Assembly: GCA_016867415.1 (NCBI GenBank)
Contig: VGJO01000001.1
Coordinates: 80,052 to 144,051 of the forward strand
Length of the DNA: 64,000 nt
Reading direction: 5' to 3'
DNA from: Candidatus Harrisonbacteria bacterium
GTDB taxonomy: Bacteria > Patescibacteriota > Minisyncoccia > UBA6257 > UBA11618
In this document: piece after piece, positions 1 through 64,000 of the stretch
Layout: each line of letters opens with the position of its first letter
How positions within the stretch are numbered: position 1 is the first letter of the stretch
Notes under the pieces: model-generated
What the model saw: the letters and a program-made list of their open reading frames with translations, nothing else
The model's database searches: none
What the model was told of the DNA's origin: nothing
Made by a program: the position numbers and the translations under genes

Positions 1-1331
1 ACATCTGGTTTGACTCTGGAAGCATGCCTCTCGCTTCCTGGCACTATCCTTTTGAAAATAAATCTCTTATTAATTCCGGCGAGCAGTATCCCGCCGACTA
101 CATCTGCGAAGCGATGGACCAGACCCGTGGCTGGTTTTATACCCTTCTTTCTATCGCTACTCTTCTCAAAAAGCCGGCTCCTTTCAAAAACGTAATTTCT
201 GTTGGTCTTATCCTCGATAAAAACGGCGAGAAGATGAGTAAGTCAAAAGGGAATGTGGTTAGCCCCTGGGAGCTCAGTGATAAGTATGGTGTCGACGCTC
301 TTCGTTTTTATCTCTATTCCATCAATCCGCCCGGTGAAGCTAAGCGTTTTGATGAGACTGATCTTGGCAAAGTGGGGAATCGCATCATGACCACCCTTTA
401 TAACTCTTTTGTTTTCTATGATACCTACGCCCTGAAAAATATCGAGATTGATTGGAAAAAGGAAAAACTCACAAATATTCTTGATCGCTGGATCCTTGCC
501 CGCTTTGAGTCAGCGAGTGGTGAAATGACTAAACTTCTTGAAAAATATGACGTTCACGAAGCCACGAAAGTGATTGACGCTTTGATCGACGATCTTTCTC
601 GTTGGTACATTCGCCGCTCCCGCAAACGCTTCCAACAGCCGATAAAAAACGATCATCGCATCGCCTCCGCCGTCCTTTACCGGTCTCTCCTTACCCTCGT
701 AAAACTCATGGCGCCCTTCACTCCCTTCATAAGCGAAGCATTATATCAAGCTTTGAAAAAAGACTCCGATCCCGAGTCCGTCCATTTCCTCGACTATCCA
801 GTAGGGGATAAAACCCTTTTTAATAAAGAGCTCGTGAAGTCTATGGGTCTCATCCGCGATTATGCTTCCTCTGGTCTCTCCGCTCGGCAAAAGGCTGCTC
901 TCAAAGTCCGCCAACCTCTCTCTTCTTTGTCGCTAAAGATAAAAAAATCTCCTTTTAATAAAAAAGATGAAACAGCCCTCCTCGATATCCTTCGCGACGA
1001 GGTAAATGTGAAGAAAATTATTTTTTCCGCGGATCTTAAGGAAGAGGTTGTGCTTGATACTAAGCTCACCGAAAAACTGAAGCGCGAAGGTTACCTCCGT
1101 GAAATTTCCCGTCTTGTCCAAGGTCTTCGCCAAGAGGCCGGTTTTTCGCCCAAAGATCAAATTATCCTGTATGCGACTGGTGACGACTACCTGGTCGATC
1201 TTATGAAGTCGAGCAAGTCTTTAAAGAAATCAGTCGGCGCGGCCACAATAGAATTCCGTAAAGTAGCCGGAGTTAAAGCGAACGACGAACTCCTCCTCGA
1301 CAACTACCGCCTCTGGCTCGGAATAAAATAA
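1..1331 (+). CDS. ileS: isoleucyl-tRNA synthetase, C-terminal part (5' end outside window); type-2/eukaryote-like signature
   Basis: Frame open from window start. WFDSGSMP and DQTRGWFYTL motifs and the KMSKS loop (EKMSKSKGN) of class I aaRS. C-terminal anticodon-binding/editing-like region. Confidence 0.9.
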   Translation, partial: IWFDSGSMPLASWHYPFENKSLINSGEQYPADYICEAMDQTRGWFYTLLSIATLLKKPAPFKNVISVGLILDKNGEKMSKSKGNVVSPWELSDKYGVDALRFYLYSINPPGEAKRFDETDLGKVGNRIMTTLYNSFVFYDTYALKNIEIDWKKEKLTNILDRWILARFESASGEMTKLLEKYDVHEATKVIDALIDDLSRWYIRRSRKRFQQPIKNDHRIASAVLYRSLLTLVKLMAPFTPFISEALYQALKKDSDPESVHFLDYPVGDKTLFNKELVKSMGLIRDYASSGLSARQKAALKVRQPLSSLSLKIKKSPFNKKDETALLDILRDEVNVKKIIFSADLKEEVVLDTKLTEKLKREGYLREISRLVQGLRQEAGFSPKDQIILYATGDDYLVDLMKSSKSLKKSVGAATIEFRKVAGVKANDELLLDNYRLWLGIK

Positions 1332-1364
1332 CATTAAAAAACGGCTTTCACCGTTTTTTAATGT
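1331..1364. terminator. bidirectional intrinsic terminator between convergent ileS and trpS
   Basis: Perfect 14-bp inverted repeat acattaaaaaacgg / ccgttttttaatgt with a 6-nt loop. A-run and T-run flank it, so it is usable on both strands. Confidence 0.7.
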
Positions 1365-2347
1365 TATAAAAGTCCAATTACTCTCTTCACTTCCCGTATT
1401 TTTTTATCCGCTATCTTTCTCGCTTTTTCCTCTCCTGCCTGAAATATTTCCTCTACCTGTTTTTGCTTATGACCCCATTCTCCTTTTGCTTCACGGTAAA
1501 GGAGAAGGGCGTTGCTAATAGTTTCGGCCGCCATTTTTTTAAAATCCCCATAACTCATCCCCGCCGCTTCTTTTTCGAGTGTTATAATCTCTTTTTGAGT
1601 AAGCCCCGAAAGAATAGTGAGAAGATTGCTAATTCCCGGTTTCTTTTCCTCGTCGTAGCGAATTTCTCGATCCGAATCTGTTACCGCTTTCCCTACTTTA
1701 TCGTGAATAATCTCCGGCGTGTCATCGATAAAAAGACACCCGCCCGGCAGTGACTTGCTCATCTTTCGTGTCGGATCATCGAGACTCATGACTCTTGTGG
1801 CTTGAGTCATCAGTGCCTTCGGTTCTATAAATAATTGTCCAAACCGATTATTAAATCGTCGGGCCAAGTCCCGCGTGAGCTCTAGGTGCTGTACCTGGTC
1901 CTCACCTACCGGCACCACCTCGGTGTCATAGAGGAGAATATCCGCCGCCATGAGGACCGGATAGGTAAAAAGAGCCGAGTTAATATTTTCCTCCTGTCGA
2001 CTCACCTTGTCTTTGTACTGCGTCATTCGCGACAGCTCGCCAAAGTAGGTGATGGTTGAGAGGAGCCAATAGAGCTCCGACTGTTCACTAATCCGGGATT
2101 GTCGAAAAAGCGTAGATCGGAGAGGGTCAAGTCCGGCCGCGAGAAAGGTGGTCATGAGATCCATAATTTCCGCCCGTTTCTCTTCTGGCGTGTAGCTCTG
2201 CGTGAGTGAATGCAGATCTGCTACCATAAACAAACATTCATGATTTGCCTCCTCCTGCAGTTGGACGAAATTAGTCAGTGCCCCTAAATAATTCCCTATA
2301 TGCAGTCTCCCCGTCGGCTGTATCCCCGACAACACCCTATACTTCAT
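1364..2347 (-). CDS. trpS: tryptophanyl-tRNA synthetase
   Basis: QPTGRLHIGNYLGA (HIGH-like) and KMSKS motifs. Start chosen at MKYRVLSG (ATG 2345-2347, GAAGG 7 nt upstream). The ORF track extends to 2518, but that N-extension has no TrpRS-like sequence. Confidence 0.85.
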   Translation of the reverse strand: MKYRVLSGIQPTGRLHIGNYLGALTNFVQLQEEANHECLFMVADLHSLTQSYTPEEKRAEIMDLMTTFLAAGLDPLRSTLFRQSRISEQSELYWLLSTITYFGELSRMTQYKDKVSRQEENINSALFTYPVLMAADILLYDTEVVPVGEDQVQHLELTRDLARRFNNRFGQLFIEPKALMTQATRVMSLDDPTRKMSKSLPGGCLFIDDTPEIIHDKVGKAVTDSDREIRYDEEKKPGISNLLTILSGLTQKEIITLEKEAAGMSYGDFKKMAAETISNALLLYREAKGEWGHKQKQVEEIFQAGEEKARKIADKKIREVKRVIGLL

Positions 2348-2607
2348 ACAATTACCTTCGATTGTATCAACTATCCCCTCCATCATCAAATAAGGATTTT
2401 TCTCTGGCATTACGAAGTTCATAAGATGCCCTCCTCCTCGCGCAGAATTTTTGTCCCTATGACGAGGAGAAAGCAAGTATTGCGAGGAGGCATACATAAT
2501 CGGTATGTTGACGAGCAAAAGGAGCTTTCGACAATGTCAGAGGGAAAAAAGACAAGCGCTTAAAAAAACCAAAAGTAAAAGTTATTTTTTGATTGAGTTA
2601 ATTAAGC

Positions 2608-4350
2608 TTATACCTCAATCACTACGGGCAATATCATTGGCCTTCGTTTGGTTTTTTTAAATAAAAAGGAACCAATCTGTTCGCGAATTACTGTCTTCAC
2701 ATAATCCGACTCCGGATCTTGTCCTTGCACCCGCTCCATCACTGATCGGATCTTGCGTCGGATCTCATCCATCATCTCCTTACTTTCTTTGAGATAAATA
2801 AAGCCGCGGGAAATAATATCTGGATTTTTAAGGAGGCGGCCATTGTGCTTGTCAATCGTCGCAATGATCACGAGCATTCCTTCCTGAGAGAGAAGGATGC
2901 GATCTCGTAGCACCACTTCACCGACGTCTCCTACGCCGAGGCCATCCACCATCACGTAGTAGCTATCGATCGTCTCGCCGGTAATCATTGCTTTGTTTTC
3001 TTCGAGCTCCGCCACGTGTCCATTATCGAGAAGTAAGACATTATCTTTAGGGATTCCGCATTTTACCGCTAGCTCTCTATTCGCCGCTCGCTTAAAGAAG
3101 TAGCCATGAGTCGGAATCATAAACTTTGGCTTGATAAGTTTGATCGCACTTATAAGTTCATCCGCCGGCGCGTGTCCGGAAGAGTGAATATCAATATCCT
3201 TTGACTGAAAGACTCTCGCTCCCTGCCGAGTAAGATTGTCCTTCAAATTCTGCACCCCCCGCTCATTACCTGGAATAATTGAGGATGATAGGACGAAAGT
3301 GTCGCCTGGTTTAGTCTGTAGTATTTTATGCTCGCCGTTTGCAATCCGCATGAGCGAAGCATTTGATTGTCCTTGGGCGCCTGTACAGAAAATGATTACT
3401 TTTTCATCCTTATATTTATTAATCTCCTCAATCGGGATAATCGTATCCTTGGGGAATTTCATATAACCCATGTTTTGGGCGATCTGAATATTCGTCTTCA
3501 TTGAGTAGCCGTCAATAAAGACTTTTCGTTTCAGTTTAATAGCGATCTTAATCATTTCACGCAAGCGGGTAAGGAGCGAAGCAAATGTCGAGACGATAAT
3601 TCTTCCTGACGCTTCATCAAAAAGTATTTCTAAATTCTTTTCCACGAGCCGCTCCGACACGGTCTTACCGGGGATATCCGCGTTCGTACTGTCGATGAGA
3701 AGAGTGTGCACTCCCATCTTCCCAATCCGCTCGAAGTCATCAAGCCCTATCGGATTATCATCATGGTCGTAATCAATCTTAAAGTCGGTAAAGTGGACGA
3801 TATTGCCAATCGGCGTCTTAAGAATTGTCCCAATCGTATCCGGTACTGTGTGATCAAGCGTAAAAAACTCTGCTTGGAAATATTTTCCAAATGACACTTT
3901 ATCGCCCGGATTCACCACCATTGCGTCGAGTTTTGGTAAGTTCCGGAATTCTTCATGGCGCTTCGCCACCATTTCTTTGGTAATTGGCGCCATGTAGACC
4001 GTCGGATTGCCGAGCTTCGGCAAGACGTAGGGGATAGCGCCTGTGTGATCATAGTGGCCGTGGGTAATAATGAGCGCCCGGATTTTGTGCTTGTTGCGTT
4101 CCAGGTAATTGACGTTTGGAATGATAAAGTCGATACCCGGCGTCGTTTCCTCGGGAAATTGGAGACCTGCGTCAATGATTACAATTTCGTCATCATACTC
4201 AAAAAAGCACATGTTCCGACCGATTTCTTCAAAACCACCCAAAGGGGCAAAACGCATTCGCTTCTTGCCATCTTGAGGTGGTGCCACTCTTTCTTTTACG
4301 CCATTTTCCCGATCCCGAGAAAACGACCTTCTGTTGTTTTTATGTTCCAT
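2608..4350 (-). CDS. rnj: ribonuclease J (metallo-beta-lactamase/beta-CASP)
   Basis: HGHYDHTGAIPY (HxHxDH) motif, PLGGFEEIGRNM N-terminus and beta-CASP region typical of RNase J. Length 580 aa. Confidence 0.88.
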   Translation of the reverse strand: MEHKNNRRSFSRDRENGVKERVAPPQDGKKRMRFAPLGGFEEIGRNMCFFEYDDEIVIIDAGLQFPEETTPGIDFIIPNVNYLERNKHKIRALIITHGHYDHTGAIPYVLPKLGNPTVYMAPITKEMVAKRHEEFRNLPKLDAMVVNPGDKVSFGKYFQAEFFTLDHTVPDTIGTILKTPIGNIVHFTDFKIDYDHDDNPIGLDDFERIGKMGVHTLLIDSTNADIPGKTVSERLVEKNLEILFDEASGRIIVSTFASLLTRLREMIKIAIKLKRKVFIDGYSMKTNIQIAQNMGYMKFPKDTIIPIEEINKYKDEKVIIFCTGAQGQSNASLMRIANGEHKILQTKPGDTFVLSSSIIPGNERGVQNLKDNLTRQGARVFQSKDIDIHSSGHAPADELISAIKLIKPKFMIPTHGYFFKRAANRELAVKCGIPKDNVLLLDNGHVAELEENKAMITGETIDSYYVMVDGLGVGDVGEVVLRDRILLSQEGMLVIIATIDKHNGRLLKNPDIISRGFIYLKESKEMMDEIRRKIRSVMERVQGQDPESDYVKTVIREQIGSFLFKKTKRRPMILPVVIEV

Positions 4351-4454
4351 TATTGTTTTTATAATTTTTTATTTTTTGTAATATTTTTTTACTTTTTATT
4401 TCTAATGATGTTCATTAAGAATTTTTCTCCGAAGCCGCTAGAAATGTGGTATTC

Positions 4455-4586
4455 GGAAAATTCTTGAGGATTTTTCATCGAGTCCGAGGCGCTTTCTCTT
4501 TTGCGACTAAGGTGTACATAAGGAGTACTCCGCGGGAGAAAAAGAGGAAGGAACAAAGGAATCGATGAAAAAGACCAAGAATTTTG
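4455..4586 (+). repeat. tRNA-adjacent variant of the dispersed structured repeat family
   Basis: Shares aggatttttc-gag, gagtactc palindrome and gggagaaaaa...aaaagaccaa blocks with the copy at 14703-14837 and with the main family. Confidence 0.55.
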
Positions 4587-4669
4587 TGCCCCCAAGAGGA
4601 CTTGAACCTCTACAGGATTTCTCCCACAAGTACCTGAAACTTGCGCGTCTGCCATTTCGCCATGGGGGC
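4587..4669 (-). tRNA. tRNA-Leu (anticodon CAG), type II long variable arm, CCA not encoded
   Basis: Manual fold: acceptor GCCCCCA/TGGGGGC, 3-bp D stem, anticodon stem CAAGT/ACTTG with loop TTCAGGT, long variable arm, T stem AGAGG/CCTCT with TTCAAGT loop. Confidence 0.85.
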
Positions 4670-4687
4670 TGTTTGTTTATGTAATGC

Positions 4688-6373
4688 TCATTTTTGAAAA
4701 ACTCTTGCTGTTTTTTGATACCAATCCGCTACCCGAGAAAATCGTTCCCGTGGTTCCTGAATAAAGAAGGAAAGTGAAGGAATGGTGCTTTTATTCATAA
4801 AGTAGTAGAAATCTGGGGAAAAGAGAAAGAGTACCGGCAAGTCTTTTTGAATATTTTCTTGGACTTGCTTGAGTTTTTCCTCTCGTCGCTTTTCGTTTGT
4901 ATCATTTTTAAGTGAGGTAAGAAGCGTATCTACCTGTGGATTACTATAGAGAGCCAGGTTTGATCCTGGATGCACTCTATTATCCGAATGAAAGAAAGGG
5001 AGAAGATCAGGATTTTTTCTCATCTCTATTCCATAGAGCAGTGCCTCGTACTCTCTTGGTTTTATTATCTCCGCAAGTATCTTCTGAGATTCGATCGGCC
5101 GCAAGGCCACTTCAAAGCCAATTGCTTGATAATTCTTTGCAAGGAGCTCTACTGTTTCTTTCAGGAATCCTATTTCCGGGTAGGTAATAGTGAGTTGTAA
5201 GCGTGTAAGCGTCTTACCTTCTACTTTCATTCTGCCATTTTTTTCGTCCTTTTTAAAGCCCGCTTCATCAAGGAGTTTGTTGGCTTGCTCAAGAGAAAAT
5301 TCCTGCTTTTCCAAACCTTTCAAAAAACCTTTTACATTTGCCCCGATCGGTCCCACGCTTACTCGCGCTGAATTCTGGAAAATCTTTTCAACAATTTCTT
5401 CTCTGTTTGTTGCAAATAATAATGCCTTCCGTACATTCACATTTTGTAGGACCGGATTTTTTACCTGATTAAAAAAGAGCGCAAATGATCGCGGCATCGT
5501 GATAGCAAAACTTTCTTGATCAACGGTAATTTCTTTTTCTGCTTGCGGGTTATAAGTTCCATAGCCATCAATCTCTCGTCGCTGGAAAGCGGCAATTGCC
5601 TCCATCTCACTTGTGTAATATCGGAAAGAAAAATCAGTGATATTTGGCTTTCGCTCTGCAAATGCCTTATTAACTGCAAGCCTCACCTCTTTGATGAAGC
5701 CATCCTTTTCAGTAACCACCTCTTTTACTGTGTATGGGCCATAACCGATAGGGGAAAGATTATAGCTTGATAGCCGGAGATTAGGTACCGGAATACTTTC
5801 AAAGACATGCGCTGGGGCTACTCGTAAATCCTGGAGAATCTCAAGAAAATATGGTTTAGTAGTCCCGAGACTAAAACGTGCTTCATCCTCATTAATTTTT
5901 TCTACTGCCACATTATGCCACCGGCTTCGTTCCGTATGATTTGCGTCTGGATTTTGCATCGTCTTCACGGTAAAGATGAGATCTTTAGCGGTGATCGGCG
6001 CCCCATCAGAAAATCTTGCTCCTTTCTTAAGTTTTACTAAATAATTTTTTCCATTTTCTGAAATATCAATCGTCTCCGTGATAGTCGAAAGTCCAGGAAA
6101 GATGATTTCAATAAGATCTCGATCCGCTTGAGCCCCACTCCCTAAAAGGGGATTAATAAATACTGGTTGTCCCACCACTCCCTCAGTAAAACTCCCTCCC
6201 TCTCGTGGGGCTTCATAAGTAATATGAAAATATCCGGAGATAAGAATAAAGAGGAGTGCTAAGATAGCCGTCACTCCCGTCCCAAAGATCACCCTACGCT
6301 CGAGTGGGGTGAGGTGTCGCATTGTTGTAGAAAGGAGATGAAACACGTTGAGAAAAGAAGTTCGCCTCTGCAA
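4688..6373 (-). CDS. ABC transporter substrate-binding protein, family 5 (peptide/nickel type), membrane-anchored
   Basis: N-terminal TM helix and size and motifs of SBP_bac_5 (ARFSDGAPITAKDL...). An alternative start at MRHLTPLE is possible. Confidence 0.55.
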   Translation of the reverse strand: MQRRTSFLNVFHLLSTTMRHLTPLERRVIFGTGVTAILALLFILISGYFHITYEAPREGGSFTEGVVGQPVFINPLLGSGAQADRDLIEIIFPGLSTITETIDISENGKNYLVKLKKGARFSDGAPITAKDLIFTVKTMQNPDANHTERSRWHNVAVEKINEDEARFSLGTTKPYFLEILQDLRVAPAHVFESIPVPNLRLSSYNLSPIGYGPYTVKEVVTEKDGFIKEVRLAVNKAFAERKPNITDFSFRYYTSEMEAIAAFQRREIDGYGTYNPQAEKEITVDQESFAITMPRSFALFFNQVKNPVLQNVNVRKALLFATNREEIVEKIFQNSARVSVGPIGANVKGFLKGLEKQEFSLEQANKLLDEAGFKKDEKNGRMKVEGKTLTRLQLTITYPEIGFLKETVELLAKNYQAIGFEVALRPIESQKILAEIIKPREYEALLYGIEMRKNPDLLPFFHSDNRVHPGSNLALYSNPQVDTLLTSLKNDTNEKRREEKLKQVQENIQKDLPVLFLFSPDFYYFMNKSTIPSLSFFIQEPRERFSRVADWYQKTARVFQK

Positions 6374-6406
6374 AACGAACTAAAAGATAAAAATATGTGA
6401 AATAAA

Positions 6407-6628
6407 TTAATTAACGAGGTTGACAAACGCAAGCGCTACAAAAACCACTGTCAATATGATCGTCGAAGTAAACACCACTTTCTCCAAGCCGCGTCGGGCC
6501 TGGTAAAAACCAGGAGCCTCCGAGCCGCCAAACGCCCCACCCAATCCGCTTCCTCGCTCCTGAAGAAGGACAAGAATGATAAGAATGACCGAGACCGCGA
6601 TCTGAGCAAAAGTAAGAATGAAATTCAT
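6407..6628 (-). CDS. secG: preprotein translocase subunit SecG
   Basis: 73 aa, two TM helices, LLQERGSGLGGAFGG motif typical of SecG. Confidence 0.7.
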   Translation of the reverse strand: MNFILTFAQIAVSVILIILVLLQERGSGLGGAFGGSEAPGFYQARRGLEKVVFTSTIILTVVFVALAFVNLVN

Positions 6629-6637
6629 ATTTGGTAT

Positions 6638-6976
6638 TTACGGCAAGATCTCAAGGACAAGATTCGTCGCTCCTAGAGCGAGCGCCGCATAGAGAAGTGA
6701 TTGATAGCTACTAATGGTAATGTTTTTGGAATAAAAGTCAAGAATCAAAAACACTCCGCCATTTATTGCCACTCCCAAAATTCCAAAGGTTAGATAGTAA
6801 AAAGGCGTGAGAAGCATGGTCATGATCGGCCGCAACCCTCTATTGATAAAAGTAAAAAGCACCGCTAAAAGTCCAATCTCCCATAGCCTCCCTGTAAGAA
6901 AAAACCCCGAGAGCCACCTCATCAGTACAAGTAGTAACAAAAAATGAATTAACACTGTCCCCAATAACCGAATCAT
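6638..6976 (-). CDS. small 4-TM membrane protein (DUF360 / phage-holin-4_2-like)
   Basis: 112 aa, four hydrophobic segments, NRGLRP...LTFGILGVAINGG pattern resembling DUF360. Confidence 0.45.
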   Translation of the reverse strand: MIRLLGTVLIHFLLLLVLMRWLSGFFLTGRLWEIGLLAVLFTFINRGLRPIMTMLLTPFYYLTFGILGVAINGGVFLILDFYSKNITISSYQSLLYAALALGATNLVLEILP

Positions 6977-7035
6977 AGCTAACTAATTATAATTCATTAA
7001 AAATAATTTTTTTTATATTGTATCTTAAAGGCCTA

Positions 7036-7156
7036 AGCGAAGTAGTTTTGAGCTTAGTTTCGTTCTTCTTTTTGAAAGTAAACTAAGAGCTACTAGGAAA
7101 GTCTATGAAGATTTTCCGGAGAAAAAAATAATGAAAATAAGGCAAAAGCATGAGCG
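7036..7156 (+). repeat. copy of dispersed structured intergenic repeat (divergent copy)
   Basis: agcgaagtagttttgag...ggagaaaaaaataatgaaaat...aaaagcatgagcg aligns with the family consensus. Confidence 0.55.
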
Positions 7157-7447
7157 CTACTCAAGTAATCTTGCAACACGCTCTAATTCTTGCTCAACTA
7201 AAGAACTATCATAATCCCCACTATGTACTGACGCCCCCTCATAGCTTGGTCGCTTCTGATCCAGGTGAAGAGAAAGAAAAAGTTTCCCTTCGGCCACCCG
7301 CGTATACATATGAAACTTCGGATACTCCATTCTGGAGAGTCGTCGCACGAAGCTCGTCTCCGCCCCTTTCTGCCTGTCATAGGCATACCCCGCCCGCCGC
7401 ATAAACACCTGCAAATTTTCTCGAAAACCCTCCACCATCTTTTTCAT
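7157..7447 (-). CDS. hypothetical protein
   Basis: 96-aa ORF with non-repetitive composition, in tandem with gpmI. No recognisable motif. Confidence 0.35.
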   Translation of the reverse strand: MKKMVEGFRENLQVFMRRAGYAYDRQKGAETSFVRRLSRMEYPKFHMYTRVAEGKLFLSLHLDQKRPSYEGASVHSGDYDSSLVEQELERVARLLE

Positions 7448-7621
7448 CTTTCACATTCTATGATCTTTTCCTTTTCTCTGCTAGGTTAATTCTTTAAAAA
7501 TTTCATATCGCGTATTAAATGCAGATTTTTTGAATAAACCTTCACTACCTCTAAACTTCTTATGATAAAAAATACAATCAATCAGTTTTACAACTTTATG
7601 AGTGAATAGAAGTCAGGGATA

Positions 7622-9217
7622 TTAGTTAATTCGAGAGACTAGACTTTCTCCCGTCATATTATCTGGTTTCTTTATCCCTAGTATCTGAAGTATGGTCGGT
7701 GCCACATCTGATAAAAGCCCAATCACGGATAGTCTCTCCTCTGCTCTCCATCTCCTCCTTTCTTCTAAGCTTCGCTCCCACTCCGACCCGACTAAATAAA
7801 AATGCACCTCCGATGCATTATGCTTCGTTTCCGGAATCCCCGTGATTGGATCCATCATTCGCTCCACATTCCCATGATCCGAAGTAATGATCGTGGTCAC
7901 TCCTCGTGTTAGCGCCGCGCTTGCGATTCTTGCGATCTCTGTGTCGAGCACTTCGAGCGCCTTGACCGCCGCGGCAAAGTCGCCCGTGTGTGCAATCATG
8001 TCCGCGTTCGCAAAGTTTACCAAGATAAAATCCATCGCTCCCTCCTCAATCGTCGCAATCACTCGTTCGCTAATCTCTCGCGCCCGCATCTCCGGATGCT
8101 CATTATGATGGGCAGTAGAGGAAGAGGGGATGAGGACTCGATATTCATTTGGTTCCGGCGCCTCAGTGAGTCCGTTAAAAAAATACGTCACGTGAGCATA
8201 TTTCTCCGTCTCAGCAATTCGCAGTTGATTGAGTCCTGCCCTCGATATCACTTTTCCGAGCGGCTCCTCTACTCGTTCGGGTGGAAAAATGATGAGCGGT
8301 GTGATCCCTGCCGCGTATTCAGTCATAGTAGCAAGGATCACTTCCACCTTTTCTTCCTTTACAAAATCTGGATAAAAACTCTGTCCGGCAAGATCTGTAC
8401 TTGAGAAACAACTCGCTATCTGCCGGATACTATCCTCTCGATAATTAAAAAAAAGTACGGCATCGTGAGCTCGCACCGCCCCCTCCATAAAGAACATCGC
8501 TGGTAGTAATTGATCATCATTGAGCCCTTGGGCATACTGTGCCTCGATATACGTCCTGATCCTCTCCCGCTCCTCTCCCTCCTCTGCCACCAGTTTTTTA
8601 TTCCCAATGATCGCCTCGTACATTTCCTTTGTCCGATCAAAGTGCCGATCTCGATCGAGACCAAACACCCGTCCCCCGATACTTCCCATCCTTGCTCCGT
8701 GCTTTTGCATCGTTGGTAAAAGCCGTTCATATAATTCTAAAAAAGATCTTGGAGCGCTATCTTTCCCATCCGCAAATAAATGTAAATATATCTCTATCCC
8801 TCCCTCTTTCCCCGCGACCTCAATGAGCTGTATGAGGTGCTCAAGCGACGCATGCACATGCCCTTGTGACAAGAGACCGATAAGGTGCAGTCGCCCACTC
8901 TGCCGAGCTTTGGTCAGCGTCTCTCGGAGTACCGGATTTTTCGCAAAATCGCCCGTCTCAATCGCAATCGAAATTCGGGGGTAGTGCTGATAGAGAATTT
9001 TACCAGCGCCGAGTGTTAGGTGCCCTACCTCGCTATTGCCTACTTCGCCCCAAGGTAGACCCACGGCAATCCCCGAGGCCTGGAGCGCCCCGCCCCTATA
9101 ATGGCTTCGGATGATCTCCATATTTGGGAGTTTAGCTGTCATGATGGGATTCGTCTGATCTCGTTCTCCCTCCCCCCAGCCATCAGTAATAATAAGACAA
9201 ACTTTTTTCTTTGACAT
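7622..9217 (-). CDS. gpmI: 2,3-bisphosphoglycerate-independent phosphoglycerate mutase
   Basis: N-terminus MSKKKVCLIITDGWG and HLIGLLSQGHVH match iPGM. Length 531 aa. Confidence 0.88.
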   Translation of the reverse strand: MSKKKVCLIITDGWGEGERDQTNPIMTAKLPNMEIIRSHYRGGALQASGIAVGLPWGEVGNSEVGHLTLGAGKILYQHYPRISIAIETGDFAKNPVLRETLTKARQSGRLHLIGLLSQGHVHASLEHLIQLIEVAGKEGGIEIYLHLFADGKDSAPRSFLELYERLLPTMQKHGARMGSIGGRVFGLDRDRHFDRTKEMYEAIIGNKKLVAEEGEERERIRTYIEAQYAQGLNDDQLLPAMFFMEGAVRAHDAVLFFNYREDSIRQIASCFSSTDLAGQSFYPDFVKEEKVEVILATMTEYAAGITPLIIFPPERVEEPLGKVISRAGLNQLRIAETEKYAHVTYFFNGLTEAPEPNEYRVLIPSSSTAHHNEHPEMRAREISERVIATIEEGAMDFILVNFANADMIAHTGDFAAAVKALEVLDTEIARIASAALTRGVTTIITSDHGNVERMMDPITGIPETKHNASEVHFYLVGSEWERSLEERRRWRAEERLSVIGLLSDVAPTILQILGIKKPDNMTGESLVSRIN

Positions 9218-9329
9218 TTTACTCTTGACTACCTACTATCTTCTTAAACCGAGTCATTACTTCTATTATAGTTTCTATTATATTATGTAGTAAGGAAGGC
9301 TTGATTTCACTAATACCCAATAAAAAGCA

Positions 9330-9412
9330 CAGGATTTTTCGAGGAAATTTTGTTTTTTCTTGTGAGTAAGCGCCGGAGCATACTAAAAATAAGCTCGTAG
9401 ACACCTAATACT
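9330..9412 (+). repeat. copy (5'-truncated subtype) of dispersed structured repeat
   Basis: caggatttttcgagga...gcgccggagcatactaaaaataagctcgtagac aligns with the 22118-22253 copy. Confidence 0.5.
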
Positions 9413-9540
9413 CTCAATTCTCTAAGGGCTATAGATCCTAGGTATTCTCCGGGAAATAAAAAAATAGAAAGTTATCGAAAAAGACCAGCTCTTAATTGAT
9501 AGAAAAAATCGTTAATATCAAATGTCTATTTTTAACTACT

Positions 9541-11061
9541 ATGCCACCCCTTATTGCTGCTCTCTTGGGCGCACTCTTTTCCGCCGCTCTTATTCTCGCC
9601 TTTCGCCGCCGCGAAGCGCTTCGATCTAAAGATCAGGAAGAGCTCGAATGGAAAAAGCTCCGTGATATCGCTGATCTTGAAGCCCAAAAAGTCATCCTTG
9701 AAGCCAAGGAAAAATCTTCCACTCTTTTTGAAAAGATAAAAAAAGAAGAATCCGATCGGCAGGAAAAACTCTCCGCCTTCGAATCTCGTCTCTTAGAAAA
9801 AGACAAAAGTCTTGATCGGCGCGATGAAGATCTCCGGGTCAAAGAATCCGTTCTAATTGATCGTGATAAAAAAAATGAGACTGAAAAAGAAGCGCTGAAA
9901 GAAAAAGAAAATGAAGTTATTGCCCGTTTAGAGTCAGTTGCTCAGCTTAGTAAAGTTGAGGCCAAGGACCTCCTCTTTGATCGTGTCCGCAAAGAAAACG
10001 CCGCAAGCCTGGCCGAGACTCTCTCTCGCCTTGAGCGAGAGCGTCGGGAAGAGATTGAGAAAAAAGCCGGCGAGATCATTACGACCGCCCTCGAGCGCTA
10101 TTCCCGCTCGCACATCACAGAGCTCTCCACCTGCGTCTTCACCCTAAAAAGCGAGGAGTTCAAAGGCAAGATTATTGGCCGTGAAGGGAGAAATGTGAAG
10201 ACTCTCGAGCGTCTGACCGGCGTTGATTTCATCTTTGATGAGAGTCCCGAGAGCATTACCATCTCTTCCTTCGATCCTATTCGCCGTGAGATCGCTCGCC
10301 TCGCTCTTGATAAGCTCATTCGCGATGGCCGCATCCAGCCCGCGAAGATTGAGGAAAAGGTTGAGGAAGCACGAGGTGAGCTCGAAAAGAGAATTATGGA
10401 GTTTGGTGAAGAAGCTGTCTACGAGCTCGGTATCGTTGATTTCCCCAAAGAGATTGTGAAGCTCTTAGGCCAGCTTCACTTCCGCACAAGCTACGGCCAA
10501 AATGTTTTGCATCACTCGGTAGAGATGGCGCACTTGGCCGGCATGATCGCCAAAGAAATTGGCGCCGATGTGATGATCGCCAAAAAAGGCGCGCTCGTCC
10601 ACGACATTGGTAAAGCCATCGATCATGAAGTAGAGGGGACACATATTGAGCTTGGTCGCAAAATTCTCGAAAAAGCTGGCGTTGATCGCCGGGTTATTCA
10701 GGCTATGGAAGCTCATCACAATGATTATCCACACGCCACCCCCGAAGCCTTTATTGTCACCGCCGTTGACGCTCTCTCTGGCGGCCGCCCTGGCGCGCGC
10801 CGCGACTCCTCAGAAATGTATCTGAAGCGCCTAGGAGATCTCGAGCGCATTGCCCTCTCCTTCCCAGGGGTCAAGACCGCATATGCTATCTCTGGAGGCC
10901 GGGAAGTTCGTATCTTTGTCACCCCTGAGCGTATTGATGACTTTGGTGCCCTTGAGCTTGCCAAAAACGTCGCCGACCGCATCCGCTCCGAAATGACCTT
11001 CCCCGGAGAAATCAAGGTGAATGTTATAAGAGAGCTTAGAGCAACTGAAATCGCCCGTTAG
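9541..11061 (+). CDS. rny: ribonuclease Y
   Basis: N-terminal TM helix (MPPLIAALLGALF), coiled-coil, KH domain (GKIIGREGRNVKTLE) and HD domain (LHHSVEMAHLAGMIA...HDIGKA). ATG 9541 preferred over the upstream TTG 9496. Confidence 0.88.
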   Translation: MPPLIAALLGALFSAALILAFRRREALRSKDQEELEWKKLRDIADLEAQKVILEAKEKSSTLFEKIKKEESDRQEKLSAFESRLLEKDKSLDRRDEDLRVKESVLIDRDKKNETEKEALKEKENEVIARLESVAQLSKVEAKDLLFDRVRKENAASLAETLSRLERERREEIEKKAGEIITTALERYSRSHITELSTCVFTLKSEEFKGKIIGREGRNVKTLERLTGVDFIFDESPESITISSFDPIRREIARLALDKLIRDGRIQPAKIEEKVEEARGELEKRIMEFGEEAVYELGIVDFPKEIVKLLGQLHFRTSYGQNVLHHSVEMAHLAGMIAKEIGADVMIAKKGALVHDIGKAIDHEVEGTHIELGRKILEKAGVDRRVIQAMEAHHNDYPHATPEAFIVTAVDALSGGRPGARRDSSEMYLKRLGDLERIALSFPGVKTAYAISGGREVRIFVTPERIDDFGALELAKNVADRIRSEMTFPGEIKVNVIRELRATEIAR

Positions 11062-11096
11062 TTTTAATCTTTATTGTAGAATAATTCTCTTAGGCA

Positions 11097-11227
11097 TTGC
11101 GCTCTCCACGCGAAGTAATCTTAGATAGAGTCTACGATTTATTTTTGAGGAAAGGCCTGGAGCATACTAAGAGCTGGGCATATGAGGACTTTCTGGAGAA
11201 AAAACGGGAAAATTCGCCAAAAAGAAA
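11097..11227 (+). repeat. copy of dispersed structured intergenic repeat
   Basis: cacgcgaagtaatcttag...tacgatttattttt-gagga...ggagcatactaag...ggagaaaaaacgggaaaattcgccaaaaag. Confidence 0.6.
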
Positions 11228-11232
11228 AGCTT

Positions 11233-11265
11233 TCTAGTAAATAAAAAATCCGAGAAAATTTCTCT
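11233..11265. terminator. bidirectional intrinsic terminator between rny and HU gene
   Basis: Stem tccgaga/tctcgga (7 bp, loop aaattt), flanked by an A-run upstream and a T-run downstream. Confidence 0.7.
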
Positions 11266-11286
11266 CGGATTTTTTATTTACTAGAT

Positions 11287-11559
11287 TTATTTAACTGCTT
11301 CTTTGAGAAGCTTACCGGCTCGGAACTTAGGCTTAATAGCGGCGGCGATTTTGATCTGCTCACCGGTGGCTGGGTTACGGCCCATACGCTCGGCTCGCTT
11401 ATATACCTTAAAGGTACCAAAGCCCGAGACAACGACGTCTTCACCCTTACCCATAGTCTTCACAATAGTGTCAAAGAGAGTGTCCACGGCCAAGGTGGAA
11501 TCTTTCTTACTCATGCCGGTCGCGTTCATCATCGCTTCCACTAATCCTGACTTTTTCAT
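11287..11559 (-). CDS. hup: DNA-binding protein HU
   Basis: 90 aa; GFGTFKV...R.ARMGRNP.TGE..I signature of HU/IHF. Confidence 0.85.
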   Translation of the reverse strand: MKKSGLVEAMMNATGMSKKDSTLAVDTLFDTIVKTMGKGEDVVVSGFGTFKVYKRAERMGRNPATGEQIKIAAAIKPKFRAGKLLKEAVK

Positions 11560-11941
11560 AATTTTATTTATTCGCGTTATGAAATTTAAAAAACTGCAAT
11601 TTCATAATCTGAAGTGTTTAGGTCTTCGACCTTTTCTTCTCATCAATTTTTTACAATCTCGCTGAAAAAAGCAAGTAAATACTAATCTTTGACTAAAAAG
11701 AAGCTTTCGTGGTATAAAAATACTAATTATTGAAAACCCAGATTTTCAGGGTGAGGGATAGATGAGTATAGTGATGATGATTCTTTCATTCTCCTTTTTT
11801 CTCTCTTTTTGATCTTCAAGTGCCGAGATATGGATTCCTAAAATAAAGAACGCATCCGTTGCACTTCCCCCCACTCCCAGCCTCCCACTGGGTTTTTTCT
11901 TTTCAAAATTAAAAAAATAGATTACATTTATGAGCTATAAA

Positions 11942-12012
11942 GCGGGCGTCGTATAGTGGTAGTACACGACCCTTCCAAGGTTGAGGTGGGAGTTCGATTC
12001 TCCTCGCCCGCT
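11942..12012 (+). tRNA. tRNA-Gly (anticodon UCC), CCA not encoded
   Basis: Manual fold: acceptor GCGGGCG/CGCCCGC, D stem GTAT/GTAC, anticodon stem CGACC/GGTTG with loop CTTCCAA, T stem GGGAG/CTCCT with TTCGATT loop, discriminator U. Confidence 0.85.
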
Positions 12013-12084
12013 CAAAGTTTTTCTTTCTCATTTATATTTTTTTAATCTTGTTATCTAGTAAAAAATTGACAGAAATAAGCCAGG

Positions 12085-12110
12085 GTAACATAAACATAAG
12101 TATATCGTTA
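12085..12110 (+). promoter_or_regulatory. putative ECF-sigma-type promoter (GTAAC-N16-CGTTA) upstream of the ECF sigma gene
   Basis: AAC and CGT elements separated by exactly 16 nt. Lies 8 nt upstream of the sigma factor ATG, the usual arrangement for autoregulated ECF sigma genes. Confidence 0.4.
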
Positions 12111-12117
12111 TAAATTA

Positions 12118-12654
12118 ATGGAAGATCTTGACAAAGAGCTAGTCCGTCGGGCAAGACTTGGAGATAAAGACGCTTTTGCAGCTATTTACGAGCATAATCT
12201 GCCTCGTATTTACCGTTTTATCTATTTCAAGACTGCTAATCGCGCAACCGCCGAAGAAATCACCCAGGAGGTATTTTTGGCCGCTTTGCGAGCCATTCCG
12301 CGGTATCATGATGAGGGTTTTCTGGTTTCTAGCTGGCTTTATGAGATCGCTCGCAATAAAGTCATTGATTTCTACCGGTCTAAAAAGAGCGATATCTCAA
12401 TCGACGAAGAGCTTGAGGAGCGTCCCGAGCTTACCTCCACTGATTTTGTAAAAACCATGGAGACAAAGATTGAAGCCGACAAACTAAAAAACCTTTTAAA
12501 AAAACTTCCCGAAGATTATCAAAACATCATCCTTCTTCGTTTTGTAGAAGATCTCTCAAATGAAGAAGTAGCTCATTCATTAGGTAAGAGTCTGGGTGCC
12601 GTCCGCGTCCTTCAGCACCGCGCCTTAAAAGCTCTCCGTAAATTAGTCGAGTAA
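12118..12654 (+). CDS. RNA polymerase sigma factor, ECF (sigma-70 family regions 2 and 4)
   Basis: Region 2 (VFLAALRAIPRY...WLYEIARNKVIDFYR) and region 4 HTH (EEVAHSLGKSLGAVRVLQHRALKALR). Confidence 0.85.
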   Translation: MEDLDKELVRRARLGDKDAFAAIYEHNLPRIYRFIYFKTANRATAEEITQEVFLAALRAIPRYHDEGFLVSSWLYEIARNKVIDFYRSKKSDISIDEELEERPELTSTDFVKTMETKIEADKLKNLLKKLPEDYQNIILLRFVEDLSNEEVAHSLGKSLGAVRVLQHRALKALRKLVE

Positions 12655-12670
12655 ATAAAATATTTTACAT

Positions 12671-13027
12671 ATGACCAAAGAACGAATCCATAATTTATTT
12701 GATAAAGCCAAAGAGATTAAGCCTTCTGAAGGCTTCCTTTCTCGTACTCGCGCTCGCCTTTATGAAGAGCCACTTGATCATCCGCGTTCCCAATTTTTCT
12801 TTGAATCCCTCCACTTTGGCGCCACCCAAGCTGGTATCTACGCCACCGCCGCCTGCGCCGCCGCTTTTATTATTTACATGAGCAGCAGCATCTCCGTGAA
12901 TGAAAAGCAAAGCGTTGCTATGAAGCGCACCGAGCAGATAGAAGACTACAAGATAGATGTCACTCTAAAAGATGCTAGATACTACAAAGAAGTCGCCCCA
13001 AATGTTTTTGTTGTGGTTTCTAAGTAA
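12671..13027 (+). CDS. putative anti-sigma factor (small single-TM protein downstream of ECF sigma)
   Basis: 118 aa with one TM helix (GIYATAACAAAFIIYM), 17 nt after the sigma gene stop. Assignment by context only. Confidence 0.4.
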   Translation: MTKERIHNLFDKAKEIKPSEGFLSRTRARLYEEPLDHPRSQFFFESLHFGATQAGIYATAACAAAFIIYMSSSISVNEKQSVAMKRTEQIEDYKIDVTLKDARYYKEVAPNVFVVVSK

Positions 13028-13050
13028 TTTAGATAAGAATTTTAAAATAG

Positions 13051-13082
13051 AAAAAGCAAGGAGTATTTGCCCTTGCTTTTTC
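13051..13082 (+). terminator. intrinsic terminator
   Basis: Stem agcaagg/ccttgct, 9-nt loop, followed by TTTTT. Confidence 0.6.
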
Positions 13083-13113
13083 TATCTATTTTATCCAGAA
13101 TATCCGGTACATA

Positions 13114-13704
13114 ATGAATTCCCGGATTATCTTTGGTGTTCTTATAGCTCTAGTATTAGCGGCTTTGGCCGGTAATTTTTATCTCCGGCCAATCGTTGAA
13201 GGGAAAAATCTCCCTCCAGAATTCCAGCAAGCTCGCGAAGATGGCTCGCTCGTCAGTAAAAAAATTGTTTTTCTTTCTAATCAGGCTCTTGCCGGACTCG
13301 AGCAGATTGGTCACTTCGACGAAAAGAAGCAATATACCAAAGCCCTCGAGCTCGTGAGACTTGAATTAAAGCGCAATGAAGATGCTCGTAAGGAAGCTCT
13401 TCTTCTTTCTAGCCACTTAAATACGATGTCTATTTATCTCGAACAGATTAGCCCGAGCCGCGCCCGCTCCCTTGCTATTGAAGCCATCGGTTCCGAAGTC
13501 TCTCTCGTTAATCACCTCATCACCTACCATGGCCTGCTTTCAGATCTCTTTCAGACTCTCGAAGAAAAGTTTGAAGGGAAGACCATCGACGCCGCTCGGG
13601 TCAAAAGTCTCCTTGAGGCCGTAAATAGTGAAATCCGCGTTATCAACGATCTTAATCAACGCGCCATAAGGACCCTTGAATCCTTCGACTCTTTCTATAA
13701 GTGA
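13114..13704 (+). CDS. hypothetical membrane-anchored protein
   Basis: N-terminal TM helix, then a helical soluble domain. No known motif. Confidence 0.5.
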   Translation: MNSRIIFGVLIALVLAALAGNFYLRPIVEGKNLPPEFQQAREDGSLVSKKIVFLSNQALAGLEQIGHFDEKKQYTKALELVRLELKRNEDARKEALLLSSHLNTMSIYLEQISPSRARSLAIEAIGSEVSLVNHLITYHGLLSDLFQTLEEKFEGKTIDAARVKSLLEAVNSEIRVINDLNQRAIRTLESFDSFYK

Positions 13705-13991
13705 CTGCCATAGGCCACGTGGAAAAGGATATATGTATTTTTTTATTTATGTGGTCATCTCGACCTTGCCTCGCTTCGCTGTAGCTTACTAGCGAAAGTG
13801 GGATTTAGGATCCAGACTTCCCCCTAATAGAGGCACACCAAATTGATCTCCCTTTTCTTTCTATGTTCTCTAATTTCTTCTTTCTTGTTTTTCTTTTTAT
13901 AGAGTTTTCCCCATGTACCCCTTGTGTTAGTCGGGGAGCGGTATACAATAATAAATAATACATAAATCTTTTCTCAAAGACTATCATTTAT

Positions 13992-14345
13992 ATGAAAAAA
14001 ACACCTTTATTAAATCAAGCTGGAGGTAACACTATCTTCTGGGTAGTCTTTGGCGTCCTCGTCATTGGTCTCGTCCTCATCTCATCCTCAAAACCATTAA
14101 TTAATCCTCAAGCAGAGGGATTTCCTGTTTCCACAGATCTAGAAAATTTTGTTTCACTTAATCCAGAAGATTGCCCAGAGGAACCTCTATTAGAAGCCAC
14201 TCCTGATCCTGCTGGTTCTGCTGGTTCTGCTGGTCCTGCTGCTGGTTCTGCTGCTGGTTCTGCTGGTTCTGCTGCTGGTTCTGCTGGTCCTGCTGCTGGT
14301 CCTGCTGCTGGTCCTGCTGAGATGGAGCTCCTCCGCCTCCCCTAA
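13992..14345 (+). CDS. small membrane-anchored protein with (A)GSAG(P) tandem repeat tail
   Basis: ATG with TM segment. C-terminal region encoded by gctggttct/gctggtcct tandem repeats. Confidence 0.5.
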   Translation: MKKTPLLNQAGGNTIFWVVFGVLVIGLVLISSSKPLINPQAEGFPVSTDLENFVSLNPEDCPEEPLLEATPDPAGSAGSAGPAAGSAAGSAGSAAGSAGPAAGPAAGPAEMELLRLP

Positions 14346-14350
14346 TAAAC

Positions 14351-14378
14351 AAAAAAAACCGGTCTCCACCGGTTTTTT
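14351..14378. terminator. intrinsic terminator (usable on both strands)
   Basis: Stem aaccgg/ccggtt, loop tctcca, A8 upstream and T6 downstream. Confidence 0.65.
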
Positions 14379-14399
14379 AATAAAAGTTTTTTGAAAGGC

Positions 14400-14642
14400 T
14401 TAATCATTCAGGGGAAAATCACCTCCAATCCCGTCTCCATGATGAGAGTGAAAAATTCCGGAGGGATCTGAAAAGCCCCTCACTTTTTTCTGTTTGATCA
14501 GCATCACTAGCCGCGCTTTCTCTGCAAACGATCGAAAAGCACCCCCTCTGTCCGCCGTATCAAAATCAAATTCCCGTTCCGCGCTTACAATCGACCTATA
14601 TGGTCGCCGAGCCATATTCTGCAATCCAATAAATATCTTCAC
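14400..14642 (-). CDS. hypothetical protein
   Basis: 80-aa ORF between a terminator and a repeat. No motif. Confidence 0.3.
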   Translation of the reverse strand: MKIFIGLQNMARRPYRSIVSAEREFDFDTADRGGAFRSFAEKARLVMLIKQKKVRGFSDPSGIFHSHHGDGIGGDFPLND

Positions 14643-14702
14643 TGTTAAGCTTTTTTAAAGAACATGTTTATAGTTAATCGGAGAATAAACATTGAGTAAC
14701 TA

Positions 14703-14837
14703 GTAAATTTCTGAGGATTTTTTTCCGAAGGGTTAGGCGTCTTTGAGCATTACGACCAAGATGTACAAAGGAGTACTTTGCGGGAGAAAACAGAAAAGGC
14801 AACAACGCCATTCGAAAAAAAAGACCAAAAAGATTAG
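14703..14837 (+). repeat. tRNA-adjacent variant of the dispersed structured repeat family
   Basis: Near-collinear with 4455-4586 (tgaggattttt...aaggagtact..gcgggagaaaa...aaaagaccaaaaag), immediately abutting the tRNA-Arg 3' end. Confidence 0.55.
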
Positions 14838-14909
14838 TGCCCCCTATAGGAATCGAACCTATATCAACAGCTTAGAAGGCTGCTGCTCTATCCATTGAGC
14901 TAAGGGGAC
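14838..14909 (-). tRNA. tRNA-Arg (anticodon UCU), CCA not encoded
   Basis: Manual fold: acceptor GTCCCCT/AGGGGGC, D stem GCTC/GAGC, anticodon stem GCAGC/GCTGT with loop CTTCTAA, T stem ATAGG/CCTAT with TTCGATT. Confidence 0.85.
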
Positions 14910-14922
14910 TCTCTACTATCAG

Positions 14923-14993
14923 TCGGGCTGCCGAGATTTGAACTCGGACTAAATCCTCCCAAAGGACTCGTGCTGCCGTTACACTACAGCCCG
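14923..14993 (-). tRNA. tRNA-Pro (anticodon UGG), CCA not encoded
   Basis: Manual fold: acceptor CGGGCTG/CAGCCCG, D stem GTGT/GCAC, anticodon stem AGTCC/GGATT with loop TTTGGGA, T stem CCGAG/CTCGG with TTCAAAT. Confidence 0.85.
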
Positions 14994-15159
14994 GATGCAA
15001 ATCTTGCTCTCTTATCTTTGCACTAAAGATAAGAACTAGAATAACCCGAAATATGATAAAAATCAAAGAAAAAACATCTAAAATACTTTGCATTGTAAAA
15101 TGTATAATGCAAAGTATTTATCCCCACCTATATTTTTTTATTTTATACTAAAGGAGAAA

Positions 15160-15597
15160 ATGCGCGCTACTTTCTCTTTTTTCTTTATCCTTCTCTTCCC
15201 TATTTTTTTATTTAGCGTAAGAGCGCTGGGAAGCGCTTCATCTCCATCTCTCAAGACAGAAAAATCCCCCTCTGCTCCTATCCCCCTCTTCTCATCTATA
15301 AGTGACTATCCACAAGGCTTTGCAAGCGTTATCGAAAAGGAGGGGAGTATGATCTACACGATTTTTGCCCCTCTTGCCCCTCTTGATAATTCTTTCGTCT
15401 ACCGCGCTTGGCTCAAGCAGGCTTACGGAGGAGAAGTTTTCCCTTTAGGAGATCTTGCCTCCTCAATTGATGGTTTTTTCCTTGATGTCTCCCTCCGTCG
15501 CGACACCCAAACCTTCAAAAAAATAATCATCTCCAAAGACCCTGTCGCCCACCCCGGTGAATCCTCCAAAAATATCTTCCTTCAAGGCACTCTCTGA
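15160..15597 (+). CDS. hypothetical secreted protein
   Basis: AAGGAG 6 nt before ATG 15160. Signal-peptide-like N-terminus MRATFSFFFILLFPIFLFSVRALG. Extended -10 (TGTATAAT) at about 15102-15109. Confidence 0.55.
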   Translation: MRATFSFFFILLFPIFLFSVRALGSASSPSLKTEKSPSAPIPLFSSISDYPQGFASVIEKEGSMIYTIFAPLAPLDNSFVYRAWLKQAYGGEVFPLGDLASSIDGFFLDVSLRRDTQTFKKIIISKDPVAHPGESSKNIFLQGTL

Positions 15598-15701
15598 AAA
15601 TATCTTTCCGCCCGAAAAAAAAATAAGGTACAATAAAACCACACCTGTTTTTTATTTTTACAAAAAGAAATTAAAAAATAATAGAAGTAAATAATTCATA
15701 A

Positions 15702-15795
15702 AAGCGAAGTTATTTTGAGCTTAGTCCTTATCTAGATTCAGCATTTCGATAGCGCAGAAAAAATGAAGAAAATTCACCAAAATACAAACCCATAA
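15702..15795 (+). repeat. short/divergent copy of dispersed structured repeat
   Basis: aaagcgaagttattttgagcttagt...gcgcagaaaaaatgaagaaaattcaccaaaa. Same 5' end as the 7036 copy. Confidence 0.45.
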
Positions 15796-15811
15796 TTTTC
15801 AGAAAATATAT

Positions 15812-16351
15812 ATGCGTGAGTTTATATTTAGTCTCTGGGAGGTAGTCGAGGTGATCATCATCGCCCTCGCGATGGTTTTTGTCATGCGCTCTTTTATCGT
15901 CCAGCCCTTTTTAGTCTCCGGTTCTTCCATGCTCCATACTTTTCTTGATGGCGACTATGTCTTAGTGGATGAGCTCACTTATCGCTTTAAAGAGCCCGAG
16001 CGAGGAGATATTATTGTCTTCCGCTTTCCTCTCTCTCCTAATATTTATTATATTAAGCGCATAATCGGAGTTCGCGGTGATCGAGTCGTCGTCTCTAGTG
16101 GCGAAGTGAAGATAAATGACAAGAAAATAAAAGAAGATTACCTTGATAAGGGCATGTACACTAACGGCAAGTCTGATGCCTTTGTTGGTGATGATCAGAT
16201 CTTCGTTATGGGGGATAATCGCACTGGCAGCTCCGATAGTCGGATTTGGGGCTTAGTCCCATATGAAAATATTATTGGTGTCGTCCGTCTTCGCCTCCTC
16301 CCTTTAAATAATGCTGGAATCTTTGACCGACCTACCTACAACCTCGAATAA
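15812..16351 (+). CDS. lepB: signal peptidase I
   Basis: SGSSM catalytic Ser motif, YIKRIIGVRGD box, GDNRTGSSDSRIWG box. Confidence 0.85.
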   Translation: MREFIFSLWEVVEVIIIALAMVFVMRSFIVQPFLVSGSSMLHTFLDGDYVLVDELTYRFKEPERGDIIVFRFPLSPNIYYIKRIIGVRGDRVVVSSGEVKINDKKIKEDYLDKGMYTNGKSDAFVGDDQIFVMGDNRTGSSDSRIWGLVPYENIIGVVRLRLLPLNNAGIFDRPTYNLE

Positions 16352-16360
16352 TAAATAATA

Positions 16361-16389
16361 AAAATCCCCGAAATTTTTCGGGGATTTTT
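16361..16389. terminator. bidirectional intrinsic terminator between lepB and ftsK
   Basis: Stem tccccgaaa/tttcgggga with a 2-nt loop, A-run and T-run flanks. Confidence 0.75.
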
Positions 16390-16424
16390 ATTAAAAAATT
16401 AAGAAATCTTCCAAAAGTACAAGC

Positions 16425-18686
16425 TTATTCCTCATCAGTAGAGTCGTTACCTCCAACTTCAGCAAGCTTAGCAGTAATATCTAGCTTGAGGTATATTGGC
16501 GAATCATAATAAATCTCTCTTGGCTTTGCTCCTTCTCCTGGCCCAATCGCCCCCTTCTCTTCCATGATGTCGAGTAGTCGCGCCGCTCGGGCATAGCCTA
16601 CCTTCAATCGTCGCTGCAAGAGCGACGCTGACGCTTTCTTTGATTCGTAGACCACCGCGAGCGCCTGATCAAGCATCTCATCGTCATCGCCGCTTCCTTC
16701 ACTCCCACCGCCGTAATCATCAAAGTTTACATCTCTCCCTGTAGGCGCCCCAATTGCTTCCCCACCCATCGCATTCATCTGCTCCTTTGCCCCAGTGATA
16801 CTCACCTGCGTTTCTGGCGCTGCCTGATTATGCTCTCTGATAAATTCAGCCACCTCCCGGATTTCATCTTCAGAAATATACGCCCCCTGGATTCTTCGTG
16901 GCTTTGGAGAAGTTGAAGATACAAAAAGCATGTCCCCACCGCCCAAAAGCTTTTCCGCTCCAGCACTATCGAGAATGGTTCGTGAGTCAATTTGGGAAGC
17001 GGTCTGTAAAGCGATTCTGGTCGTAATATTAGCTTTAATAAGTCCGGTGATGACCTCTACCGACGGCCGTTGGGTGGCGAGCACGAGGTGAATGCCCGTC
17101 GCCCGCGCCATCTGTGCTAGCCGCACGATTGCCGCTTCGATCTCCCGTCCTGAAGTGGCCATTAAGTCTGCCAGTTCATCCACTATGAGTACTATGTATG
17201 GCAGTTTCTCCTCAGCTGATTTGTTGTAACTTCCAATATCTCTCGTACCCGCCCTCATAAGTGTCTCATAGCGCCGATCCATCTCCGCTACCGCCCAGCG
17301 AAACACATTCATTGATTTTTTATTGTCGGTCACGACTGGCGCGGCAAGGTGGGGGATACCATTATACACCGAGAGCTCTACTTTTTTCGGGTCAATCATG
17401 ATGAGTCGTAAAGTCTCCGGCGAATTTTTATAGAGTAGCGATATGATAAACGAGTGCACCAAAATAGACTTTCCCGAACCCGTCGATCCAGAGATGAGAC
17501 AATGAGGCATCTTCTCGATGTTTGCCTCAATTGGCTCGCCGTTCACATCTCGTCCGATAAGAAGTGCAAGAGGCCCAAGTTTCATAAAGTTCGGATAGGA
17601 GATGAGCGACCCGAGCCGCACTATCGCCGCTGTTTTGTTTGGCACCTCGATCCCGACGAGCGATTTCCCCGGAATCGGCGCCTCGATACGGATTGGGTGT
17701 GCTGCGAGCGCGAGTGATAGATCACTATTCAAGGCCGTGATCCTCGTGAGGCGCACACCTTCCGCCGGCTTCAAAGTATAGCGGGTCACCTTCGGTCCGA
17801 TATTGATCTCACCCATCTCTACATTGATTCCAAAGCTCTCGAGCGTCCGCTTGATGATATTTGCATTGGCCTTCAAGTCTCCCGCCGTAGGTTTTTCAAT
17901 CGTTGCTTTGAGTAAGTTAAGCGGTGGGGGAGTGTAGTTATGAAGGAGAGCTACTGGCGCCACATTTGGCCCATCAATAGGCACGGCTTCCATCTTATCC
18001 TTGGCAATTTTCACCTCAACCTCTTTTTTCTCCTCGGGTTTTTTAACTTCTTCTTTCTTTTCTTTTTCTTGTACCCCTGAAGAAAGTTCTTCTGCTTCAT
18101 CTGGTAATCCAGTCACCACTGGCTCTTCTTCAATAGTTGCCGCTTTCTTTCCTGGTAATTGTATTTTAAGAGGTATATTAAGGGTCATAAGAGCTGATGA
18201 GACAAGGACTACCGACCCCACCACCATCGCCGCCACATTCCCAAATGGCACCTCAATCATACCAAGTGCCTGCCCTAATAGCCCCGCCTTATCTGGAAAA
18301 GCCACGTCAATCATTGAGAGTAATGCCCCGGTAAATACCACTGCTCCTGCAAGCGATGGCCCCAAGACCACCATCTCTGCGGCGGTGAGAAACAAGCCCG
18401 AGACTACGAGCGCTACCAAAGGCAAAACATAATATCCCCAGCCCAATCCTTTATAAAGAAAAGAAAAAAGCGTCTCGCCCGCCGGCCCTGCCTGGTGAAA
18501 CATTGCAAGGAGTAAAATGATGGCTAAGCCAATAAGTACTATTCCTGATATGCTCTTTTTTACGTGAGCTGAAACCCAGGGCATCTCTTCTTTGCCTTCA
18601 TCATCCTCTTCTTCTCGCGCCTTTTTCTTCTTTTTTATCTCCTTTACCGCTTTTTTACTGGTTTCTTTTTGTTTTGTCCTGGGCAT
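16425..18686 (-). CDS. ftsK: DNA translocase FtsK/SpoIIIE
   Basis: N-terminal TM region, Pro/Glu-rich linker, Walker A GSTGSGKS and the FtsK motor domain. Confidence 0.88.
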   Translation of the reverse strand: MPRTKQKETSKKAVKEIKKKKKAREEEDDEGKEEMPWVSAHVKKSISGIVLIGLAIILLLAMFHQAGPAGETLFSFLYKGLGWGYYVLPLVALVVSGLFLTAAEMVVLGPSLAGAVVFTGALLSMIDVAFPDKAGLLGQALGMIEVPFGNVAAMVVGSVVLVSSALMTLNIPLKIQLPGKKAATIEEEPVVTGLPDEAEELSSGVQEKEKKEEVKKPEEKKEVEVKIAKDKMEAVPIDGPNVAPVALLHNYTPPPLNLLKATIEKPTAGDLKANANIIKRTLESFGINVEMGEINIGPKVTRYTLKPAEGVRLTRITALNSDLSLALAAHPIRIEAPIPGKSLVGIEVPNKTAAIVRLGSLISYPNFMKLGPLALLIGRDVNGEPIEANIEKMPHCLISGSTGSGKSILVHSFIISLLYKNSPETLRLIMIDPKKVELSVYNGIPHLAAPVVTDNKKSMNVFRWAVAEMDRRYETLMRAGTRDIGSYNKSAEEKLPYIVLIVDELADLMATSGREIEAAIVRLAQMARATGIHLVLATQRPSVEVITGLIKANITTRIALQTASQIDSRTILDSAGAEKLLGGGDMLFVSSTSPKPRRIQGAYISEDEIREVAEFIREHNQAAPETQVSITGAKEQMNAMGGEAIGAPTGRDVNFDDYGGGSEGSGDDDEMLDQALAVVYESKKASASLLQRRLKVGYARAARLLDIMEEKGAIGPGEGAKPREIYYDSPIYLKLDITAKLAEVGGNDSTDEE

Positions 18687-18879
18687 AATAGCTCTATATG
18701 ATAAAAAATTTTACCATATATAAAAAGATCTGTAATAGAAGCCTAGGTTCCTTGTGTTTTAAAAAAGGAGAAAACAGGGTATATTATCCAAAGATCCATA
18801 AAAGCGCTATATAGCACTTCGCACCTTGATTCCCGCCTATCTTCATGTGATAGGCTATCACTTTTTCTGGAGGACTATC

Positions 18880-19275
18880 ATGTTTGGTCGCCGTCGTTTT
18901 CGAGAGCGGTTTCAGTTTCCCTGTAGTCTTTTGAGGCGCATGAGAATGGCTAGTATAGCCATCATCCTCTGCATGCTTTCCTTGTTTCTTGTGGCTGATA
19001 CAGCTCAGGCTCAGTCCGGAATTTTCTTGTCTTGGGGATTGGGAAGTAGATGGGACAGTTACCATTTTCGCCCGCCCTATCAGGGTGACTATTGGCACTA
19101 CCATCCCCGTTGCTATTCCTACCCTATGCCATATCCATACTACTATGGAGGGCATTATCCTTCGTACCCGATCTTCAATGGTCCTTGGGGTACGCCCATC
19201 TACACCTTCCCTGCATATGGTTGGGGTTATGGTGGTGGGTATAGCTTTGGTGGTGGATACTACCGTTCCTGGTAA
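18880..19275 (+). CDS. secreted Tyr/Gly/Pro-rich low-complexity protein
   Basis: GGAGG 7 nt before ATG 18880. Arg-rich n-region then hydrophobic core and AQA cleavage-like site. Mature part YPYYYGGHYPSYP...GWGYGGGYSFGGGYY. Confidence 0.55.
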   Translation: MFGRRRFRERFQFPCSLLRRMRMASIAIILCMLSLFLVADTAQAQSGIFLSWGLGSRWDSYHFRPPYQGDYWHYHPRCYSYPMPYPYYYGGHYPSYPIFNGPWGTPIYTFPAYGWGYGGGYSFGGGYYRSW

Positions 19276-19321
19276 TGAAACTTTACTACCCGGCCCTTCT
19301 TCTCCATCTCTCCTTCTTTCA

Positions 19322-19356
19322 CATTCCCGCATCTTGAATGCGGGTTTCTCTTTATT
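19322..19356 (+). terminator. intrinsic terminator
   Basis: Stem cccgcat/atgcggg followed by a T-rich tract. Confidence 0.55.
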
Positions 19357-19444
19357 TATAAGGTACTGGATCCTGGATCAAAGGCCGGAAGATAAGATGT
19401 TAAATTAAGCAGAAACATGAGCAAAAGAATTCAAAGTATGAGTA

Positions 19445-20011
19445 CTAAAAAAGACTAGCCTTTACTTCAAAGCTTGGTAAGACTAACGGCACCCTCACAA
19501 TTTCATTCGTATATTTCTTCGGTATTGCCACATAGCCATTTTTTTTAATGAAATCATAAAGCATCTTCGTCACCTTCACGTCCTGCAGACAATATTCCTG
19601 AAGTTCTTTAAGCTTTCCCTCTTCCCAGTAACGAATAGCATCCAAGCCATGCCCCGTCTTCCCCACTCCCAGATTAGTCTGCGCCAAGATATCAAGCCCG
19701 ATCCGCGATCCATATGCCGCCTCGATCACTTCAAGAAGATCTAAGTTATTTAGCGCCATGATATTGAAGTTGAAATACTTCCGCATCACCGGCAGATCAA
19801 ACCGCTTGGTGGCAAAGCCTATCACCATTCCCGCGTTTTGAAAGATTGGTCCCAGTTGCGGAAAATCCTCCTCGAAGAAAGACAAATATTTATCTTGTTG
19901 GTACGAATACACACCCACAAAGCTTGTCTCTAATCGATCAATATTATGCGCTCCGCCTACATCCGCAAAGGTATTTTTCGTCTCAATATCAAACACAATG
20001 ACATCTTTCAT
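19445..20011 (-). CDS. DnaQ-like (DEDD) 3'-5' exonuclease superfamily protein
   Basis: VIVFDIET (Exo I motif) and YCLQDV (Exo III-like YxxxD) motifs. 188 aa. Confidence 0.5.
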   Translation of the reverse strand: MKDVIVFDIETKNTFADVGGAHNIDRLETSFVGVYSYQQDKYLSFFEEDFPQLGPIFQNAGMVIGFATKRFDLPVMRKYFNFNIMALNNLDLLEVIEAAYGSRIGLDILAQTNLGVGKTGHGLDAIRYWEEGKLKELQEYCLQDVKVTKMLYDFIKKNGYVAIPKKYTNEIVRVPLVLPSFEVKASLF

Positions 20012-20112
20012 ATAAGAAAATATCCCTCATAATACCTTACTTTTTTACAGAAAAGAAAAAGTGCAAATTTCCCTTATTTTATAGGCTTATTTGACAAGTT
20101 TTAATAGGCATA

Positions 20113-20141
20113 TTGACTTTAATTTATAAGTATGCTATAAT
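20113..20141 (+). promoter_or_regulatory. sigma70-type promoter (TTGACT-17-TATAAT)
   Basis: TTGACT at 20113-20118, 17-nt spacer, TATAAT at 20136-20141. About 90-nt leader with an aagcc/ggctt hairpin before the 20235 gene. Confidence 0.5.
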
Positions 20142-20234
20142 ATAAAATGAAAAGCCTGAATAAGGCTTGTGACCGAAACTTGAAAATCTTCTTATCCCCA
20201 GCCGATTCTCTCTCGGCGCATCAGAAAGGTAATC

Positions 20235-20957
20235 ATGGCCACATGGCAGAAATGGGTTTTTGGAATCTTGGCGGGAATCATTCTCCTGCCAGCGGTCCCG
20301 GAGATCATCAAAGGTCTTCGTGAGTCAATAATTCAAGGAGTGCGGGGTTCGACAGCGACGGTTAACACCGTCAACCAAGTCAATCCCCAGGGTCAAGTCA
20401 GTGTTTCTCAGCAACTGCCCAACGGAAGTTTCATCGACTTCCAAGGTCAAGTCTGGGGCCGAGTCAAAGATGACTCGGCTCCCGCTACCGGCAGTTCAGT
20501 GATCCATGTGGACGAGCACAACCATCACTACCATGTAGTGGACGGTGGTGCAGTCCAAGGTGGCGGTCAGCAAGTGGTGGAGCAATGTGTTACCCCTGCC
20601 GCTGTCTACTGCGAGCAGCCTGCCACGACACAGTGGTGCGCCAATCCAGCCACTGCCCGCGCCTCTGCGAGTTACAACAATAGCTTCAATCGCTATATAG
20701 ATCGCAGTCGCAACGCTCCGTTTATTGATCTTTCGGGCCTTATCAGCCTGAACGTCGCAAACGGTGGCGGTGGTTTCCTTGGTGGCGGTGGAGGTTACGG
20801 CTTTACGAGTGGTGGATACTGGGACAACTACTACGCGAGTGGTTCCAGTATTTGCGGTGGGGGATTATTTGGAGGCGGTGGTTACTACTACCCTCGCCCT
20901 CAACCTCGCCCTCAACCTCCGGTCTGCGCTCCACCCCAGCGCTACCGCAGCTACTAA
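20235..20957 (+). CDS. membrane-anchored/secreted protein with His-rich segment and Gly/Tyr/Pro-rich tail
   Basis: N-terminal TM, HVDEHNHHYH, GGGGFLGGGGGYG...YYYPRPQPRPQPP. GC-rich codon usage relative to neighbours. Confidence 0.55.
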   Translation: MATWQKWVFGILAGIILLPAVPEIIKGLRESIIQGVRGSTATVNTVNQVNPQGQVSVSQQLPNGSFIDFQGQVWGRVKDDSAPATGSSVIHVDEHNHHYHVVDGGAVQGGGQQVVEQCVTPAAVYCEQPATTQWCANPATARASASYNNSFNRYIDRSRNAPFIDLSGLISLNVANGGGGFLGGGGGYGFTSGGYWDNYYASGSSICGGGLFGGGGYYYPRPQPRPQPPVCAPPQRYRSY

Positions 20958-20986
20958 CCGGGCGCCGATTCACTTCGGCTTCCCTG

Positions 20987-21021
20987 ACCTCAGACAGCAC
21001 TCCGTCTGAGGTCTTTTTTTT
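20987..21021 (+). terminator. intrinsic terminator
   Basis: Stem acctcagac/gtctgaggt, 8-nt loop, followed by T8. Confidence 0.7.
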
Positions 21022-21133
21022 GTCTGCCGTTCTGCAATTACGAAGGAGGATTTTACCCCCGGCTTCACCTTTTCATATCTTTATGCGAAGGCAGGAGCCT
21101 TAGGTAAAAGAGACTTTTTATTTTTTAAAAAAT

Positions 21134-21162
21134 TTGACTTCAATTATTATATATGATAATAT
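21134..21162 (+). promoter_or_regulatory. sigma70-type promoter (TTGACT-17-TAATAT)
   Basis: TTGACT 21134-21139, 17-nt spacer, TAATAT 21157-21162. GAGG 6 nt before ATG 21242. Confidence 0.5.
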
Positions 21163-21241
21163 GTTGTAAATTTGGAGGATGTCCTCTAAACGCAAATTGA
21201 AAGATTAATCAAACAAAGCAAGCAAGAAAGTGAGGTCTCTC

Positions 21242-21931
21242 ATGCGATGCCTTCGATTTTTTTGTTTCGTGGCCCTAGCGCTTTGTGCGCTGGCTACCTC
21301 AGCAGAAGCTTCGCCCGGCTCTTCCGGCAGCGCGCCCAATCCACCTATGGAGCCCGGCGCCTCCGCCGCTTGCCCCGGCGGTGCCAAATGCCACGCCTGG
21401 CAGGAACGCTGCTTCAAGAAAAAGCGCGTTCCCGTCACCGTTACCACTGAAGTGGAAGTTGATGTCGAAGAGGTCATCATCCACAATCACAATGAGAAAG
21501 TCGTTGAAGTCATTAAGGAGGTGCCGGTCGAAAAGCGGATCTGCGTCCCGGTGGATCGGCCTGTGCCGGTCTATCGAGATCGAGTGCAGGTAGTGGAGAA
21601 GAGGGTCTGCGTTCCTGTCCCGGTGGACCGAATCGTCTATCGTGATCGGATTGTGTACCGGGATCGCCCTGTCTACGTTCCGTCCTGCATCGAGCACTGC
21701 CCACCGCCTCCAAATGGTGGTTGTTGTGTGCTCGGTTTCGGTAGTAGTGCACCTTCCATGCGAACGCGGCAACTCTCAATCATCGGGCCTCAAGCATCGG
21801 TGCAGGTCGGCGGGGGAGTCTTCGCGCGAGTGAAGGCGGCCCTGCCGATAATCAACTACCGAAGCGAGACTCATCGTGGCCCTCATCGCCCCTTGAGCTC
21901 TAGTGTGGGTGATCCGCTCTACCAGCCGTAA
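21242..21931 (+). CDS. secreted Cys-containing protein with VPVDRxVYRDR tandem peptide repeats
   Basis: Signal peptide MRCLRFFCFVALALCALATSAEA. Repeats VPVDRPVPVYRDR / VPVDRIVYRDRIVYRDRPVYVP. GC-rich. Confidence 0.55.
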   Translation: MRCLRFFCFVALALCALATSAEASPGSSGSAPNPPMEPGASAACPGGAKCHAWQERCFKKKRVPVTVTTEVEVDVEEVIIHNHNEKVVEVIKEVPVEKRICVPVDRPVPVYRDRVQVVEKRVCVPVPVDRIVYRDRIVYRDRPVYVPSCIEHCPPPPNGGCCVLGFGSSAPSMRTRQLSIIGPQASVQVGGGVFARVKAALPIINYRSETHRGPHRPLSSSVGDPLYQP

Positions 21932-21978
21932 AGACGGCAGAAGTCACCGCGTATGGCCCCCTCGCTGTGACGCCGTCT

Positions 21979-22013
21979 AGCTCCCGAGATTCTGAATCTC
22001 GGGAGCTTTTTTT
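21979..22013 (+). terminator. intrinsic terminator
   Basis: 12-bp stem agctcccgagat/atctcgggagct, 5-nt loop, T7. Confidence 0.75.
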
Positions 22014-22117
22014 ATCTCGCCGCAGCTTTTCATAAAAGTGAATCCAAACGTATTTCTGTACTTAATTACCAAAAAATGTTTTAATCCAAAAAAATAAAAA
22101 TTTTTATCGGTGACTTA

Positions 22118-22253
22118 CGCCACGAAAGCGCAGGATTTTTGAGAAGAGTTTGGATTTTCTTTGTGAGCAGCGAACGGAGCATACTAGAACTTGAGTATGT
22201 GAGTACGAGACGCAGCAAAAAAATCAAGATCTTCTAAAAAATACAAGCTTATT
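22118..22253 (+). repeat. copy of dispersed structured intergenic repeat, ending 4 nt before the cysteine desulfurase start
   Basis: cgccacgaaagcgcaggatttttgag...gaacggagcatactagaacttgagtatgtgagtacgag...caaaaaaatcaag...acaagctt. Confidence 0.6.
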
Positions 22254-22256
22254 AAT

Positions 22257-23489
22257 ATGGAAAAGAGAATCTATCTAGACTACGCCTCCTCCACCCCCCT
22301 CGACCCCCAAGTGTTGTCTGCCATGCAGCCTTATTTTTATAAGCTCTTCGGCAATCCCGGCTCTACCCACCGTGAAGGCCAAATCGCCTTCGCCGCCCTT
22401 GCTGAAGCACGCGAGATGATCTCTCTCGCTCTTGGCGCCGAGTGGAAAAACACCCTCTTTCTTCCCTCCGCGACCGAAGCCAATAATTTCATCCTCCGTG
22501 GCGCTCTATCGGTCTGGGGAAAGTCTCATCCTGGCATAATTCCCGAATATATCATTTCTCCCCTTGAGCACCCCTCGCTCATTGCTACTGCTAAGGATCT
22601 TGCGAGGGAAGGAAAAATTATTCTTCATTTTCTTAAAGTTACTGAAGCCGGTATTGTGGATTTTACCTCGCTCTCCCCCCTCCTTTCTCCTCGCACCTGC
22701 CTCATCGCTGTCCAAAGCGCCAACAGCGAGCTTGGTACCCTCCAGCCTATTCAAGAAATCGCCACTCTCATATCTTCTTATAAAGAATCTAAAAAAAATA
22801 ATAGTCATTCCGGACTTAGCACACCTCGCTCTAAGCGGGATCCGGAATCTATAAAAAATAATTCTTACCCGCTTTTTCACATCGACGCGGTCCAGTCTTT
22901 CCAATATTTCCCCATCACCCTTGCCGAATCCGGCGCGGATTCTATTATCATCTCTTCGCATAAGCTCTATGGTCCCAAAGGCGCTGCCGCGCTTTCTCTC
23001 AAAAATTCTTCTCTCTCCTCTCCTCTTCTTTTTGGCGACACTCGGGAATCCGGCCTTCGCTCCGGTACAGAAAATGTTCCATCTATAGTCGGTTTTGGTA
23101 AAGCCGTTGAACTTGCGGAAAAAAATCGGGCTAAGGAATCAAAAAGAATAAAAATTCTCCGAGATTTCCTTTGGGAAGGCCTTGCAAAAATCTATCCTCA
23201 TATAAAACTGAATGGAGACTTAGAACGCCGCCTGCCACATAATCTAAGCGTCTATTTTCCCGGCACCCCTTCAACCGATTTTATGATTGAGCTTGATATG
23301 CAAGGTATTGCCGTCTCCGCCGGCACTGCCTGCTCCGCTCGCGCTCTTACTCCGTCTCCTGTCCTTGAGATCCTTTATCCCGATTCCGACCGTCCCTATT
23401 CTTCCCTCCGCTTCACTCTTGGCCGACCAACCAAAAAATCCGACCTCGTAAGCGTCCTCAAAATCCTCAAAAACCGCAGGCCGAAATAA
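22257..23489 (+). CDS. cysteine desulfurase (class V aminotransferase, IscS/NifS family) with an internal low-complexity insertion
   Basis: N-terminal YLDYASSTP, SSHKLYGPKG (PLP-Lys), GTACSAR near the C-terminus. Confidence 0.8.
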   Translation: MEKRIYLDYASSTPLDPQVLSAMQPYFYKLFGNPGSTHREGQIAFAALAEAREMISLALGAEWKNTLFLPSATEANNFILRGALSVWGKSHPGIIPEYIISPLEHPSLIATAKDLAREGKIILHFLKVTEAGIVDFTSLSPLLSPRTCLIAVQSANSELGTLQPIQEIATLISSYKESKKNNSHSGLSTPRSKRDPESIKNNSYPLFHIDAVQSFQYFPITLAESGADSIIISSHKLYGPKGAAALSLKNSSLSSPLLFGDTRESGLRSGTENVPSIVGFGKAVELAEKNRAKESKRIKILRDFLWEGLAKIYPHIKLNGDLERRLPHNLSVYFPGTPSTDFMIELDMQGIAVSAGTACSARALTPSPVLEILYPDSDRPYSSLRFTLGRPTKKSDLVSVLKILKNRRPK

Positions 23490-23566
23490 TTTACTGTTTT
23501 TTTCTATTTGGCCGAAGGCCACGTGAGAAATTATGCAATCATAATTTATTTTGCGTCATAAAAAAT

Positions 23567-23590
23567 CCCCCACTCCGTACGGAGTGGGGG
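23567..23590 (-). terminator. hairpin with U-tract only on the minus strand
   Basis: Perfect palindrome cccccactccgtacggagtggggg. A-runs on the + strand on both sides, so the T-run follows it only when read on the minus strand. Confidence 0.4.
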
Positions 23591-24054
23591 AAAAAAGAAG
23601 TCAGAGAATAATAAGCCACTTTATCAAACATTATTATTTCTCTGGTCAAAGAAGAAAGCGCAGAAAAACCCTCCTAATTTTCACCTGATTCTCTTTCCAC
23701 GCTCAAAAAAGAAAGGTAAGGAAGAGGCGGAGTATTCTCTCACCCTTTGATATTTCCTTACCTTAATTTTAAAGAAGAGAGTGAAGAATTGTCCATTTTT
23801 TTCAATCCCAGCATCCTCCACTCTCAAATGCAAAGTTTTCAATGAATAACTATTATATACCATATAAATATATAGGAGTCAAAAAAATAAAAATCAATAA
23901 TGTTAATATATATGTATAAGCTAGATTTAAGAAGATTTTATTAAAAAATACTCGCTCTGCAAAAGCGCATAATTTTTGGACGAGTCTCCACTGGCAATTA
24001 GCTCTCTTAAACTAAAAAATAAAAGAATTAGTAAAAAAGAACTAAAATGAGCTA

Positions 24055-24170
24055 GATCAGCGAGGCTCCCCATTTCTTTTCGAGGAGCTACCGGAGCATA
24101 CTAAGGGAAGTCTGTAAGGAGATACCGCAGGAAAAAACGGGAAAATTCGCCAAAAAGACAAGCTTTTCAC
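24055..24170 (+). repeat. copy of dispersed structured intergenic repeat (5'-short)
   Basis: atttcttttcgaggagctaccggagcatactaagggaagtctgtaagg...ggaaaaaacgggaaaattcgccaaaaagacaagctt. Confidence 0.55.
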
Positions 24171-24442
24171 ATGAAGACAAAACCCACGCGCCCTTTTTTA
24201 TATTTCTAATATTTGAAGCCGAGATAAAAAATATACAGTTTGTAAAAATATAAATAATAAAGATCTAGTAATTCGTTTAAATGCAGAGAATGAAGTAAGA
24301 GAAAAGTTATTCTGCGAACCAGAAGCATCAATAAATACCAAGCCCTGTTACCCAACCCCGATTCGATTAACTAATCGAAAAAGAAAAGACAGAAAATCAT
24401 TTTCCCCTGTCTTTTCTTAAGTGATAAAACCAATTCCCTTCA

Positions 24443-24471
24443 TTGACTTTTGATATAAATTTTGCTAATGT
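24443..24471 (+). promoter_or_regulatory. sigma70-type promoter (TTGACT-17-TAATGT) upstream of clpB leader
   Basis: TTGACT 24443-24448, 17-nt spacer, TAATGT 24466-24471. The predicted transcript would carry the 24604-24723 repeat as a 5' leader. Confidence 0.45.
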
Positions 24472-24603
24472 ACATATACATTCAGACCTGAAAGTTTTTG
24501 AAGAAATGGACAAAAAAAGTAATACTAAATTAGTCTCTTAGAATTTTTCTTTTACATCTTATTTTACGTAAAAGCATAGGATATAAAGTCTTAGCACAAG
24601 CGT

Positions 24604-24723
24604 AAGCGAAGTAATTTTGGAGGGTATTTCGATTTTTCTTGAGAGTACGGGGCGGAGCATGCTAGGAAAGTCTGTGAGCACCGAACGGAACAAAAAATCG
24701 AAATGCACCCAAAAGTACGAGCG
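24604..24723 (+). repeat. copy of dispersed structured intergenic repeat, ending 10 nt before clpB ATG
   Basis: agcgaagtaattttggagggtatttcgattttt...ggagcatgctagg...caaaaaatcgaaatgcacccaaaagtacgagcg, with a compensatory tttcgattt/aaatcgaaa pair. Confidence 0.6.
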
Positions 24724-24733
24724 TAAAACACTA

Positions 24734-27391
24734 ATGAAACAGTTTAATAGGTTCACAATTAAAGCCCAAGAAGCCCTCCAAAATTCCCAAGACCTCGCCT
24801 CTCTTCGCAATCACGGCGAGTTTAAAGCCGTTCATCTTCTTCATAGTTTAATTCAGGATTCTCAATCCCTCGTTCAGCCAATGCTTGTGAAAGTCAGCGT
24901 TAATCTTGATCAACTTTTCGAAGAGCTTGAAGCTGAATTGGGTCGCATGCCCAAAATTTTTTCTGGTGGCAATACTGGCCAACTCTATCTCTCCCAAGAA
25001 ATTATTCAGATTCTCGATCGGGCCGGTAAAATCGCTCTCGCTCAAAAAGATGAGTTTGTGAGCTGCGAGCACCTTCTTTTGAGTATCCTCGATACCCGTT
25101 CGAGCGCGAAGGAAATCTTAGAGTCTTTCGGAGTGAAGCGCGATCCGCTTATTCGCGTTTTAGAAAAACTTCGCGGCTCTAATCGAGTCGTCGACGAGAC
25201 TCCTGAGAGTAAATTTCAGGTACTTGAAAAGTATGGCATCAATCTTACCGAGCGGGCCAAACAAGGAAAGCTTGATCCGGTCATCGGTCGCGACGATGAA
25301 GTTCGGCGCTTGATTCAAGTGCTTTCCCGCCGCACGAAAAATAATCCAGTCTTAATCGGCGAACCTGGTGTGGGAAAGACTGCGATAATCGAAGGCTTAG
25401 CCCAACGCATTATCTCCGGAGATGTTCCTGAAACACTTCGCGCGAAAGAAATTATTTCGCTGGATCTTGGCGCTCTTATTGCTGGCACGAAATTTCGCGG
25501 TGAATTTGAAGATCGGCTTAAGGCTTTTATGAAGGAGATTAAAAACAGCGATGGCCGCTTCATTCTTTTTATCGATGAGCTTCACATGATCGTCGGTGCC
25601 GGTGCCGCCGAAGGTGCCATCGACGCTTCCAATCTTTTAAAACCTTCTCTTGCTCGAGGTGAACTTCGCGCTATTGGTGCTACTACACTCCGGGAATATC
25701 AGAAACATATTGAAAAAGACCCTGCCCTGGAGCGCCGCTTCCAGCCTATCTTGGTAGAAGAGCCTTCTATTGAGGATGCGCTCGCTATTCTTCGTGGTCT
25801 TAAAGAAAAATATGAAATTCATCATGGTATTCGGATCAGTGATGAAGCCTTAGTTGCCTCGGTCAATCTTTCTGCTCGCTACATTACTGATCGTTTTCTC
25901 CCTGATAAGGCCGTAGATCTGATGGATGAAGCCGCTGCCGCTCGGCGTCTTGAATCCGAAAGTATTCCTCGTGAAATAGATCGCTTCCGTCGGGATATTA
26001 TGCGTCTCGAGATCGAGCAAAAAGCCTTGGAAAAAGAGCAGGAGGAAGTCTCCGGTACTGGTAAAGTAAAAGTAAAAAAGCGATTAGAAGAGATTAAGAG
26101 TGAGCTTTCCGCTCTTAAGGAAAAAAATGATGGCCTCTCTGCTAAGTGGCATAAGGAAAAGATCGCCTTTGAAAATCTTCACAAGCTTCGCCGGCGCGAG
26201 GATGATCTTCGCCGCGAAGCCGAAATTGCCGAACGTGATGGTAATCTCACTCGGGTCGCCGAGATCCTTTATGGCGAGCTTCCCGCCGCTCAAAAAGAAT
26301 ACAAAGATTTTGAAAAGAAATACTTCTCAAAAGGGAAGGCTACTAGTACCTCTGAAAAATTTCTCAAAGACGCTGTTGATGAGGAAGATGTGGCTGCGGT
26401 TGTTTCTCGTTGGACCGGAATCCCCGTTTCTCGCATGCTTGAGTCCGAAGCCGTTAAGCTCACTCGCCTTGAGGACGTCCTAAGTAAGCGCGTAGTGGGT
26501 CAGGAGACTGCTGTGACAGCCGTCGCTAATGCCCTCCGCCGGTCTCGAGCAGGCCTTGCTGATATGAGTCGTCCCCTTGGATCCTTTATGTTCTTAGGAC
26601 CTACCGGTGTTGGCAAGACGGAGCTTGCCAAAGCTTTGGCCGAATTCATGTTTAATGACGAAAAAGCCTTGATCCGCATTGATATGTCTGAATACATGGA
26701 GCGTCACGCCGTCTCTCGCCTTATTGGTTCGCCTCCTGGGTATGTTGGTCATGATGAAGGAGGGCAGCTCACTGAGATTATTCGTCATCGTCCCTATAGC
26801 ATCATTCTTTTCGATGAGATTGAGAAAGCTCATCCTGAAGTCTTTAATATTCTCTTGCAGGCTCTTGATAATGGCCGTCTCACCGACAGTAAGGGTAAGA
26901 CCGTCAATCTTAAAAACTGCGTAATTATTTTGACTAGCAACGTTGGGAGTCATCATTTTAAGGAGATTTCCCGCCTTGGCTTCAAGACCGAAGAAGGGGA
27001 AAATCTCGAAGCTAAGGAAAAAGATTTTCGTTCTCGCGTCATGGACGCTTTGAAGGATCAATTCCGTCCCGAGTTCTTAAATCGGCTCGACGAAATAATC
27101 ACCTTCAACGCCTTAAATCGCAATGTGATCGAAAAAATAGTTGAGATTCAACTCGAGAAGGTAAAAGAGCGGCTTGCCGAGCGAAGTATCCGGCTTAAGA
27201 TTGATGATTCTGCCAAAAAGTATATTGTCGAGCATGGTTTTGATCCTGATTATGGTGTCCGTCCGATTAAGCGCTTGATTCAAAAAGTGATTCTTGATCC
27301 GATGGCCGACAAGATTATAAAAGGCGAATTGAAAGACGGCGATGAAGCGAAGGTTAGCTTTAAGAAGTCCTTACTTACTGTTAGCGTGTAA
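24734..27391 (+). CDS. clpB: chaperone ClpB (AAA+ disaggregase)
   Basis: N-domain [15 protein letters not shown], two Walker A boxes ([16 protein letters not shown]), middle coiled-coil. The ORF-track start at 24617 is a read-through of the repeat. Confidence 0.88.
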
Positions 27392-28073
27392 GGCAGTTAT
27401 TGTAGGAATTGGAGCGGGGAGTGCCTTTGGGGACTCCCTTTTCCTTAAGGCTATCTTTTTTTTATTCTCTGCTCTCTTTTTCTTTTTTCCTACTATCCAG
27501 ACTCTTCCTTACTTCTGGAGCTGGCTTTTTCTCCTCAATCTTGTTTTTTGGAACGGATCCTTGGGGCTTTCCAATATTTTCACTCCTTTTTCTTTTGGTG
27601 TTTTTTTCGCCATTCTCTCTTTCGTGCATCTCGGCAGTAAAGATCTTATTTTTATCCGGCATAAAGAGCTTCATGTCATCCTCTGTCTTTTCCTTGTTTT
27701 TCTCTCCTTGCTTTTCTTAATGAATATTACCTCTCCCGCTTTCTTCTTGGAAAAAATATTTCTTGTTTTTCTTTCTTCTTTCTTTCTTATCCGGGAGTTT
27801 CTCTATGGTTATATAAAAAATTCCCGTTCTCGCATCGTCGCCCTTGTCCTCTCCCTCCTTTTGAGTGAGCTCTCTCTTTTCATTTCTTGGCTCCCCCTCT
27901 CTCCGCTCCGCTCCGCTCTCCTTATCTTTACCCCTCTCCTTTTCTTCCTTTATCTTCTCATGAAAAGCGAACGAGGTGGCAATTCTTTGAAAACCATCTC
28001 TCTCTCCGCCGATTTCTTCTTTTTCTTCCTTGTCATCACAGGCATCCTCCTCTCCTCCTACATCTTCCAATAG
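27342..28073 (+). CDS. hypothetical Phe/Leu-rich polytopic membrane protein (start uncertain; overlaps clpB end)
   Basis: Long hydrophobic ORF. Only in-frame ATG lies 50 nt inside clpB. Low-complexity T-rich DNA, so could be spurious. Confidence 0.3.
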   Translation: MKRRLALRSPYLLLACKAVIVGIGAGSAFGDSLFLKAIFFLFSALFFFFPTIQTLPYFWSWLFLLNLVFWNGSLGLSNIFTPFSFGVFFAILSFVHLGSKDLIFIRHKELHVILCLFLVFLSLLFLMNITSPAFFLEKIFLVFLSSFFLIREFLYGYIKNSRSRIVALVLSLLLSELSLFISWLPLSPLRSALLIFTPLLFFLYLLMKSERGGNSLKTISLSADFFFFFLVITGILLSSYIFQ

Positions 28074-28139
28074 CTTCCAAATTCCTTATTAAAAAAGGCA
28101 TTTTAAAGATATTGACAAACGCAAAACGAGTCGACGGGA

Positions 28140-28835
28140 ATGCAACAGAAAGTTAGTCAGTTGATGGGTAACGGCCTTTTGAAACAAGGGTGTTACGAAG
28201 CTGCAGTCAAGTGCTTTATTGCTGCTAGTGATCATGAAAAAATCATCACCTGTGGCAACGAGTGCCTGAAGAGCGGCAAGCTCAAAGAAGGTCTGCAAGC
28301 CTACGAAGCATTAGGGAGGATGATTCCACCCGAACTGCTCATTGCTTGTGGCGATGCGATCGTGGAGCATAACTATGGTCACGGCTATTGTTATGCGATT
28401 AAGGCCTACCAGATGGCCGGTGCTTCGAGCAAACTCATCGCCTTTGGCGAGCGAATTCTTGGAGAAATTTCGAGTGACAATTCTAGAAGAGACAATGAGT
28501 ACTATTATGGGCTTGTCGTCGAGGCTTTTATAGCCAGCGGATCACTCGAAAAAATCCTAGAGATTGCCCGCTGCTGTTACAATGGTGGATTTTTGGAGCT
28601 TGCCTTGAAAGCCTATGAGGTCGTAAGGGATAGGGCTAGTCTCATTGAGCTCGGAGATCGATACGTGCGTATTGGAGATTACTCCCATGCCGCACATTCA
28701 TTTTCCATCGCTTCCTCCTGGGAAAAGCTAATTGAGGTTGGAGACCATCTCATAAAGGACGGCTATGAAGATAAGGCCCTAGGGTTTTATAAGCAAGCAA
28801 TCGAACTATATGAGCAATCCAAACTAGTTAGCTGA
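28140..28835 (+). CDS. hypothetical protein built from ~6 degenerate ~35-aa helical repeats (LIxxGDxxxxxG...A...Y)
   Basis: Repeats ELLIACGDAIVEHNYGHGY, KLIAFGERILGEI, SLIELGDRYVRIGDY, KLIEVGDHLIKDGYEDKALGFY. GC-rich relative to flanks. Confidence 0.5.
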   Translation: MQQKVSQLMGNGLLKQGCYEAAVKCFIAASDHEKIITCGNECLKSGKLKEGLQAYEALGRMIPPELLIACGDAIVEHNYGHGYCYAIKAYQMAGASSKLIAFGERILGEISSDNSRRDNEYYYGLVVEAFIASGSLEKILEIARCCYNGGFLELALKAYEVVRDRASLIELGDRYVRIGDYSHAAHSFSIASSWEKLIEVGDHLIKDGYEDKALGFYKQAIELYEQSKLVS

Positions 28836-28855
28836 GATCCATCTCGCCCTAAATA

Positions 28856-28897
28856 CCCCAACGATCACGTCATGTGATCCGCGGGGTTTTTCTTTTC
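28856..28897 (+). terminator. intrinsic terminator
   Basis: Palindrome gatcacgtcatgtgatc extended by cccc/gggg, followed by TTTTT. Confidence 0.55.
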
Positions 28898-28980
28898 TAA
28901 AAAGTTAAGATTCTTACTCTATTTAGTAAAAATGTATGAACGTCGGCTTTCTAGGAAATTATAAAACTTCGCATTACACC

Positions 28981-29158
28981 ACGCGAAGTAATTTTGAGTC
29001 GAGTTTACGATTTATTTCTGAGGACAAGCCCGGGAGCACTACTAAGAAAAAGGTATGTCGAAGGTATGGAGTACTCTCCGTACCGGAGATCTCGAGTGCT
29101 CTCGAGGTGAAGGACTTACCGGAAGAAAAAATCGCAAAATTGGCCAAAAGTACGAGCG
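28981..29158 (+). repeat. long variant (with ~55-nt internal insertion) of dispersed structured repeat
   Basis: acgcgaagtaattttgagtcgagtttacgattt...gggagcactactaag + insertion ggtatggagtactctccgtacc / ctcgagtgctctcgag + ggaagaaaaaatcgcaaaattggccaaaagtacgagcg. Confidence 0.6.
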
Positions 29159-29163
29159 CCTTA

Positions 29164-31035
29164 TCAGATGGATAGGTCGGGTCGGAGTAATTGCAACTTA
29201 CTCCTCAATCTTCCCAATTCCTTCTGATCCCCCTCCTCCATCGCAATCCGTGCCTGAATCTGGATAAATTCAATGCGAGTAGGCGAATAATCTTCCCCTG
29301 TTTTAGCAAGTGCTTTTGCTTTCTCACTATATTGCGGATTTTTTGTCGCTTCAAATGCCGCCATGTAGAGCAAGTTGTATATATAGTGATTTTTTATACC
29401 TGGATAGATCGTGGGCTCATACCATTTGTCCGCCATCCCTAGTACTCGGTTCATGAAGTTAGGATCTCGAGGAAGCGCCGGGTTTTCCTTTTGAGCCATT
29501 TGAATCGCATTTTGCAAAAAGAGGAAGAGACTACTTTCTAGCTCTGACTGCCCTACTACCGACTTATATTGCAATGCCTTCTCATAGTCATTCAGCGCTT
29601 GGTCTAAATTTTTCGCATTATAGACCGCCGATGTGATAAGGAGGACATTTTTTCGATAAATAGTGTAAGTGAGACCAAATCCAGTAAGGAGTAATAAGAC
29701 AATGACTGCCTGCCCTCCTGCTCGCGTAAAAGTTAGTTGTTTTCTTTGCGTCATAAGCTTAGAAAGAGCTGTTTCCTCAAGAAAGCCGGCGGTGTTTGCT
29801 GTGTAAAAAGCCAGGAAGAGAAAAAGCATGAGATACGTTGGCAAGATGGCAAAGATAGTCAGTCCCTGGATGATAAACATAAGCGGCATGATAAGAAAAA
29901 TAATCCGCCATATTCCCGAAGGAATCTTTTTTAAGCTCATATAGTAGGCGATAAAGATTCCAATATAAGCAAGAAGGAGAAGGATTCCCCCATTCATTAA
30001 TTCGTCAATAAAGATATTATGAGCCCGATCAAACCATGACTCTCTTCCAAAGTGATTGGGATTATAATACATATCAAAGACCGAAGGGAAACTCTCCGCT
30101 CCATACCCCAAAAGTGGTCGTTCTAAAAATCCTTGGTACGCTGATCCCCAGGTCCAAAAACGAGTATTAAATGCTTCTAGAATATTTCCTCCCTTTTCTG
30201 CTGAAACAAGAAAAAGTGAGCCAAAAGTAATAAAGCTAATAAGAAGGACTAAAAACGCATAGAAAAAAGTCTTTGCTTTTTTATTAAGCTTCTCGAAGTA
30301 ATAGAGATGAAGGTGGGGGATGAGAAGCAAGAGTCCGACTACGCCGCCAATTCCCACTGCCCCCAAAGCCGCTGTCGTCTTTGATCGGTAAAAAACGAAG
30401 ATCGCCCAAAGAGTGTACCAGGCAAGCATAGTCCAGGTTTTCACCGATTTTGTATTCTGACTCATCCAATAAAGGTAAAAGAAGATAAATATCATATAGC
30501 CTCCAAGATACGAGGCATTTCCTAATGTTCCTGCTACCTGTGAGGCACTTCCAATGAAAAAACTAGGTGCTATACCGAAAGCCTGCGCGGTCGCATAGAG
30601 CATCACATAGAGAGTCTCAATAAGGAGAAATGAGATGAGCCATTTCCAATGCTGTTTCGTTGTATAGGTGGAGATAAGAAGCACGTAAAAAGTCACATAG
30701 TGAATGATTTGAAATCCCCCTTCCGCCCGTTCAAAGTTAGACCAAAAAGAAAAACCTGGGTTGATTCCAGTAAGTGAAGTAAGGACATAAAAAAATGCAT
30801 ATGCAAGAACTGCGATCGAGACCGGATGCCTCAACCGTTCTTTGATGACTGTCCAGTACCCCGGATTATAAATGAGATAACTCAAGAGGCAAAAAAGGGC
30901 GATTTCCACCATCGATCGGAAATAGAGCGCCTTTCCGGTAATAAAGGGGAAGTACAAACCTCGGGTAACAAGGAGAAATGAAAGAAGTGCCGCCCCGGTA
31001 AAAATCCGCGCCGCTCTGATAAAAAAAGTATTCAT
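29164..31035 (-). CDS. Wzy_C (O-antigen ligase/PglL-like) polytopic membrane protein with C-terminal TPR-like domain
   Basis: About 11 TM segments, YNPNHFGRESWFDRAHNIFIDELMNGGILLLLAY loop motif typical of the Wzy_C family. C-terminal soluble helical repeats. Confidence 0.7.
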   Translation of the reverse strand: MNTFFIRAARIFTGAALLSFLLVTRGLYFPFITGKALYFRSMVEIALFCLLSYLIYNPGYWTVIKERLRHPVSIAVLAYAFFYVLTSLTGINPGFSFWSNFERAEGGFQIIHYVTFYVLLISTYTTKQHWKWLISFLLIETLYVMLYATAQAFGIAPSFFIGSASQVAGTLGNASYLGGYMIFIFFYLYWMSQNTKSVKTWTMLAWYTLWAIFVFYRSKTTAALGAVGIGGVVGLLLLIPHLHLYYFEKLNKKAKTFFYAFLVLLISFITFGSLFLVSAEKGGNILEAFNTRFWTWGSAYQGFLERPLLGYGAESFPSVFDMYYNPNHFGRESWFDRAHNIFIDELMNGGILLLLAYIGIFIAYYMSLKKIPSGIWRIIFLIMPLMFIIQGLTIFAILPTYLMLFLFLAFYTANTAGFLEETALSKLMTQRKQLTFTRAGGQAVIVLLLLTGFGLTYTIYRKNVLLITSAVYNAKNLDQALNDYEKALQYKSVVGQSELESSLFLFLQNAIQMAQKENPALPRDPNFMNRVLGMADKWYEPTIYPGIKNHYIYNLLYMAAFEATKNPQYSEKAKALAKTGEDYSPTRIEFIQIQARIAMEEGDQKELGRLRSKLQLLRPDLSI

Positions 31036-31145
31036 AAAGAAGTTCTATTTATTGTATCGTCCCTTATCTATTTTCTCAAAGACACGAGGTAGTAATTATG
31101 TAAATATTTGCAAACTTATTGCTATCTATTATACTTCTCACCGCT

Positions 31146-31964
31146 ATGATTACCCCTCACATTTCTGGAAAAGATGCCGCCTTCCGCCTTCTCCGAGCCT
31201 CTCTTCATGTTCGCCGCTCCGAGCTCCGCATTCGTCTTGAGTATTGGGTTTTTGAACTCCTCGAATCCTGTGCTGTGGGCGATAGAGACCGTATTGCTCG
31301 CTCCCTTTCTGTTGCCTCTGAGCTTATTGCCTTTGCCGAACAAATAAATGAGCTTGATCCTATTTCTTACCAGGAGTTAATTTCCTCACTGGAAGGAATA
31401 GAAGAAAAGTGGAAGGATATGAAAGAATTAAAAAAAGAGGATATTTCAGAAAATTTCCCTATTAGGCAAAATACGGCAAAAGAAGAAAATATAAATACGG
31501 CAATAAGGCAAAAAAAGGAAATTTTAGAAAATAATACGGCAATATACGGCAATAATTCTTATAAAAAAGAAAAAGAAGTATCTTCAAATTCAACGGAAAA
31601 GGAAGTTGAAAAAGAATCCCGTGGTTTTAGTCATCTCTTAAGTGGAGAAACCTTCTCTTCTGAAGACCCTCGTTCTTCTTATCTCGATGAAGCCCCTATT
31701 ATATCTTCTTCAGAAACCATAAAAAACTCTGAAAGAGAAGAAGATCTTGATAATAACAGTCCTCGGACAATCATGCGCCAAAGCGCCATTCTTCGCAGAG
31801 TTCGGGAAAGTGGTGGATTAGGCTGCCGCTTAAAGGAGTTAATTGAGGAATTTCCCCAGGTTTCCGAGCGTACTCTTCGCTACGATCTCGAACGCCTGAT
31901 TAATCAAGGTCATATTATTCGCGTAGGTCAAGGCCCAGTCTCCACCTATCTTAGTAAGTCTTAA
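31146..31964 (+). CDS. hypothetical protein with C-terminal winged-helix/HTH-like domain; internal 10-nt DNA tandem repeats
   Basis: C-terminus LRRVRESGGLGCRLKELIEEFPQVSERTLRYDLERLINQGHIIRV resembles a DeoR/HTH_11-type wHTH. DNA aatacggcaa repeated 4 times. Start uncertain (TTG 31119 or ATG 31146). Confidence 0.4.
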   Translation: MITPHISGKDAAFRLLRASLHVRRSELRIRLEYWVFELLESCAVGDRDRIARSLSVASELIAFAEQINELDPISYQELISSLEGIEEKWKDMKELKKEDISENFPIRQNTAKEENINTAIRQKKEILENNTAIYGNNSYKKEKEVSSNSTEKEVEKESRGFSHLLSGETFSSEDPRSSYLDEAPIISSSETIKNSEREEDLDNNSPRTIMRQSAILRRVRESGGLGCRLKELIEEFPQVSERTLRYDLERLINQGHIIRVGQGPVSTYLSKS

Positions 31965-32247
31965 ATTAGCAAAAAAGCTAAAAATAAAGCCTATTTTTAA
32001 AAGAATAAGTATGTATAGTATGTATTATAATTATGCAACTTAAATTTTAATATTCCTACCGTAACTCTTTTAACTCTCTCTCGTTGTAATAATTGCAGAA
32101 ACGACAGACTATATCCGCGTGGCCGTTCTTATTAATTGACTTTCGGCAGCTAAGTACGCTAGTATATAGCTGCTAATAATACATAAAGAACTGATCCCGT
32201 GTGAGGCTGGATTGGCTCAAAAAGGCTCATTATCTGGGCCATTTTGC

Positions 32248-32270
32248 CACCGACCTTACCGTCGGTTTTT
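32248..32270 (+). terminator. intrinsic terminator with no annotated upstream ORF
   Basis: Stem accgac/gtcggt, 6-nt loop, T6. No ORF between 31964 and this hairpin. Confidence 0.55.
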
Positions 32271-32426
32271 TGTTATTAGTGGTTACCCCTCTCTTTTGCC
32301 AAGACAGAAAAGCAGTAAAAGCTCAATGTCAAAAAACAAATTGGTCGATAAGAATTAGGTAGCTTGATATGTCAATACAAATTACATTACTAACTAGAAT
32401 TCTTTAAGAAACGTTAATCATAAAAA

Positions 32427-35400
32427 ATGAACAGTCATTTCAGAAAAATCACGTCCGTGGCGGTTTCCGCTACGACCGTGGCCTGGTTGTCTGGTGCTTC
32501 GATGCTTATGCCCGCGGCTTTTGCCCAGAGCGTGACCGATGTTGCTAGTCTTCAGGCGCTTATTGCTCAGCTTACTGCGCAGCTTGCGGCTTTGCAGGGC
32601 AGTGGTTCTGCTTCGACCGGTGTTTCCGTTGCGGGTATTCCCGCCGGATTTCAGTTTACCAGCAACCTCACTGTTGGTAGCCGAGGCACCGATGTGAAGT
32701 ATCTTCAGATGCTTTTGAACGCGGATTCCGCTACTCAAGTTGCCGCTTCCGGCGCTGGCTCTCGTGGTTTAGAGACCGATTCCTTCGGTCCTCGCACCAA
32801 GGCGGCTGTAGCAAAGTTCCAAAATAAATATGCGAGCGAAGTTTTGACTCCTGCTGGTCTTACTACTGGTACTGGTTACTGGGGTGCGGCCACTCGTGCC
32901 AAGGCTAACTCGATCGTAATGGCAGGCGGCAGTACTACTCCTACTCCGACTCCTACGCCGGGCATTACTGGCGCGGTAGTTGTTTCCCTTGCTAGCGACA
33001 CTCCGGTGGCGTCAAACGTCCCGAAGGGCGCTTCGCAAATTCCATTTACCAAGCTTGTCTTCACTGGCAACGGCAGAATCGATTCTTTGACCTTTAAGCG
33101 GGTCGGCGTCGGTCAGACCGGCGACTTTGTCTCAAGTGGTATCAACCTCTATGAGGGTGCCACTCGTTTGACCACTGGCAAGACTATCAATTCCACCAGC
33201 CACGAGGTGAACTTCCCGAACTTGAATCTTCAAGTAAGCGGTACTCGCACTCTCTTGCTCGCTGCGGACATTAGTTCCAGCGCGACCTCTGGTGATTTGA
33301 ACGGTTTCACTCTTATCAGTGCGATCATCGATGGTAAGACTCAGGCTACCGATATTCGTGGCGCTCAGATTGCTATCTCGGGAGCTTCCGTCGGTGCTGC
33401 GACCAGCACCAAGCAGGGCTCTCTCTCCAATCCGAACGTTGGTCAGGTTGCTGCCAAGGTTTCCGAGTTCAAGATTACCGCTGGGACTGCGGAAGATATC
33501 ATGGTAAAGAAAATCGTCTTGACCAATGGTGGCTCGATGAGCTCTGCTAATCTCACTAATGTGACCATTAAGCAAAGTGGTACCACTCTTGGTACTGCTG
33601 CTGCGGTCTCTGGTCGAGATCTCTTTGTGGTTGACTTCACCACTCCTCTTCAGATCTTAAAGGGTCAGTCGAAGAATTTCGAAGTCTTTGGTAACATCAG
33701 TCCTTTGGCGAAGAGAGCGGAAACTATCAAGCTCTATCTTGATACGACCTCTGATATCTTTGCAACTGGTGCTACCTACGGTTATGGCGTCTCGATGGAC
33801 ATCAGCGAATTTGATTCCGATTCGTCTAATCACCACGTCTTAACTCTCTCTGGCGCTGAAGTAACCATCACCTTCAATGGTCCGGTTGCTCGCAATATTC
33901 CGGTCCGTGGTCAGGATGTCACTTTGTTTGACTTCTCGATCGCTTCCGCGAATAACATCGAAATCCGCAACTCGTCCTTCACTGTGGCGATTGCCAACTG
34001 GGCGTCTGGTGACGAAGTCACCGATTTCAAGGTTATTGATGCGTCTACTGGCGCGGCGGTAACGAGTGCTACCACTATTGGTGACTCGGCTGCTACCGAA
34101 TCAGTATCCTTCACTGACACTATTAATATTGCTGCCGGCCAGACCCGCAAGTTCTTGGTAACTGGTGACATCAGCTCCACTATGGATGCTAGCGACACTA
34201 TTACTGTGACCTTGGGTGCCTTTGGTTCCAGCTCTATTAAGAACTTGGATAACAACCAGTTTGTCAGCACTTCGGATATCGTTCCTGCTACTGCGATCGC
34301 GGGTAACACTCAGACCGTAAAGGCAGTAACGCTCGATGTGACTCTCTCTGGTACTCCCGCTTCCCACAATGTGGTAAAGGGTTCCTCCAACGAACAGCTT
34401 GTTGGCTTCAATTTGAAGGCGACCAGCGGTAAGGTTCGTGTGAGCTCCTTGACGGTTTCCGCTTCGGCGGCTCCCGGTAGCGAAACCCAGGTTCGCAATG
34501 ACCTTCGCAGTGCTTCTCTCTTGATTGACGGCGTAATGGTCGGATCTAAGAAGAGTTTCACTGATGAGGGAGATGTTTCCTCTGCTGCCTTTGACAATTT
34601 GAATTACGAGATTGAAGAAGGTAAGACCGTGAAAGCGGTTGTGCAGGTGGATCAGATCTCGACCGATGCGACTTCGGGCAATGTGTATCGTGCGTACATC
34701 AATGATCTCTCCGCTGATATCTCGGCGACTGATGTTGATGGCAATGCGCTTTCCTTGTCTGGTAGTGTCAACGGTGGCGACACGACTGCTGGTACTGTGA
34801 CTGTGACTGTCGCTACTCCGACCGTGCAGATTTCTAAGATCGATGATCAGGAGACCGAAGAGGGCCTTGTCGTCGGTGGTCAGGAACAGCGCTTGGCGAA
34901 GTTTGAAGTCTTTGCTCAGTACTCTGATGTCCGAATTAATAAGTGGCGTGTTGGTGTAAACACCTCGGCTGCCGCGGGCACCACCACTGCTCTTAATGAG
35001 GAGGTCAAAGAAATTCGTCTCTATGACGGCGCCACTCTTATTGCCTCTGGAGTTCCTTCTGGTAGCGGTGCGGATGCGGGTGCGGTCAAGTTTGAGAACA
35101 CTGCTGGTCTCTTCTCGGTTGCTGCAAACAGCACCAAGAAGATTGAGGTTCGCGCCATGTTGGGTGAAGTGACTGGTGTGACTGGTGGCGCTGACACTGG
35201 TTCGAGTATTGTCGCCTATTCTTCAAGTTCTGACTTTGAAGCGGTCGCTGGCAACACTCAACTCACGACCTTCTCTTCGACCACTCCTCCTATCGGCAAT
35301 ATCAAGAGACTCTATCGCAGCATTCCGACTGTGGATGTCTCAAGTCCCTCAAGCGCTGTCCTTACGGCTGGCGAAGTTGAGGCCTTGAAGTTCACGATCT

Positions 35401-35864
35401 CTGCTGATCCGAAGGGTGATGTTGATGTAGCAAGAGTCGAGTTCGAAGTGTCCGTGAGCAACGCTACTATTACTGCTGACAGTATTGTGGTTCGATATGC
35501 TGGGAGCAATATCACGCTTTCAACGTCCACTATCATTGCGGCAAATCCTTCTACCACTACCGCTTCGGGTACCATTTCGTTCACTACTCCGGAGAGAATC
35601 AGCGCCGGCCAGTCTAAGACCTACTCTGTGTTCTTGACTGTTGGGGCGGTTGGTTCCGGATCTGCGTCGCTTGTCACCAAGCTTCTCAGAGACGAAACAG
35701 CTTTTGCCACTCCGGCCTCCCGCGCGAGCTTGGACGTTACTGCGAATTCCTTCGTATGGAGCGATCGCGGTATCTCGCCTCACAGCGTGAGCACTGCCGA
35801 CTTTCACAATGGCTTCAGAGTGAAGACTCTTCCCTCTGGCGCCAAGGCTTTATCTAAGAGCTAA
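32427..35864 (+). CDS. large secreted cell-surface protein: signal peptide, coiled-coil, PG_binding_1-like domain, then tandem Thr/Ser/Gly/Val-rich beta-sandwich-like repeats
   Basis: Signal peptide ...MLMPAAFA-Q. Segment GSRGTDVKYLQMLL...DSFGPRTKAAVAKFQNKY...GYWGAATRAKA resembles a peptidoglycan-binding domain. About 900 aa of repeated approximately 100-aa modules. Markedly GC-rich. Confidence 0.8.
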   Translation: MNSHFRKITSVAVSATTVAWLSGASMLMPAAFAQSVTDVASLQALIAQLTAQLAALQGSGSASTGVSVAGIPAGFQFTSNLTVGSRGTDVKYLQMLLNADSATQVAASGAGSRGLETDSFGPRTKAAVAKFQNKYASEVLTPAGLTTGTGYWGAATRAKANSIVMAGGSTTPTPTPTPGITGAVVVSLASDTPVASNVPKGASQIPFTKLVFTGNGRIDSLTFKRVGVGQTGDFVSSGINLYEGATRLTTGKTINSTSHEVNFPNLNLQVSGTRTLLLAADISSSATSGDLNGFTLISAIIDGKTQATDIRGAQIAISGASVGAATSTKQGSLSNPNVGQVAAKVSEFKITAGTAEDIMVKKIVLTNGGSMSSANLTNVTIKQSGTTLGTAAAVSGRDLFVVDFTTPLQILKGQSKNFEVFGNISPLAKRAETIKLYLDTTSDIFATGATYGYGVSMDISEFDSDSSNHHVLTLSGAEVTITFNGPVARNIPVRGQDVTLFDFSIASANNIEIRNSSFTVAIANWASGDEVTDFKVIDASTGAAVTSATTIGDSAATESVSFTDTINIAAGQTRKFLVTGDISSTMDASDTITVTLGAFGSSSIKNLDNNQFVSTSDIVPATAIAGNTQTVKAVTLDVTLSGTPASHNVVKGSSNEQLVGFNLKATSGKVRVSSLTVSASAAPGSETQVRNDLRSASLLIDGVMVGSKKSFTDEGDVSSAAFDNLNYEIEEGKTVKAVVQVDQISTDATSGNVYRAYINDLSADISATDVDGNALSLSGSVNGGDTTAGTVTVTVATPTVQISKIDDQETEEGLVVGGQEQRLAKFEVFAQYSDVRINKWRVGVNTSAAAGTTTALNEEVKEIRLYDGATLIASGVPSGSGADAGAVKFENTAGLFSVAANSTKKIEVRAMLGEVTGVTGGADTGSSIVAYSSSSDFEAVAGNTQLTTFSSTTPPIGNIKRLYRSIPTVDVSSPSSAVLTAGEVEALKFTISADPKGDVDVARVEFEVSVSNATITADSIVVRYAGSNITLSTSTIIAANPSTTTASGTISFTTPERISAGQSKTYSVFLTVGAVGSGSASLVTKLLRDETAFATPASRASLDVTANSFVWSDRGISPHSVSTADFHNGFRVKTLPSGAKALSKS

Positions 35865-35904
35865 TCCAATTAGCTTCTAGGGAAAACCTAGTGTTATTCG
35901 ACGC

Positions 35905-35934
35905 AAAAATCCCCCTCCCGGGGGATTTTTGTTT
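35905..35934 (+). terminator. intrinsic terminator
   Basis: aaaaatccccc tccc gggggattttt: 7-bp stem with A/T flanks. Confidence 0.75.
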
Positions 35935-36021
35935 TATAACAGTAAGTCCTGTACTTAATCAAAAAAAAATGTTTTAATCTAATATTCCTAATACTTAATT
36001 TTTAAAGATTTTGCCCGTCGC

Positions 36022-36197
36022 CACGCGAAGTAATTTTGGATGGAGTTTGTGATTTCTTTCCGAGGAGCCGCCGCAACGTATAAATAAAAGGTATGTCGAA
36101 GGTACTTAGTACTCTAATACCGGAGATCTCGAGTACTCTCGAGGTGAAGAAGCTAGCACAGAAAAAACTGCGAAAATTCGCCAAAAAACAAGCTTAT
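36022..36197 (+). repeat. long variant (with internal insertion) of dispersed structured repeat, ending 3 nt before GT4 start
   Basis: ccacgcgaagtaattttggatggagtttgtgatttc... + insertion ggtacttagtactctaatacc / ctcgagtactctcgag + ...gaaaaaactgcgaaaattcgccaaaaaacaagctt. Confidence 0.6.
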
Positions 36198-36200
36198 ACC

Positions 36201-37385
36201 ATGAATAAAAAGATGAGTAAAAAAGTTTTATTAATAATTACGCAACCCACCTGGGGCGGCGCCCAACGCCATGTCTTTGATCTCGCTCTTGGCCTAAAAG
36301 AGGAAGGTTTCAAGGTGGTGGTAGGGACAGGGAAACCCAAGTCTTCTGCTAAAGAAGACTCTCTTCTCATCGAAAAGTTAAGAGAAAAAGAAATCACCAC
36401 TCAAATCTTTTCTCATCTCACCCGTCCTATTAGACCCCTTTCAGACATTCGCGCTATTTTCGAAATCTTTTCTTTCCTCCAAAAAAATAAAATAAATATT
36501 CTCCATCTCCATAGTTCGAAGGCCGGGGTGGTGGGAGCGGTGGCCGGCTTTCTTGCTCGCACCCCTCGCCGTCTTTTTACCGCTCACGGCTTAGTGCTGA
36601 ATGAGCCTCTTCCCCGGTATCTTCATGGTCTCTATTACATCCTTGAATGGATTAGCTTCCGCCTCTCGCATCACATCATTACCGTCTCTGATTTCGACCG
36701 TCATATTGCGCTAAAAAGTCGTCTCACTTCTCCTCTTAAAATCTCCACAATCTGGAACGGCATTGATCAAAAAGTATTTACCTCTTCACTCTTACCTAAA
36801 GAGACTGCTCGAAGAAAAATTCTCTCTCTCTTTCCCCACTCCATAGATGAAAAAAACTTCATTATCGGAACCATCGCTCATTTCTACAAGAATAAGGGCC
36901 TCTCTTTTTTAGTTTCCGCGGCCGAGATCGTGGTAAAAAGTTTCCCGCAAGCCCACTTTGTCATTATAGGGAGTGAAGGTTCGGAGCGCGCTTCTATTGA
37001 GCAAAAAATAAAAGAGTGCTCACTTGAAAAAAACATTCACTTGCTAGGTTTCATAGAAAATCCCGAATCATTATTAAATAGTTTTGACCTCTATGTTTCC
37101 TCATCTCTCAAAGAAGGCCTTCCATACTCCTTAATCTCAGCTCTTTCTGCGGAAGTACCAATAGTGGCTACTCAGGTTGGTGGCTGTTCTGAAATTATTA
37201 TTAATGAAGAAAATGGACTCCTTGTCCCTCCTGCCGACGCACCTGTTCTTGCTTCTGCTATTAGCCGCTTCCTAATCTCTCCTCACCTAAAAGAAAAAAC
37301 AAGAGAAAATAATAAAGTCCGCTCCTCGCTCTTCTCCCTTTTTGAAATGATTGATAAAACTATCGCAATCTACGATAATCGCTAG
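36201..37385 (+). CDS. glycosyltransferase family 4 (GT-B)
   Basis: EGLPYSLISALSAEVPIVATQVGGCSEII..ENGLLV (E-x7-E motif region). The ORF-track N-extension from 36093 is translated repeat sequence. Confidence 0.8.
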   Translation: MNKKMSKKVLLIITQPTWGGAQRHVFDLALGLKEEGFKVVVGTGKPKSSAKEDSLLIEKLREKEITTQIFSHLTRPIRPLSDIRAIFEIFSFLQKNKINILHLHSSKAGVVGAVAGFLARTPRRLFTAHGLVLNEPLPRYLHGLYYILEWISFRLSHHIITVSDFDRHIALKSRLTSPLKISTIWNGIDQKVFTSSLLPKETARRKILSLFPHSIDEKNFIIGTIAHFYKNKGLSFLVSAAEIVVKSFPQAHFVIIGSEGSERASIEQKIKECSLEKNIHLLGFIENPESLLNSFDLYVSSSLKEGLPYSLISALSAEVPIVATQVGGCSEIIINEENGLLVPPADAPVLASAISRFLISPHLKEKTRENNKVRSSLFSLFEMIDKTIAIYDNR

Positions 37386-37389
37386 AAAT

Positions 37390-39531
37390 ATGCTCTCTAA
37401 AACAATAAAAATTCTTCTATTTCTGACCGCTCTCACTCCTCTTATCTGGTCTTCGTATTTTATTTTTCCTTACGTTTCGGCAAAGATGTTCTTTTTTCGG
37501 GGACTTATCGAGATCGCTACTCTTCTCGCTCTTATTCAAAGCATAAGTGATGAAAATCTGCGCCAAAAAGCAAAAAAGATTTTTCGCAATCCACTCTTTC
37601 TTTCCCTGTTATCCTTTCTCATTATTAGCGGAATTGCGAGCATCTTTTCGGTAAATCCTTCCATTGCTTTTTTTGGTAATCTAGAACGTGGCGAGGGTTT
37701 TATTAGTCTGGTCCACTACCTCATCTTTTTCTTTCTCCTCTGCGTATTTTTCGAAGATCGTGATTTTCTTGGATTTCTTATTAGTTCCTTCTGGGTTGGC
37801 ATCGGTGTGACGTTTTTAGGCTTTTTTCAAAGATTAGGTCTGGATAACCTTCCGTTTGTCCCGCCGTATAAACCTGATTTTGATTCCACTTTAGGGAATA
37901 GAGCTTATGTAGCGGGTTATAGTCTTTTCCTTATCGGTTCTTCTCTTTTCTTATTTTTAGAAAAGAATACTCGCTCTTTCATGAGATATTGGTACGGCGG
38001 GGGAATTATTCTATTCTCTATTCTTCTCTTACTTACTAATAATAGAGGTTCTCTCGTCGCTCTTTTTGTATCTCTTCTTATTACTTTAGGTATTATTGCT
38101 TTTCATTCCTCTTCCCTTGTCGCCCGACGGGCGAAAATTGCTGGTATCTGTCTTGTTCTTTTTGGACTTTGTTTTTTTATTACTCGTTCTTTTCCGATAT
38201 GGCAGTACATTCCCGGACTTTCTCGTGTGGCTAATATTAGTCTCTCAGATGCTACGATGCGCACTCGCTACCTTTCTCTCATCTCTTCTCTCAATGCTTT
38301 TAAAGAGAAGCCATTATTAGGTTGGGGGAATGATCATTTCATCACTGCTTATAATAAATATTACGAACCAAGCTATGCCAGGTTTGAAAATTCCTGGTTT
38401 GATCGCGCTCATAATAAACTCGCCGAGATATTGGTAGAAACCGGCCTTATTGGTCTTCTCGCCTACTTAAGCATTTTTCTCTTTGTTTTTCTTTTTCTTC
38501 GGAAAGAAGGATTACGCAAAGAAACATTAATACTAGGAAGTATTTTTATTGCTTATTTTTTGCAAAATCTTTTTCTTTTTGATCACCCGACAAGTTATCT
38601 TCTTTTCTACTTCTTTCTTGCGTTTCTCATTATTCGAAGTAAAGAAGAAGTAAAAAATATTCCTTCCTCTCAACCTCTCTCATTCTCTTTTATTCCCCTT
38701 GGAGGCCTTGTAATATATCTCCCCCTTCTTCTCTACTGTTTTACATATCTTGAGGCAAAGCCGATCAAAGCTGCCTATGCCGCAAACATGCTTTCCCAAA
38801 AAGACTCTCTTTGGAATGAAAAGCCGGAGTTAATAAATATGGTAATAACTGGCTCTAGTTTTTCTAAAATAGATACGCATCGCTTTCTTATGGGCTTTAT
38901 AAATAGCCGAGGTTTGTTTATGAATAAAGCTTGGCAATCTAAACTTTTCCCATTTCTCCATTCATATGAGGGTTTAGTAATAGATAATAAGTACGACCCC
39001 CGAATAAATATTAGTCTCTCCGATGCCTATGAAGACCTGGGAGAAAAAGATCCCGGCTTTCTTGATAAAAAGCTCCAGGTTTTGGAATCAGCTCTCCCAC
39101 TTGCCCCGCGTCGCCAAGATCTTTTTTATGAGCTCGCTTTTGCTCATTCTCTAAAAAAAGAAAACGAAAAAGCGATAGAGATTGCCCGCTCCGCCATCGC
39201 ACTTGATCCCGAAGTCGCCCGCGCTCACTATGTGTTAAGCGCCATTCTTTATCTTGCGAAGGCTGATAAAGAAGAGAGTATCAGGGAGCTTGCACTTACT
39301 TTCGAGTACCCTGGCGCTTTCTTAAGTAGCCAGGACCAAGAAAATATAAAAAACATTCTCATCACCTACCTTGCTAATTCGGTAAAGAGTCGAGATGAAA
39401 AAGGTGTGACAAGCACGGCAACTCTCCTAAAAAAAGTCATCCCGGAAAAAATAGGAGAGTTCGATCAAATCATCGCTCTTGGCAAAGCTCATAACTGGTA
39501 CGCCCTGGAATATGGCCTTGATATCAAGTGA
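37390..39531 (+). CDS. Wzy_C (O-antigen ligase/PglL-like) polytopic membrane protein with C-terminal TPR-like domain (paralog of 29164-31035)
   Basis: YYEPSYARFENSWFDRAHNKLAEILVETGLIGLLAY motif, about 12 TM segments, C-terminal helical repeat region. Confidence 0.7.
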   Translation: MLSKTIKILLFLTALTPLIWSSYFIFPYVSAKMFFFRGLIEIATLLALIQSISDENLRQKAKKIFRNPLFLSLLSFLIISGIASIFSVNPSIAFFGNLERGEGFISLVHYLIFFFLLCVFFEDRDFLGFLISSFWVGIGVTFLGFFQRLGLDNLPFVPPYKPDFDSTLGNRAYVAGYSLFLIGSSLFLFLEKNTRSFMRYWYGGGIILFSILLLLTNNRGSLVALFVSLLITLGIIAFHSSSLVARRAKIAGICLVLFGLCFFITRSFPIWQYIPGLSRVANISLSDATMRTRYLSLISSLNAFKEKPLLGWGNDHFITAYNKYYEPSYARFENSWFDRAHNKLAEILVETGLIGLLAYLSIFLFVFLFLRKEGLRKETLILGSIFIAYFLQNLFLFDHPTSYLLFYFFLAFLIIRSKEEVKNIPSSQPLSFSFIPLGGLVIYLPLLLYCFTYLEAKPIKAAYAANMLSQKDSLWNEKPELINMVITGSSFSKIDTHRFLMGFINSRGLFMNKAWQSKLFPFLHSYEGLVIDNKYDPRINISLSDAYEDLGEKDPGFLDKKLQVLESALPLAPRRQDLFYELAFAHSLKKENEKAIEIARSAIALDPEVARAHYVLSAILYLAKADKEESIRELALTFEYPGAFLSSQDQENIKNILITYLANSVKSRDEKGVTSTATLLKKVIPEKIGEFDQIIALGKAHNWYALEYGLDIK

Positions 39532-39534
39532 GTT

Positions 39535-39562
39535 GGCATTCCAGTCTTGACTTGGAATCCAG
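39535..39562 (+). repeat. short hairpin repeat (family H2): ggCATTCCag tcttgac ttGGAATCCag
   Basis: One of three near-identical stem-loops (also 46966-46991, 50776-50806). Followed at 39567-39585 by a second hairpin ctgccgcc/ggcggcag. Confidence 0.5.
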
Positions 39563-39608
39563 TTCTCTGCCGCCCACGGCGGCAGTATAAATTATTATCC
39601 TATTTTTT

Positions 39609-40754
39609 ATGGAATCTTCAGTTAAAAAAATACTAATTGCCTCAGGTATTTTTTCGCCTGAAATTGGAGGTCCCGCTACCTTCTCAAAAATCATTCTCAA
39701 TGAATATCAAAAAAGTGAGAAAATAGATCCAATTGTTCTCTCCTACTTCCTTCCTCATCATGCATCCCAAGATTCGCGTGTTTTTAGTGTTTCCAAATCT
39801 TTGCCAAAAGGCCTTCGCCATCTCATCTATTTTTACAAATGCTTATTTCTCTCTCGAAGGCGAAAACTAGTCCTTGCCCTCGATCCAGTCTCTGCCGGCT
39901 TACCCGCCCTTCTCTCCTCTTTCTTTATGGGAAATAAGTTTCTCGTTCGCATCGCCGGTGACTATGCCTGGGAAGAAGGCTCTCGTCGCTTTGGCGTGAC
40001 AGATACGCTCGATGATTTTCAAAAAAAATCCTATGGCCTTCGAGTCGAGTGGCTCCGCTCCGTCCAGAAATATGTGGCCAAGAAAGCTGAGAAAATAATC
40101 GTTCCCAGTGAGTATCTAAAAAAAATACTAGTGACCGGATGGGGGATAGGGCCGGAAAAAATCATCATAATCTACAACGCTGTTGATTTTCCTGATGCGC
40201 CCGTAGAAAAATCCCTTTCCGTTTCTCCTGCCTTCTCTCTTTTTTCTGCCGGTCGCCTTGTCTCCTGGAAGGGTTTCGACAGCTTATTAGATCTTATGCA
40301 TGAACTCCCCTCGACTATCACACTCGCGATCGCCGGCGATGGGCCGGAAGAACAATCTTTAAGAAAAAAAATAATTGATCTAGATCTTACCTCTCGGATC
40401 ACTCTCCTCGGCCGCCTAGAGAAAAAAGACTTAGTAAATAGATTAAAAGCCGCTGATCTCTTTATTTTGAATACTAAGTATGAAGGCTTTTCTCACCAAA
40501 TTCTCGAGAGTCTTGCCCTCGGCGTCCCGGTAATTACTACAAATATCGGTGGCAATCCCGAGCTTGTAAAAGAGGGTGAAAATGGTTTTCTCGTCGCGCC
40601 CGATGATATGCTTGGCTTTAAAAAAGCTATAGAAAAAATAAGCACTGATAAGTCTCTCTACGCTCACCTTAGCAAGAATGCTTTGCAAGTCCGCCACCTT
40701 TTCTCAAAAAATCGCCTCATTACTGATTTTGAAAATTTGATAAAAAACATATGA
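39609..40754 (+). CDS. glycosyltransferase family 4
   Basis: EGFSHQILESLALGVPVITTNIGGNPELVKEGENGFLV. Confidence 0.8.
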   Translation: MESSVKKILIASGIFSPEIGGPATFSKIILNEYQKSEKIDPIVLSYFLPHHASQDSRVFSVSKSLPKGLRHLIYFYKCLFLSRRRKLVLALDPVSAGLPALLSSFFMGNKFLVRIAGDYAWEEGSRRFGVTDTLDDFQKKSYGLRVEWLRSVQKYVAKKAEKIIVPSEYLKKILVTGWGIGPEKIIIIYNAVDFPDAPVEKSLSVSPAFSLFSAGRLVSWKGFDSLLDLMHELPSTITLAIAGDGPEEQSLRKKIIDLDLTSRITLLGRLEKKDLVNRLKAADLFILNTKYEGFSHQILESLALGVPVITTNIGGNPELVKEGENGFLVAPDDMLGFKKAIEKISTDKSLYAHLSKNALQVRHLFSKNRLITDFENLIKNI

Positions 40755-41890
40755 AAGTTCTAATGATATCAATTGACAAGGGGATTTTAGATCGAAATAC
40801 TCCAGCGGGAAAAAGAATGAAAGAATATTCCGAGCTTTTCGACGAGCTTGTGATTATTGTTTTTGCAAAAAAAGGAAAAGGGAGTGGTTACGAAAATGGC
40901 AGGCTAAAAGTTTTTTCTTCTGATTCTCTTTCTAAAGTTTTTTATTTCTGGGACGCTTGGAAAATAATCCGTCGCCTGCGAATAAATAAAGATTGGGTTA
41001 TCACCTCCCAAGACCCCTACGAGACCGGTCTCTTCGCGCTCCTTGTGAAGTGGTGGTATAAGGTTCCGCTTGAGATGCAGATCCACGTCGATATCTTCTC
41101 TCCGTATTTCAAACATTTGAGTTTTCGCAACCGATTTCGCGCCTGGCTTGCAAAGCAGACCCTTCCGTTTGCTACTCGCGTCCGCGCCGTCGCCTCTCGG
41201 GTCAAGCAATCAATTATCGATCAAAAGCTTCTCCTGCCAGAAAAAATCACCGTCATTCCCGTCCCGACTAATAACGAAGAGATACGAAAAAAATCCTCCG
41301 CCTTTTCCCTCAAAGAAAAATACCCAGGGTTCGCGCATTACTTTCTCATCGTCTCCCGCCTCGCTCCCGAAAAAAACATCCCGCTTGCGATTGAGGCCTT
41401 TGCCGAAGTCATCCAAAAATATCCCGAAGCCTTTCTTCTCATTGTTGGCAAAGGAAGTGAGGAGAATTCTTTAAAAAAGTTAGTTTTTCGCTTGAAATTG
41501 GAAAAAAACATTTGCTTTGAGTCCTGGACCTCTGATCCTTTTTCCTACATGAAGACCGCCGACATTTTCCTTCTCCCTTCCCTCTACGAAGGCTGGGGCC
41601 TCTCTGCCATTGAGTCTCTCGCCTGCGGCCTCCCTATCATTATGACCGACGTCGGCTGTGCTGGTGAGGTAGTGCGAGATGGCAAAAATGGCCTCATTGT
41701 TCCGGTGGCGGACAAAATAGCTCTCCAAAAAGCTATGGAAAAAGTAATAAAAGATTCCTCCCTCCTTTCCTCCCTCAAAGCCGGCACTCATGCCACTGAT
41801 TTTTCTCGTATAGAGAAGCCAGAGATTCTAAAAGCCCTGAAAGAAAATCTGGAGAAAACCGCCGCCTCTTTCCTCTTCCATAAATCATAA
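40751..41890 (+). CDS. glycosyltransferase family 4
   Basis: EGWGLSAIESLACGLPIIMTDVGCAGEVVRDGKNGLIV. 4-nt overlap with the upstream gene (operon). Confidence 0.8.
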   Translation: MKVLMISIDKGILDRNTPAGKRMKEYSELFDELVIIVFAKKGKGSGYENGRLKVFSSDSLSKVFYFWDAWKIIRRLRINKDWVITSQDPYETGLFALLVKWWYKVPLEMQIHVDIFSPYFKHLSFRNRFRAWLAKQTLPFATRVRAVASRVKQSIIDQKLLLPEKITVIPVPTNNEEIRKKSSAFSLKEKYPGFAHYFLIVSRLAPEKNIPLAIEAFAEVIQKYPEAFLLIVGKGSEENSLKKLVFRLKLEKNICFESWTSDPFSYMKTADIFLLPSLYEGWGLSAIESLACGLPIIMTDVGCAGEVVRDGKNGLIVPVADKIALQKAMEKVIKDSSLLSSLKAGTHATDFSRIEKPEILKALKENLEKTAASFLFHKS

Positions 41891-41912
41891 AAAAATTGTA
41901 TAATATGGAGAA

Positions 41913-44021
41913 ATGCGCGTTCTCGTCTTTTCTACCGATGATTTTCTTCCTCCCGCTGGTGGCGCCGAGCTTGCTTTAGGTGAGATTATCCGCCATCTTC
42001 CCGAAGTTCAGTTTGAAGTCATCTCTGCCAAAATCCACCGAGGTCCTCGCCCCACAAATATCCCAAAAAACGTCACTATCCGTCACATTGGCTGGGGATT
42101 TTGGCCTCTCCTCGACAAACTTCTACTCGTTCTTTTAGGGCCCTCTATAGCCTATAAAAGCCATAAGAAAGCCCCTTTTGATCTAGTCTGGTCCATGATG
42201 GCCTCCTATAGTGCTTTTGCTGCCCGAATCTTCAAAAAGAAGGCTAAAACCCCCTATCTTCTCACCCTGCAGGAGGGAGATCCGATTACTCGGCCCCTAT
42301 ACCGCATTTTGAAGCGCTTAGGGCTCTTTGGACCGCTTTTTTCCGATGCCAACGCCCTCCAACCTATCTCTCATTTTCTCTCTCGCTGGGGTCATTTTAT
42401 GGGCTTTAAAGGGCCTGTAGAGGCTATCATTCCCAATGGCGTTGATACTGATCATTTTTCGAGAGAAATCTCCGCCGCCGAGCGGGAGAAGCACCGCTCC
42501 TCTTTTGGTTTTCCTCCTGATGCCCTCATTCTCATTTCCGTCTCCCGCTTTGTCGCCAAAAATGGCCTTGCGGACATCATTCGCGCTCTCCCTCTTCTTC
42601 CCGAAAAAGTTTGTCTTGTTCTCTGCGGTTTTGGTGATCTAGATCAATCACTCCGCGATCTTGTCGCGCGTCTAGATCTTGAGCATCGTGTTCACTTTTT
42701 TGGTTCTTGTTCTCACACTCATCTTCCCGCCGTCCTTTCCGCCACCGATATCTTCATTCGCCCGTCTTTGAGTGAAGGGCTAGGTAATTCTTTTCTCGAA
42801 GCCATGGCCTGCAGCCTGCCAGTAATTGGCACTAAAGTAGGTGGCATCCCGGATTTTCTTGAGGATGGAAAGACTGGTTTTTTTTGTCTTCCCGAAAATC
42901 CCGAAAGCATAAAAGACACAGTACTAAAAATAATAAACTCCAATCCTGCTCGTCTTACCGAAATAAAAAAATCCGCCAAAGATTTGGTTATCAAAAAATA
43001 CAATTGGCGCTTGATAAGCAGTGGGATGAAGAATCTTTTCGAAAAGACGCAAGCGATTACCCCTCTCTGTCTAGAAAAACCTCTCTTCATCCTCTCGCTC
43101 GACGTCGAGCTTGCCTGGGGTATGAAGGGTTCAAAAAGATTTTTCCACCAATACGAAAAAAAGCGGGAAGTAGTCGATAAGCTTCTACAGCTTTTTGAAA
43201 AGTACGACATCCCCGCCACCTGGGCGGTGGTTGGGCATCTCTTTCTTGATAGCTGCGCCCCCGTCTCGGGCGTGAAGCATCCAGAAATTATTCGACCAAA
43301 AAAAGAGGGTACGAATGACTGGTTTGAAATTGATCCCTGTACCTCTATTACCACTCACCCTTTTTGGTATGGCAAAGATATTGTGGGAAAAATCATTAAG
43401 TCAGAAAAGCAAGAGCTCGCCTGCCATACCTTCTCGCATGTATACATGGATTTCCCCTCTCTTACCAAAGACTGGTTTGAAAGTGAATTAGCGGAATGTC
43501 AGCGGCTTGCCAAAGATCATGGCCGATCTCTAACTTCTTTTATCTTTCCGCAAAACAAAATCCGTTTTGTAGATAGTCTCGCCCCCCATGGCTTCACCGC
43601 TTACCGCGCTCCTGATGACAATTGGTATAGTTCTTTAAGAGGACTCCTGAAGCGTATCGCTCATGTGATTGATGATTATTTGTGCTTGCCTGTTCGTTCC
43701 GTCCTCCCTTATAAAGACAATGATCTCATCGCCATCCCCGGCAGTTATTTCTACGTCCATAAAGTCGGCTGGGCGCGTTTTCTCCCCGTCTCCTTTCGAG
43801 TAAAAAAAGCCAAGTGGGGGATAGATGATGCAATAGAGACCGGTAAAATATTTCACCTCTGGACTCACCCTTTTAATCTCACGGATAAAGATGGTAAGCT
43901 CCTTGCCGGTCTCGAAGAAATCCTGCGCTACGTCGCCGAAAAAAGACGACAAGGAAAAATCTCTATTACCTCTATGAACAAAGTTAATAATTTTTTAAAA
44001 AATAATGAAAACTCTAAGTAG
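41913..44021 (+). CDS. bifunctional GT4 glycosyltransferase (N-terminal) / polysaccharide deacetylase, NodB-like (C-terminal) fusion
   Basis: N-terminal half: EGLGNSFLEAMACSLPVIGTKVGGIPDFLEDGKTGF. C-terminal half: LDVELAWG, ATWAVVGHLF, CHTFSH His motif of NodB-type deacetylases. Confidence 0.7.
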   Translation: MRVLVFSTDDFLPPAGGAELALGEIIRHLPEVQFEVISAKIHRGPRPTNIPKNVTIRHIGWGFWPLLDKLLLVLLGPSIAYKSHKKAPFDLVWSMMASYSAFAARIFKKKAKTPYLLTLQEGDPITRPLYRILKRLGLFGPLFSDANALQPISHFLSRWGHFMGFKGPVEAIIPNGVDTDHFSREISAAEREKHRSSFGFPPDALILISVSRFVAKNGLADIIRALPLLPEKVCLVLCGFGDLDQSLRDLVARLDLEHRVHFFGSCSHTHLPAVLSATDIFIRPSLSEGLGNSFLEAMACSLPVIGTKVGGIPDFLEDGKTGFFCLPENPESIKDTVLKIINSNPARLTEIKKSAKDLVIKKYNWRLISSGMKNLFEKTQAITPLCLEKPLFILSLDVELAWGMKGSKRFFHQYEKKREVVDKLLQLFEKYDIPATWAVVGHLFLDSCAPVSGVKHPEIIRPKKEGTNDWFEIDPCTSITTHPFWYGKDIVGKIIKSEKQELACHTFSHVYMDFPSLTKDWFESELAECQRLAKDHGRSLTSFIFPQNKIRFVDSLAPHGFTAYRAPDDNWYSSLRGLLKRIAHVIDDYLCLPVRSVLPYKDNDLIAIPGSYFYVHKVGWARFLPVSFRVKKAKWGIDDAIETGKIFHLWTHPFNLTDKDGKLLAGLEEILRYVAEKRRQGKISITSMNKVNNFLKNNENSK

Positions 44022-44025
44022 TGCA

Positions 44026-44148
44026 AAGCGAAGTAATTTTGGATGGAGTTTGCGATTTCTTTTCGAGGACAAGCCCGGAGCATACTGGGCTCAAGTATGT
44101 GAGGACTTACCGGAGAAAAAAATCGCAAAATTCGCCAAAAGTACGAGC
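44026..44148 (+). repeat. canonical copy of dispersed structured intergenic repeat, ending 11 nt before ATP-grasp gene ATG
   Basis: gcgaagtaattttggatggagtttgcgatttcttttcgaggacaagcccggagcatact gggctca agtatgtgaggacttaccggagaaaaaaatcgcaaaattcgccaaaagtacgagc. Confidence 0.65.
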
Positions 44149-44159
44149 ATAAATAATAT

Positions 44160-45320
44160 ATGACTTGTCTAATTCTCGACGCTCATCTTCATAGCGCTCT
44201 TTCTACCGTTCGATCTTTGGGTAAAAAAAATAGTAAGATTTTTTCTGCTTCTGACACCCGGCTCGCCCCCAGCTTTTTTTCCCGCTACTCAGTAAAAAAT
44301 TTTCTCTACCCTTCTCCTCTCAAAGATGAATCTGCTTTTATAAAAAAAATAACTTCCATTCTAGAAAGTCTTAAGGACGATTGTCTTATATATATTTTCA
44401 GCGAGACTACTCTTTTGCCTCTTTCCCGAAACAGGAATAAACTGCCAAAAAATACCCGTCTTATTCTCGGCTCTCTCGAAAATGTCGAGCTCGCCTCCGA
44501 CAAAGCCGCTACTCTCACTCTTGCGGCAGAAAATAATATCCCCATTCCCCAAACTTTCTTTCCCGGTTCTTTCGCTGAAGCTCAAAACTTTCTCTCCAAA
44601 ATTCCCTACCCCTGCATTGTGAAGCCTCGCCATAACTGCGTCTGGAAAGATGGTGCCTCTGTCTATGAGACCGCCCATCTTGTCGAGACGAAAGAAGAGG
44701 CGGAAAAAATCTGGCGGGAACTTTTTAATGCTTCCGGTGAACCGCCCCTTATTCAAGAAAGAGTAGTTGGTGAAGAGCGAGGAATCTTCACCTTCGCAGT
44801 AAAAGGGGAGGGCTTTGCTTGGTTTGCGCATAAGCGGCTTGAGTCTTTAAAGAAGTTAGGTGGCGCAAGTATCCTCCGAGAAAGCATAGAAGTAGATCCT
44901 AAGCTTAAAAGTTATTCTGAATTACTTATAAAAAAACTTGATTGGACCGGCCCTCTTATGATTGAGTGGAAGTGGGATGAAAATGCTAAGAGGTATCTCC
45001 TCATGGAGATCAATGCCCGTTTCTGGGGTTCTCTGCCGCTTGCTGTTGCCTCAGGGGTAGACTATCCCGCACTCATGCTTGATTTCGCAGTCGGACAATC
45101 GCTTCCTAATGAAGTTACTTATAAGATTAGTATCCGTTCCCGCCATTTCTTTGGCGCTCTAAGAAGTCTCCTTCGAGCAAAGACGTGGAGAGATTTTCAG
45201 AAGCTCTGGCAAATAATGTGGGGGGAAAAAACGATTGATGATGTTTTCTCTTTCTCCGATCCCCTCCCTTTTCTTGGAGAAGTTCTATTTATTGGTAAAA
45301 CATTTATATGGAAAAAATAA
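44160..45320 (+). CDS. ATP-grasp superfamily ligase
   Basis: CIVKPRHNCVWKDGASVY, GEERGIFTFAVKG, LMIEWKWDE..YLLMEINARFWGS. Characteristic ATP-grasp B/C subdomain motifs. Confidence 0.65.
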   Translation: MTCLILDAHLHSALSTVRSLGKKNSKIFSASDTRLAPSFFSRYSVKNFLYPSPLKDESAFIKKITSILESLKDDCLIYIFSETTLLPLSRNRNKLPKNTRLILGSLENVELASDKAATLTLAAENNIPIPQTFFPGSFAEAQNFLSKIPYPCIVKPRHNCVWKDGASVYETAHLVETKEEAEKIWRELFNASGEPPLIQERVVGEERGIFTFAVKGEGFAWFAHKRLESLKKLGGASILRESIEVDPKLKSYSELLIKKLDWTGPLMIEWKWDENAKRYLLMEINARFWGSLPLAVASGVDYPALMLDFAVGQSLPNEVTYKISIRSRHFFGALRSLLRAKTWRDFQKLWQIMWGEKTIDDVFSFSDPLPFLGEVLFIGKTFIWKK

Positions 45321-46096
45321 TTGGCGTCGCTCACATCCACTCCCGCTTTTCCTATGATGGCAAGCTCTCTTTGCCTGAGCTAAAATCACTTTTTCAAAAA
45401 AACAATCTTCGCTTTGCTTTAGTCTCCGAGCACGAAGATGATTTTGATGAGAAAAAATGGATTGCTTTAGTAGAGGAGTGCCAAAAGCTAAGCGATGATA
45501 GTTTTCTTTTCATCCCTGGTCTGGAGATAAACTACGCTGGCGGTCACGTCCTCTGCTTTGGCCTCAATCAGCCAATCTCTTATATGAAAGGGATAGAGAC
45601 TTTAAAAGAAGCAAATAAAGCCGGCGCACTCATTGTGTTTGCGCACCCTCATCGCAGTAGATATAGAGTAGGGGAGGAGCTTCAGCAAATAATAAACGGC
45701 GTTGAAATCTGGAATTCGCACTATGATGGCAAATGGTCGCCTCGATTTCTTTCATATAAACTCTGGCAAAAAGTAAACAGAGAGGATAAAAAAATCTTCG
45801 CCTTTGCCGGCCTCGATTTTCATGATCTTCATCATCTCCACGGGCCACGACTAGAAGTAGCATCTTCTTTTTCGATAGAGGCAATTCTTAAAGCGCTTAT
45901 ATCGGGAAGCTTTGTGATTAAAAAAGATGAAAAAATAATCTCCGCTTTTCCCGATCTTAATATGTTTCCTCTTTTTATAAAAAGTTTCCTCTCTCTTTGC
46001 ATTCTCGGTGGTTATAAATTCGCTGGCAATATATTCTCCTTTTTCCCAAAAAGTTGGAAGAGAAAGATAAAACTATCCTTAAGAAAAAATCTTTAA
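45308..46096 (+). CDS. PHP-family metal-dependent phosphoesterase (CpsB-like)
   Basis: GVAHIHSRFSYDG N-terminal His motif, VSEHED, FAHPHR. Size about 260 aa, as for PHP tyrosine phosphatases. Overlaps the upstream gene by 13 nt. Confidence 0.55.
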   Translation: MEKIIGVAHIHSRFSYDGKLSLPELKSLFQKNNLRFALVSEHEDDFDEKKWIALVEECQKLSDDSFLFIPGLEINYAGGHVLCFGLNQPISYMKGIETLKEANKAGALIVFAHPHRSRYRVGEELQQIINGVEIWNSHYDGKWSPRFLSYKLWQKVNREDKKIFAFAGLDFHDLHHLHGPRLEVASSFSIEAILKALISGSFVIKKDEKIISAFPDLNMFPLFIKSFLSLCILGGYKFAGNIFSFFPKSWKRKIKLSLRKNL

Positions 46097-46100
46097 AAGA

Positions 46101-46958
46101 ATGAATGCAAAACAAAAAAGCGTCCCCTACTTTATAGGCATCGGCGGTCAGCGCTGTGGCACTTCCTGGACCTATGCCTGCCTCTTCGAGCATCCTGAGA
46201 TCTGCGCTCCCGAAAAAGAAATTCACTTCTTCAGCCGTGATCAAAAATTTTCTCAAGGCTACGATTGGTATGAGTCTTTTTTTAAAAACTGTGGTGCTAA
46301 AAAAGCCGGAGAGTTTTCCACTTCCTATATTTCTGATCCTCGTGTCGCCGAGCGTATCGCCGCTCGTTACCCAGAGATAAAAATTATTGCCATCCTAAGA
46401 AACCCCGTCGATCGAGCAGTTTCTAACTATTTCAATGACCTCGCCTCCGGCAAAGTCGAGAAAAGCATCTCCTTCGATGAAGCGCTTCAAAATCACCCAG
46501 AGTACATTGATCAAGGGCTGTACGGAAAGCACCTAGAGCCTTTCTTCAAAGCTTTTTCAAAAAAACAGATCCTTATTCTCCGTTATGAAGATTCGCTAAC
46601 AAACCCCGAGGAGTTTATTCGATCCATCTATCAATTTTTAGAGGTCGATTCTTCATTCAAACCTTCCTATTTGAAAAAGAAGGTAAATGTGAGCCGCGTC
46701 CCGACTTTTGTGGGTCTTGATAACGCTTTCCTAAAAATATCTTCTTTCTTAAGAAAGAGTGGTCTCACCTCCCTCTGGTGGCTTATCAAAAAATCCGGCC
46801 TTCCCAGACTCATCCTTTGGGCAAACACTAGCGAGCAAAGAGGGGAAACGGAATCTCTTCGCCTAAAAAAAGAAACCAAAGAATATCTTCAGTCTATCTT
46901 CGCCTCCGACAAGCAAAAACTCACTTCCCTAACCGGCATAAATTTCCCCAACTGGTAA
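46101..46958 (+). CDS. sulfotransferase-family protein
   Basis: FIGIGGQRCGTSW (5'-PSB-like P-loop of PAPS-dependent sulfotransferases). RNPVDRAVS 3'-PB-like region. Confidence 0.6.
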   Translation: MNAKQKSVPYFIGIGGQRCGTSWTYACLFEHPEICAPEKEIHFFSRDQKFSQGYDWYESFFKNCGAKKAGEFSTSYISDPRVAERIAARYPEIKIIAILRNPVDRAVSNYFNDLASGKVEKSISFDEALQNHPEYIDQGLYGKHLEPFFKAFSKKQILILRYEDSLTNPEEFIRSIYQFLEVDSSFKPSYLKKKVNVSRVPTFVGLDNAFLKISSFLRKSGLTSLWWLIKKSGLPRLILWANTSEQRGETESLRLKKETKEYLQSIFASDKQKLTSLTGINFPNW

Positions 46959-46965
46959 AACGCAT

Positions 46966-46991
46966 TGTCATTCCAGACTCGATCTGGAATC
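46966..46991 (+). repeat. short hairpin repeat (family H2): tgtCATTCCag actcgat ctGGAATC
   Basis: Stem attccaga/tctggaat. Same loop consensus as the other two copies. Confidence 0.5.
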
Positions 46992-47019
46992 TATAAAAAT
47001 ATTTACCTTATTTCTAAAA

Positions 47020-47715
47020 ATGACTCTCACTAATAAAAAAAGGATTCTCTGCTTCCATGACGTGCTTGATTCCGATATCTTCGAGTCTCGCCTTTTGCTT
47101 TGCAAAAAATTAGGCTTCCAGTTTATATCTCTGGCCAAACTTTTAGATAACAAGACTGCCGGTCCCGCTCTCGCCGTTACCTTTGATGACGGCTATCAAT
47201 CTGTGTATCAAAATGCTCTGCCTATTTTACGCAAACTTCACATCCCCGCCACTTTTTTCATAACCAATGATTTTATTGGCCTCAAGGAAGACGCTCTAAA
47301 AAGCTTTTTGAAAAATAATCTTCTCCGCTCTTCCTACCGTGAGCCCATGTCCTGGGAAGAAGTAGGAAAAATCGCTTCTGATCCTCTTTTTGAAATCGGC
47401 GCTCACACCGCCTCCCATCCCCGTTTGAATGATAAGTATCCGAAAGAATTAGCCGAAAAAGAAATAATCGAAGCCGGTGATAATCTCGAAAAAAAGATCA
47501 GTAAAAAAATCCGCTACTTCGCCTTCCCTTTCGGCGACAGTGATAGTGCTGGTAAAGCCGCTCGATCTCTCGTCCGCACTCGCTATGAGGCCGCCTTTTC
47601 TATTATTCCAGGAAAGATTAGCGGAAATGAAACTGATACGTCATTTCTTCCCCGTCACAGCCTCGACCCTGAAAGAAATATTCTAGTTTGGCTTTTTCAT
47701 TTATTATTTTTGTAA
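47020..47715 (+). CDS. polysaccharide deacetylase (NodB homology domain)
   Basis: AVTFDDGYQSV (TFDDG motif), IGAHTASHP (HxxxH). Confidence 0.75.
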   Translation: MTLTNKKRILCFHDVLDSDIFESRLLLCKKLGFQFISLAKLLDNKTAGPALAVTFDDGYQSVYQNALPILRKLHIPATFFITNDFIGLKEDALKSFLKNNLLRSSYREPMSWEEVGKIASDPLFEIGAHTASHPRLNDKYPKELAEKEIIEAGDNLEKKISKKIRYFAFPFGDSDSAGKAARSLVRTRYEAAFSIIPGKISGNETDTSFLPRHSLDPERNILVWLFHLLFL

Positions 47716-47747
47716 AAATATCATAAGTAGGTAATCGTCCTCAGTTC

Positions 47748-47870
47748 CGCGAAGTAATTTTGGATGGAGTTTGCGATTTCTTTTCGAGGACAAGCCCGGA
47801 GCATACTAAAGGAAGTATGTGAGGACTTACCGGAGAAAAAAATCGCAAAATCCGCCAAAAGTACGAGCGC
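47748..47870 (+). repeat. canonical copy of dispersed structured intergenic repeat in a convergent intergenic region
   Basis: Near-identical to 44026-44148 except the central loop (aaagga vs gggctca) and 2 substitutions. Confidence 0.65.
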
Positions 47871-48929
47871 CTAAGAAAAATTAAACATTACTTCATAAAT
47901 CGCTTCCGCAAGATGCTCCACACTATGCTCTCTCACAACAAGCTCCCTGAAATACTTTCTCATCTCTTCTTTTTCTATTTCCTTTAAAGAAAGAAGTGTG
48001 TCTATAGCTTTTCCAACTTGATCGGCCTTCTCGTTATTTTTTATAAAAAGATACCCCTGCCATTTCTTAGGGATAAGAGGAAGGAACGAAGGGTTAGAAG
48101 TGAGTACGAGGCATCCCGCCGCCATCGCTTCTAAGACACTTTTATCAAAAGATCCTTTCGGAGTGAAATTAAAAAGAATCTCCGCTTTCTGAAAATAAAA
48201 AGGAATAGCATTATAAGGTTTTGCCCCCAGAAAAAGCACCTCTTTTTCATTATTTCCTACAGATATCTTTTCTTTAAGGGATGATAAATACTTTCTATCT
48301 GTCTCACTCTTCGCTTCCCCAATTATCTGAAGCAATTCTGTTGCGTGCGATGCGTAGTAGCCCGTGATAATATTTTCTATTTTTTTCACATGAGTGATTC
48401 TGCCTAAAAAAAGAAGCGTGTCCCGTTTCTTTTCTGAGGGAGAGGAAAAAAGTTCAGTCTGAATCCCGTGTCCTACCGGGTATATTGGGGCTGATTGAAG
48501 TTGAAAAGTTTCTCGGGTGGAAGTAAACACTCCTTGGAGAAAAAAAGTAGAAAATCGCAAAAGAAGTCCTGGTTTGTAGCATGAAGTCTTCCAAAGGAAG
48601 ACCGGCTTATGGGTAAGTCGGAAAAACCAACCACCCAAAGCCGCATAGATTTCATTCATATGGACAAAGATCGCGTCATAATTCTTTCTTTCTTGAATGA
48701 TGAGTTGAAAGAAGCGAAAAAAAGCCTGTAATTTAGAAAAAAGTCCTCGTTCTCCCGACTTTCGGAGAGAAAAAAGCCGGACATTGATAGGGAGTGTTTC
48801 AGAAGAAGGAAAAAGACTAATGACTGTTATTTGGGAAAACTGCTTGCTAAAAGCCTGGACCAGGTAATAGGTATAGCCCAAGACATCATCATCTTTGTCG
48901 ATTTTTTGCGTAAAAAAGAGTATTCTCAT
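47871..48929 (-). CDS. glycosyltransferase (GT-B fold, GT4-like)
   Basis: N-terminal MRILFFTQK Rossmann start. FDKSVLEAMAAGCLVLTSN motif. Confidence 0.6.
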   Translation of the reverse strand: MRILFFTQKIDKDDDVLGYTYYLVQAFSKQFSQITVISLFPSSETLPINVRLFSLRKSGERGLFSKLQAFFRFFQLIIQERKNYDAIFVHMNEIYAALGGWFFRLTHKPVFLWKTSCYKPGLLLRFSTFFLQGVFTSTRETFQLQSAPIYPVGHGIQTELFSSPSEKKRDTLLFLGRITHVKKIENIITGYYASHATELLQIIGEAKSETDRKYLSSLKEKISVGNNEKEVLFLGAKPYNAIPFYFQKAEILFNFTPKGSFDKSVLEAMAAGCLVLTSNPSFLPLIPKKWQGYLFIKNNEKADQVGKAIDTLLSLKEIEKEEMRKYFRELVVREHSVEHLAEAIYEVMFNFS

Positions 48930-48937
48930 AGCATTCT

Positions 48938-50770
48938 ATGTGCGCTATAAACGGCATTACCTGTAAAGATCAAAGACTGGTAGAGCAGATGAATGCGTGT
49001 CTCGCTCACCGCGGCCCTGATGGTACCGGTATTTTTGTGGACCCGATAATCACCCTGGGCCATAACCGCCTTTCTATTATTGATCTTACGAGTAATGCTT
49101 CTCAGCCTATGGTCTCCGCCTCCGGAGAAACAGTGATTTCTTTTAATGGCGAGATTTATAACTTCCGAGAGCTAAGAGAACTCTACTGCAAAAAGCAATC
49201 TTTTAAAAGCGCGAGCGACACTGAAGTAATAGTAAATCTTTATGAAATCCTGGGAGAAAAAGCCTTCTCTCTTTTGAATGGTATCTTTGCCTTCGCTCTC
49301 TTTGATAAAAAAAAGAAAAAACTTTTTCTTGTCCGTGACTCTTCAGGAGTAAAGCCTCTTTATTACTCTTGCTTGGGGGATGATGTGATCTTTTCCTCAG
49401 AAATAAAAGCCATTCTTGAAAATAAAGAAGTTCCCCGAAGGCTCAATCATGAGGCAACGGAATTTTATTTCCGCCTGGGGTTTGTCTCCGAAGAAGAAAC
49501 GCTTTTTAAAGATATTAGGAAAGTCAAAGCCGGCCATTATCTCGAGTATGACCTTGCAAAAAAAGTTTTCTCAATAAAAAAGTTTGCTGAATTTGCGATC
49601 AAAAAAGAAACCGGCAAAAAATCCGCCCCCGAGCTTGAGTCTTTAGTTCGAAACGCGGTGACACGACAGCTCGTCGCTGATGTGCCTGTCGGCGTCTATC
49701 TTTCCGGCGGTATTGATTCCAGTATTATTTTAGATGCAGTGGCGCGTACGATGACGAGTCCCAAGACCTACACCATTCGCTACGCTCTGGATAAAGACGA
49801 AGAGCCGGCAAAGTTCAATATCGACGCGGACGTGGCTTTGAGGACGAGTCGTCATTATGGCACCGATCATCATGAGCTTGTCATCTCCTCCGAAGATGTG
49901 TTGGCTAATTTTGAAGCCGCTATTTCTCACGCAGATGAGCCCATCGCTCATCCCACCTCTGTTCCCATGTTTCTTCTCTCTAAAGAAGCCAAAAAGACCG
50001 TGACCGTGATTCTGACCGGCGATGGGGGAGACGAATTATTTGGTGGCTATGAACGCTATCGTACTCTGCGTAAAATCCTTTTATATCAGAAGCTTATCCC
50101 TGAAAATCTTCGGAGTATTTTAACAAAAATACACCCCGCTCTTTCTAAGGTGAAGAGTGGTAAACCTTTAGATATCTTCGGTCTTCTTTGGTTTTCTAAG
50201 TCTCCGCTTGAAAAGATTGTAAAAAGTGAATTTCTTGATAATAAACTGATAAGAAGTATTTACTCTCCTTATCTTGCTGATAAGAGTGATCTCCATCTTA
50301 TTGAGCGCTTCATGATAGCGGAAAAAAATACTTGGCTCATCGATTTTCACCTCAATCTCGCTGACAAAATGGCTATGGCGCATGGCGTGGAAAATCGCGT
50401 GCCTTTCCTCGACAAAGAGGTGATAGAATTCGCCGAGCGTCTTCCTCTCTCGCAAAAAGTTTCTTTCTTTGATCGGAAAATCCTTTTAAAGCGGGCTTTT
50501 CGTCACTCTCTTCCCGAAGAGCTTTTTCACCTCCCTAAGCGCGGTTGGATCTCTCCCGGCGCCAAATGGCTCCGCCACCCCCGCTTCATTGGCTTTGCTA
50601 AAGAAATTTTATCTCCTTCCTATCATTCCAGCACCGCCGATCTTTTTTACTGGCCTGAGATTGAACGCATCCTAAGAAGTCATATAGAAAAAAAAGAGTA
50701 CAATCTCAATCTCATCTGGCAACTCCTCACTTTCCAAGTCTGGGCCAAGAGCTTCCACATCACTTTATAA
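48938..50770 (+). CDS. asnB: asparagine synthetase (glutamine-hydrolysing) family amidotransferase
   Basis: MCAINGI (Cys2 nucleophile), YLSGGIDSS PP-loop. Confidence 0.85.
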   Translation: MCAINGITCKDQRLVEQMNACLAHRGPDGTGIFVDPIITLGHNRLSIIDLTSNASQPMVSASGETVISFNGEIYNFRELRELYCKKQSFKSASDTEVIVNLYEILGEKAFSLLNGIFAFALFDKKKKKLFLVRDSSGVKPLYYSCLGDDVIFSSEIKAILENKEVPRRLNHEATEFYFRLGFVSEEETLFKDIRKVKAGHYLEYDLAKKVFSIKKFAEFAIKKETGKKSAPELESLVRNAVTRQLVADVPVGVYLSGGIDSSIILDAVARTMTSPKTYTIRYALDKDEEPAKFNIDADVALRTSRHYGTDHHELVISSEDVLANFEAAISHADEPIAHPTSVPMFLLSKEAKKTVTVILTGDGGDELFGGYERYRTLRKILLYQKLIPENLRSILTKIHPALSKVKSGKPLDIFGLLWFSKSPLEKIVKSEFLDNKLIRSIYSPYLADKSDLHLIERFMIAEKNTWLIDFHLNLADKMAMAHGVENRVPFLDKEVIEFAERLPLSQKVSFFDRKILLKRAFRHSLPEELFHLPKRGWISPGAKWLRHPRFIGFAKEILSPSYHSSTADLFYWPEIERILRSHIEKKEYNLNLIWQLLTFQVWAKSFHITL

Positions 50771-50775
50771 AAGTA

Positions 50776-50806
50776 TTGTCATTCCGGACCCCGAGCCGGA
50801 ATCCAG
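50776..50806 (+). repeat. short hairpin repeat (family H2): ttgtCATTCCgg accccga gccGGAATCCag
   Basis: Stem cattccgg/ccggaatc. Third copy. Confidence 0.5.
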
Positions 50807-50822
50807 TACATTATGTAAACTT

Positions 50823-51764
50823 ATGACCCTCTCTCTCATCCTCCCTATCTACAACGAAGAAAAAAATCTCCCCTCATTATTTGAGCGTATAGAAAAAGTG
50901 ATGAGTGACGGCAGGTATGATTACGAAGTCATTGCTATAGATGATGGCTCAAAAGATAGTAGCCTGCAGTTTCTAAAAAAAGTGGCTGGAGAAAACCTTC
51001 GTTGGAAGTTAATCAGCTTTTATAAGAATTATGGTCAGACCGCCGCCCTCCAAGGAGGGATAGAGCACGCGAGCGGCGACATCATCATCCCTCTCGATAG
51101 TGATCTTGAAAATCATCCCGAAGATATTCCCCTCCTTCTTCAAAAAATGAGGGAGGGTTATGATCTAGTTTCCGGTTGGCGCCTGGATCGCTGGCGGGAA
51201 AATCCTCTTTCTCGCCGCCTACCCTCGCTCATCGCTAACAAAATTATTTCTTTTGTCACCGGTATTTCTCTCCATGACTATGGCTGCACGCTCAAAGCGT
51301 ATAAAAGAGAAGTTATCGTCGATCTTCCTCTCTACGGAGAAATGCATAGATTTCTTCCTGCTTATGCCGCCCGGCGCGGCGCAAAAATCACCGAAATTCC
51401 CGTACGCTACAGCCCCCGCGCTTCTGGCAAGAGTAATTACGGGCTCTCCCGCACCTTCCGCGTCCTCCTCGATCTCCTCGTCATCCACTTTCTCGATCGC
51501 TACCTTGACCGCCCCATTCATTTTTTCGGGGGCGGGGGATTGTTGTTTATCTTTGGAAGTCTCCTCTCGGGCCTCTACGCGATTTACTTGAAAGCATTTG
51601 CGGGCACGAGCCTTATCCGCACCCCGCTTCCTATCCTAAGTGCCTTCTTGTTTCTCTCTGGCTTTAACTTTATCCTTATGGGACTTATCTCCGAGCTCCT
51701 TATCCGCACCCATACCCCACTCTCCCCAAAAAACTCAAAAATAAAAGAGAAAGTTAATTTCTAA
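50823..51764 (+). CDS. GT2 glycosyltransferase, polyprenol-phosphate sugar synthase type (DPM1/ArnC/GtrB-like) with C-terminal TM helices
   Basis: ILPIYNEEKNL, AIDDGSKDSS, DSDLENHPEDIP (DxD). Two C-terminal TM segments. Confidence 0.8.
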   Translation: MTLSLILPIYNEEKNLPSLFERIEKVMSDGRYDYEVIAIDDGSKDSSLQFLKKVAGENLRWKLISFYKNYGQTAALQGGIEHASGDIIIPLDSDLENHPEDIPLLLQKMREGYDLVSGWRLDRWRENPLSRRLPSLIANKIISFVTGISLHDYGCTLKAYKREVIVDLPLYGEMHRFLPAYAARRGAKITEIPVRYSPRASGKSNYGLSRTFRVLLDLLVIHFLDRYLDRPIHFFGGGGLLFIFGSLLSGLYAIYLKAFAGTSLIRTPLPILSAFLFLSGFNFILMGLISELLIRTHTPLSPKNSKIKEKVNF

Positions 51765-51829
51765 GATTCGGGATTGAGAAAATCTTTGCCAAATACCCAA
51801 TTATCATTAAAATATTCAAAATCTCTGAA

Positions 51830-52651
51830 ATGTTTAATAAAGACTTATTTCTTTTGCAAAAAGTTACAAACACAGACGTCATTCATACGCCTTTTCCTTA
51901 TTTTGTAATAAAAAATGCATTACCCGAAAATATTGTTTCTGAACTCGTAAAAAAATTTCCTTCAACTGGAAAAATAACCAAAGGACAGAGGTACGGGAGT
52001 AATGAACGTTTTGATTATACGATAACTGATGCTGCTTCTGATTCAAGCCTCGATTCTCTATGGATAGATTTCTTAGATACGAATAGTTCAGATGTTTTTT
52101 ATGAAAAAATATTTGAGTTATTCGATAAAGATATTGCTCAGCTGTATCCCGAATTAAGTTTCCGAAAAAATAATAATTATTTAAAAAAAGGAATTCGTTA
52201 TCAAGATCCGCTTTGGGAAGACTCTATTAATTTTGATTGCCATATCTCAATAAATACCCCAGTAACAGAAAAACCTACCTCGGTAAGAAAAGTGCATGTT
52301 GATGATCCTAAAAAACTTTTCGGAGGTCTTTGGTATTTGAGAGATGATGACGATCAAAGCACGGGAGGTGATCTGGAGCTCTACGAATACATAAGAACTC
52401 CTAAAATGTTTGGGCAGCAAGTCTATGAAAACAGAGTGAAAAAAATAAAGACCGTGCCATACGAGAAAAATCTTCTTATTATATTTTTGAATTCTTTTAA
52501 TTCTCTGCACGGAGTCACTATAAGGGGAAAAACAGAAAAAACAAGAAAATTTGTAAACGTGGTGGCCGAATTAAAAAATTCTCTTTTTGATATAAATAGT
52601 TTTCAAGAAAATTTTATAGAAAGAAAAATAAGGCAAATGATAAGCAGTTAA
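51830..52651 (+). CDS. hypothetical protein, possibly 2OG/Fe(II) oxygenase-like
   Basis: HVDD (HxD) and a downstream LHGV..R. Otherwise no clear motif. Confidence 0.35.
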   Translation: MFNKDLFLLQKVTNTDVIHTPFPYFVIKNALPENIVSELVKKFPSTGKITKGQRYGSNERFDYTITDAASDSSLDSLWIDFLDTNSSDVFYEKIFELFDKDIAQLYPELSFRKNNNYLKKGIRYQDPLWEDSINFDCHISINTPVTEKPTSVRKVHVDDPKKLFGGLWYLRDDDDQSTGGDLELYEYIRTPKMFGQQVYENRVKKIKTVPYEKNLLIIFLNSFNSLHGVTIRGKTEKTRKFVNVVAELKNSLFDINSFQENFIERKIRQMISS

Positions 52652-52672
52652 TAAAATAAAGATTAGCTTGAT

Positions 52673-53458
52673 ATGTTTCAAAAAATAACGAAAACTATTT
52701 ATCGAATTCTAATCCCATCTTTTATAGAAAGGGGAGCTGATCCGGAAAAAGAGAGCTTAAGAAAATTTATAGAAACGGTAGCGGCAAAAGAAATAAGAGC
52801 GAAAGAGCGGATGTTAGATGCCGGAGCTGGGTTTAAAAGATATGAGGGTTTTTTTAAGCACGCAATATATGAATCGACTGATTTTGAAGATATTTTCAAT
52901 AAAGATTTTAAAAATAAACACACATTCGTTTGTAGTCTAGATAATATCCCAGTGGCTGATAATACATACGATGCAATTATAAATAATCAGGTTCTGGAGC
53001 ACGTAAAGTATCCTAAAAAAGTTTTAGAAGAGCTATTTCGAATACTAAAGCCTGGAGGGAAGATATTTGTTACGGTCCCTCAAATCTCTCATGTCCACGG
53101 AGCGCCTTACAATTTTTTCTTTTTTACTAATTTCGGCTTAGAACTTCTTCTAAAAGAGACAGGTTTCAGAATCATTTCTATTAAACCTCGAGGAGGTATC
53201 TTTTTTGTGATTGCTAAATGGATGAATGTCTTTTCCGATTATTTGTTCTATCAGCACGTCTTTAATGGATGGAAGAGAAATATCTCTTTCAAACCTGAAA
53301 AAACAGGCAGGGTAAAATTTTATCTTTTATTCCCTTTTTATTTTATTTCTAGAATAGTGATTGGCGAGTGGGGCGCTTATTGCGTCTCAAAGTTAGATTT
53401 TCTAGATAAGCAGAAAAACTTCACTCTTGGTTATTCTGTTTATTGTATAAAGCCTTAA
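52673..53458 (+). CDS. class I SAM-dependent methyltransferase
   Basis: MLDAGAGFKRY (motif I), LKPGGKIFVTVP (post-II). Confidence 0.65.
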   Translation: MFQKITKTIYRILIPSFIERGADPEKESLRKFIETVAAKEIRAKERMLDAGAGFKRYEGFFKHAIYESTDFEDIFNKDFKNKHTFVCSLDNIPVADNTYDAIINNQVLEHVKYPKKVLEELFRILKPGGKIFVTVPQISHVHGAPYNFFFFTNFGLELLLKETGFRIISIKPRGGIFFVIAKWMNVFSDYLFYQHVFNGWKRNISFKPEKTGRVKFYLLFPFYFISRIVIGEWGAYCVSKLDFLDKQKNFTLGYSVYCIKP

Positions 53459-53465
53459 TCTCTCG

Positions 53466-54722
53466 TTATATTTTCCTGATAAATAAAATAAGAAGTACCC
53501 AACCCGCCAACTTTGAAAAGATCCGGGCAAAAATTAAGCCGGGAATCTGGAAGAAATAAACCCCAATAACAAGAAAAAGTATTTTTATGACACTGCTGTA
53601 AGTAGTGAGTTTGTATTTATCTAATATTCTCCTTTGGGAATCAAAAAATGAAATAGGTACTACGGAAGAGAGGAGTATTGTTACCGCATATAATTTAGAG
53701 TAATAAATTGAATTCTGATAAAGAGGAAAGAAAAAGCGGATAAGAAAATCTGCGGAATATAGATAGAAAAGAAAAATAGTGATAAGGGGAATAAAAAAGA
53801 GCGTTTCTTTTTTAAGAAGGTTTGATTTCACGTCTCTCCTGTCCCGAGCAGCGAATCTCGGAATAAGGAGAGACATGAGTTTTTTTGCTACCGATTGGAA
53901 GTAATTTGGAAAAAGAGTGGTAAAGTTATAAATAGCTAACTGAGTTGCCCCTAAAAATTGAAATACAAGCACCCCATCAATTTTGTCAGCTATTGCAGCA
54001 ATCCCATTAATAAAAGTGAGGTGAAAGGAAAGATCTTGGGATTCTTGAGTTTCTTTCGTTGTAACGGGAGAAATATTTTGTGTTATAAGTCTTTTTCTTG
54101 TAAGAGCGTAGCCGATAAAAGAGATGATTACTCTTGGGGCAAAAAAAGCCGTAATGAGAAAAAAGATGCTCTGTGAAAAAAAGATGGCAGAAGAAAGAGT
54201 AAATGTTCCAAAAAGATTTCCATAGAATTGATAAAGAGTAAGGAGTCTAAAATTCTTTTCTCCATTAAGAGTCGCAGAAAAAACCTCAAAGATTTTAAGA
54301 AGGTAGTTAGCAAGCGCGATTATGAGTAAACTGAGTCCAAAATCAATATTTTTGTTGTAGAAGTAATAAATTGATGCTCCTATGGTAATTATGAGAAAAG
54401 GAATATTCCATTTGACCGCCTGATTATAAGCGCTGAAGAAAACCTCTTTCTTGCCTCGAGCTACCGATCGCACCACTGCTGGAGAAAGCCCAGTGAGTGA
54501 AAAGGCTAAAAAAATTCCTAATAATGACTGAATGTATTTATATTGGCCAAAAATTTCTGGAGGAAGTTTGTTGCCTAGAAAATATGTAGTGATAAAACTT
54601 AGAAGAGTGGCGGTAATGATGTCAAAAGCTATCCAAAATCCCCCTTTCGCTAAGTAAAGAGCGTCAAATTTAAATAACCTTCCTAGCGTAGTAAGAAGGG
54701 AATGAGTCTGCCGTTTAATCAT
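53466..54722 (-). CDS. polysaccharide biosynthesis protein / Wzx-like flippase (MOP superfamily)
   Basis: 418 aa, about 12 TM segments, typical size/topology of O-unit flippases. Confidence 0.55.
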   Translation of the reverse strand: MIKRQTHSLLTTLGRLFKFDALYLAKGGFWIAFDIITATLLSFITTYFLGNKLPPEIFGQYKYIQSLLGIFLAFSLTGLSPAVVRSVARGKKEVFFSAYNQAVKWNIPFLIITIGASIYYFYNKNIDFGLSLLIIALANYLLKIFEVFSATLNGEKNFRLLTLYQFYGNLFGTFTLSSAIFFSQSIFFLITAFFAPRVIISFIGYALTRKRLITQNISPVTTKETQESQDLSFHLTFINGIAAIADKIDGVLVFQFLGATQLAIYNFTTLFPNYFQSVAKKLMSLLIPRFAARDRRDVKSNLLKKETLFFIPLITIFLFYLYSADFLIRFFFPLYQNSIYYSKLYAVTILLSSVVPISFFDSQRRILDKYKLTTYSSVIKILFLVIGVYFFQIPGLIFARIFSKLAGWVLLILFIRKI

Positions 54723-55590
54723 TGGTAAGCGAGGAAATCATTAATAAAAAATCTTTCCGAACAAAGCTTTTTTTTATTGCTTCCTGTATCATATCTTCCG
54801 TTATAAAATTTTGATCAAGCGCTTCCTTAGCTAAAGAAAAAAAGAATCGCTCTATTTTTTTATCCGGATGAGGCTGGTAAGTATTGGGAATTTTACCCAA
54901 TAATCGAAAGAATGGTTCTCGAGGGATAATCCCAAAAAACTTTGGTAAGGGGTTCATTGTGAAGTCTATTGGTAATCCTGTTTTCCAAGGTTGAGTGAGG
55001 CGGTTGGTAGTATGAAGAAGTTTAGTTTCTGAGGTAAGAGTGTCCAGATTATTCCATATTCGCGACAAAGGAAGAATGCTCTTTTCTTTCTTAAGAGTCA
55101 TTATTGAATCATAATCCTCCCGTTTTTCTTCAAGATCAGCGAGCATTTTCTCTAAAGAGATCTGAGAGAGTTTCTCACAATCCATTATCATCACGCTCGT
55201 ATCCCAAGCGTTCTTTCTCGGGCAACAGGCAATAGCCTTCCCTTCTAGATTCATAAAAAAAAGTTCTCCGATATTTTGTACGGCGAAGATATCAGGATCT
55301 ATTACCACTGCTCTTCCTTTATATCCCATTAATTGAGGTGGTATAAAACGAGAAAGAGTAAATGACTGAAGGTCATTGGGGTTGTAAGTTACCAGTTTTC
55401 CTTTCCTAAAATATGTTTTACCCGAAAATCTTTTAAATAAATCAAGCTCATCGACATTTACTATCTCAATTTCATAATCGTCACCTGCTTTTTTTGTCTT
55501 AGTCAGGGCAAAAGCGGCAAGAAGCGCTCCTATTTTCTGCTTATTATTTGCCTGAATAAATACCTTGCGTAAAACCGCCATATTCACCAT
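54715..55590 (-). CDS. hypothetical protein, possibly GT-A-fold nucleotide-sugar transferase
   Basis: VVIDPDIF (DxD-like) and LHTTNRLTQPWK (GT8-like H..KPW). Overlaps the flippase gene by 8 nt. Confidence 0.4.
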   Translation of the reverse strand: MVNMAVLRKVFIQANNKQKIGALLAAFALTKTKKAGDDYEIEIVNVDELDLFKRFSGKTYFRKGKLVTYNPNDLQSFTLSRFIPPQLMGYKGRAVVIDPDIFAVQNIGELFFMNLEGKAIACCPRKNAWDTSVMIMDCEKLSQISLEKMLADLEEKREDYDSIMTLKKEKSILPLSRIWNNLDTLTSETKLLHTTNRLTQPWKTGLPIDFTMNPLPKFFGIIPREPFFRLLGKIPNTYQPHPDKKIERFFFSLAKEALDQNFITEDMIQEAIKKSFVRKDFLLMISSLTND

Positions 55591-55610
55591 AATACCTATG
55601 TTTTTTCACT

Positions 55611-56573
55611 ATGAAAAGCCGGAATAAAAACGAGTTAGGTGATTTTATAAAAACCCAAATTAAAGGGCTTTCTTCTATTCCTAAAGAAAATAGCGAAGAG
55701 TTAATAAAGAATATTATCAATATTTTAGTAAAAAAAGAGGGGAAAGTGGTTATCTCTGGTATTGGTAAGTCGGGTTTCGTTGGAAAAAAAATAGCTTCTA
55801 CCTTTTTAAGTTTTGGACTTGAAGCTTCTTTTCTTCATCCAGTAGAAGCGTTTCATGGTGATTTAGGGATGGTAAGAGGGTGCGATACTTTGATCTGCGT
55901 ATCAAACAGTGGTGAAACAAAAGAATTACTTCGTTTGTTGAATAATATCCCTTCGGAGTGCGCGGTAGTCACTATTACCGGAAACAAAAAAAGTTCTTTG
56001 GCAGAGAAGAGTCAGTTTGTCCTTAGTTATAAAGTAGAAGATGAGGGTTCTCCTCATAATCTAGCTCCTATGAGTAGCGTAATCGCTGCTATGGCGGTAG
56101 GGGATTTTTTAGCCGGTTCATATGCGAAAGTAGTTAATTTTTCTAAAAAGAATTTCTCCAAATTTCATCCCAGCGGTTTTTTGAATCTTAAAGCGGCTTC
56201 TGTAGCGACGCTTATGAAATCAGGAAAGGATATTCCTAAAGTCAGCCCCTCTTCTTCTTTGAAGGAGCTTATTAGAGAAATGTCGGGAAAAAAGTTAGGC
56301 GTCACGCTTGTGCTAGAAAAAGGGGTTTTGAAAGGAATTATTACCGACGGTGATTTGCGAAGATTCTTTGAGCGGTCAGATTTTTCATTTTCTGCCAAAG
56401 CGGAAAAAATCATGACGAAGAATCCTGCTTCTATAGATAAAGAAAAAAGCTTAAAAGAAGCCCTGGATATTTTAGAAAAGAAAAAAATAACTACTCTACC
56501 GGTAATGGATAAAAAGAGGATAGTAGGAATTCTTCATCTTCACGATGTAATAAGTTATGGAAAGACTAACTAG
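55611..56573 (+). CDS. KpsF/GutQ-family sugar-phosphate isomerase (SIS domain + tandem CBS domains)
   Basis: VVISGIGKSGFVGKKIA SIS P-loop, CVSNSGETKE. C-terminal two CBS repeats. Confidence 0.75.
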   Translation: MKSRNKNELGDFIKTQIKGLSSIPKENSEELIKNIINILVKKEGKVVISGIGKSGFVGKKIASTFLSFGLEASFLHPVEAFHGDLGMVRGCDTLICVSNSGETKELLRLLNNIPSECAVVTITGNKKSSLAEKSQFVLSYKVEDEGSPHNLAPMSSVIAAMAVGDFLAGSYAKVVNFSKKNFSKFHPSGFLNLKAASVATLMKSGKDIPKVSPSSSLKELIREMSGKKLGVTLVLEKGVLKGIITDGDLRRFFERSDFSFSAKAEKIMTKNPASIDKEKSLKEALDILEKKKITTLPVMDKKRIVGILHLHDVISYGKTN

Positions 56574-57981
56574 AACTGAAGAAGCCAAGCTGATACTCAA
56601 GGAAATAAATCAAATCTTTTACTCAAAAAATTGGGAAAAAGATCTTTATTCCAAAAAAACAAAACACTCTCTTTGGGCTATAAATCAACAAATATTCTTC
56701 AATAAAATCCTTTCCGAGCTAGAAGGAAAGAAAGATAAGAAAGAAAAAATTTTTTTTTGGCTGGAAAACATAATATTTTTCTTTCTTTCTATTTCTTCTA
56801 ATTTCTTCTTCTCTTTTCTTTGCCGAATAAAACAAAAAGAAATAGGGGTCTACGCAATTTATAAAGGAAAAGATAAAGATTTTCGTCTTAAAAAGTTCTT
56901 TTCTTTCCTGGATAAAGAGCGAATAGAATACGGAAATATTGTATATTGCGGAACTAAATCTTTGGTATGGAGGGCAATCGCTTCAAATAGATTTCCTCTT
57001 TTTATAAAAACTCCGCTACCTTTTCCAAAAAGATGCAGCGGACCTCAATTAGAAAAAGAAGATCTTCAAAAGATAGAGAGTGAACAGTATAGAAAAATAA
57101 TCTCAAAGCTTTTTCCTATTTTTATTCGTCTTTCTCAAAAAAATAGGTTTGAAATAAAATTCCTTTCTTTTTTTCTGAAAGCAAGTGGCATTAAAAAAAT
57201 TTTCGCCATTGATGATTATCGTCATATGTTTCTTCTCACTGAAGCCGCTCATGAGAGTAGAGTGAATATCATCTTCATTCAACATGGTCGGTTTAATAAA
57301 TCACTGGGATGGCTTAACGACTTTATTGATTCATCCCTTTATCCTATCCCAGAAGAATATCTCTTAAAAAATGAATTTTGGAGAAAAGCGTTATTAAAAA
57401 ATAGTAATATATTTACTAACTATACAAATAGACTAAAGATATTTGGTTCCGCCTCTGAAGACATATCGTTTGAAAATAAAGAAAATAAAGAAAAAAAGGA
57501 GATTATTTCCATACTAATTCCGTATGAGACCGCCACTGATCATGAAGAAATTCGCTCGATAGTGGAAGAGATAAAAAAGGACAAAAAATATTATATTTTT
57601 TTCCGTCCTCGACCTGATCTTGATAAAGAGAAGCAGCTTAAAGATTATTCTTTGCCTTCTTCTACAAAAATAGTGGAAGACATTAATTCTTTTCTTAAAA
57701 ATGAATCCATTGATTTTATTTTAGGGACGTACACTACTCTCCTTTACGAATTCGCAGCGGTAAGTATTCCTTCTATAATAGTAGAAACCAAGAATACCGA
57801 CGCTTTTGATCTCTTTGAAGAAAAACTTGGTTTTCTAGTGAGGAAAGAAAATTGCACAGAAGAAATAGCAAAAAAACACTCTGACCTTTCCTGGTTTAAT
57901 AAAACAAAAGCGGCAGAGCTTGTAATAAAAGACGATTTTATTAAAAACTGCAAAGAAGTTTTAAAAAATGTGCGGAATTAA
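56557..57981 (+). CDS. hypothetical protein
   Basis: 474-aa ORF in operon context (overlaps neighbours). No confident motif. Confidence 0.45.
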   Translation: MERLTRTEEAKLILKEINQIFYSKNWEKDLYSKKTKHSLWAINQQIFFNKILSELEGKKDKKEKIFFWLENIIFFFLSISSNFFFSFLCRIKQKEIGVYAIYKGKDKDFRLKKFFSFLDKERIEYGNIVYCGTKSLVWRAIASNRFPLFIKTPLPFPKRCSGPQLEKEDLQKIESEQYRKIISKLFPIFIRLSQKNRFEIKFLSFFLKASGIKKIFAIDDYRHMFLLTEAAHESRVNIIFIQHGRFNKSLGWLNDFIDSSLYPIPEEYLLKNEFWRKALLKNSNIFTNYTNRLKIFGSASEDISFENKENKEKKEIISILIPYETATDHEEIRSIVEEIKKDKKYYIFFRPRPDLDKEKQLKDYSLPSSTKIVEDINSFLKNESIDFILGTYTTLLYEFAAVSIPSIIVETKNTDAFDLFEEKLGFLVRKENCTEEIAKKHSDLSWFNKTKAAELVIKDDFIKNCKEVLKNVRN

Positions 57982-59824
57982 CGGCTACAGTTTCAGCGAT
58001 AACGACCTTATCAGAAGAATGAATAAGGCGACAAAGCATCGAGGACCTGACGGAGAGGGGGTATTTGTAAATGAAGACATATCTTTTGGGCATAACCTTC
58101 TTTCTATTACTGACACGCCTTTGCATTCTCATCAGCCTTTTGTAAGCGAAGATAAAAAGAGAGTTCTAGTCTATAACGGAGAAATATATAACTACCGGAA
58201 TCTTCGGAGTGTCCTGGAAAAAAAATATTCTATAAATTTTAAAACTGACTGCGATACAGAAGTTCTTTTCTGGGGCATTTGCAAGGAAGGTATTAATTTT
58301 CTTTCTCGAGTAAATGGCATGTATGCTTTTGCTTTTTATAATGCTGAGGAGAAGAAAATAATTCTTTCTCGAGATCCTTCCGGCATCAAGCCTCTCTACT
58401 ATTACACATCAAAATCTCACCTATTTTTTTCCTCAGAGATCAAGGGATTATTTGCTTCTGAAGCAGAGAGAACCTTAGATTATGATGGATTTTCTCTTTA
58501 CTACTTTCTAGGATATATTCCCGGGGAAAGGACTTTGATAAAGAATATAAAAAAACTTACTCCCGGAGAGGTGATAGAGTACGATCTTATAAAAAATACC
58601 TTAGTAAAAAAGAAAGTCTTACTTCTAAATAAAAAAGAAACAAAAGAAAAAAGTGCTCCAAGTGAAATAAGGAATACGATTTCTGAAGCTGTCGAAAGAC
58701 ACTTAATAGGTCTTCGCCCTTTCGGTATGTATTTAAGTGGGGGATTAGATTCTTCTATTATTTTCTACGAGTTAGTAAAGAGTGGAAAAAAATGCATCAC
58801 CTACACCACTCGATTTGAGGCAAAAGATTATAAGTATAATGAAGACGCAAACATTGCCCAAAGATTTTCGGAGGATCTAGGGATAGAGCACAGAGAGCTC
58901 TATGTGACAGAAAAGGATTTTATAAGAGATTATGAAGAGTCCATCTCAACCATTGAGGAACCGCGTTACAATCCTTCTATTGGAGCATATTTTGCTCTCG
59001 CTCGCCTTGCCGCCAAAGAATCAACTGTGATCGTAAATGGTAGTGGGGGAGATGAGCTTTTTTTCGGTTATCCCAAGTACATGGAATCAAGAAAGATCTC
59101 TGATAAACTTTCGAAATATGGTAATAACCTGGCTCAAATACTTTTTCTCTCTCATTTTATTAAGAGCGGATTTATTAAAAATATTCCTGATTTTTTTAAT
59201 TTTCTCCAACTAAACAAACCTCTCGACCGCTGGGTCTATCTTAATAGAATCAACTCCACACCTTTTAAAAATGGATTTCATTCACAAAGCTTAAAAACAG
59301 TCCGCGATCTCCTTATGAAGGAGCTTCCTTTATTTTCTTCTGATGATACTGAAAACAATATCGCTATCCTTGATAGGATTTTCTGGCTAGCAAACGAAGA
59401 ATTTATCAGAACTGATAAAATAACCATGCATTTTGGCATGGAAGGACGATTCCCATTGCTAGATAAGGAAGTAGTGGACTTAGCGTACAATATTCCAAGT
59501 AGACAAAAACTTGTAAATGGTAATCTTAAGGCGCTCCTAAAAGAAAGCTACAAGGACAAACTCCCCGACTACATTATAAACAAGAAAAAGACCGGCTGGA
59601 CCGCACCCGTAGCAGAGTGGATGGAAAAACCCTCATTCTCTTCTTTCATAAAAGAAGTTTCCACTCCTTCCTTTTATAAGGAAATGAATCCGTTAATGCA
59701 AAAAACAATAGAAAGTAATTATATGGAGAAAAGAGGCTCATGGAGTACGGTTCACTTAAAAAAGATTATGCCTCTCATCGCTTTTAAAATCTGGGCAAAA
59801 AACTTCAACATCACCCTTCCCTAA
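57968..59824 (+). CDS. asparagine synthetase family amidotransferase (second paralog)
   Basis: MCGINGY (Cys2), YLSGGLDSS PP-loop. Confidence 0.85.
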   Translation: MCGINGYSFSDNDLIRRMNKATKHRGPDGEGVFVNEDISFGHNLLSITDTPLHSHQPFVSEDKKRVLVYNGEIYNYRNLRSVLEKKYSINFKTDCDTEVLFWGICKEGINFLSRVNGMYAFAFYNAEEKKIILSRDPSGIKPLYYYTSKSHLFFSSEIKGLFASEAERTLDYDGFSLYYFLGYIPGERTLIKNIKKLTPGEVIEYDLIKNTLVKKKVLLLNKKETKEKSAPSEIRNTISEAVERHLIGLRPFGMYLSGGLDSSIIFYELVKSGKKCITYTTRFEAKDYKYNEDANIAQRFSEDLGIEHRELYVTEKDFIRDYEESISTIEEPRYNPSIGAYFALARLAAKESTVIVNGSGGDELFFGYPKYMESRKISDKLSKYGNNLAQILFLSHFIKSGFIKNIPDFFNFLQLNKPLDRWVYLNRINSTPFKNGFHSQSLKTVRDLLMKELPLFSSDDTENNIAILDRIFWLANEEFIRTDKITMHFGMEGRFPLLDKEVVDLAYNIPSRQKLVNGNLKALLKESYKDKLPDYIINKKKTGWTAPVAEWMEKPSFSSFIKEVSTPSFYKEMNPLMQKTIESNYMEKRGSWSTVHLKKIMPLIAFKIWAKNFNITLP

Positions 59825-59839
59825 AATAAAGAAGATAGC

Positions 59840-60469
59840 ATGAATCAAAACCGAGGTATTTTTGATGGGATTCTTATCGAGAAAAGCCTTCTTGAACTTA
59901 AAGAGCTTTGGCAAAAGCAAGTAACGCAACTTGTTCAAGAAGAAAAAAACATAACTTCTCTTCCTGATAAGCTCCATGTTCAATTAACTAATTATGTAAG
60001 TCAAAAAACCTATGAAGAATATAGATCTCGTGCTGATGTTGCGTGTGCAGATTTGGTGATTGTTACTAAGAGAGATGACGGTCACTGGGGCGTACTCTTA
60101 AGTAAACGTGGATCCGGAAAGTCTTTTGCTAGAAGTTGGTGGATATATGGAGGATCTATCCCTTCGTATTCCTCAATTCCTGATTTTATTGCCAAGCGAA
60201 GTGAAGAAGAATCCGGAGTAAAGGCTACTCCTGTCCTCCTTCTCGGCGTCTATCGGACCTGCGCCCCTGATTTTGTAGGCTCTTCAGTCAACCTTTGCTA
60301 TCTCGGAATCGCTTCCTGGAGCGAAGTCGAGAGAGTAGCAGGTGTTGATAAGGATCATGATTGCATTGGATGTTTCACTGCAGGCGATATTGAGGAATTG
60401 AAGCGAAATGAGGAGGTTCATTGGTACCCTCTTCACGTTGCTTCTCGTGCGCTTGAGATCGTTTCTTAA
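59840..60469 (+). CDS. hypothetical protein (weak Nudix-like box)
   Basis: IPDFIAKRSEEESGV loosely resembles RExxEExG. Otherwise unknown. Confidence 0.4.
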   Translation: MNQNRGIFDGILIEKSLLELKELWQKQVTQLVQEEKNITSLPDKLHVQLTNYVSQKTYEEYRSRADVACADLVIVTKRDDGHWGVLLSKRGSGKSFARSWWIYGGSIPSYSSIPDFIAKRSEEESGVKATPVLLLGVYRTCAPDFVGSSVNLCYLGIASWSEVERVAGVDKDHDCIGCFTAGDIEELKRNEEVHWYPLHVASRALEIVS

Positions 60470-60500
60470 TCCTCATTTCGAAGAAAAAAGGTCCTTAACT

Positions 60501-60527
60501 AGGAGGCGATGTCCGCCTCCTTTTTTT
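60501..60527 (+). terminator. intrinsic terminator
   Basis: Stem aggaggcg/cgcctcct, 5-nt loop, T7. Confidence 0.75.
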
Positions 60528-60589
60528 ATAGAAATATTTGAAAAAAAGGCAAAATTACCTATAATTAGCTTTGTTTAAAGAAAGTAGTC

Positions 60590-61690
60590 ATGCGGAAATT
60601 AGAGCGAAAAACAAAAGAAAAAAATCCTCCTTCTCAAAAAATCCTCCTCATTATTGGCGGGGCTGGTTTCATTGGAATTAATGCCGCTCGTCATTTTTTA
60701 ATGAAAAAAAACTGGTCGGTGATTATTTTTGATAACCTTTCAAGAAAAGGTTCGGATCTTAACCTCGCTCAATTAAAAAAGGATTTCCCCAAAGCTATTC
60801 ACTTCGTAAAAGGAGATATCGTAAGAGATATAACTGCGCTCAAACGTGAAGTAAATAAAAGTGATGCAGTGATTCACCTTGCCGCTCAAGTAGCGGTTAC
60901 TACCTCTGTTACCGATCCTAGAACTGATTTTGAGATCAATGCCCTTGGTACTTTCAATGTTCTAGAAGCGATCCGATTAAGCAAAAAGAAACCGTCTCTT
61001 ATTTATTCCTCTACTAACAAAGTATATGGCGGACTTGAAGATCTATCTGTAAAAGAATTAAAAAATCGGTACGAATTTTCCTCAAAAGAGTTCCGAGAGC
61101 AAGGTGTCTCGGAAGAGCGAAATCTAGATTTTCATTCCCCGTATGGCTGCAGTAAAGGGGCGGCTGATCAGTATGTGATTGATTATAGTCGGATCTATGG
61201 CTTAAAAACCGTGGTTTTTCGCCAGTCCTGCATCTATGGCCGCCATCAGTTTGGAGTTGAAGACCAAGGTTGGGTTGCTTGGTTTATGATTGCCTGCTTA
61301 GTTGGTCGCCCCATTACTATTTACGGAAATGGGAAACAAATTCGTGATATTTTATTTGTTGATGACCTAGTTGATCTCTATTCCCTAGCTCTTTCAAACA
61401 TCGAGAAAGTATCCGGCCGAGCCTACAACATTGGCGCTGGACCTAAACATACGATTTCTCTCATTGAGCTTTTGAGTTTTTTCAAAGAAAAATTTGGATT
61501 TGATCCAAAGCTTTCCCATGCTGCCATTCGTCCCGGTGATCAACCTATTTTTGTTTGTGATATTAAAAAGATTAAAAAAGATCTTGGCTGGGAGCCAAAG
61601 ACTAATATCAATGAAGGTCTTCACTGTCTGCGGGATTGGCTAGAAGATAATAAGCAAGTATTAACGAAGTTTTTCGGGAAGAATAATTAA
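60590..61690 (+). CDS. NAD-dependent epimerase/dehydratase (extended SDR; CDP-paratose 2-epimerase / UDP-sugar epimerase-like)
   Basis: GGAGFIGINAA (GxxGxxG), YGCSKGAADQY (YxxxK). Confidence 0.8.
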   Translation: MRKLERKTKEKNPPSQKILLIIGGAGFIGINAARHFLMKKNWSVIIFDNLSRKGSDLNLAQLKKDFPKAIHFVKGDIVRDITALKREVNKSDAVIHLAAQVAVTTSVTDPRTDFEINALGTFNVLEAIRLSKKKPSLIYSSTNKVYGGLEDLSVKELKNRYEFSSKEFREQGVSEERNLDFHSPYGCSKGAADQYVIDYSRIYGLKTVVFRQSCIYGRHQFGVEDQGWVAWFMIACLVGRPITIYGNGKQIRDILFVDDLVDLYSLALSNIEKVSGRAYNIGAGPKHTISLIELLSFFKEKFGFDPKLSHAAIRPGDQPIFVCDIKKIKKDLGWEPKTNINEGLHCLRDWLEDNKQVLTKFFGKNN

Positions 61691-61702
61691 TTTCAGCTTT
61701 TC

Positions 61703-62809
61703 TTACCCTTTCGCTACCTTTTTGTAGAGTTCTAAAAACTCCTGAGTGATAATAGACCAATCGTGCGCTTTTGCATAAGCGAAACCCGCTTCTCCCATAT
61801 CTTTTCGTAATTGTTCGTCATCAAGAAGAGCCTCTATTGCTCCCGCTGTTCCGATAACATCGCTTTCTTTTACTAAAAGAGCGGTTTTTCTAACTATAAT
61901 AGCATCCTTTACCCCCCCAGAGTCAGAGGCAATAATAGGCTTCTTGCAAGCCGCAGCTTCTAAGTAGACTATTCCAAAGCCTTCAAAGTTCCAGTTCCCT
62001 AAAACGGGAGTATGAACATAAATATCGCATTCATGAAACTTCTCCGCTACTCTGTCACTATTCACTTCTCCCGCAAAGATGACATTTTCAGTTATCTTTT
62101 CTTCTTTAGTTATTTCCTCAAGTTTTCCTCGTAATTCGCCGGAGCCGACTAATATATAAAGGAAGTCGTTACGTTTCTTCTTTAATAGTCCCAGAGCCCT
62201 AAGAACAATATCCTGACCTTTTCGCGCTTTAAGGCCTCCTACAGTCATAAGAACCTTTTTGTCTCCATATTCTTTTTTTCGGGGAGGGGGAGTCATCTGA
62301 AACTTTTCAAAATCGAGTCCATTGTGAATGACTTGTATAGGAGTCTTGGTTGGGGAAAACTTTTGGATATGATCCCGGGTAAATACGCTTGGCGCCGTTA
62401 TCATGCTTGCGGTATTATAAGCCCAATTAAGGAAATATTTTTCCGGAAACATAAAAAGTGGTTTGATCGCGTATGTTCCCTGAGTCCCTATGATGAGCGA
62501 CTTTTTATATTTTTTTGCGAGCTTTGCGGCTATAAGAGCGTAGGGAAACTCAAAAAAAGAATGAATAAGATCATAACCGCTCGCATCAAAATCAAAAAAG
62601 AGATATTGAAGAATCTTTTTTGATTTCAGATCAAAAATATACTCCGGTAAAATCTCTTTTACTTCAAAGTTGACTTCTTTTTTATTTTTTTGAGGAGGTA
62701 CAAGGAGAGTAATTTCGTGATGTTTACTTACCTCTTTGGTTAGCTCCCAAGTTATTTGGCCATAGCCATCATTCGTACCAAAAACCGAGGAAAAACAGAG
62801 AATTTTCAT
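61703..62809 (-). CDS. glycosyltransferase family 4
   Basis: EGFGIVYLEAAACKKPIIASDSGGVKDAI. Confidence 0.8.
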   Translation of the reverse strand: MKILCFSSVFGTNDGYGQITWELTKEVSKHHEITLLVPPQKNKKEVNFEVKEILPEYIFDLKSKKILQYLFFDFDASGYDLIHSFFEFPYALIAAKLAKKYKKSLIIGTQGTYAIKPLFMFPEKYFLNWAYNTASMITAPSVFTRDHIQKFSPTKTPIQVIHNGLDFEKFQMTPPPRKKEYGDKKVLMTVGGLKARKGQDIVLRALGLLKKKRNDFLYILVGSGELRGKLEEITKEEKITENVIFAGEVNSDRVAEKFHECDIYVHTPVLGNWNFEGFGIVYLEAAACKKPIIASDSGGVKDAIIVRKTALLVKESDVIGTAGAIEALLDDEQLRKDMGEAGFAYAKAHDWSIITQEFLELYKKVAKG

Positions 62810-63438
62810 ATTTGTATCACAAATTGGTTATTTCTTTTATAGGTTTGAAGATGATGATTTTGTGCAAATTCATCAACAGCTTGTTTTACCTCTGGAAGAT
62901 GATAATCATCTCCCGCAAGGACACCACCTTTCTTCATTTTTGAGTAGAAATTTTCCAAATCTTTTTTCACTTGAAAATAACTATGGTCCCCATCAATATA
63001 GATAAAATCAAAAAAACCTTCGTAAAATTGAGAGACTGCTTCATCTGATTTTTTTCTTATGACGTGAACTATATTTTTATCTATCTCCTTTCGTAAGGCG
63101 CGCAACACGAAAGAATATCTATTATCTTGATTATCTTGGTTGTATTTTTCTTTTCCTCCTGGGATTTCTAGCCATGGATCTATTAAATAAAGTTGCTGAG
63201 GTTTAGAAATTCGGATAATTCTTTTAGAAAATAAGCCATTATAAACACCTATTTCTGCACAAACTCCATTTTTTCTAATGCTTTTTAAAAGAAAATCTCT
63301 CGGTTCAGGGAGATGATTTTCAATGCTTTTATAAAGATTTTTTAAAAAAGGTTTTAAGAGTTTTCCAAAGGGATTTGTATTGGCAAAAACTTTAAGGTCA
63401 TTCTTTAGTTTGTAGTCATTTTTATAAAATTTAGCCAT
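62806..63438 (-). CDS. class I SAM-dependent methyltransferase (Methyltransf_24/TylF-like)
   Basis: GVCAEIGVYNGLFS motif I, FIYIDGDHSY. Confidence 0.65.
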   Translation of the reverse strand: MAKFYKNDYKLKNDLKVFANTNPFGKLLKPFLKNLYKSIENHLPEPRDFLLKSIRKNGVCAEIGVYNGLFSKRIIRISKPQQLYLIDPWLEIPGGKEKYNQDNQDNRYSFVLRALRKEIDKNIVHVIRKKSDEAVSQFYEGFFDFIYIDGDHSYFQVKKDLENFYSKMKKGGVLAGDDYHLPEVKQAVDEFAQNHHLQTYKRNNQFVIQI

Positions 63439-63509
63439 AGTTTTATTTTGCCATTTTTTGGTATAAACTCTCTAAAGACTAAGAAATATAAGGAATAAAT
63501 AAAAGGTAT

Positions 63510-64000
63510 ATGTCTAAGTTTTTCGCAAAACTAACCTCCACCAAACCCTCGATGTATTCAAAATCGTTATTTTTGAATATTCTCGGGATGCAATGGTATA
63601 GAATACTTTTTTTCTATTTGATAAGAAAGGTAAAAGCCTCTGTAACCATAAAACCTGAGTATAAAGAGTACTTAAAAATTTTAGAACGTGACGGCGTTAT
63701 CGTTATTCCTAATTTTCTTTCTGAAGCAGATTATAAGGAAGTGTTGGATGAATATCAAACACTCACACCTTCTTTTGTAAGGACTAACCACAATCTTTTA
63801 CCAAGAGTTGATGGGATAAGTATGTATGACAAAAGAGTTTTAGAAAAAAATAGAAACCTGTTTCTTAAAAGCGATCTAATTCGAAGTTTAGTTTCTTCTT
63901 ATCTCAATAGATATTATAATTTACAGCTCCCAATAGATTACAATCGCATCTACTGTAATCAGGAAGATTTAGATAAACCTAGAAATGGTGGTACCAATAA
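63510..64000 (+). CDS. hypothetical protein, 5' part (runs off window end); possibly PhyH-like 2OG/Fe(II) oxygenase
   Basis: ATG 63510 with AAAAGG upstream, open frame to the window end. ILERDGVIVIPNFLSEADYKEV resembles PhyH-family N-termini. Not in the ORF track because no stop is reached. Confidence 0.4.
   Translation, partial: MSKFFAKLTSTKPSMYSKSLFLNILGMQWYRILFFYLIRKVKASVTIKPEYKEYLKILERDGVIVIPNFLSEADYKEVLDEYQTLTPSFVRTNHNLLPRVDGISMYDKRVLEKNRNLFLKSDLIRSLVSSYLNRYYNLQLPIDYNRIYCNQEDLDKPRNGGTN

Follow-up and report, generated by a model that had tools for sequence, protein, structure and literature searches.

As is generally known, the ERIC (IRU) sequences of the Enterobacteriaceae and Vibrio are imperfect palindromes of ~127 bp that lie in transcribed intergenic DNA. 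The Correia/NEMIS elements of Neisseria and other MITEs (RPE, BOX, and RUP) are short non-autonomous repeats with inverted termini that have undergone lineage-specific expansions and are sometimes fused to gene ends, and they fold as RNA hairpins that can be cleaved by RNase III. Hairpin repeats are also found in organelles in which tRNAs punctuate the transcripts; such hairpins reportedly invade short spacers beside tRNAs (sponge mtDNA; PMC2800124). Where mRNA decay depends on RNase J and RNase Y, a stem located right at the 5' terminus of an mRNA protects it from 5'-to-3' degradation (PMC3997798).

Here we analyze two hairpins that lie directly beside tRNA genes in a Candidatus Harrisonbacteria bacterium, a member of the CPR. 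The window, which is the whole stretch of DNA that was analyzed, comprises 64,000 nucleotides of contig VGJO01000001.1 (assembly GCA_016867415.1) and is a segment of bacterial chromosome that encodes RNase J, RNase Y, FtsK, ClpB, iPGM, an ECF sigma factor, and many glycosyltransferases. It also holds a family of hairpins of ~125 nt, here called the main family. Like ERIC sequences, the hairpins of both groups are ~125 to 130 nt long, palindromic over the whole element, intergenic, flush with genes, and probably co-transcribed, so that any effect would depend on orientation. Unlike ERIC sequences, with which they share no sequence similarity, they belong to another phylum, every copy in ~70 kb has the same DNA orientation and abuts the gene boundary to its right, and the pair described here stands at tRNA 3' ends. 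The features listed above for Correia/NEMIS elements and other MITEs are shared as well, but here there is one long stem instead of terminal inverted repeats around a core, no TA target duplication or other target-site duplication is visible at the ends of either tRNA-flanking hairpin or of the main copies, and no cognate transposase was identified, the window encoding neither a transposase nor an integrase. The two tRNA-flanking hairpins are short, non-coding, and imperfectly palindromic over their whole length, as is required of the MITE/ERIC-Correia class, and ORFs across them match only themselves. Another property of that class, absence from orthologous sites, was seen in seven relatives, with the caveat of a mini-hairpin in one of them (L035).

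The likeness to organelle hairpin repeats lies in the layout, with a hairpin in a short spacer beside a tRNA that is itself lodged between protein genes (solute-binding protein [SBP]-tRNA-Leu-RNase J); here, however, the setting is a bacterial chromosome, the stems are much longer, and no evidence marks the hairpins as a processing signal. A stable stem 1 to 2 nt from a predicted RNA 5' end, in an organism that encodes RNase J and RNase Y, would also recall 5' stem-loop mRNA stabilizers such as the B. subtilis aprE leader, although the stem in question is far longer and folds less well on the relevant strand. REP/BIME sequences with a RAYT were rejected as a class, the units here being single hairpins of ~125 to 180 nt and not the often clustered palindromes of 20 to 40 nt, with no Y1 transposase in the window. 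In a search of Rfam 15, only the tRNAs reached threshold, and a permissive search returned weak miRNA-precursor-like hairpin matches (E > 1). Nothing specific was found in the literature on CPR hairpin repeats or on MITEs at tRNA ends.

Results

Two related hairpins at tRNA 3' ends

The 3' flanks of tRNA-Leu(CAG) and tRNA-Arg(UCU) (Table 1) were related well beyond chance, in agreement with the original prediction, which had described them as collinear over ~130 nt. MAFFT aligned the flanks over ~135 to 148 nt with 81 to 83% column identity, blastn gave 73.6% identity over 148 nt (E = 3e-14), and the local alignment had a z of ~20 relative to dinucleotide shuffles, none of 300 of which matched the observed score. 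The similar unit is a single imperfect palindrome of ~130 nt, present as two diverged copies (74 to 83% identity, depending on the comparison), both of which are hairpins and both of which begin exactly at position +2 after the tRNA. The flanks had been said to end exactly at the tRNA 3' end, and the adjacency is indeed precise, with one C between discriminator and hairpin at both loci. Thus, the base of the tRNA-Leu hairpin (AAAATTCTTG/CAAGAATTTT) extends to 4585, and a lone C parts it from the discriminator at 4587; the junction beside tRNA-Arg is the same (GGGGGCA followed by the C). The distal limit of the similarity coincides with the base of the palindrome, and the proximal limit falls at or inside the tRNA end, where GGGGGCAC is common to both tRNAs.

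The RNA MFE of the tRNA-Leu hairpin was -52.8 kcal/mol on the + strand (z = -6.9) and -40.0 on the minus strand, and that of the tRNA-Arg hairpin, the more decayed of the two copies, was -32.6 kcal/mol (z = -3.0) and -25.3, respectively. When the structure of the tRNA-Leu hairpin was laid on the alignment of the pair, ~70% of its pairs held in the tRNA-Arg hairpin. Among the differences at paired positions, four were compensatory double changes, while the three one-sided changes each yield G.U on the + strand. The flanks had further been described as antisense to the tRNA, a term of limited meaning for a near-palindrome, and orientation is signaled solely by the + strand, which, with its G.U pairs, folds better.

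The tRNA-Leu hairpin was identical in six assemblies, and the tRNA-Arg region was identical in the eight assemblies that cover it, save for one mismatch in L031; no presence/absence polymorphism was seen among these near-identical sequences. Besides a Lake Tanganyika metagenome contig (Ga0194121_10000231), several Logan assemblies also contain the DNA of the window.

Table 1. Positions of the tRNA-flanking hairpins, their neighboring genes, and the members of the main hairpin family in the window
Feature	Position	Strand	Remarks
tRNA-Leu hairpin	4457-4585	.	129 nt; 1 nt (C at 4586) past the tRNA-Leu discriminator
tRNA-Arg hairpin	14706-14836	.	131 nt; 1 nt (C at 14837) past the tRNA-Arg discriminator
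tRNA-Leu(CAG)	4587-4669	-	ARAGORN and Rfam; no CCA encoded, C after discriminator
tRNA-Arg(UCU)	14838-14909	-	ARAGORN and Rfam; no CCA, C after discriminator
tRNA-Pro(UGG)	14923-14993	-	ARAGORN and Rfam; clustered with tRNA-Arg on the minus strand and upstream of it
tRNA-Gly	11942-12012	+	ARAGORN and Rfam
RNase J gene	2608-4350	-	Pfam; next gene downstream of tRNA-Leu and its hairpin
71-aa ORF	14400-14615	-	Downstream of the tRNA-Arg hairpin; called in L025, L026, and L027
Canonical bidirectional intrinsic terminator	14353-14378	.	Closes the minus-strand tRNA-Pro/Arg-hairpin-ORF unit
Main-family copy	2441-2560	+	Between two minus-strand genes; nhmmer E = 5e-9, covariance model R1 E = 0.02
Main-family copy	7035-7157	+	Overlaps, at its right end, the stop codon of a 93-aa ORF on the minus strand; R1, 100 bits
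Main-family copy with apical insertion	9325-9491	+	Upstream of RNase Y; carries the words AGGATTTTTCGAG and GAAAAAGACCA common to the tRNA-flanking hairpins
Main-family copy	11108-11232	+	Abuts the terminator at 11233-11285
Main-family copy	22126-22250	+	6 nt before the ATG at 22257
Main-family copy	24045-24165	+	Within a 1.1-kb non-coding stretch upstream of ClpB
Main-family copy	24604-24724	+	8 nt before the likely ClpB start (24733)
Main-family copy with apical insertion	28981-29160	+	3 nt from a minus-strand stop codon (gene 29164-31035)
Main-family copy with apical insertion	36023-36197	+	2 nt before the ATG at 36200
Main-family copy	44026-44150	+	Fills a 138-nt spacer between two plus-strand genes; R1, 136 bits
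Main-family copy	47747-47870	+	Touches a minus-strand stop codon (gene 47871-48929) at its right end; found with R1
Main-family solo right-end fragment (CCAAAAGTACAAGCTTA)	16393-16426	+	Last bases are the FtsK stop codon
Main-family fragment	15702-15791

Gene context and syntenic relatives

None of the four tRNAs in the window (Leu, Arg, Pro, and Gly) encodes CCA, and all four have a C after the discriminator. On the minus strand, the two hairpin loci follow the same order: tRNA, hairpin, an A/T-rich spacer of about 60 to 105 nt, and a co-directional protein gene. The spacer is 106 nt between the tRNA-Leu hairpin and RNase J, while at the other locus ~90 nt separate the hairpin from the 71-aa ORF, which had no Pfam match and could be assigned to no family. 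A terminator-like site (G+C-rich stem plus T-run) was found at neither hairpin, and on this ground they were rejected as intrinsic (Rho-independent) terminators; canonical terminators are used elsewhere in the window (e.g., 11233-11285, 14353-14378, and 16356-16393).

Seven relatives were fetched via RNase J homologues (55 to 72% identity); the RNase J of the nearest GTDB representative searched was only 55% identical. All seven keep the order SBP-tRNA-Leu(cag)-RNase J on one strand, with gaps of 5, 14, 34, ~50, 52, 100, and 125 nt between tRNA-Leu and RNase J. No sequence resembling the hairpin pair was found in this spacer in any of them, and the covariance model of the main family matched none of their loci. 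One relative (L017) also has the tRNA-Pro/tRNA-Arg cluster, and the 3' flank of its tRNA-Arg is unrelated both to that in the window and to the flank of its own tRNA-Leu. Additionally, the tRNA-Gly and the tmRNA of the window's own genome have no flank of this type. Because seven syntenic relatives have neither the hairpin nor the main family, the hairpin is a lineage-specific addition in this Harrisonbacteria lineage and does not belong to the conserved parts of tRNA expression.

These absences, together with the lack of a T-run, speak against the earlier suggestion of a tRNA 3'-processing or terminator module, at least as a conserved device, and a conserved tRNA 3'-trailer processing element was rejected on the absence from the relatives, the tRNA-Gly, and the tmRNA. 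A narrower proposal is that a lineage-specific functional trailer was recruited and selected at position +2 of these tRNAs as a processing or insulating device, be it an RNase III entry site, an exonuclease block, or a terminator/attenuator without a U-tract before RNase J and the 71-aa ORF. The identical +2 junction at two independent loci and the repeated layout of tRNA, hairpin, spacer, and gene would suit this proposal, as would the maintenance of the hairpin, with its four compensatory changes, despite ~20 to 25% divergence; the conservation of the "punctuated" tRNA-Leu-RNase J arrangement moreover implies that processing at this site matters. However, the proposal faces the same absences as the conserved device and dispenses with the T-run that terminators elsewhere in the window use, the G.U asymmetry favors the opposite strand, and the tRNA-Arg copy is partly decayed, so that we consider it doubtful.

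Copy number and extent of the homology

A search of ~100 kb of DNA from this organism yielded two copies of the tRNA-flanking hairpin; neither the window nor the fetched loci nor the spurious ORFs that had been called contained a third. A called 68-aa ORF over the hairpin matched only itself, and a HMMER search of 1.84 billion representatives with an ORF over the hairpin returned only itself and one low-complexity match; as a search for further copies, this ORF-based approach provides weak negative evidence. The pattern of the pair had no match in viral contigs.

Two known copies, with a similarity that enters the tRNA 3' end and includes the shared GGGGGCAC, are also what a one-off copying event between two tRNA loci would leave. 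Such an event, a gene conversion or ectopic recombination entailing neither mobility nor function, could have been seeded in the similar tRNA 3' ends (TCCT.T.GGGGGCAC). We regard it as unlikely, since the shared tRNA segment of ~8 to 14 nt is too short for ordinary homologous recombination, the homology ends distally at the base of the palindrome and not at an arbitrary point, and a divergence of ~20 to 25% with compensatory changes implies that the copies have long been maintained independently. The position of the distal end also makes co-duplication of tRNA flanks, which had been put forward earlier, improbable as a plain segmental duplication, while gene conversion between the two flanks could still have taken place. 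A tRNA-targeting integrative element (tyrosine-integrase att) was rejected because a blastn query that included 14 nt of the tRNA detected no repeat of this segment on the distal side of the hairpin and the window holds no integrase.

The main hairpin family

The covariance model (R1) and a profile HMM identified 11 strong copies of the main family between 2.4 and 47.9 kb of the window. All 11 lie on the + strand, irrespective of the direction of the flanking genes; two of them (2441-2560 and 7035-7157) and both tRNA-flanking hairpins are situated among minus-strand genes. A further copy in the + orientation lies ~5.6 kb past the end of the window (L018, 288-411). Structured hairpins of ~125 to 130 nt occupy about one quarter of the intergenic spacers. 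In the main family, 86.6% of cells were paired, compared with 46 to 58% when the partners were slid, and 18 of 31 pairs carried changes on both sides, values that none of 500 shuffles reached, with an alignment that was fitted to the model and so favors structure somewhat. A comparison of left and right flanks for a conserved target or an extra module yielded only one 31-nt block, common to 22056-22089 and 35949-35982.

A metagenome scan with the pattern of the main-family 5' arm gave stretches with further copies from outside the window region (L008, L010, and L011, of which L008 and L010 are the same sequence) and one stretch (L012) that matched the window itself at 99.9%, while neither the model nor blastn matched L007 or L009. 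The six short metagenome stretches with the arm pattern contained no tRNAs. Among GTDB representative genomes, a set from which the window organism is absent, the pattern had no matches, and the matches in viral contigs were due to chance, with none confirmed by R1.

Placement and strand bias

The hairpins lie flush with the gene or tRNA on their right. Over 13 elements, the median right-hand gap was 4 nt (9 nt or less in 10 of the 13) and the median left-hand gap was 104 nt, a placement never reproduced in 100,000 random placements within the same spacers (P < 1e-5); some start codons were chosen by the analyst, which may have shrunk those gaps, and stop codons and tRNA ends leave no such ambiguity. 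The right boundary is a plus-strand start codon in some cases (22257 and 44160, and the likely starts 24733 and 36200) and a minus-strand stop codon in others (7157, 29164, and 47871, with the fragment at 16393-16426 supplying the FtsK stop), and for the tRNA-Leu and tRNA-Arg hairpins, where the gap is 1 nt, it is the tRNA 3' end. Since the boundaries include start codons, stop codons, and tRNA ends, the contact with tRNAs is best seen as one instance of a general gene-boundary habit and not as specific to tRNAs. Two tRNA contacts in ~15 elements, with three tRNA loci in ~65 gene boundaries, are not significant alone; that both members of the distinct pair stand at tRNAs is nominally unusual, at n = 2.

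It is conceivable, and in our estimation quite unlikely, that the pair and the main family together represent a CPR-specific, strand-fixed, and structure-selected "gene-boundary" element that sits flush on starts, stops, and tRNA ends and defines RNA ends, capping mRNA 5' ends at tRNA-punctuated operons. If this were so, the hairpin would cap the mRNA of RNase J itself, and the arrangement could be an autoregulatory loop.

The + strand folded better in 12 of 13 copies, including both tRNA-flanking hairpins, and G.U cells outnumbered A.C cells by 51 to 23. The uniform orientation of the main copies, whatever the gene direction, hints at a DNA-strand-specific process, for which the evidence from GC skew is ambiguous. 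A GC-skew minimum at ~52 kb, taken as a replication origin that sets the orientation of the elements, was set aside as unsafe, the minimum coinciding with a low-GC polysaccharide island; the L018 copy lies beyond this minimum and is also + oriented. The polarity of the A/T arms was dropped as an orientation marker because it is symmetric under reverse complementation. A functional + strand, either as an RNA antisense to the tRNA 3' region or as DNA that is single-stranded while it is replicated (and might then be used by, for example, a strand-specific HUH-type transposase), would account for the folding bias, the G.U excess, the one-sided changes in the pair, and the single orientation of the 11 strong copies and the L018 copy, but it is highly improbable in view of the lack of a sigma-70-like promoter directing + strand transcription into either tRNA-flanking hairpin, the lack of an HUH/Y1 transposase in the window, a G.U excess that may be inherited from a master copy, and a GC skew that would make the + strand the leading-strand template and not the exposed lagging template.

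Relation of the pair to the main family

The original prediction treated the tRNA-flanking hairpins as variants of the main family on account of shared blocks. The blocks are real; they are A/T-rich words of 8 to 11 nt that are best matched in the divergent copy at 9325-9491. The kinship drawn from them, however, failed in every comparison. Pairwise scores of both hairpins against all 11 main copies were at the level of shuffles (z < 3), and a profile HMM of the 11 copies had no match to either hairpin at E ≤ 100 (nhmmer). The same HMM, run against the two flanks and shuffles with an E cutoff of 1e9, gave no score for either flank. The covariance model gave 12.2 bits (E = 2.8) for the tRNA-Leu hairpin, less than the wrong-strand scores of true family members, and nothing for the tRNA-Arg hairpin. 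Thus, neither pairwise comparison nor the profile HMM nor the covariance model reveals sequence homology between the pair and the main family. What the two groups do have in common is architecture, namely, a long hairpin, better folding of the + strand, and a flush right end, with the difference that the basal stem is longer and more perfect in the tRNA-flanking hairpins. The best reading is that the pair is of the same kind as the main family, that is, non-coding and non-autonomous palindromic intergenic repeats of the MITE/ERIC/Correia type.

Discussion

We favor, with about even confidence, the view that the two hairpins are lineage-specific MITE/ERIC-like palindromic repeats that settled at a tRNA 3' boundary, with the consequences of co-transcription set out below. 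A palindromic-repeat origin is suggested because the unit of similarity is the palindrome, orthologous sites do not contain it, and a neighboring hairpin family has the same placement. A palindrome of ~130 nt would, in this lineage only, have been inserted right after the 3' ends of two tRNA genes that encode no CCA. The hairpin repeats that fill about a quarter of the spacers appear to rest on whatever gene boundary lies to their right in + coordinates, and at these two loci that boundary would by happenstance be a tRNA 3' end. Their spread, now or formerly, may have depended on a trans-acting enzyme encoded outside the window. Of the explanations originally offered, tRNA genes as insertion targets therefore comes closest in one respect: insertion beside the tRNA fits best, given the palindromic unit, the empty orthologous sites, and the flush rule, while the targeting of tRNAs as such rests on two cases. 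With n = 2, to call the pair a "repeat family" or "mobile" is an extrapolation, and this counts against the mobile-repeat reading, as do the lack of a visible target-site duplication, of a transposase in the window, and of presence/absence variation among the near-identical assemblies.

As for the consequences, each hairpin is probably co-transcribed with its tRNA and the downstream gene, because the minus-strand order at both loci is tRNA, hairpin, spacer, and co-directional gene. The tRNA-Leu is very probably excised from a longer transcript, since in the relatives hardly any spacer separates it from the genes on either side. A cut at the 3' end of the tRNA would then leave a downstream RNA that starts with one free C followed by a very stable stem of 129 nt, and in an organism with RNase J and RNase Y this stem could serve as a 5' protective cap or as an insulator between tRNA and mRNA. 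Insulation or stabilization of the downstream RNA would, in our view, be the most likely consequence of the hairpin, because in organisms with these RNases a 5' stem blocks 5'-to-3' decay. Such an effect would be a tolerated or mildly useful by-product and would not be required for tRNA maturation. That the + strand folds better, and is favored by the one-sided substitutions, speaks against selection acting on the minus-strand (tRNA-sense) transcript and weakens a mechanism at the RNA level.

To our knowledge, CPR/Patescibacteria genomes are small and have not been noted for repeat expansions. Here, about one in four spacers holds a hairpin of 125 to 130 nt with compensatory pairing, and the hairpins run in one direction and are flush on gene boundaries, two tRNA 3' ends among them. 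A functional placement would provide a handle on how RNA ends are defined around tRNA-punctuated operons in uncultured organisms, in a clade in which tRNA-Leu is wedged between genes throughout; if the hairpins are merely selfish DNA, they would document an unusual and strongly directional bias of insertion or retention. There is a small chance that the hairpins of both groups are genuine RNA-end-defining devices in a CPR bacterium, and the claim of a tRNA-linked module, with two copies in one lineage, is weak.

The closest relative (L035) carries a mini-hairpin with a 7-bp stem (AAATTTC-CACAA-GAAATTT) three bases past its tRNA-Leu, and the distal arm of this mini-hairpin matches the distal end of the tRNA-flanking hairpins at 10 of 12 positions. 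The mini-hairpin may be the remnant of a deletion, or else a precursor, and the base of the hairpin may be older than assumed.

Orientation, structure and placement of the hairpin repeats

All 11 copies of the main hairpin family in the window (2441-47870), together with a further copy in the same organism's DNA beyond the window end (L018, 288-411), share a single DNA orientation, regardless of the direction of the flanking genes. The family, for which Rfam gave no match to the ~125-nt hairpin, showed strong stem covariation, with compensatory changes at 18 of 31 pairs, and its + strand contained 51 G.U cells versus 23 A.C cells. Placement relative to genes was strongly asymmetric when gaps were measured for 13 hairpin elements, among them the two diverged tRNA-flanking palindromes (T-Leu and T-Arg): in 10 of the 13, a gap of 0 to 9 nt separated the right end (+ coordinate) from the adjacent boundary, be it a start codon, a stop codon or the end of a tRNA, and the median gap was 4 nt on the right versus 104 nt on the left. 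Random placement of the 13 elements gave such asymmetry with P<1e-5.

Further copies and neighboring blocks

Additional main-family copies were found on two metagenome contigs from the same lake, with 82 to 85% identity to the window copies and co-oriented inside each contig. Solo right-end motifs of the family also occurred in the window; the one at 16393 directly follows a terminator and provides the TAA stop codon of FtsK (minus strand).

Hairpin-related features in the window and on metagenome contigs
Feature	Location	Sequence or context
Solo main-family right-end motif	16393-16426	CCAAAAGTACAAGCTTA
Solo main-family right-end motif	2568-2582	AAACCAAAAGTAAAAG
Terminator-like hairpin	23575-23595	gene-poor stretch upstream of ClpB
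Main-family copies	24045-24165, 24604-24724	gene-poor stretch upstream of ClpB
Main-family copies	L008 4343-4469, 5311-5435	metagenome contig
Main-family copies	L011 419-575, 2593-2682	metagenome contig
Shared 31-34-nt block	22056-22089, 35949-35982	CTGTACTTAAT..AAAAAATGTTTTAATC

The two occurrences of the shared block, which are 88 to 90% identical, follow terminators and lie about 40 nt (35 to 40) upstream of two main-family copies; the block may be a promoter or accessory module. The stretch upstream of ClpB (23489-24733) is gene-poor over about 1.1 to 1.2 kb, and neither an ORF of at least 100 aa besides the ClpB frame nor a known RNA family was found there.

tRNA loci and possible hairpin relics

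The order solute-binding protein, tRNA-Leu(CAG), RNase J (window 4350-6322) was kept at all seven relatives' loci (L013, L014, L016, L017, L035, L036 and L037), with spacers down to 0 to 14 nt among Harrisonbacteria-like relatives, suggesting that tRNAs punctuate a polycistronic transcript much as they do in mitochondria. None of the window's four tRNA genes encodes CCA, and each has a C right after the discriminator (4586, 12013, 14837 and 14922), as in most relatives; L017 encodes the full CCA at both tRNA-Leu and tRNA-Arg.

In the closest relative (L035, 645-675), a 7-bp mini-hairpin, AAATTTC-CACAA-GAAATTT, lies 3 nt past tRNA-Leu. Between the distal arm of this mini-hairpin and the distal end of the T hairpins, 10 of 12 positions agree; the mini-hairpin could be what a deletion left behind or, alternatively, the palindrome's seed. 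In the window, AAGAATTTTTCTCCGAAG (4418-4435), 22 nt left of T-Leu, resembles the T-Arg 5' arm (88% over 17 nt, not significant) and may have been left by an older copy.

Other features of the window and relatives

By precomputed Pfam hits, the isoleucyl-tRNA synthetase at L001 13020-16496, whose C-terminal part corresponds to window 24-1331, carries an inserted histidine-phosphatase (His_Phos_1) domain; this insertion is also present in L014 and absent from L016 and L017. The 117-aa protein encoded by ORF 13992-14345 matched no family; a tandem 9/12-nt repeat (14191-14325) gives it a low-complexity (P/S)AAGSAG tail. GC skew becomes positive at ~52 kb and falls to about zero by ~58 kb. The polysaccharide-biosynthesis island (window 52000-64000 and L018) has a low GC content (33 to 36%); it contains no hairpin repeats, and the main family resumes beyond it.

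Follow-up and report, generated by a model that had tools for sequence, protein, structure and literature searches.

In Bacillus, CotC and CotU are Tyr-rich spore-coat proteins, which are small and thought to be cross-linked. Articulins, plateins and alveolins are Val/Pro repeat proteins that build skeletal sheets, and the plateins carry signal peptides (PMC4303705). For a secreted Gly-rich cement protein of ticks, phase separation and gelling through contacts between Arg and aromatic residues have been described (PMC11794139).

The window analysed here comprises 64,000 nucleotides from Candidatus Harrisonbacteria, an uncultured ultra-small freshwater bacterium (Parcubacteria, Candidate Phyla Radiation). 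A first-pass annotation had pointed to three open reading frames on the plus strand, g1 (18880..19275), g2 (20235..20957) and g3 (21242..21931), each coding for an exported low-complexity protein and forming a transcription unit of its own. The ORF listing bore out the coordinates, and the genes' own promoters and terminators supported the separate units. The three genes are predicted to be transcribed separately, and their products to be exported and largely disordered. They occupy variable slots of a conserved backbone, probably descend vertically within a very narrow lineage, and change fast through in-frame gain and loss of repeats. For comparison, strain L020 is 99.3% identical to the window across 7.2 kb. 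A sister species (contig L101) carries g3 in the matching place, together with the 3' end of g2, adjoining the same cysteine desulfurase gene.

The genes and their transcription signals

The gene g1 encodes a predicted secreted polypeptide of 131 amino acids, rich in Tyr, Gly, Pro and Trp. An Arg-rich N-terminal extension (amino acids 1-20) is followed by a putative Sec-type signal peptide (amino acids 21-44, nt 18940-19011; ending in LFLVADTAQA before QS), which was judged by eye on the sequence, as were the signal peptide of g3 and the membrane anchor of g2. By composition count, the exported part of 87 residues contains 21% Y, 18% G, 13% P and 7% W, and the protein ends in YGWGYGGGYSFGGGYYRSW. 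A Shine-Dalgarno sequence, GGAGG, is located 6 nt upstream (18869-18873); the spacing to the ATG is 5-6 nt in all three genes. Transcription is predicted to end 50 nt past the stop codon at an intrinsic terminator (19326..19344, 7-bp stem with 5 GC pairs, then TTTCTCTTT). In the divergent intergenic region common to g1 and ftsK, a weak sigma-70-like site was found on the plus strand (18758..18787, TTTAAA-16/18-TATATT/TATTAT, 9/12), which is much weaker than the promoters of g2 and g3.

At the g1 locus, GenBank and JGI annotate an antisense "shadow" ORF on the minus strand (18784..19332, 182 amino acids, FJY91_00505 in GenBank). This ORF is probably not a gene: its ATG falls within the g1 terminator hairpin and is preceded by no Shine-Dalgarno sequence. 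By codon likelihood the plus frame of g1 is best, about 6 nats above the antisense frame, and the sense frame likewise scored best for g2, g3 and 32 of 32 control genes. The single SNP between g1 and L020, the only informative polymorphism, is synonymous on the plus strand and non-synonymous on the minus strand. Protein searches returned no homologue of g1 except g1 itself. That g1 is encoded on the plus strand is considered likely.

The g2 product (240 amino acids) is predicted to be membrane-anchored, with one His cluster, few Cys and a Gly/Tyr tail. A hydrophobic N-terminal stretch, WVFGILAGIILLPAV (nt 20253-20297), would form the anchor. The His cluster, HVDEHNHHYH (nt 20505-20534), comes after a Q/N/V-rich region, and the Gly/Tyr tail (nt 20763-20891) follows a three-Cys region and leads into PRPQPRPQPP (nt 20892-20921) and the C-terminal end, RYRSY. 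The first-pass annotation had described low-complexity proteins with signal peptides or membrane anchors, g2 being dominated by His and Gly. The signal peptides of g1 and g3, the g2 anchor and the skewed compositions agree with this description; the His dominance does not stand, since g2 has only 5 His in 240 residues, four in HNHHYH (amino acids 95-100) and the fifth at amino acid 91, four residues upstream, and is otherwise rich in G, S, V, Q and A. The gene has a Shine-Dalgarno sequence (AAGG, 20226-20229) and a promoter at 20113..20141 (TTGACT-17-TATAAT, extended -10 TG, 11/12); no other site of the window combines an 11/12 match with an extended -10. A stem-loop (20152..20168, -8.2 kcal/mol, z -5.3) is predicted about 4 nt from the mRNA 5' end, and the terminator (20986..21013) consists of a 10-bp stem followed by T8, with a stem sequence conserved in L101.

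For g3 (229 amino acids), a secreted product is predicted in which a Val/Pro/charged repeat of beta-strand type is flanked by two conserved parts, a motif with Cys on the N-terminal side and a region of about 70 residues on the C-terminal side. The putative signal peptide (nt 21242-21310) ends in LATSAEA before SP. Alignment with the orthologue P0009 of the sister species delimited the motif APNPPM..CP...KC..WQER (nt 21332-21409) and the C-terminal region GCC..GFGS...MRTRQL..GP.AS.Q.GGGVFA...GDPLYQP (nt 21716-21928). Between them lies the repeat (nt 21428-21682, amino acids 63-147, about 85 residues here), which varies in length between orthologues. Its periods are 2, 6 and 22, not 12, and the period-2 alternation (z 3.6) is what amphipathic strands would give. 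The exported part has 16% V, 13% P, 9% R and 9 Cys by composition count. The Shine-Dalgarno sequence (GAGG, 21232-21235) is preceded by a promoter at 21134..21162 (TTGACT-17-TAATAT, extended -10 TG, 9/12), and L101 preserves both the -35 and the -10 region. A stem-loop (21171..21190, -8.7 kcal/mol) is predicted about 2 nt away from the expected mRNA 5' end; the sister species retains this structure in the matching place with a changed sequence (-13.8 kcal/mol). An equivalent of the terminator hairpin (21979..22007, 13-bp stem, then T7) is also present there.

Transcription starts were deduced from the -10 positions, and the 5' ends are thus predicted ones. In the region of 18-23 kb, 13 promoter-like sites (5.9 +/- 2.7 in shuffles) and 11 terminator-like sites (5.7 +/- 2.4) were counted. 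The near-consensus promoter and intrinsic terminator proposed earlier for each gene were found throughout for the terminators; for the promoters, this holds for g2 and g3 and not for g1. The stem-loops predicted 2-4 nt from the mRNA 5' ends lend support to the reading of g2 and g3 as independently and strongly expressed, as does a gene in the same position in a relative (L022), for which a perfect 12/12 promoter and a separate terminator were found.

The conserved backbone and its slots

Between g1 and g2, on the minus strand, lies a gene (19445..20011, 188 amino acids) that GenBank labels "helicase". Its Pfam matches (RNase_H_2, DNA_pol_B_exo2, DNA_pol_A_exo1) bear out the earlier assignment as a DnaQ/DEDD-type 3'-5' exonuclease. 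In 80 metagenome contigs, homologues with 45-66% identity were detected, frequently beside ftsK, cysteine desulfurase and clpB, and the order ClpB - cysteine desulfurase - exonuclease - FtsK is present in dozens of related contigs. Judged by this recurrence, the exonuclease gene belongs to the conserved backbone and lies outside any cassette and outside the g1-g3 set. One slot is located on each side of it, towards the cysteine desulfurase and towards FtsK. All relatives with exonuclease identity under 66% lack g1-g3. In nearly all relatives, an RNaseH_like gene precedes the exonuclease gene; it is missing in the window, which indicates that the slot was remodelled.

In four related Parcubacteria-like contigs, L021 (471-929), L022 (4862-5326), L023 (4797-5315) and L027 (4709-5290), the slot beside the cysteine desulfurase holds, in the same orientation, a monocistronic gene with consensus promoter and terminator. 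The products, 150-190 amino acids long, combine a signal peptide with a Gly/Tyr(/Arg) tail, an architecture resembling that of the window proteins; unlike in the window, the RNaseH_like gene stands alongside. A His cluster close to the N-terminus is present in all of them except L022 (EYHHFHHSG, EHHHIYHGG, EVHHYYHLV). In L029, L048, L050 and L051, small His-rich lipoproteins are encoded at the g1 position. Homology of g1-g3 to the slot proteins of relatives was not shown by hhalign (probability at most 31%), nor did the alignments exceed z 2.3 against shuffles preserving local composition. Since this is no better than chance, the shared architecture may reflect convergence, or coincidence among the exported proteins of low complexity that are numerous in these genomes.

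Comparison with L020 revealed only four indels in coding sequence, all multiples of 3: three insertions in g2 (+18 nt net) and one 6-nt deletion in g3. None was found elsewhere in 5.1 kb of coding sequence. In the sister species, the C-terminus of a g2 orthologue ends in APPGHYRSY; beyond this and the L020 variant, protein searches gave no g2 homologue. P0009 is 58% identical to g3 (E 2e-49), compared to 69% for the desulfurase. The pN of 0.265 (pS 0.76, saturated) against 0.185 for the desulfurase indicates purifying selection on g3, whose rate is only slightly above that of this neighbouring housekeeping gene; its C-terminal region (pN 0.20) comes close. The in-frame indels, the orthologue under purifying selection and the conserved promoter and terminator make it practically certain that g2 and g3 are genuine genes.

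As the first-pass annotation had stated, no described family can be assigned to g1-g3: none was found in Pfam, NCBIfam, PHROGs, the PDB or billions of proteins, and outside the lineage 1.8-5.8 billion proteins contained no homologue. AlphaFold2 gave mean pLDDT values of 45 for g2 and 37 for g3, the N-terminal helices alone standing out: helix 2-37 of g2 was confident (79-87 for residues 1-30), and the signal-peptide helix of g3 reached about 50-54. With almost no alignment depth, these low values are weak evidence that both products may be disordered.

Alternative readings of the locus

The genes might instead serve extracytoplasmic metal binding or buffering, with Zn, Ni, Cu or Fe held by Cys motifs and His clusters (HNHHYH in g2, HNHN in g3, WHYH in g1) and the low-complexity parts acting as spacers. 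A His cluster recurs in the slot proteins of the window and of most relatives, strain differences affect His positions (H91R beside the g2 cluster, HNHN to HN in g3), and a cysteine desulfurase gene adjoins the slot genes in many genomes. However, between g3 and that gene lie a strong terminator as well as a separate leader, each protein has only 4-6 His, and P0009 has a single H in place of HNHN. The best PDB matches of g2, periplasmic metal-type solute-binding proteins aligned over the His stretch, stay at chance level (E 0.12), and Pfam and NCBIfam searches of g1-g3 gave no known metal-binding domain. This reading is regarded as unlikely.

Some eukaryotic antimicrobial peptides resemble the Gly/Tyr-rich and Pro/Arg-rich stretches. 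The products could be secreted effectors aimed at other cells, as antimicrobial or host-manipulating peptides or epibiont adhesins under diversifying selection, and Candidate Phyla Radiation bacteria are generally held to live attached to hosts (PMC9698310). The very narrow distribution, the rapid indel evolution and the g2 strain SNPs (2 non-synonymous, 0 synonymous) would fit, but so few SNPs fall far short of a claim for positive selection, and g3 evolves near the housekeeping rate. Moreover, g2 appears anchored rather than released, and immunity genes, toxin domains and secretion-system genes are missing from the neighbourhood. Effectors are considered quite improbable.

A G+C-shifted island, possibly a horizontally acquired cassette, had also been proposed. 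The shift is real for g2 (GC 0.556) and g3 (0.588), which have the highest GC3 of the window (0.548 and 0.613), and the absence of g1-g3 from more distant relatives and the remodelled slot could be read likewise. It is not contiguous, since the exonuclease gene in the middle has 0.429 and g1 0.495, against 0.425 for the window. When synonymous codons were resampled from the window's own usage with amino acids fixed, 0.505, 0.530 and 0.541 were expected for g1, g2 and g3; composition thus explains all of the excess in g1 and about 70-80% in g2 and g3. A residual GC3 excess remains in g2 (z 2.5) and g3 (z 4.2), and is also seen in a 1145-amino-acid surface protein (z 4.7) and the gene at 9496-11061 (z 2.5); ribosomal-protein genes are absent from the 64-kb window. 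In the sister species, the GC3 of g3 is only 0.51, compared to 0.47 for the desulfurase. The position and housekeeping-like divergence of g3 and the g2 C-terminus there, the lack of a donor among the proteins searched, and the absence of mobility genes or an integrase, of a tRNA within 3.8 kb and of flanking direct repeats largely refute recent acquisition, and a foreign cassette is highly improbable; acquisition by a common ancestor long ago is possible. Lineage-specific, vertical inheritance is the likely course.

That one or more of the frames are by-products of local composition is the least probable reading, even for g1, the weakest case with its annotated minus-strand ORF, weak promoter-like site, missing homologues and one informative polymorphism, given its ideally spaced GGAGG, textbook signal peptide, terminator and codon likelihood, and given the in-frame indels and conserved orthologue and signals of g2 and g3.

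Proposed role and comparison with known systems

The preferred reading, in which g1-g3 are genuine, vertically inherited genes for self-associating envelope or matrix material, is as a whole held at slightly less than an even chance. Export is very likely, judged from the N-termini; a structural, self-associating role at the surface is somewhat doubtful. Strong promoters, stabilising 5'-terminal hairpins and tight terminators would make g2 and g3 mRNAs abundant. After Sec export, the products would remain at or near the cell surface, those of g1 and g2 associating through aromatic/Gly "sticker" tails and that of g3 through amphipathic V-x-V-x strands; disulfides and the coordination of metal by His might reinforce these contacts. 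The outcome might be envelope or extracellular-matrix material, possibly for attachment. With low confidence, the products are candidates for abundant, fast-evolving envelope or matrix proteins; the matrix, sheath or coat role is suggested by composition, likewise with low confidence.

CotC and CotU are comparable as small, Tyr-rich proteins of a bacterial surface layer, but have no signal peptide, are assembled within the mother cell and show a Lys/Asp-rich context; the searches run gave no sequence match to g1-g3.

With the articulins, plateins and alveolins of the protist membrane skeleton (Pfam IMCp, PF12314), g3 shares Val, Pro and charged residues in V-x-V-x order (VPVDR, VEVPVEK, VYRDR) and, with the plateins, a signal peptide (PMC4303705). 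Against IMCp, g3 gave no match even at E 1, and P0012, which shares its VPVDRVVYRDR repeat, scored 17.5 bits against a threshold of 21.1. In contrast to these proteins, g3 is bacterial and extracytoplasmic, lacks a period of 12, and has a repeat of variable length between conserved non-repeat ends. The likeness is most likely convergent.

Secreted structural and adhesive proteins of eukaryotes that are rich in Gly or Gly/Tyr(/Arg), such as the tick cement protein and those of plants (PF07172), differ in being unrelated in sequence to these bacterial proteins (15 bits for the L022 protein against a cut-off of 30, nothing for g1-g3), and g1 stands out by its content of Tyr, Pro and Trp, not of Gly alone. 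What is shared is the design: behind a signal peptide comes a Gly-rich, probably disordered chain in which aromatic (and Arg) residues are regularly spaced. The tails of g1 and g2, and those of the slot proteins in relatives (GGYRGGYGGYRGGYG), are composed in this way, and AlphaFold was confident for the N-terminal helix only, as for the tick protein (PMC11794139).

Gene layout, expression signals and coding strand

For the three low-complexity genes on the plus strand, designated g1, g2 and g3, the first-pass annotation was largely correct. The open reading frames were found at 18880-19275 (g1, 131 aa), 20235-20957 (g2, 240 aa) and 21242-21931 (g3, 229 aa), with coordinates exactly as called there. 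The exonuclease gene described in the middle of the set was identified as a DnaQ/DEDD-type gene located between g1 and g2 on the minus strand (19445-20011). GenBank names this gene 'helicase', which looks like an annotation error.

Each ATG is preceded at a distance of 5-6 nt by a Shine-Dalgarno sequence, namely GGAGG (18869-18873) for g1, AAGG (20226-20229) for g2 and GAGG (21232-21235) for g3. Signal peptides were judged by eye, the features sought being a positive n-region, a hydrophobic h-region (10-15 residues) and small amino acids at -3 and -1. Read in this way, g1 has a classical Sec signal peptide cleaved between ...SLFLVADTAQA and QS, which is preceded by an unusual Arg-rich extension of 20 residues, and g3 has one cleaved between ...ALCALATSAEA and SP. 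The start of g1, MFGRRRFRERF, was compared with the Tat motif S/T-R-R-x-F-L-K, which should adjoin the h-region; in g1 the h-region begins only about 20 residues downstream. The N-terminus of g2 contains a hydrophobic h-region without A-x-A or another obvious cleavage site, so that an uncleaved anchor was assumed; in the AlphaFold2 model, residues 2-37 form a helix, with a pLDDT of 79-87 over residues 1-30. No signal peptide or anchor of the three proteins ends in a lipobox ([LVI][ASTVI][GAS]C); 'LALC' in g3 has Leu at -1. By their N-termini, g1, g2 and g3 are all predicted to carry export signals.

A near-consensus promoter of its own had been proposed for each gene. This holds for g2 (20113-20141, plus strand), with TTGACT-17-TATAAT, an extended -10 TG and 11/12 matches, and for g3 (21134-21162, plus strand), with TTGACT-17-TAATAT and TG, but not for g1, where the promoter-like site at 18758-18787 (plus strand) reaches 9/12 only. 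Over both strands of the window three 11/12 sites were identified, and the extended -10 TG is present only at that of g2. A duplication of the promoter between g2 and g3 was rejected, since only the consensus elements are in common. The claim of separate terminators was borne out by a GC-rich hairpin and a following T-tract 3' of g1 (19326-19344), g2 (20986-21013) and g3 (21979-22007). As far as consensus matches can indicate, all three genes are Rho-independent monocistronic units, g1 with a weak promoter.

When transcription is assumed to start 6-8 nt past the -10 region, stem-loops begin 2-4 nt from the predicted 5' ends of the g2 mRNA (-8.2 kcal/mol, z -5.3) and the g3 mRNA (-8.7 kcal/mol, z -2.4). 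In bacterial mRNA decay, 5'-terminal hairpins of this type stabilise transcripts, and they would be expected to do so for g2 and g3. A gene for an ECF-type sigma factor (Sigma70_r2/r4) is present at 12118-12654, with an ORF weakly similar to RskA_C (anti-sigma) 3 kb further on (15088-15597). No link of these two genes to g1-g3 was seen, and the promoters of g1-g3 are of the housekeeping type.

In NCBI, g2 has an identical copy, which is annotated as hypothetical in a MAG of Candidatus Harrisonbacteria. The strain variant contig L020 is 99.3% identical to the window across 7.2 kb. Its FtsK gene differs by seven synonymous and three non-synonymous SNPs, and its coding indels are confined to g2, which gains 18 nt net through three insertions (9, 6 and 3 nt), and g3, which loses 6 nt. 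All of them are multiples of three and fall within low-complexity or His-containing stretches. When 1.84 billion representatives were searched exhaustively with HMMER, P0009 was the sole true relative of g3 (full-length identity 58%, E 2e-49); the other four matches have just the repeat in common. P0009 is encoded on a 1.8-kb contig of a sister species (L101), and no further members of its cluster were found on longer contigs. On this contig, the final codons of an orthologue of g2 come first (...APPGHYRSY*, in the window ...APPQRYRSY*). They are followed by a terminator with the stem of the window, a promoter whose -35 and -10 regions are conserved, a 5' hairpin kept in position and different in sequence, the g3 orthologue with its terminator, a conserved leader and a cysteine desulfurase gene whose product is 69% identical to that in the window. 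Between the two species, g3 has a saturated pS of 0.76 and a pN of 0.265 (0.20 in the C-terminal region), compared to a pN of 0.185 for cysteine desulfurase, which shows that purifying selection acts on g3 and that its rate of change is only slightly above that of the adjacent housekeeping gene.

At the position of g1, GenBank and JGI call an antisense ORF of 182 aa (FJY91_00505; 18784-19332, minus strand). The plus strand has a Shine-Dalgarno sequence, a signal peptide and a terminator, whereas the antisense ATG lies inside the terminator hairpin and has no Shine-Dalgarno sequence. The single strain SNP in g1 is synonymous on the plus strand and non-synonymous on the minus strand, and a codon-usage likelihood trained on the window, which picked the true frame in 32/32 control genes, also favours the plus frame. 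On these grounds GenBank probably places g1 on the wrong strand, and FJY91_00505 looks like an annotation error. That the set consists of non-genes, a reading concerning essentially g1 only, is hardly credible. It is concluded that g1-g3 are genuine genes with a narrow vertical distribution, which evolve quickly by indels in their low-complexity parts, while the ends of g3 are constrained.

Composition, internal architecture and the GC shift

Against a background of 6% G, 3% Y, 4% P and 5.5% V, the exported part of g1 consists of 21% Y, 18% G, 13% P and 7% W. That of g2 has 15% G, followed by S, V, Q and A, with a single His cluster (HVDEHNHHYH), a Gly/Tyr tail and the stretch PRPQPRPQPP, and that of g3 has 16% V, 13% P and 9% R. 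The multiple cysteines noted before amount to five in g2 and nine in g3. In the alignment of g3 with P0009, two conserved parts flank a central repeat of variable length: the motif APNPPM.P..SA.CP...KC..WQER on the N-terminal side and some 70 residues on the C-terminal side. Autocorrelation over residues 63-147 of g3 gave significant offsets of 2, 6 and 22 (period-2 z 3.6; offset 12 z 2.0). On the DNA level, the only tandem repeat is the 12-nt PRPQ unit at 20892-20919. AlphaFold2 gave a pLDDT of 45 for g2 (single sequence) and 37 for g3 (3-sequence alignment), too low for a fold search. A C-terminal YRS-aromatic ending occurs in g1 (...YYRSW, 19264-19272), g2 (...RYRSY, 20946-20954) and the L101 orthologue of g2 (...HYRSY, L101 19-27), and could be due to chance in Tyr-rich tails.

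The three genes are richer in GC than the window (0.495 for g1, 0.556 for g2 and 0.588 for g3, compared to 0.425), as had been reported, with the exonuclease gene between them at 0.429. When synonymous codons were resampled from the usage of the window itself, the amino acids alone predicted 0.505, 0.530 and 0.541, so that the excess is compositional wholly for g1 and to 70-80% for g2 and g3 (Gly, Pro, Arg and Ala codons). The suggested codon bias was found as a residual GC3 excess in g2 (z 2.5) and g3 (z 4.2), with none beyond the amino acids in g1, but it is not peculiar to these genes, since it also occurs in two native genes, that of a probable surface protein of 1145 aa (z 4.7) and one other (z 2.5). 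The 'acquired GC island' is mostly an artefact of amino-acid composition; tracing the 'foreign GC' signal in this way is a modest but concrete outcome.

The suggestion of a horizontally acquired cassette was contradicted by the sister species, in which g3 and the C-terminus of g2 are present at the same locus. Around g1-g3, no mobility genes or integrase, tRNA, flanking direct repeats or att sites were identified, and no outside donor was found in any database searched. An older acquisition, in the common ancestor, is possible; as the main story, horizontal transfer, whether old or recent, is very improbable.

Several other compositional features were noted in the window. The 1145-aa protein (32427-35864) has a signal peptide, is rich in Thr, Ser, Ala and Gly and has no Pfam match. 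Its gene has a promoter-like TTGACT site (32136) and a terminator (35910). It is probably one of the major proteins of the cell surface. Another small membrane-anchored protein of low complexity, (A/G/S/P)n-rich, is encoded at 13992-14345 with a very low GC3 (0.24), showing that the exported low-complexity genes of this genome have no single codon bias. At 51800-64000, downstream of a glycosyltransferase gene (36093-37385), a low-GC block (GC 0.30-0.37; GC3 0.21-0.35, compared to about 0.45 elsewhere) represents a far stronger anomaly than the g1-g3 region. No ribosomal-protein genes were identified in the window.

The variable slots in related genomes

With FtsK and the exonuclease as anchors, about 85 related loci were retrieved. 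In species-representative genomes, the exonuclease anchor yielded nothing and the FtsK anchor three useful relatives. In many of the loci the backbone is ClpB - cysteine desulfurase - slot - exonuclease - slot - FtsK, with slots of 71 bp to about 5 kb, and none of the loci encodes a product alignable to g1-g3. Directly upstream of the exonuclease gene, nearly all relatives (L021-L056) have an RNaseH_like/DUF458 gene (PF04308, E 4e-44; for example, L022 5489-5995). Such a gene is absent from the entire 64-kb window, which indicates that this lineage has remodelled the slot.

In the closest loci (L021, L022, L023 and L027), a gene for a protein of 150-190 aa is present at the position of g2/g3 in the same orientation. 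The products have a signal peptide and a Gly/Tyr/Arg tail (GGYRGGYGGYRGGYG), and all except that of L022 contain a His cluster amid aromatic residues (EYHHFHHSG, EHHHIYHGG and EVHHYYHLV), comparable to HNHHYH of g2. The gene in L022 has a terminator of its own, and its promoter matches the consensus perfectly (12/12). At the position of g1, convergent to the exonuclease gene, small His-cluster lipoproteins are encoded on the minus strand of L029 (6600-6872), L048 (2376-2663), L050 (1720-1977) and L051 (6570-6824), with the lipobox VSGC or VFGC (VSGC in L029 and VFGC in L050). The L029 lipoprotein also contains collagen-like (DGK)n repeats, with a sub-threshold Collagen match. Neither hhalign nor shuffle-calibrated Smith-Waterman alignment detected a significant order-specific similarity of the slot proteins to g1-g3, and they are therefore called positional and compositional analogues, not homologues. 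Homology of g1-g3 to these proteins, or among themselves, is unproven by the same two methods, which does not make it false.

The cysteine desulfurase gene (start 22257) is preceded by a conserved leader (22054-22256), of which 40 nt (22054-22094) are nearly unchanged in L101. They are followed by an extended imperfect hairpin (about 22126-22250; -37.3 kcal/mol, z -2.55), retained in L101 with a loop insertion. The leader had no Rfam match at the gathering score; it might have a regulatory function or represent a small RNA. The Logan-assembled contigs with the locus (L001, L003-L007 and L020) all stop at 22157, in the left arm of the hairpin, while the JGI contig L002 continues across it. The stop could be an assembly break at the inverted repeat or a strain breakpoint. 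In the relative L010, no convincing ORF was identified between the exonuclease and phosphomannomutase genes (7270-8478), a stretch that includes a run of masked N and might harbour an RNA gene.

Possible roles and comparison with known systems

Candidate Phyla Radiation bacteria are mostly uncultured, and to our knowledge little is known of how they attach to hosts or build their envelope. The g1-g3 set is a typical, neatly organised case of the lineage-specific exported hypothetical proteins common in their genomes. Plausibly, the proteins serve as surface material. A structural or adhesive role, drawn by analogy, is proposed tentatively, at somewhat below even chances. The proteins would be highly expressed, located at the surface or outside the cell, and might self-associate through their aromatic/Gly tails in g1 and g2, as in tick cement, where a secreted Gly-rich protein condenses and gels via Arg/aromatic contacts (PMC11794139). 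In g3, the amphipathic V-x-V-x repeat suggested by the period-2 signal might serve the same purpose, and His-metal bonds or disulfides would possibly reinforce the material. Metal binding as the role itself, to which the His cluster of g2 could point, is unlikely; in searches against PDB sequences, the ZnuA-like matches were at chance level, and otherwise there was no match. Secreted effectors are a less probable explanation still.

A wider reading treats the slots beside the exonuclease and desulfurase genes of this Parcubacteria clade as a conserved 'nursery', or hot spot, of very highly expressed, fast-turning-over exported proteins that would form an unusual extracellular biomaterial for host attachment. 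They would share one plan, consisting of an export signal, a His cluster and an aromatic/Gly or Val/Pro self-association module, with g1-g3 as local representatives, which together might form a metal-hardened or condensate-derived glue or coat between the ultra-small cell and its host. Such a material would be the bacterial parallel to tick cement and the His/Gly/Tyr biomaterials of marine invertebrates. This reading is regarded as a long shot. Genes that seem built to express self-sticking, exported proteins very strongly make reasonable candidates for material of the surface or of attachment. The same architecture in the same slot, without alignable sequence, shows how such genes evade homology-based annotation. 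The C-terminal region of about 70 residues in g3 is not of low complexity and could be expressed and studied.

That g1-g3 belong to no described family was upheld, as nothing above threshold was found in Pfam, NCBIfam or PHROGs. A word-indexed homologue search with each of the three proteins returned only self matches and one protein with just the repeat in common (P0001, on a Tad-pilus contig of an unrelated organism). Pfam membership was taken as a score at or above the gathering score. For GRP (PF07172), g1-g3 gave no match and the L022 analogue 15 bits against a cut-off of 30; for DUF2076 (PF09849), g2 gave 17.8 bits against 38, across low-complexity sequence. With its two known members, the g3 family is a new small family.

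In composition, the g3 repeat resembles the Val/Pro repeats of articulins, plateins and alveolins (PMC4303705). The tandem repeats of alveolins and articulins have a 12-residue period (PMC4303705), in contrast to the offsets of 2, 6 and 22 in g3, in which the 12-residue period is not significant. The alveolin/articulin profile (IMCp, PF12314) gave no match to g3 at E values up to 1, and P0012, an otherwise unrelated protein sharing the VPVDRVVYRDR repeat, scored 17.5 bits, under the cut-off of 21.1. At most, g1-g3 would work like those secreted proteins of low complexity, described mainly in eukaryotes, that have structural or adhesive roles.

Follow-up and report, generated by a model that had tools for sequence, protein, structure and literature searches.

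A dispersed ERIC/MITE-like repeat probably underlies the long spacer upstream of clpB in a Candidatus Harrisonbacteria population

The window analysed here, a 64,000-nucleotide stretch of Candidatus Harrisonbacteria DNA, carries clpB downstream of a class-V aminotransferase gene, from which it is separated by an unusually structured spacer. The ClpB protein is 100% identical to that of a Candidatus Harrisonbacteria MAG. All the features listed in the initial annotation of this locus were located again, including the clpB ATG. The locus is organised as follows, R1 being a covariance model of the window repeat family:

22257-23489: class-V aminotransferase gene, upstream neighbour of the spacer
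23490..24733, no strand: spacer of 1,244 nt, lineage-specific, the aminotransferase-clpB interval
23556..23760, minus strand: candidate structured small RNA of about 200 nt (-68.3 kcal/mol, z -4.24)
23566..23591, minus strand: intrinsic terminator of a minus-strand transcript, with a G+C-rich stem of 11-13 bp (-23.9 kcal/mol, z -6)
23962..24171, plus strand: repeat copy 1, disrupted and decaying (R1 58 bits over 24046-24171; fold z -1.05, not significant)
23990..24060, plus strand: hairpin-forming 71-nt insertion interrupting copy 1 within its 5' arm, with no second occurrence in the window
24381..24418, no strand: A/U-rich hairpin of 12-16 bp, terminator-like, just upstream of the clpB promoter
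24443..24471, plus strand: probable clpB promoter TTGACT-17-TAATGT, with a TG one base before the -10, aligning with the clpB promoters of relatives
24601..24730, plus strand: repeat copy 2, an intact long hairpin (R1 128.6 bits; -38.9 kcal/mol, z -4.4)
24613..24624, plus strand: AAUUUUGGAGGG in the 5' arm of copy 2, a perfect 12-nt complement of clpB codons 14-17 (24774-24785)
24734..27391, plus strand: clpB (Pfam Clp_N, AAA, AAA_lid_9, AAA_2 and ClpB_D2-small), ATG at 24734

The spacer had been described as AT-rich and devoid of any credible ORF, and both statements hold. Its GC content is 0.339 (0.311 without the repeats) versus 0.425 in the window, and its longest ORF, located on the minus strand (23681-23863), encodes only 60 aa, has no Pfam match and finds only itself among 5.8 billion proteins. 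No protein-coding remnant was found in the spacer either, its six-frame fragments matching only other repeat copies when compared with relatives. The spacer is 99.9-100% identical across other samples of the same population, all of which carry the copies. The comparison of clpB upstream regions in related genomes, which had been proposed as a check, found that the aminotransferase-clpB gap spans only 53-91 nt in relatives whose ClpB is 72-75% identical, and that the repeat is missing there. Indeed, no copy was found in about 38 kb scanned from the closest available relatives, which are too diverged for exact empty sites to be defined and lack every copy of the window.

The sigma70-like promoter of clpB had been called strong. 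Its position stands, but TAATGT agrees with the -10 consensus at no more than 3 of 6 positions, and this is why the promoter was missed by the consensus scan. Its credibility comes from its alignment with the clpB promoters of relatives (TTGACT-17-TAGAAT in L001, TTGACC-17-TAAAAT in L097), in which the ATG lies 10-22 nt after the -10. Because of this alignment, copy 2 lies between the ancestral promoter and the ATG. Judging from the sequence, clpB probably has a leader of about 255 nt that contains copy 2, in agreement with the repeat-containing leader of about 260 nt that had been claimed.

The two repeat copies reported in the spacer are both real, according to the core pattern (2 occurrences, the two spacer copies, versus 0 expected), to their 74% column identity in pairwise alignment and to R1, although the start of copy 1 was corrected to 23962. 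There, a 5' anchor, AAGCGCATAATTTTTGG, at 23963 aligns with the 5' end of the family, and the insertion that splits the 5' arm is flanked by a 9-nt direct repeat (CGAGTCTCC/CGAGGCTCC). The ATG that follows copy 1 at 24171 opens a 12-codon ORF only. The conserved 3' end of copy 2, GAGCG, stops 10 nt before the clpB ATG.

These two copies belong to a family of dispersed imperfect palindromes of about 130 nt, of which 12 lie in the window and one more lies just beyond it (13 copies in about 77 kb), all located on the plus strand according to BLAST inside the window and R1. Their density is about one copy per 6 kb, and they make up 2.8% of the 64-kb stretch. The copies of the window located outside the spacer are listed below, the gene calls around the second one being taken from L095:

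2435..2565, plus strand: divergent copy (R1 29.8 bits), antisense between the minus-strand RNase J and class-I Trp/Tyr-type tRNA synthetase genes; also the top match of model R3 (see below)
7032..7163, plus strand: decaying copy (R1 108 bits; fold z -1.4), antisense within a minus-strand operon
9322..9497, plus strand: long-variant copy abutting the start of the RNase Y gene
11105..11238, plus strand: decaying copy at the RNase Y/HU convergent junction (fold z 0.24)
15699..15797, plus strand: internally deleted copy, 15 nt 5' of the signal peptidase ATG
22123..22256, plus strand: copy abutting the aminotransferase ATG (fold z -3.0)
28978..29165, plus strand: long-variant copy with two extra apical hairpins (fold z -4.4; no Rfam match), abutting the stop codon of a convergent minus-strand gene
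36020..36201, plus strand: long-variant copy abutting the glycosyltransferase ATG at 36201
44023..44156, plus strand: copy occupying the whole gap between two plus-strand genes (stop 44021, ATG 44160; -43.8 kcal/mol, z -5.2)
47744..47876, plus strand: copy at a convergent junction, abutting the stop of a minus-strand glycosyltransferase gene (-47.9 kcal/mol, z -5.4); best match of the ERIC-only model (see below)

The repeats neighbour RNase Y, signal peptidase, class-V aminotransferase, glycosyltransferase, ATP-grasp and glutaredoxin genes, and also lie at convergent gene ends. Contact with gene boundaries is far more regular at the 3' ends of the copies than at the 5' ends. Repeat copies are also found on other contigs from the same lake, Lake Tanganyika. 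Indeed, a metagenome scan returned 80 loci, about 72 of which are chance matches, and the true matches all come from Lake Tanganyika samples. The two-copy core, scanned over a collection of genome contigs that did not include the source genome, gave only 2 chance matches, in CDSs of unrelated bacteria. Independent assemblies break at the repeats. A full-text literature search found no account of any family of dispersed palindromic repeats in CPR/Patescibacteria genomes, which are small and streamlined.

Intact copies (130-134 nt) fold as one long imperfect hairpin, as does the RNAalifold consensus, with z-scores of -4.4 to -5.4 versus about 0 to -1.4 in decayed copies. In the consensus structure, 86.8% of cells are paired (slid controls: 40-52%), and changes on both sides are seen in 28 of 37 pairs. 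As G-U pairs exceed A-C mismatches (60 versus 33), folding specific to the plus strand is favoured. The apical core, CC-GGA-GCAUAC...GUAUGU-GA-GG, includes conserved unpaired nucleotides (GGA/GA), most copies carry a central inverted repeat, GGAGCATAC...GTATGTGA, and the ends of the element are GCGAAGTAATTTTGG and CCAAAAGTACGAGC. Indels among copies have lengths that are not multiples of three, and some copies are decaying, internally deleted or carry insertions. TAA or TA is frequent in the flanks (copy 2, for instance, has GTAA at either side), and intergenic DNA is here 69% A+T; no consistent target-site duplication was found at the copies, the flanks being simply TA/TAA-rich. In 77 kb, neither a transposase gene nor any other gene for mobilisation was seen. 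In the window, Rfam 15 detects only 4 tRNAs at the gathering threshold and nothing over the repeats at E up to 10.

Taken together, these data make it likely that the window repeats constitute a new ERIC/MITE-like family in a CPR bacterium, and that the spacer is a lineage-specific expansion around two copies of this dispersed repeat, which multiplied in this Harrisonbacteria population; both statements are held with the same fairly high confidence. The sharing of one strand and the location of 3' ends at gene boundaries are not predicted for a randomly inserting MITE; these two patterns hint at some function or at an unusual mechanism. As to the single strand, it suggests either that the mechanism is strand-specific, acting on single-strand DNA, or that transcripts are under selection for the sense orientation.

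The latter could mean that the repeats are not selfish DNA but functional cis-acting RNA modules kept in sense orientation, which could act in processing, stability or ribosome loading from a position just before start codons, in a genome whose genes lack Shine-Dalgarno sequences (0 of 45 genes). Besides the uniform strand, the strong covariation, the excess of G-U over A-C and the conserved GGA/GA, this would fit the 7 copies whose end lies 6-15 nt ahead of a plus-strand gene's ATG, the 8th one that ends before the 12-codon ORF, and the presence of copies beside the RNase Y and RNase J genes themselves. However, 2 window copies and one in L027 are antisense within minus-strand operons, 3 or 4 copies lie where convergent genes end, several copies show decay, a split or a deletion, the element is wholly absent from relatives and the associated genes share no common function, so that we grant this explanation a minority chance only. 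It is far less probable, and indeed very unlikely, that each repeat is an independently transcribed gene of a multicopy sRNA family: the hairpins are stable and an A/T-rich -10-like box frequently occurs about 17-25 nt upstream of the element, but the comparison of flanks revealed no conserved promoter or terminator, no usable -35/-10 was seen by eye in the 3' arm, no U-tract follows the hairpin and one copy (44023..44156) fills an entire co-directional gene gap, its 5' flank lying inside the upstream CDS.

Among known systems, the window repeat shares with MITEs its small size, absence of coding capacity, terminal inverted repeats and multicopy state (at least 13 copies). Correia/NEMIS, RUP and other bacterial MITEs, which can alter the expression of neighbouring genes, are co-transcribed as hairpins near gene starts, as is predicted here. 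However, the window repeat shows no sequence similarity to Correia/NEMIS or RUP elements, no demonstrable target-site duplication and a uniform orientation, and has no known parent insertion sequence. REPINs, i.e. REP doublets that form hairpins and are mobilised by RAYT transposases (PMC3116915), are also long intergenic hairpins of about 100 nt that spread by lineage-specific bursts and are predicted to fold as single-strand DNA or mRNA. A REPIN was nevertheless rejected, as the ends of the window repeat are not themselves short REP palindromes, there is no GTAG or CGTC tag, and a search of the 77 kb for RAYT or Y1 transposase domains found none; furthermore, the most conserved part is the apex here whereas it is the flanking REPs in REPINs. 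Integron attC sites or Vibrio cholerae repeats (VCR), the recombination sites that mark gene cassettes, are imperfect palindromes of similar length and single orientation too. This identity is nonetheless extremely improbable, since the intervening genes are housekeeping genes whose order is common to relatives without repeats, the ends are not RYYYAAC/GTTRRRY and no integrase was seen. Hammerhead or other ribozymes were also discarded, CUGANGA being present in one copy only, the short form of the element having no three-way junction, and Rfam being silent.

The initial annotation had raised the possibility that the leader of clpB is a thermosensor or a processing site. Copy 2 does have one peculiarity: its 5' arm includes the complement of codons 14-17 mentioned above, and the minimum-energy fold of the whole leader with the early CDS (322 nt) uses this pairing. 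The duplex reaches -26.6 kcal/mol (z -4.2) compared with -15.5 in shuffles, a value attained by 0 of 200 shuffles, and the site is the best partner of copy 2 among 4,840 sliding stretches of 130 nt in the window. A regulatory RNA specific to clpB, thermosensor or translational switch, could be imagined, in which the 3' arm of copy 2 and codons 14-17 would take turns in pairing with the 5' arm; pairing with the codons would enclose the AUG within a long-range helix that would open at high temperature. Such a partner is lacking for the 15 other copies, and copy 2 reads GGAGGG where the family consensus has GGATGGAG. However, the observation was made post hoc on one of 16 copies tested, 3 other loci of the window reach -25.2 to -25.6 kcal/mol and the codons involved (GCC CTC CAA AAT TCC) look by eye as C-rich as the surrounding CDS. 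Moreover, the AUG itself is unpaired and lies outside the hairpin, there is no Shine-Dalgarno sequence to mask, clpB has no leader at all in relatives, and no thermometer family of Rfam matches the repeats at E up to 10. A generic repeat scattered genome-wide and found beside unrelated genes is not a clpB-specific heat sensor. A dedicated thermosensor is thus unlikely, a processing site specific to clpB is not supported either, and we allow such a clpB-specific switch only a small probability.

The similarity to heat-shock control systems such as RNA thermometers (ROSE, fourU) and CIRCE/HrcA is limited to the location in the 5' region of a chaperone gene and to a TTAGCAC half-site at 24591-24597. 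The repeat differs from thermometers by the absence of Shine-Dalgarno or AUG pairing inside the element, and from heat-shock control elements in that it also precedes genes unrelated to heat shock. The CIRCE/HrcA operator is the inverted repeat TTAGCACTC-N9-GAGTGCTAA. Even with up to 3 mismatches allowed, the window showed no complete CIRCE, so that the half-site indeed lacks its partner, as had been noted; as for the HrcA/CIRCE or CtsR system that was to be looked for elsewhere in the genome, neither HrcA nor CtsR was found among the neighbouring proteins tested. A canonical CIRCE lies upstream of clpB in one relative, L004. A CIRCE split by an insertion was considered and rejected, as the sequence after copy 2, GAGCGTAAA, is the conserved end of the repeat itself.

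The closest known counterparts of the window repeat are the ERIC (or IRU) sequences, 127-bp imperfect palindromes of Enterobacteriaceae and Vibrionaceae, which have TA termini and generate a TA target-site duplication (PMC2229807, Table 1). Lengths are similar (127 versus 125-134 nt here), and both are intergenic, multicopy, often within transcription units, and include variants with internal insertions or deletions. Both form a single long imperfect hairpin, the E. coli ERIC folding likewise as one extended hairpin. The apex of ERIC is CAG-GA-GCnUAC-loop-GUAnGU-GA-CUG, in which n covaries, and that of the window repeat is CC-GGA-GCAUAC-loop-GUAUGU-GA-GG; at the DNA level, ERIC copies show GGAGC[T/G/A]TA[C/G]...[G/C]TA[A/C/T]GTGA. 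The basal layouts are alike too, (A/G)UA-A-UU... being paired with ...AA-G-UA(U/C)-GA. On the other hand, the host is here a member of Candidatus Harrisonbacteria (Patescibacteria, CPR), and neither TA termini nor a consistent target-site duplication could be demonstrated in the TA-rich flanks. All window copies share one strand; for ERIC in Yersinia, which is co-transcribed with genes, orientation determines the effect on mRNA stability (PMC2229807).

The E-values behind the link with ERIC are marginal. A model built from ERIC only (R2), searched against 56 kb, ranked window copies 1, 2 and 4, on the correct strand, with 12-15 bits and E-values of 0.03-0.23; the alignments of ranks 1 and 4 are collinear with the model and that of rank 2 is in a shifted register. 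A model combining ERIC and L172 sequences (R3) had a family member as its sole match (E 0.94). Conversely, R1 did not detect ERIC, and an alignment of the arms alone between the window repeat and ERIC is not significant (p about 0.4).

Similar hairpins, apparently undescribed, were found in P22-like and other phage or prophage contigs of IMG/VR. They measure about 125-140 nt, fold with z down to -6 and display the apical module CCGGAGC[AU/GU/UU]AC...GU[AU/AC/AA]GUGAGG, identical or covarying, an identity of the core that is partly due to selection as these elements were found with a pattern derived from the window family. Outside this search pattern, the arms of L104 and L105 resemble those of the window repeat (p 0.001-0.03). 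In phage locus L103, the element directly adjoins a convergent gene at its stop codon, an arrangement also seen for 3 or 4 window copies. R2 detects intermediate phage elements with the same type of core (L172, E 1e-6; L147, E 0.005), and the ERIC-based models found no match in loci L103-L105 at E up to 1. The phage hairpins differ by their GC-rich arms, by their 1 or 2 copies per phage contig and, in L103 and L105, by a fixed position next to the stop of the portal gene. Neither GenBank phages (BLAST) nor Rfam gave any match to the phage element.

A tentative extension, which we consider possible but rather doubtful, is that ERIC, the window repeats and the hairpins of phage or prophage contigs with a GC of 0.34 to 0.62 form one old superfamily whose nearly invariant apex docks a widespread partner, and which was carried between phyla by phages and co-opted at clpB. 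In such a superfamily, the arms would be free to covary while the apex, (C)C-GGA-GCnUAC-loop-GUAnGU-GA-GG, would remain almost invariant. The partner could be a strand-specific enzyme that mobilises hairpins of single-strand DNA, or a factor that binds or processes RNA, and the co-opted clpB leader would be able to pair with the coding region.

Besides the repeats, the spacer harbours other structures. Small RNAs had been evoked as an alternative role of the region, and one predicted candidate was found on the minus strand at 23556-23760, where 0 of 200 shuffles fold as well. It is preceded by a promoter-like TGGACA-18-TAAAAT (23795 to 23766, 10 of 12 positions matched) and ends at a strong terminator, a perfect 13+13 palindrome whose U-tract is present on the minus strand only, as reported initially for 23567-23590. 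No homologue of this candidate was found, and it overlaps the 60-aa ORF. A weak Rfam match to NsiR1 was dismissed, as it corresponds to this terminator only. As for the terminator-like hairpin signalled at about 24386-24417, it exists (stem AAAGACAG/CTGTCTTT at 24385-24392/24407-24414) and is significant on both strands, but its stability is greater for the minus strand (-18.4 kcal/mol, z -4.0, versus -14.9 kcal/mol, z -5.1, on the plus strand), the only one on which the scan flags it as terminator-like.

According to the preferred reading, a dispersed ERIC/MITE-like repeat, an ancestral gap of about 55-90 nt would have grown to 1,244 nt around two repeats of about 130 nt. Copy 1 would be what remains of an earlier insertion and would have received the 71-nt insertion afterwards. 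By its position downstream of the promoter, copy 2 would place in the transcribed leader a hairpin of about -39 kcal/mol ending 10 nt before the AUG. If it behaves like ERIC in Yersinia (PMC2229807), the element may affect mRNA stability, processing or ribosome access generically, at clpB as elsewhere. The rest of the spacer may correspond to a minus-strand transcription unit comprising the promoter-like site, the structured RNA of about 200 nt and its terminator.

For annotation, such repeats can cause long "non-coding" gaps and recurrent contig breaks in CPR MAGs, and a repeat located upstream of a stress gene is not by default a dedicated regulator. As they represent 2.8% of 64 kb and directly adjoin housekeeping genes at their start and stop codons, they probably influence how mRNAs fold throughout the genome. 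Should the link with ERIC and phage elements be true, ERIC would be no enterobacterial curiosity but a member of a cross-phylum, phage-borne class with a conserved apex, and this would provide a comparative handle on a 35-year-old question, the function of ERIC or the agent that mobilises it.

The 1,244-nt spacer (23490-24733) between the class-V aminotransferase gene (22257-23489) and clpB (24734-27391, plus strand) is specific to its lineage, since comparison of the clpB upstream regions indicates that the gap between these genes is only 53-91 nt in relatives. The gene order (exonuclease, small ORFs, class-V aminotransferase, clpB, an ORF of 230-250 aa and a DeoR-like gene) is kept in these relatives. 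ClpB has a 100% identical counterpart in a Candidatus Harrisonbacteria MAG, its next relatives being 72-75% identical, and other samples of this population carry the spacer at 99.9-100% identity. In one relative (L004, ClpB 72% identical), the gap between these two genes holds three small ORFs, of which two have CxxC pairs. On the other side, an ORF (27342-28073), whose protein displays no Pfam or NCBIfam match, overlaps the 3' end of clpB by 50 nt, and an overlap of about 55 nt is kept in the relatives L001-L003 and L098.

All the features that the initial annotation described in this spacer were found on re-reading. Its GC content is 0.339 (0.425 for the window), and it is indeed devoid of any credible ORF, the longest one being a 60-aa minus-strand ORF without Pfam match and whose sole homologue is itself. 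Six-frame fragments of the spacer compared with relatives gave no match apart from other repeat copies. Both reported repeat copies are real, as their common core occurs twice (0 expected) and their pairwise alignment reaches 74% identity. The spacer comprises the following features:

23556-23760, minus strand: candidate structured small RNA of about 200 nt, with promoter-like site, fold and terminator (23591 to 23566)
23566-23591, minus strand only: strong terminator, perfect palindrome
23962-24171, plus strand: repeat copy 1, 5' arm interrupted by a 71-nt insertion
23990-24060: hairpin-forming 71-nt insertion in copy 1, with a 9-nt direct repeat (CGAGTCTCC/CGAGGCTCC) on its flanks
24381-24418, both strands: A/U-rich hairpin including AAAGACAG/CTGTCTTT, more stable on the minus strand according to folding
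24601-24730, plus strand: repeat copy 2, intact, 3' end 10 nt before the clpB ATG (24734)

The small RNA candidate is preceded by a minus-strand promoter-like sequence (TGGACA-18-TAAAAT, 23795 to 23766) that matches the consensus at 10 of 12 positions. The 205 nt separating this site from the terminator fold at -68 kcal/mol (z -4.2), and searches with 23556-23760 found neither homologues nor an Rfam match. The 71-nt insertion occurs once in the window; its ends are inverted (CTGG..TAGCTC / GAGCTA..CAG), and it resembles a second, very small insertion element.

The sequence TTGACT-17-TAATGT (24443-24471) aligns with the clpB promoters of two relatives, L001 (TTGACT-17-TAGAAT) and L097 (TTGACC-17-TAAAAT), in which the clpB ATG lies within 10-22 nt of the promoter. 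The lineage has therefore gained about 950 nt ahead of the ancestral promoter and about 250 nt separating this promoter from the ATG. The same alignment supports the earlier proposal that clpB would be transcribed with a leader of about 260 nt containing the repeat.

The repeat is one of a dispersed family: numerous further copies appeared when the window was searched with the spacer by BLAST. A covariance model built from six copies (R1) finds 12 copies in the window, all on the plus strand, and copies sum to 2.8% of its length. A 13th copy lies just to the right, beside a glutaredoxin gene (contig L093), whereas the adjoining 7.4 kb on the left and about 38 kb of sequence from five relatives contain none. 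If orientation were random, 13 copies would all fall on one strand with a probability of about 2e-4. About two-thirds of the genes are on the plus strand, and gene and replication directions are inseparable in 77 kb. With the 5' anchor as query, a metagenome scan yielded 80 loci; the genuine ones come only from Lake Tanganyika samples and include five copies on contigs outside the window. One contig of this lake population with two repeat copies (L027) also carries a 62-nt direct duplication (2091-2152 / 2175-2236, 98% identical, 84 nt apart). Assemblies made independently from this population are interrupted within repeat copies (L009, L010 and L012 start at window position 24136; L075 and L010 end inside 28978-29165); the family fragments MAG assemblies.

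The family consensus is AAGCGAAGTAATTTTGGATGGAGTTTGCGATTTCTTTTCGAGGAC..CCGGAGCATACT-loop-AGTATGTGAGGACTTACCGGAGAAAAAAATCGCAAAATTCGCCAAAAGTACGAGCG, and each intact copy forms one long imperfect hairpin (-39 to -48 kcal/mol, z -4.4 to -5.4). In a 16-copy alignment fitted to the model, 86.8% of cells pair, versus 40-52% with slid partners, and 28 of the 37 pairs show changes on both sides, none of 500 shuffles reaching any of these measures; an independent MAFFT/RNAalifold run gives changes on both sides for 12 of 37 pairs. The excess of G-U pairs over A-C mismatches (60 vs 33) weakly suggests that it is the plus strand that folds. Four copies carry about 50 extra nt making two more hairpins near the apex, one has an internal deletion and three retain no significant fold. 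The upstream flanks are not conserved, no target-site duplication could be demonstrated on the flanks of the copies, and an Rfam search with the repeats matched no family.

The copies adjoin unrelated housekeeping genes (RNase J, RNase Y, iPGM, HU, signal peptidase, aminotransferase, ClpB, glycosyltransferases, an ATP-grasp enzyme and glutaredoxin). For seven copies, the 3' end lies 6-15 nt upstream of a plus-strand ATG start codon, and that of copy 1 precedes a 12-codon ORF. Three copies occupy convergent junctions, two of these ending at the minus-strand stop codon, and two others are antisense within minus-strand operons. Throughout the window, all 45 ORF starts lack an upstream Shine-Dalgarno-like sequence, the upstream regions being merely A/T-rich. 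Strong G+C-rich hairpins flanked by A- and T-runs, which look like bidirectional terminators, occur at about 11245-11280 and 35905-35930, each with a repeat copy (11105-11238 and 36020-36201, respectively) no more than about 100 nt away. Positions 52000-64000 and the first 6000 nt of L093 form a low-GC block (0.30-0.36 vs 0.43), where GC skew changes sign and the genes concern surface polysaccharide (flippase, methyltransferases, glycosyltransferases, epimerase, sugar transferase); this glycan cluster was probably acquired laterally.

Hairpins with the same apex are found in phages. Searching viral contigs for the apical core retrieved P22-like phage contigs (58-61% GC) in which a hairpin of about 130 nt bears this core at its tip (z -6.1 for L103). 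In L103 and L105, whose portal proteins are only 46% identical, the element abuts the portal gene stop codon, antisense to this gene. The arms of L104 and L105 show many compensatory differences from each other and resemble the window arms outside the search pattern (ACCGGnGAnAAA..ATnCGCAAAATT; p 0.001-0.03). A looser pattern, allowing the stem to covary, added about ten distinct cores with perfect covariation (AT/AT, GT/AC, TT/AA), each within a hairpin of 30-51 pairs, on contigs whose GC ranges from 0.34 to 0.62, one phage having two copies. Overall, the phage and prophage hairpins (125-140 nt) share an invariant apex, CCGGAGCnnAC..GTnnGTGAGG, and fully covarying arms, and the phage element has no match in Rfam. 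They are located as follows:

L103: 10827-10958
L105: about 870-996
L104: about 14033-14167
L172: 1692-1824 (plus strand) and 6088-6218 (minus strand), GC-rich phage contig
Also in L147, L148, L149 and L115/L127/L138

The window core is reminiscent of the primer region of ERIC-PCR (ERIC, enterobacterial repetitive intergenic consensus), a 44-mer found in all 5,426 E. coli genomes. The full ERIC is a 127-nt hairpin with apex CAG-GA-GCUUAC-AUAA-GUAAGU-GA-CUG and a base in which (A)UA-A-UUCGAG... pairs with ...CUUGAA-G-UAU-GA; in eight ERIC copies, the covarying position is the same as in the window family (e.g. GGAGCATAG...CTATGTGA). An unfiltered search with an ERIC-only model (R2) places window copies at ranks 1, 2 and 4 in 56 kb, on the correct strand (E 0.03-0.23), ranks 1 and 4 being collinear with the model and rank 2 (copy 2) in a shifted register. 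R2 also finds phage elements with the window-type core in L147 (E 0.005) and L172 (E 1e-6 and 1e-3), the latter being ERIC-like elements far from the enterobacterial base composition. A model combining ERIC and L172 (R3) has a single window match, a family member at the coordinates given by R1 (E 0.94). R1 does not detect ERIC, R2 does not detect L103-L105, and the similarity between ERIC and window arms is not significant. The formal tests of the link are weak but point in the same direction, and common ancestry of the window family with ERIC seems somewhat more likely than not.

As previously stated, only a TTAGCAC half-site of CIRCE (the HrcA operator) is present upstream of the repeat (24591-24597), and the window as a whole lacks a CIRCE; L004 carries a canonical one (TTGGCACTC-N9-GAGTGCTAA, about 2803-2829) about 170 nt upstream of clpB. 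The neighbour proteins tested are neither HrcA nor CtsR. The initial suggestion that the repeat-containing leader is a candidate thermosensor is not supported: the repeat is a generic element, which speaks against a dedicated sensor of clpB, and has no match among Rfam thermometer families. A clpB-specific feature does exist: AAUUUUGGAGGG, in the 5' arm of copy 2 (24613-24624), is a perfect 12-nt complement of clpB codons 14-17 (24774-24785), and the minimum-energy fold of the whole leader includes this pairing. The duplex (-26.6 kcal/mol) beats 200 of 200 shuffles, no other copy having a comparable partner, and clpB ranks best among 4,840 sliding 130-nt stretches of the window, with three other loci within 1.4 kcal/mol. 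This pairing was noticed post hoc and may be due to chance; its acting as a switch seems very unlikely.

The element is probably a non-autonomous, hairpin-forming dispersed repeat of the ERIC/MITE kind that spread recently in this population and, at clpB, landed between the promoter and the ATG. An older copy, the nested insertion and the minus-strand RNA unit would have further enlarged the spacer. Simple random insertion fails to explain why all copies share one strand, why their 3' ends regularly abut gene boundaries and why the invariant apex recurs in phage elements. In Yersinia, ERIC are co-transcribed and alter mRNA stability depending on their orientation (PMC2229807). By analogy, the effect on clpB would be of this generic type, i.e. 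co-transcription of the repeat and an orientation-dependent change in mRNA stability.
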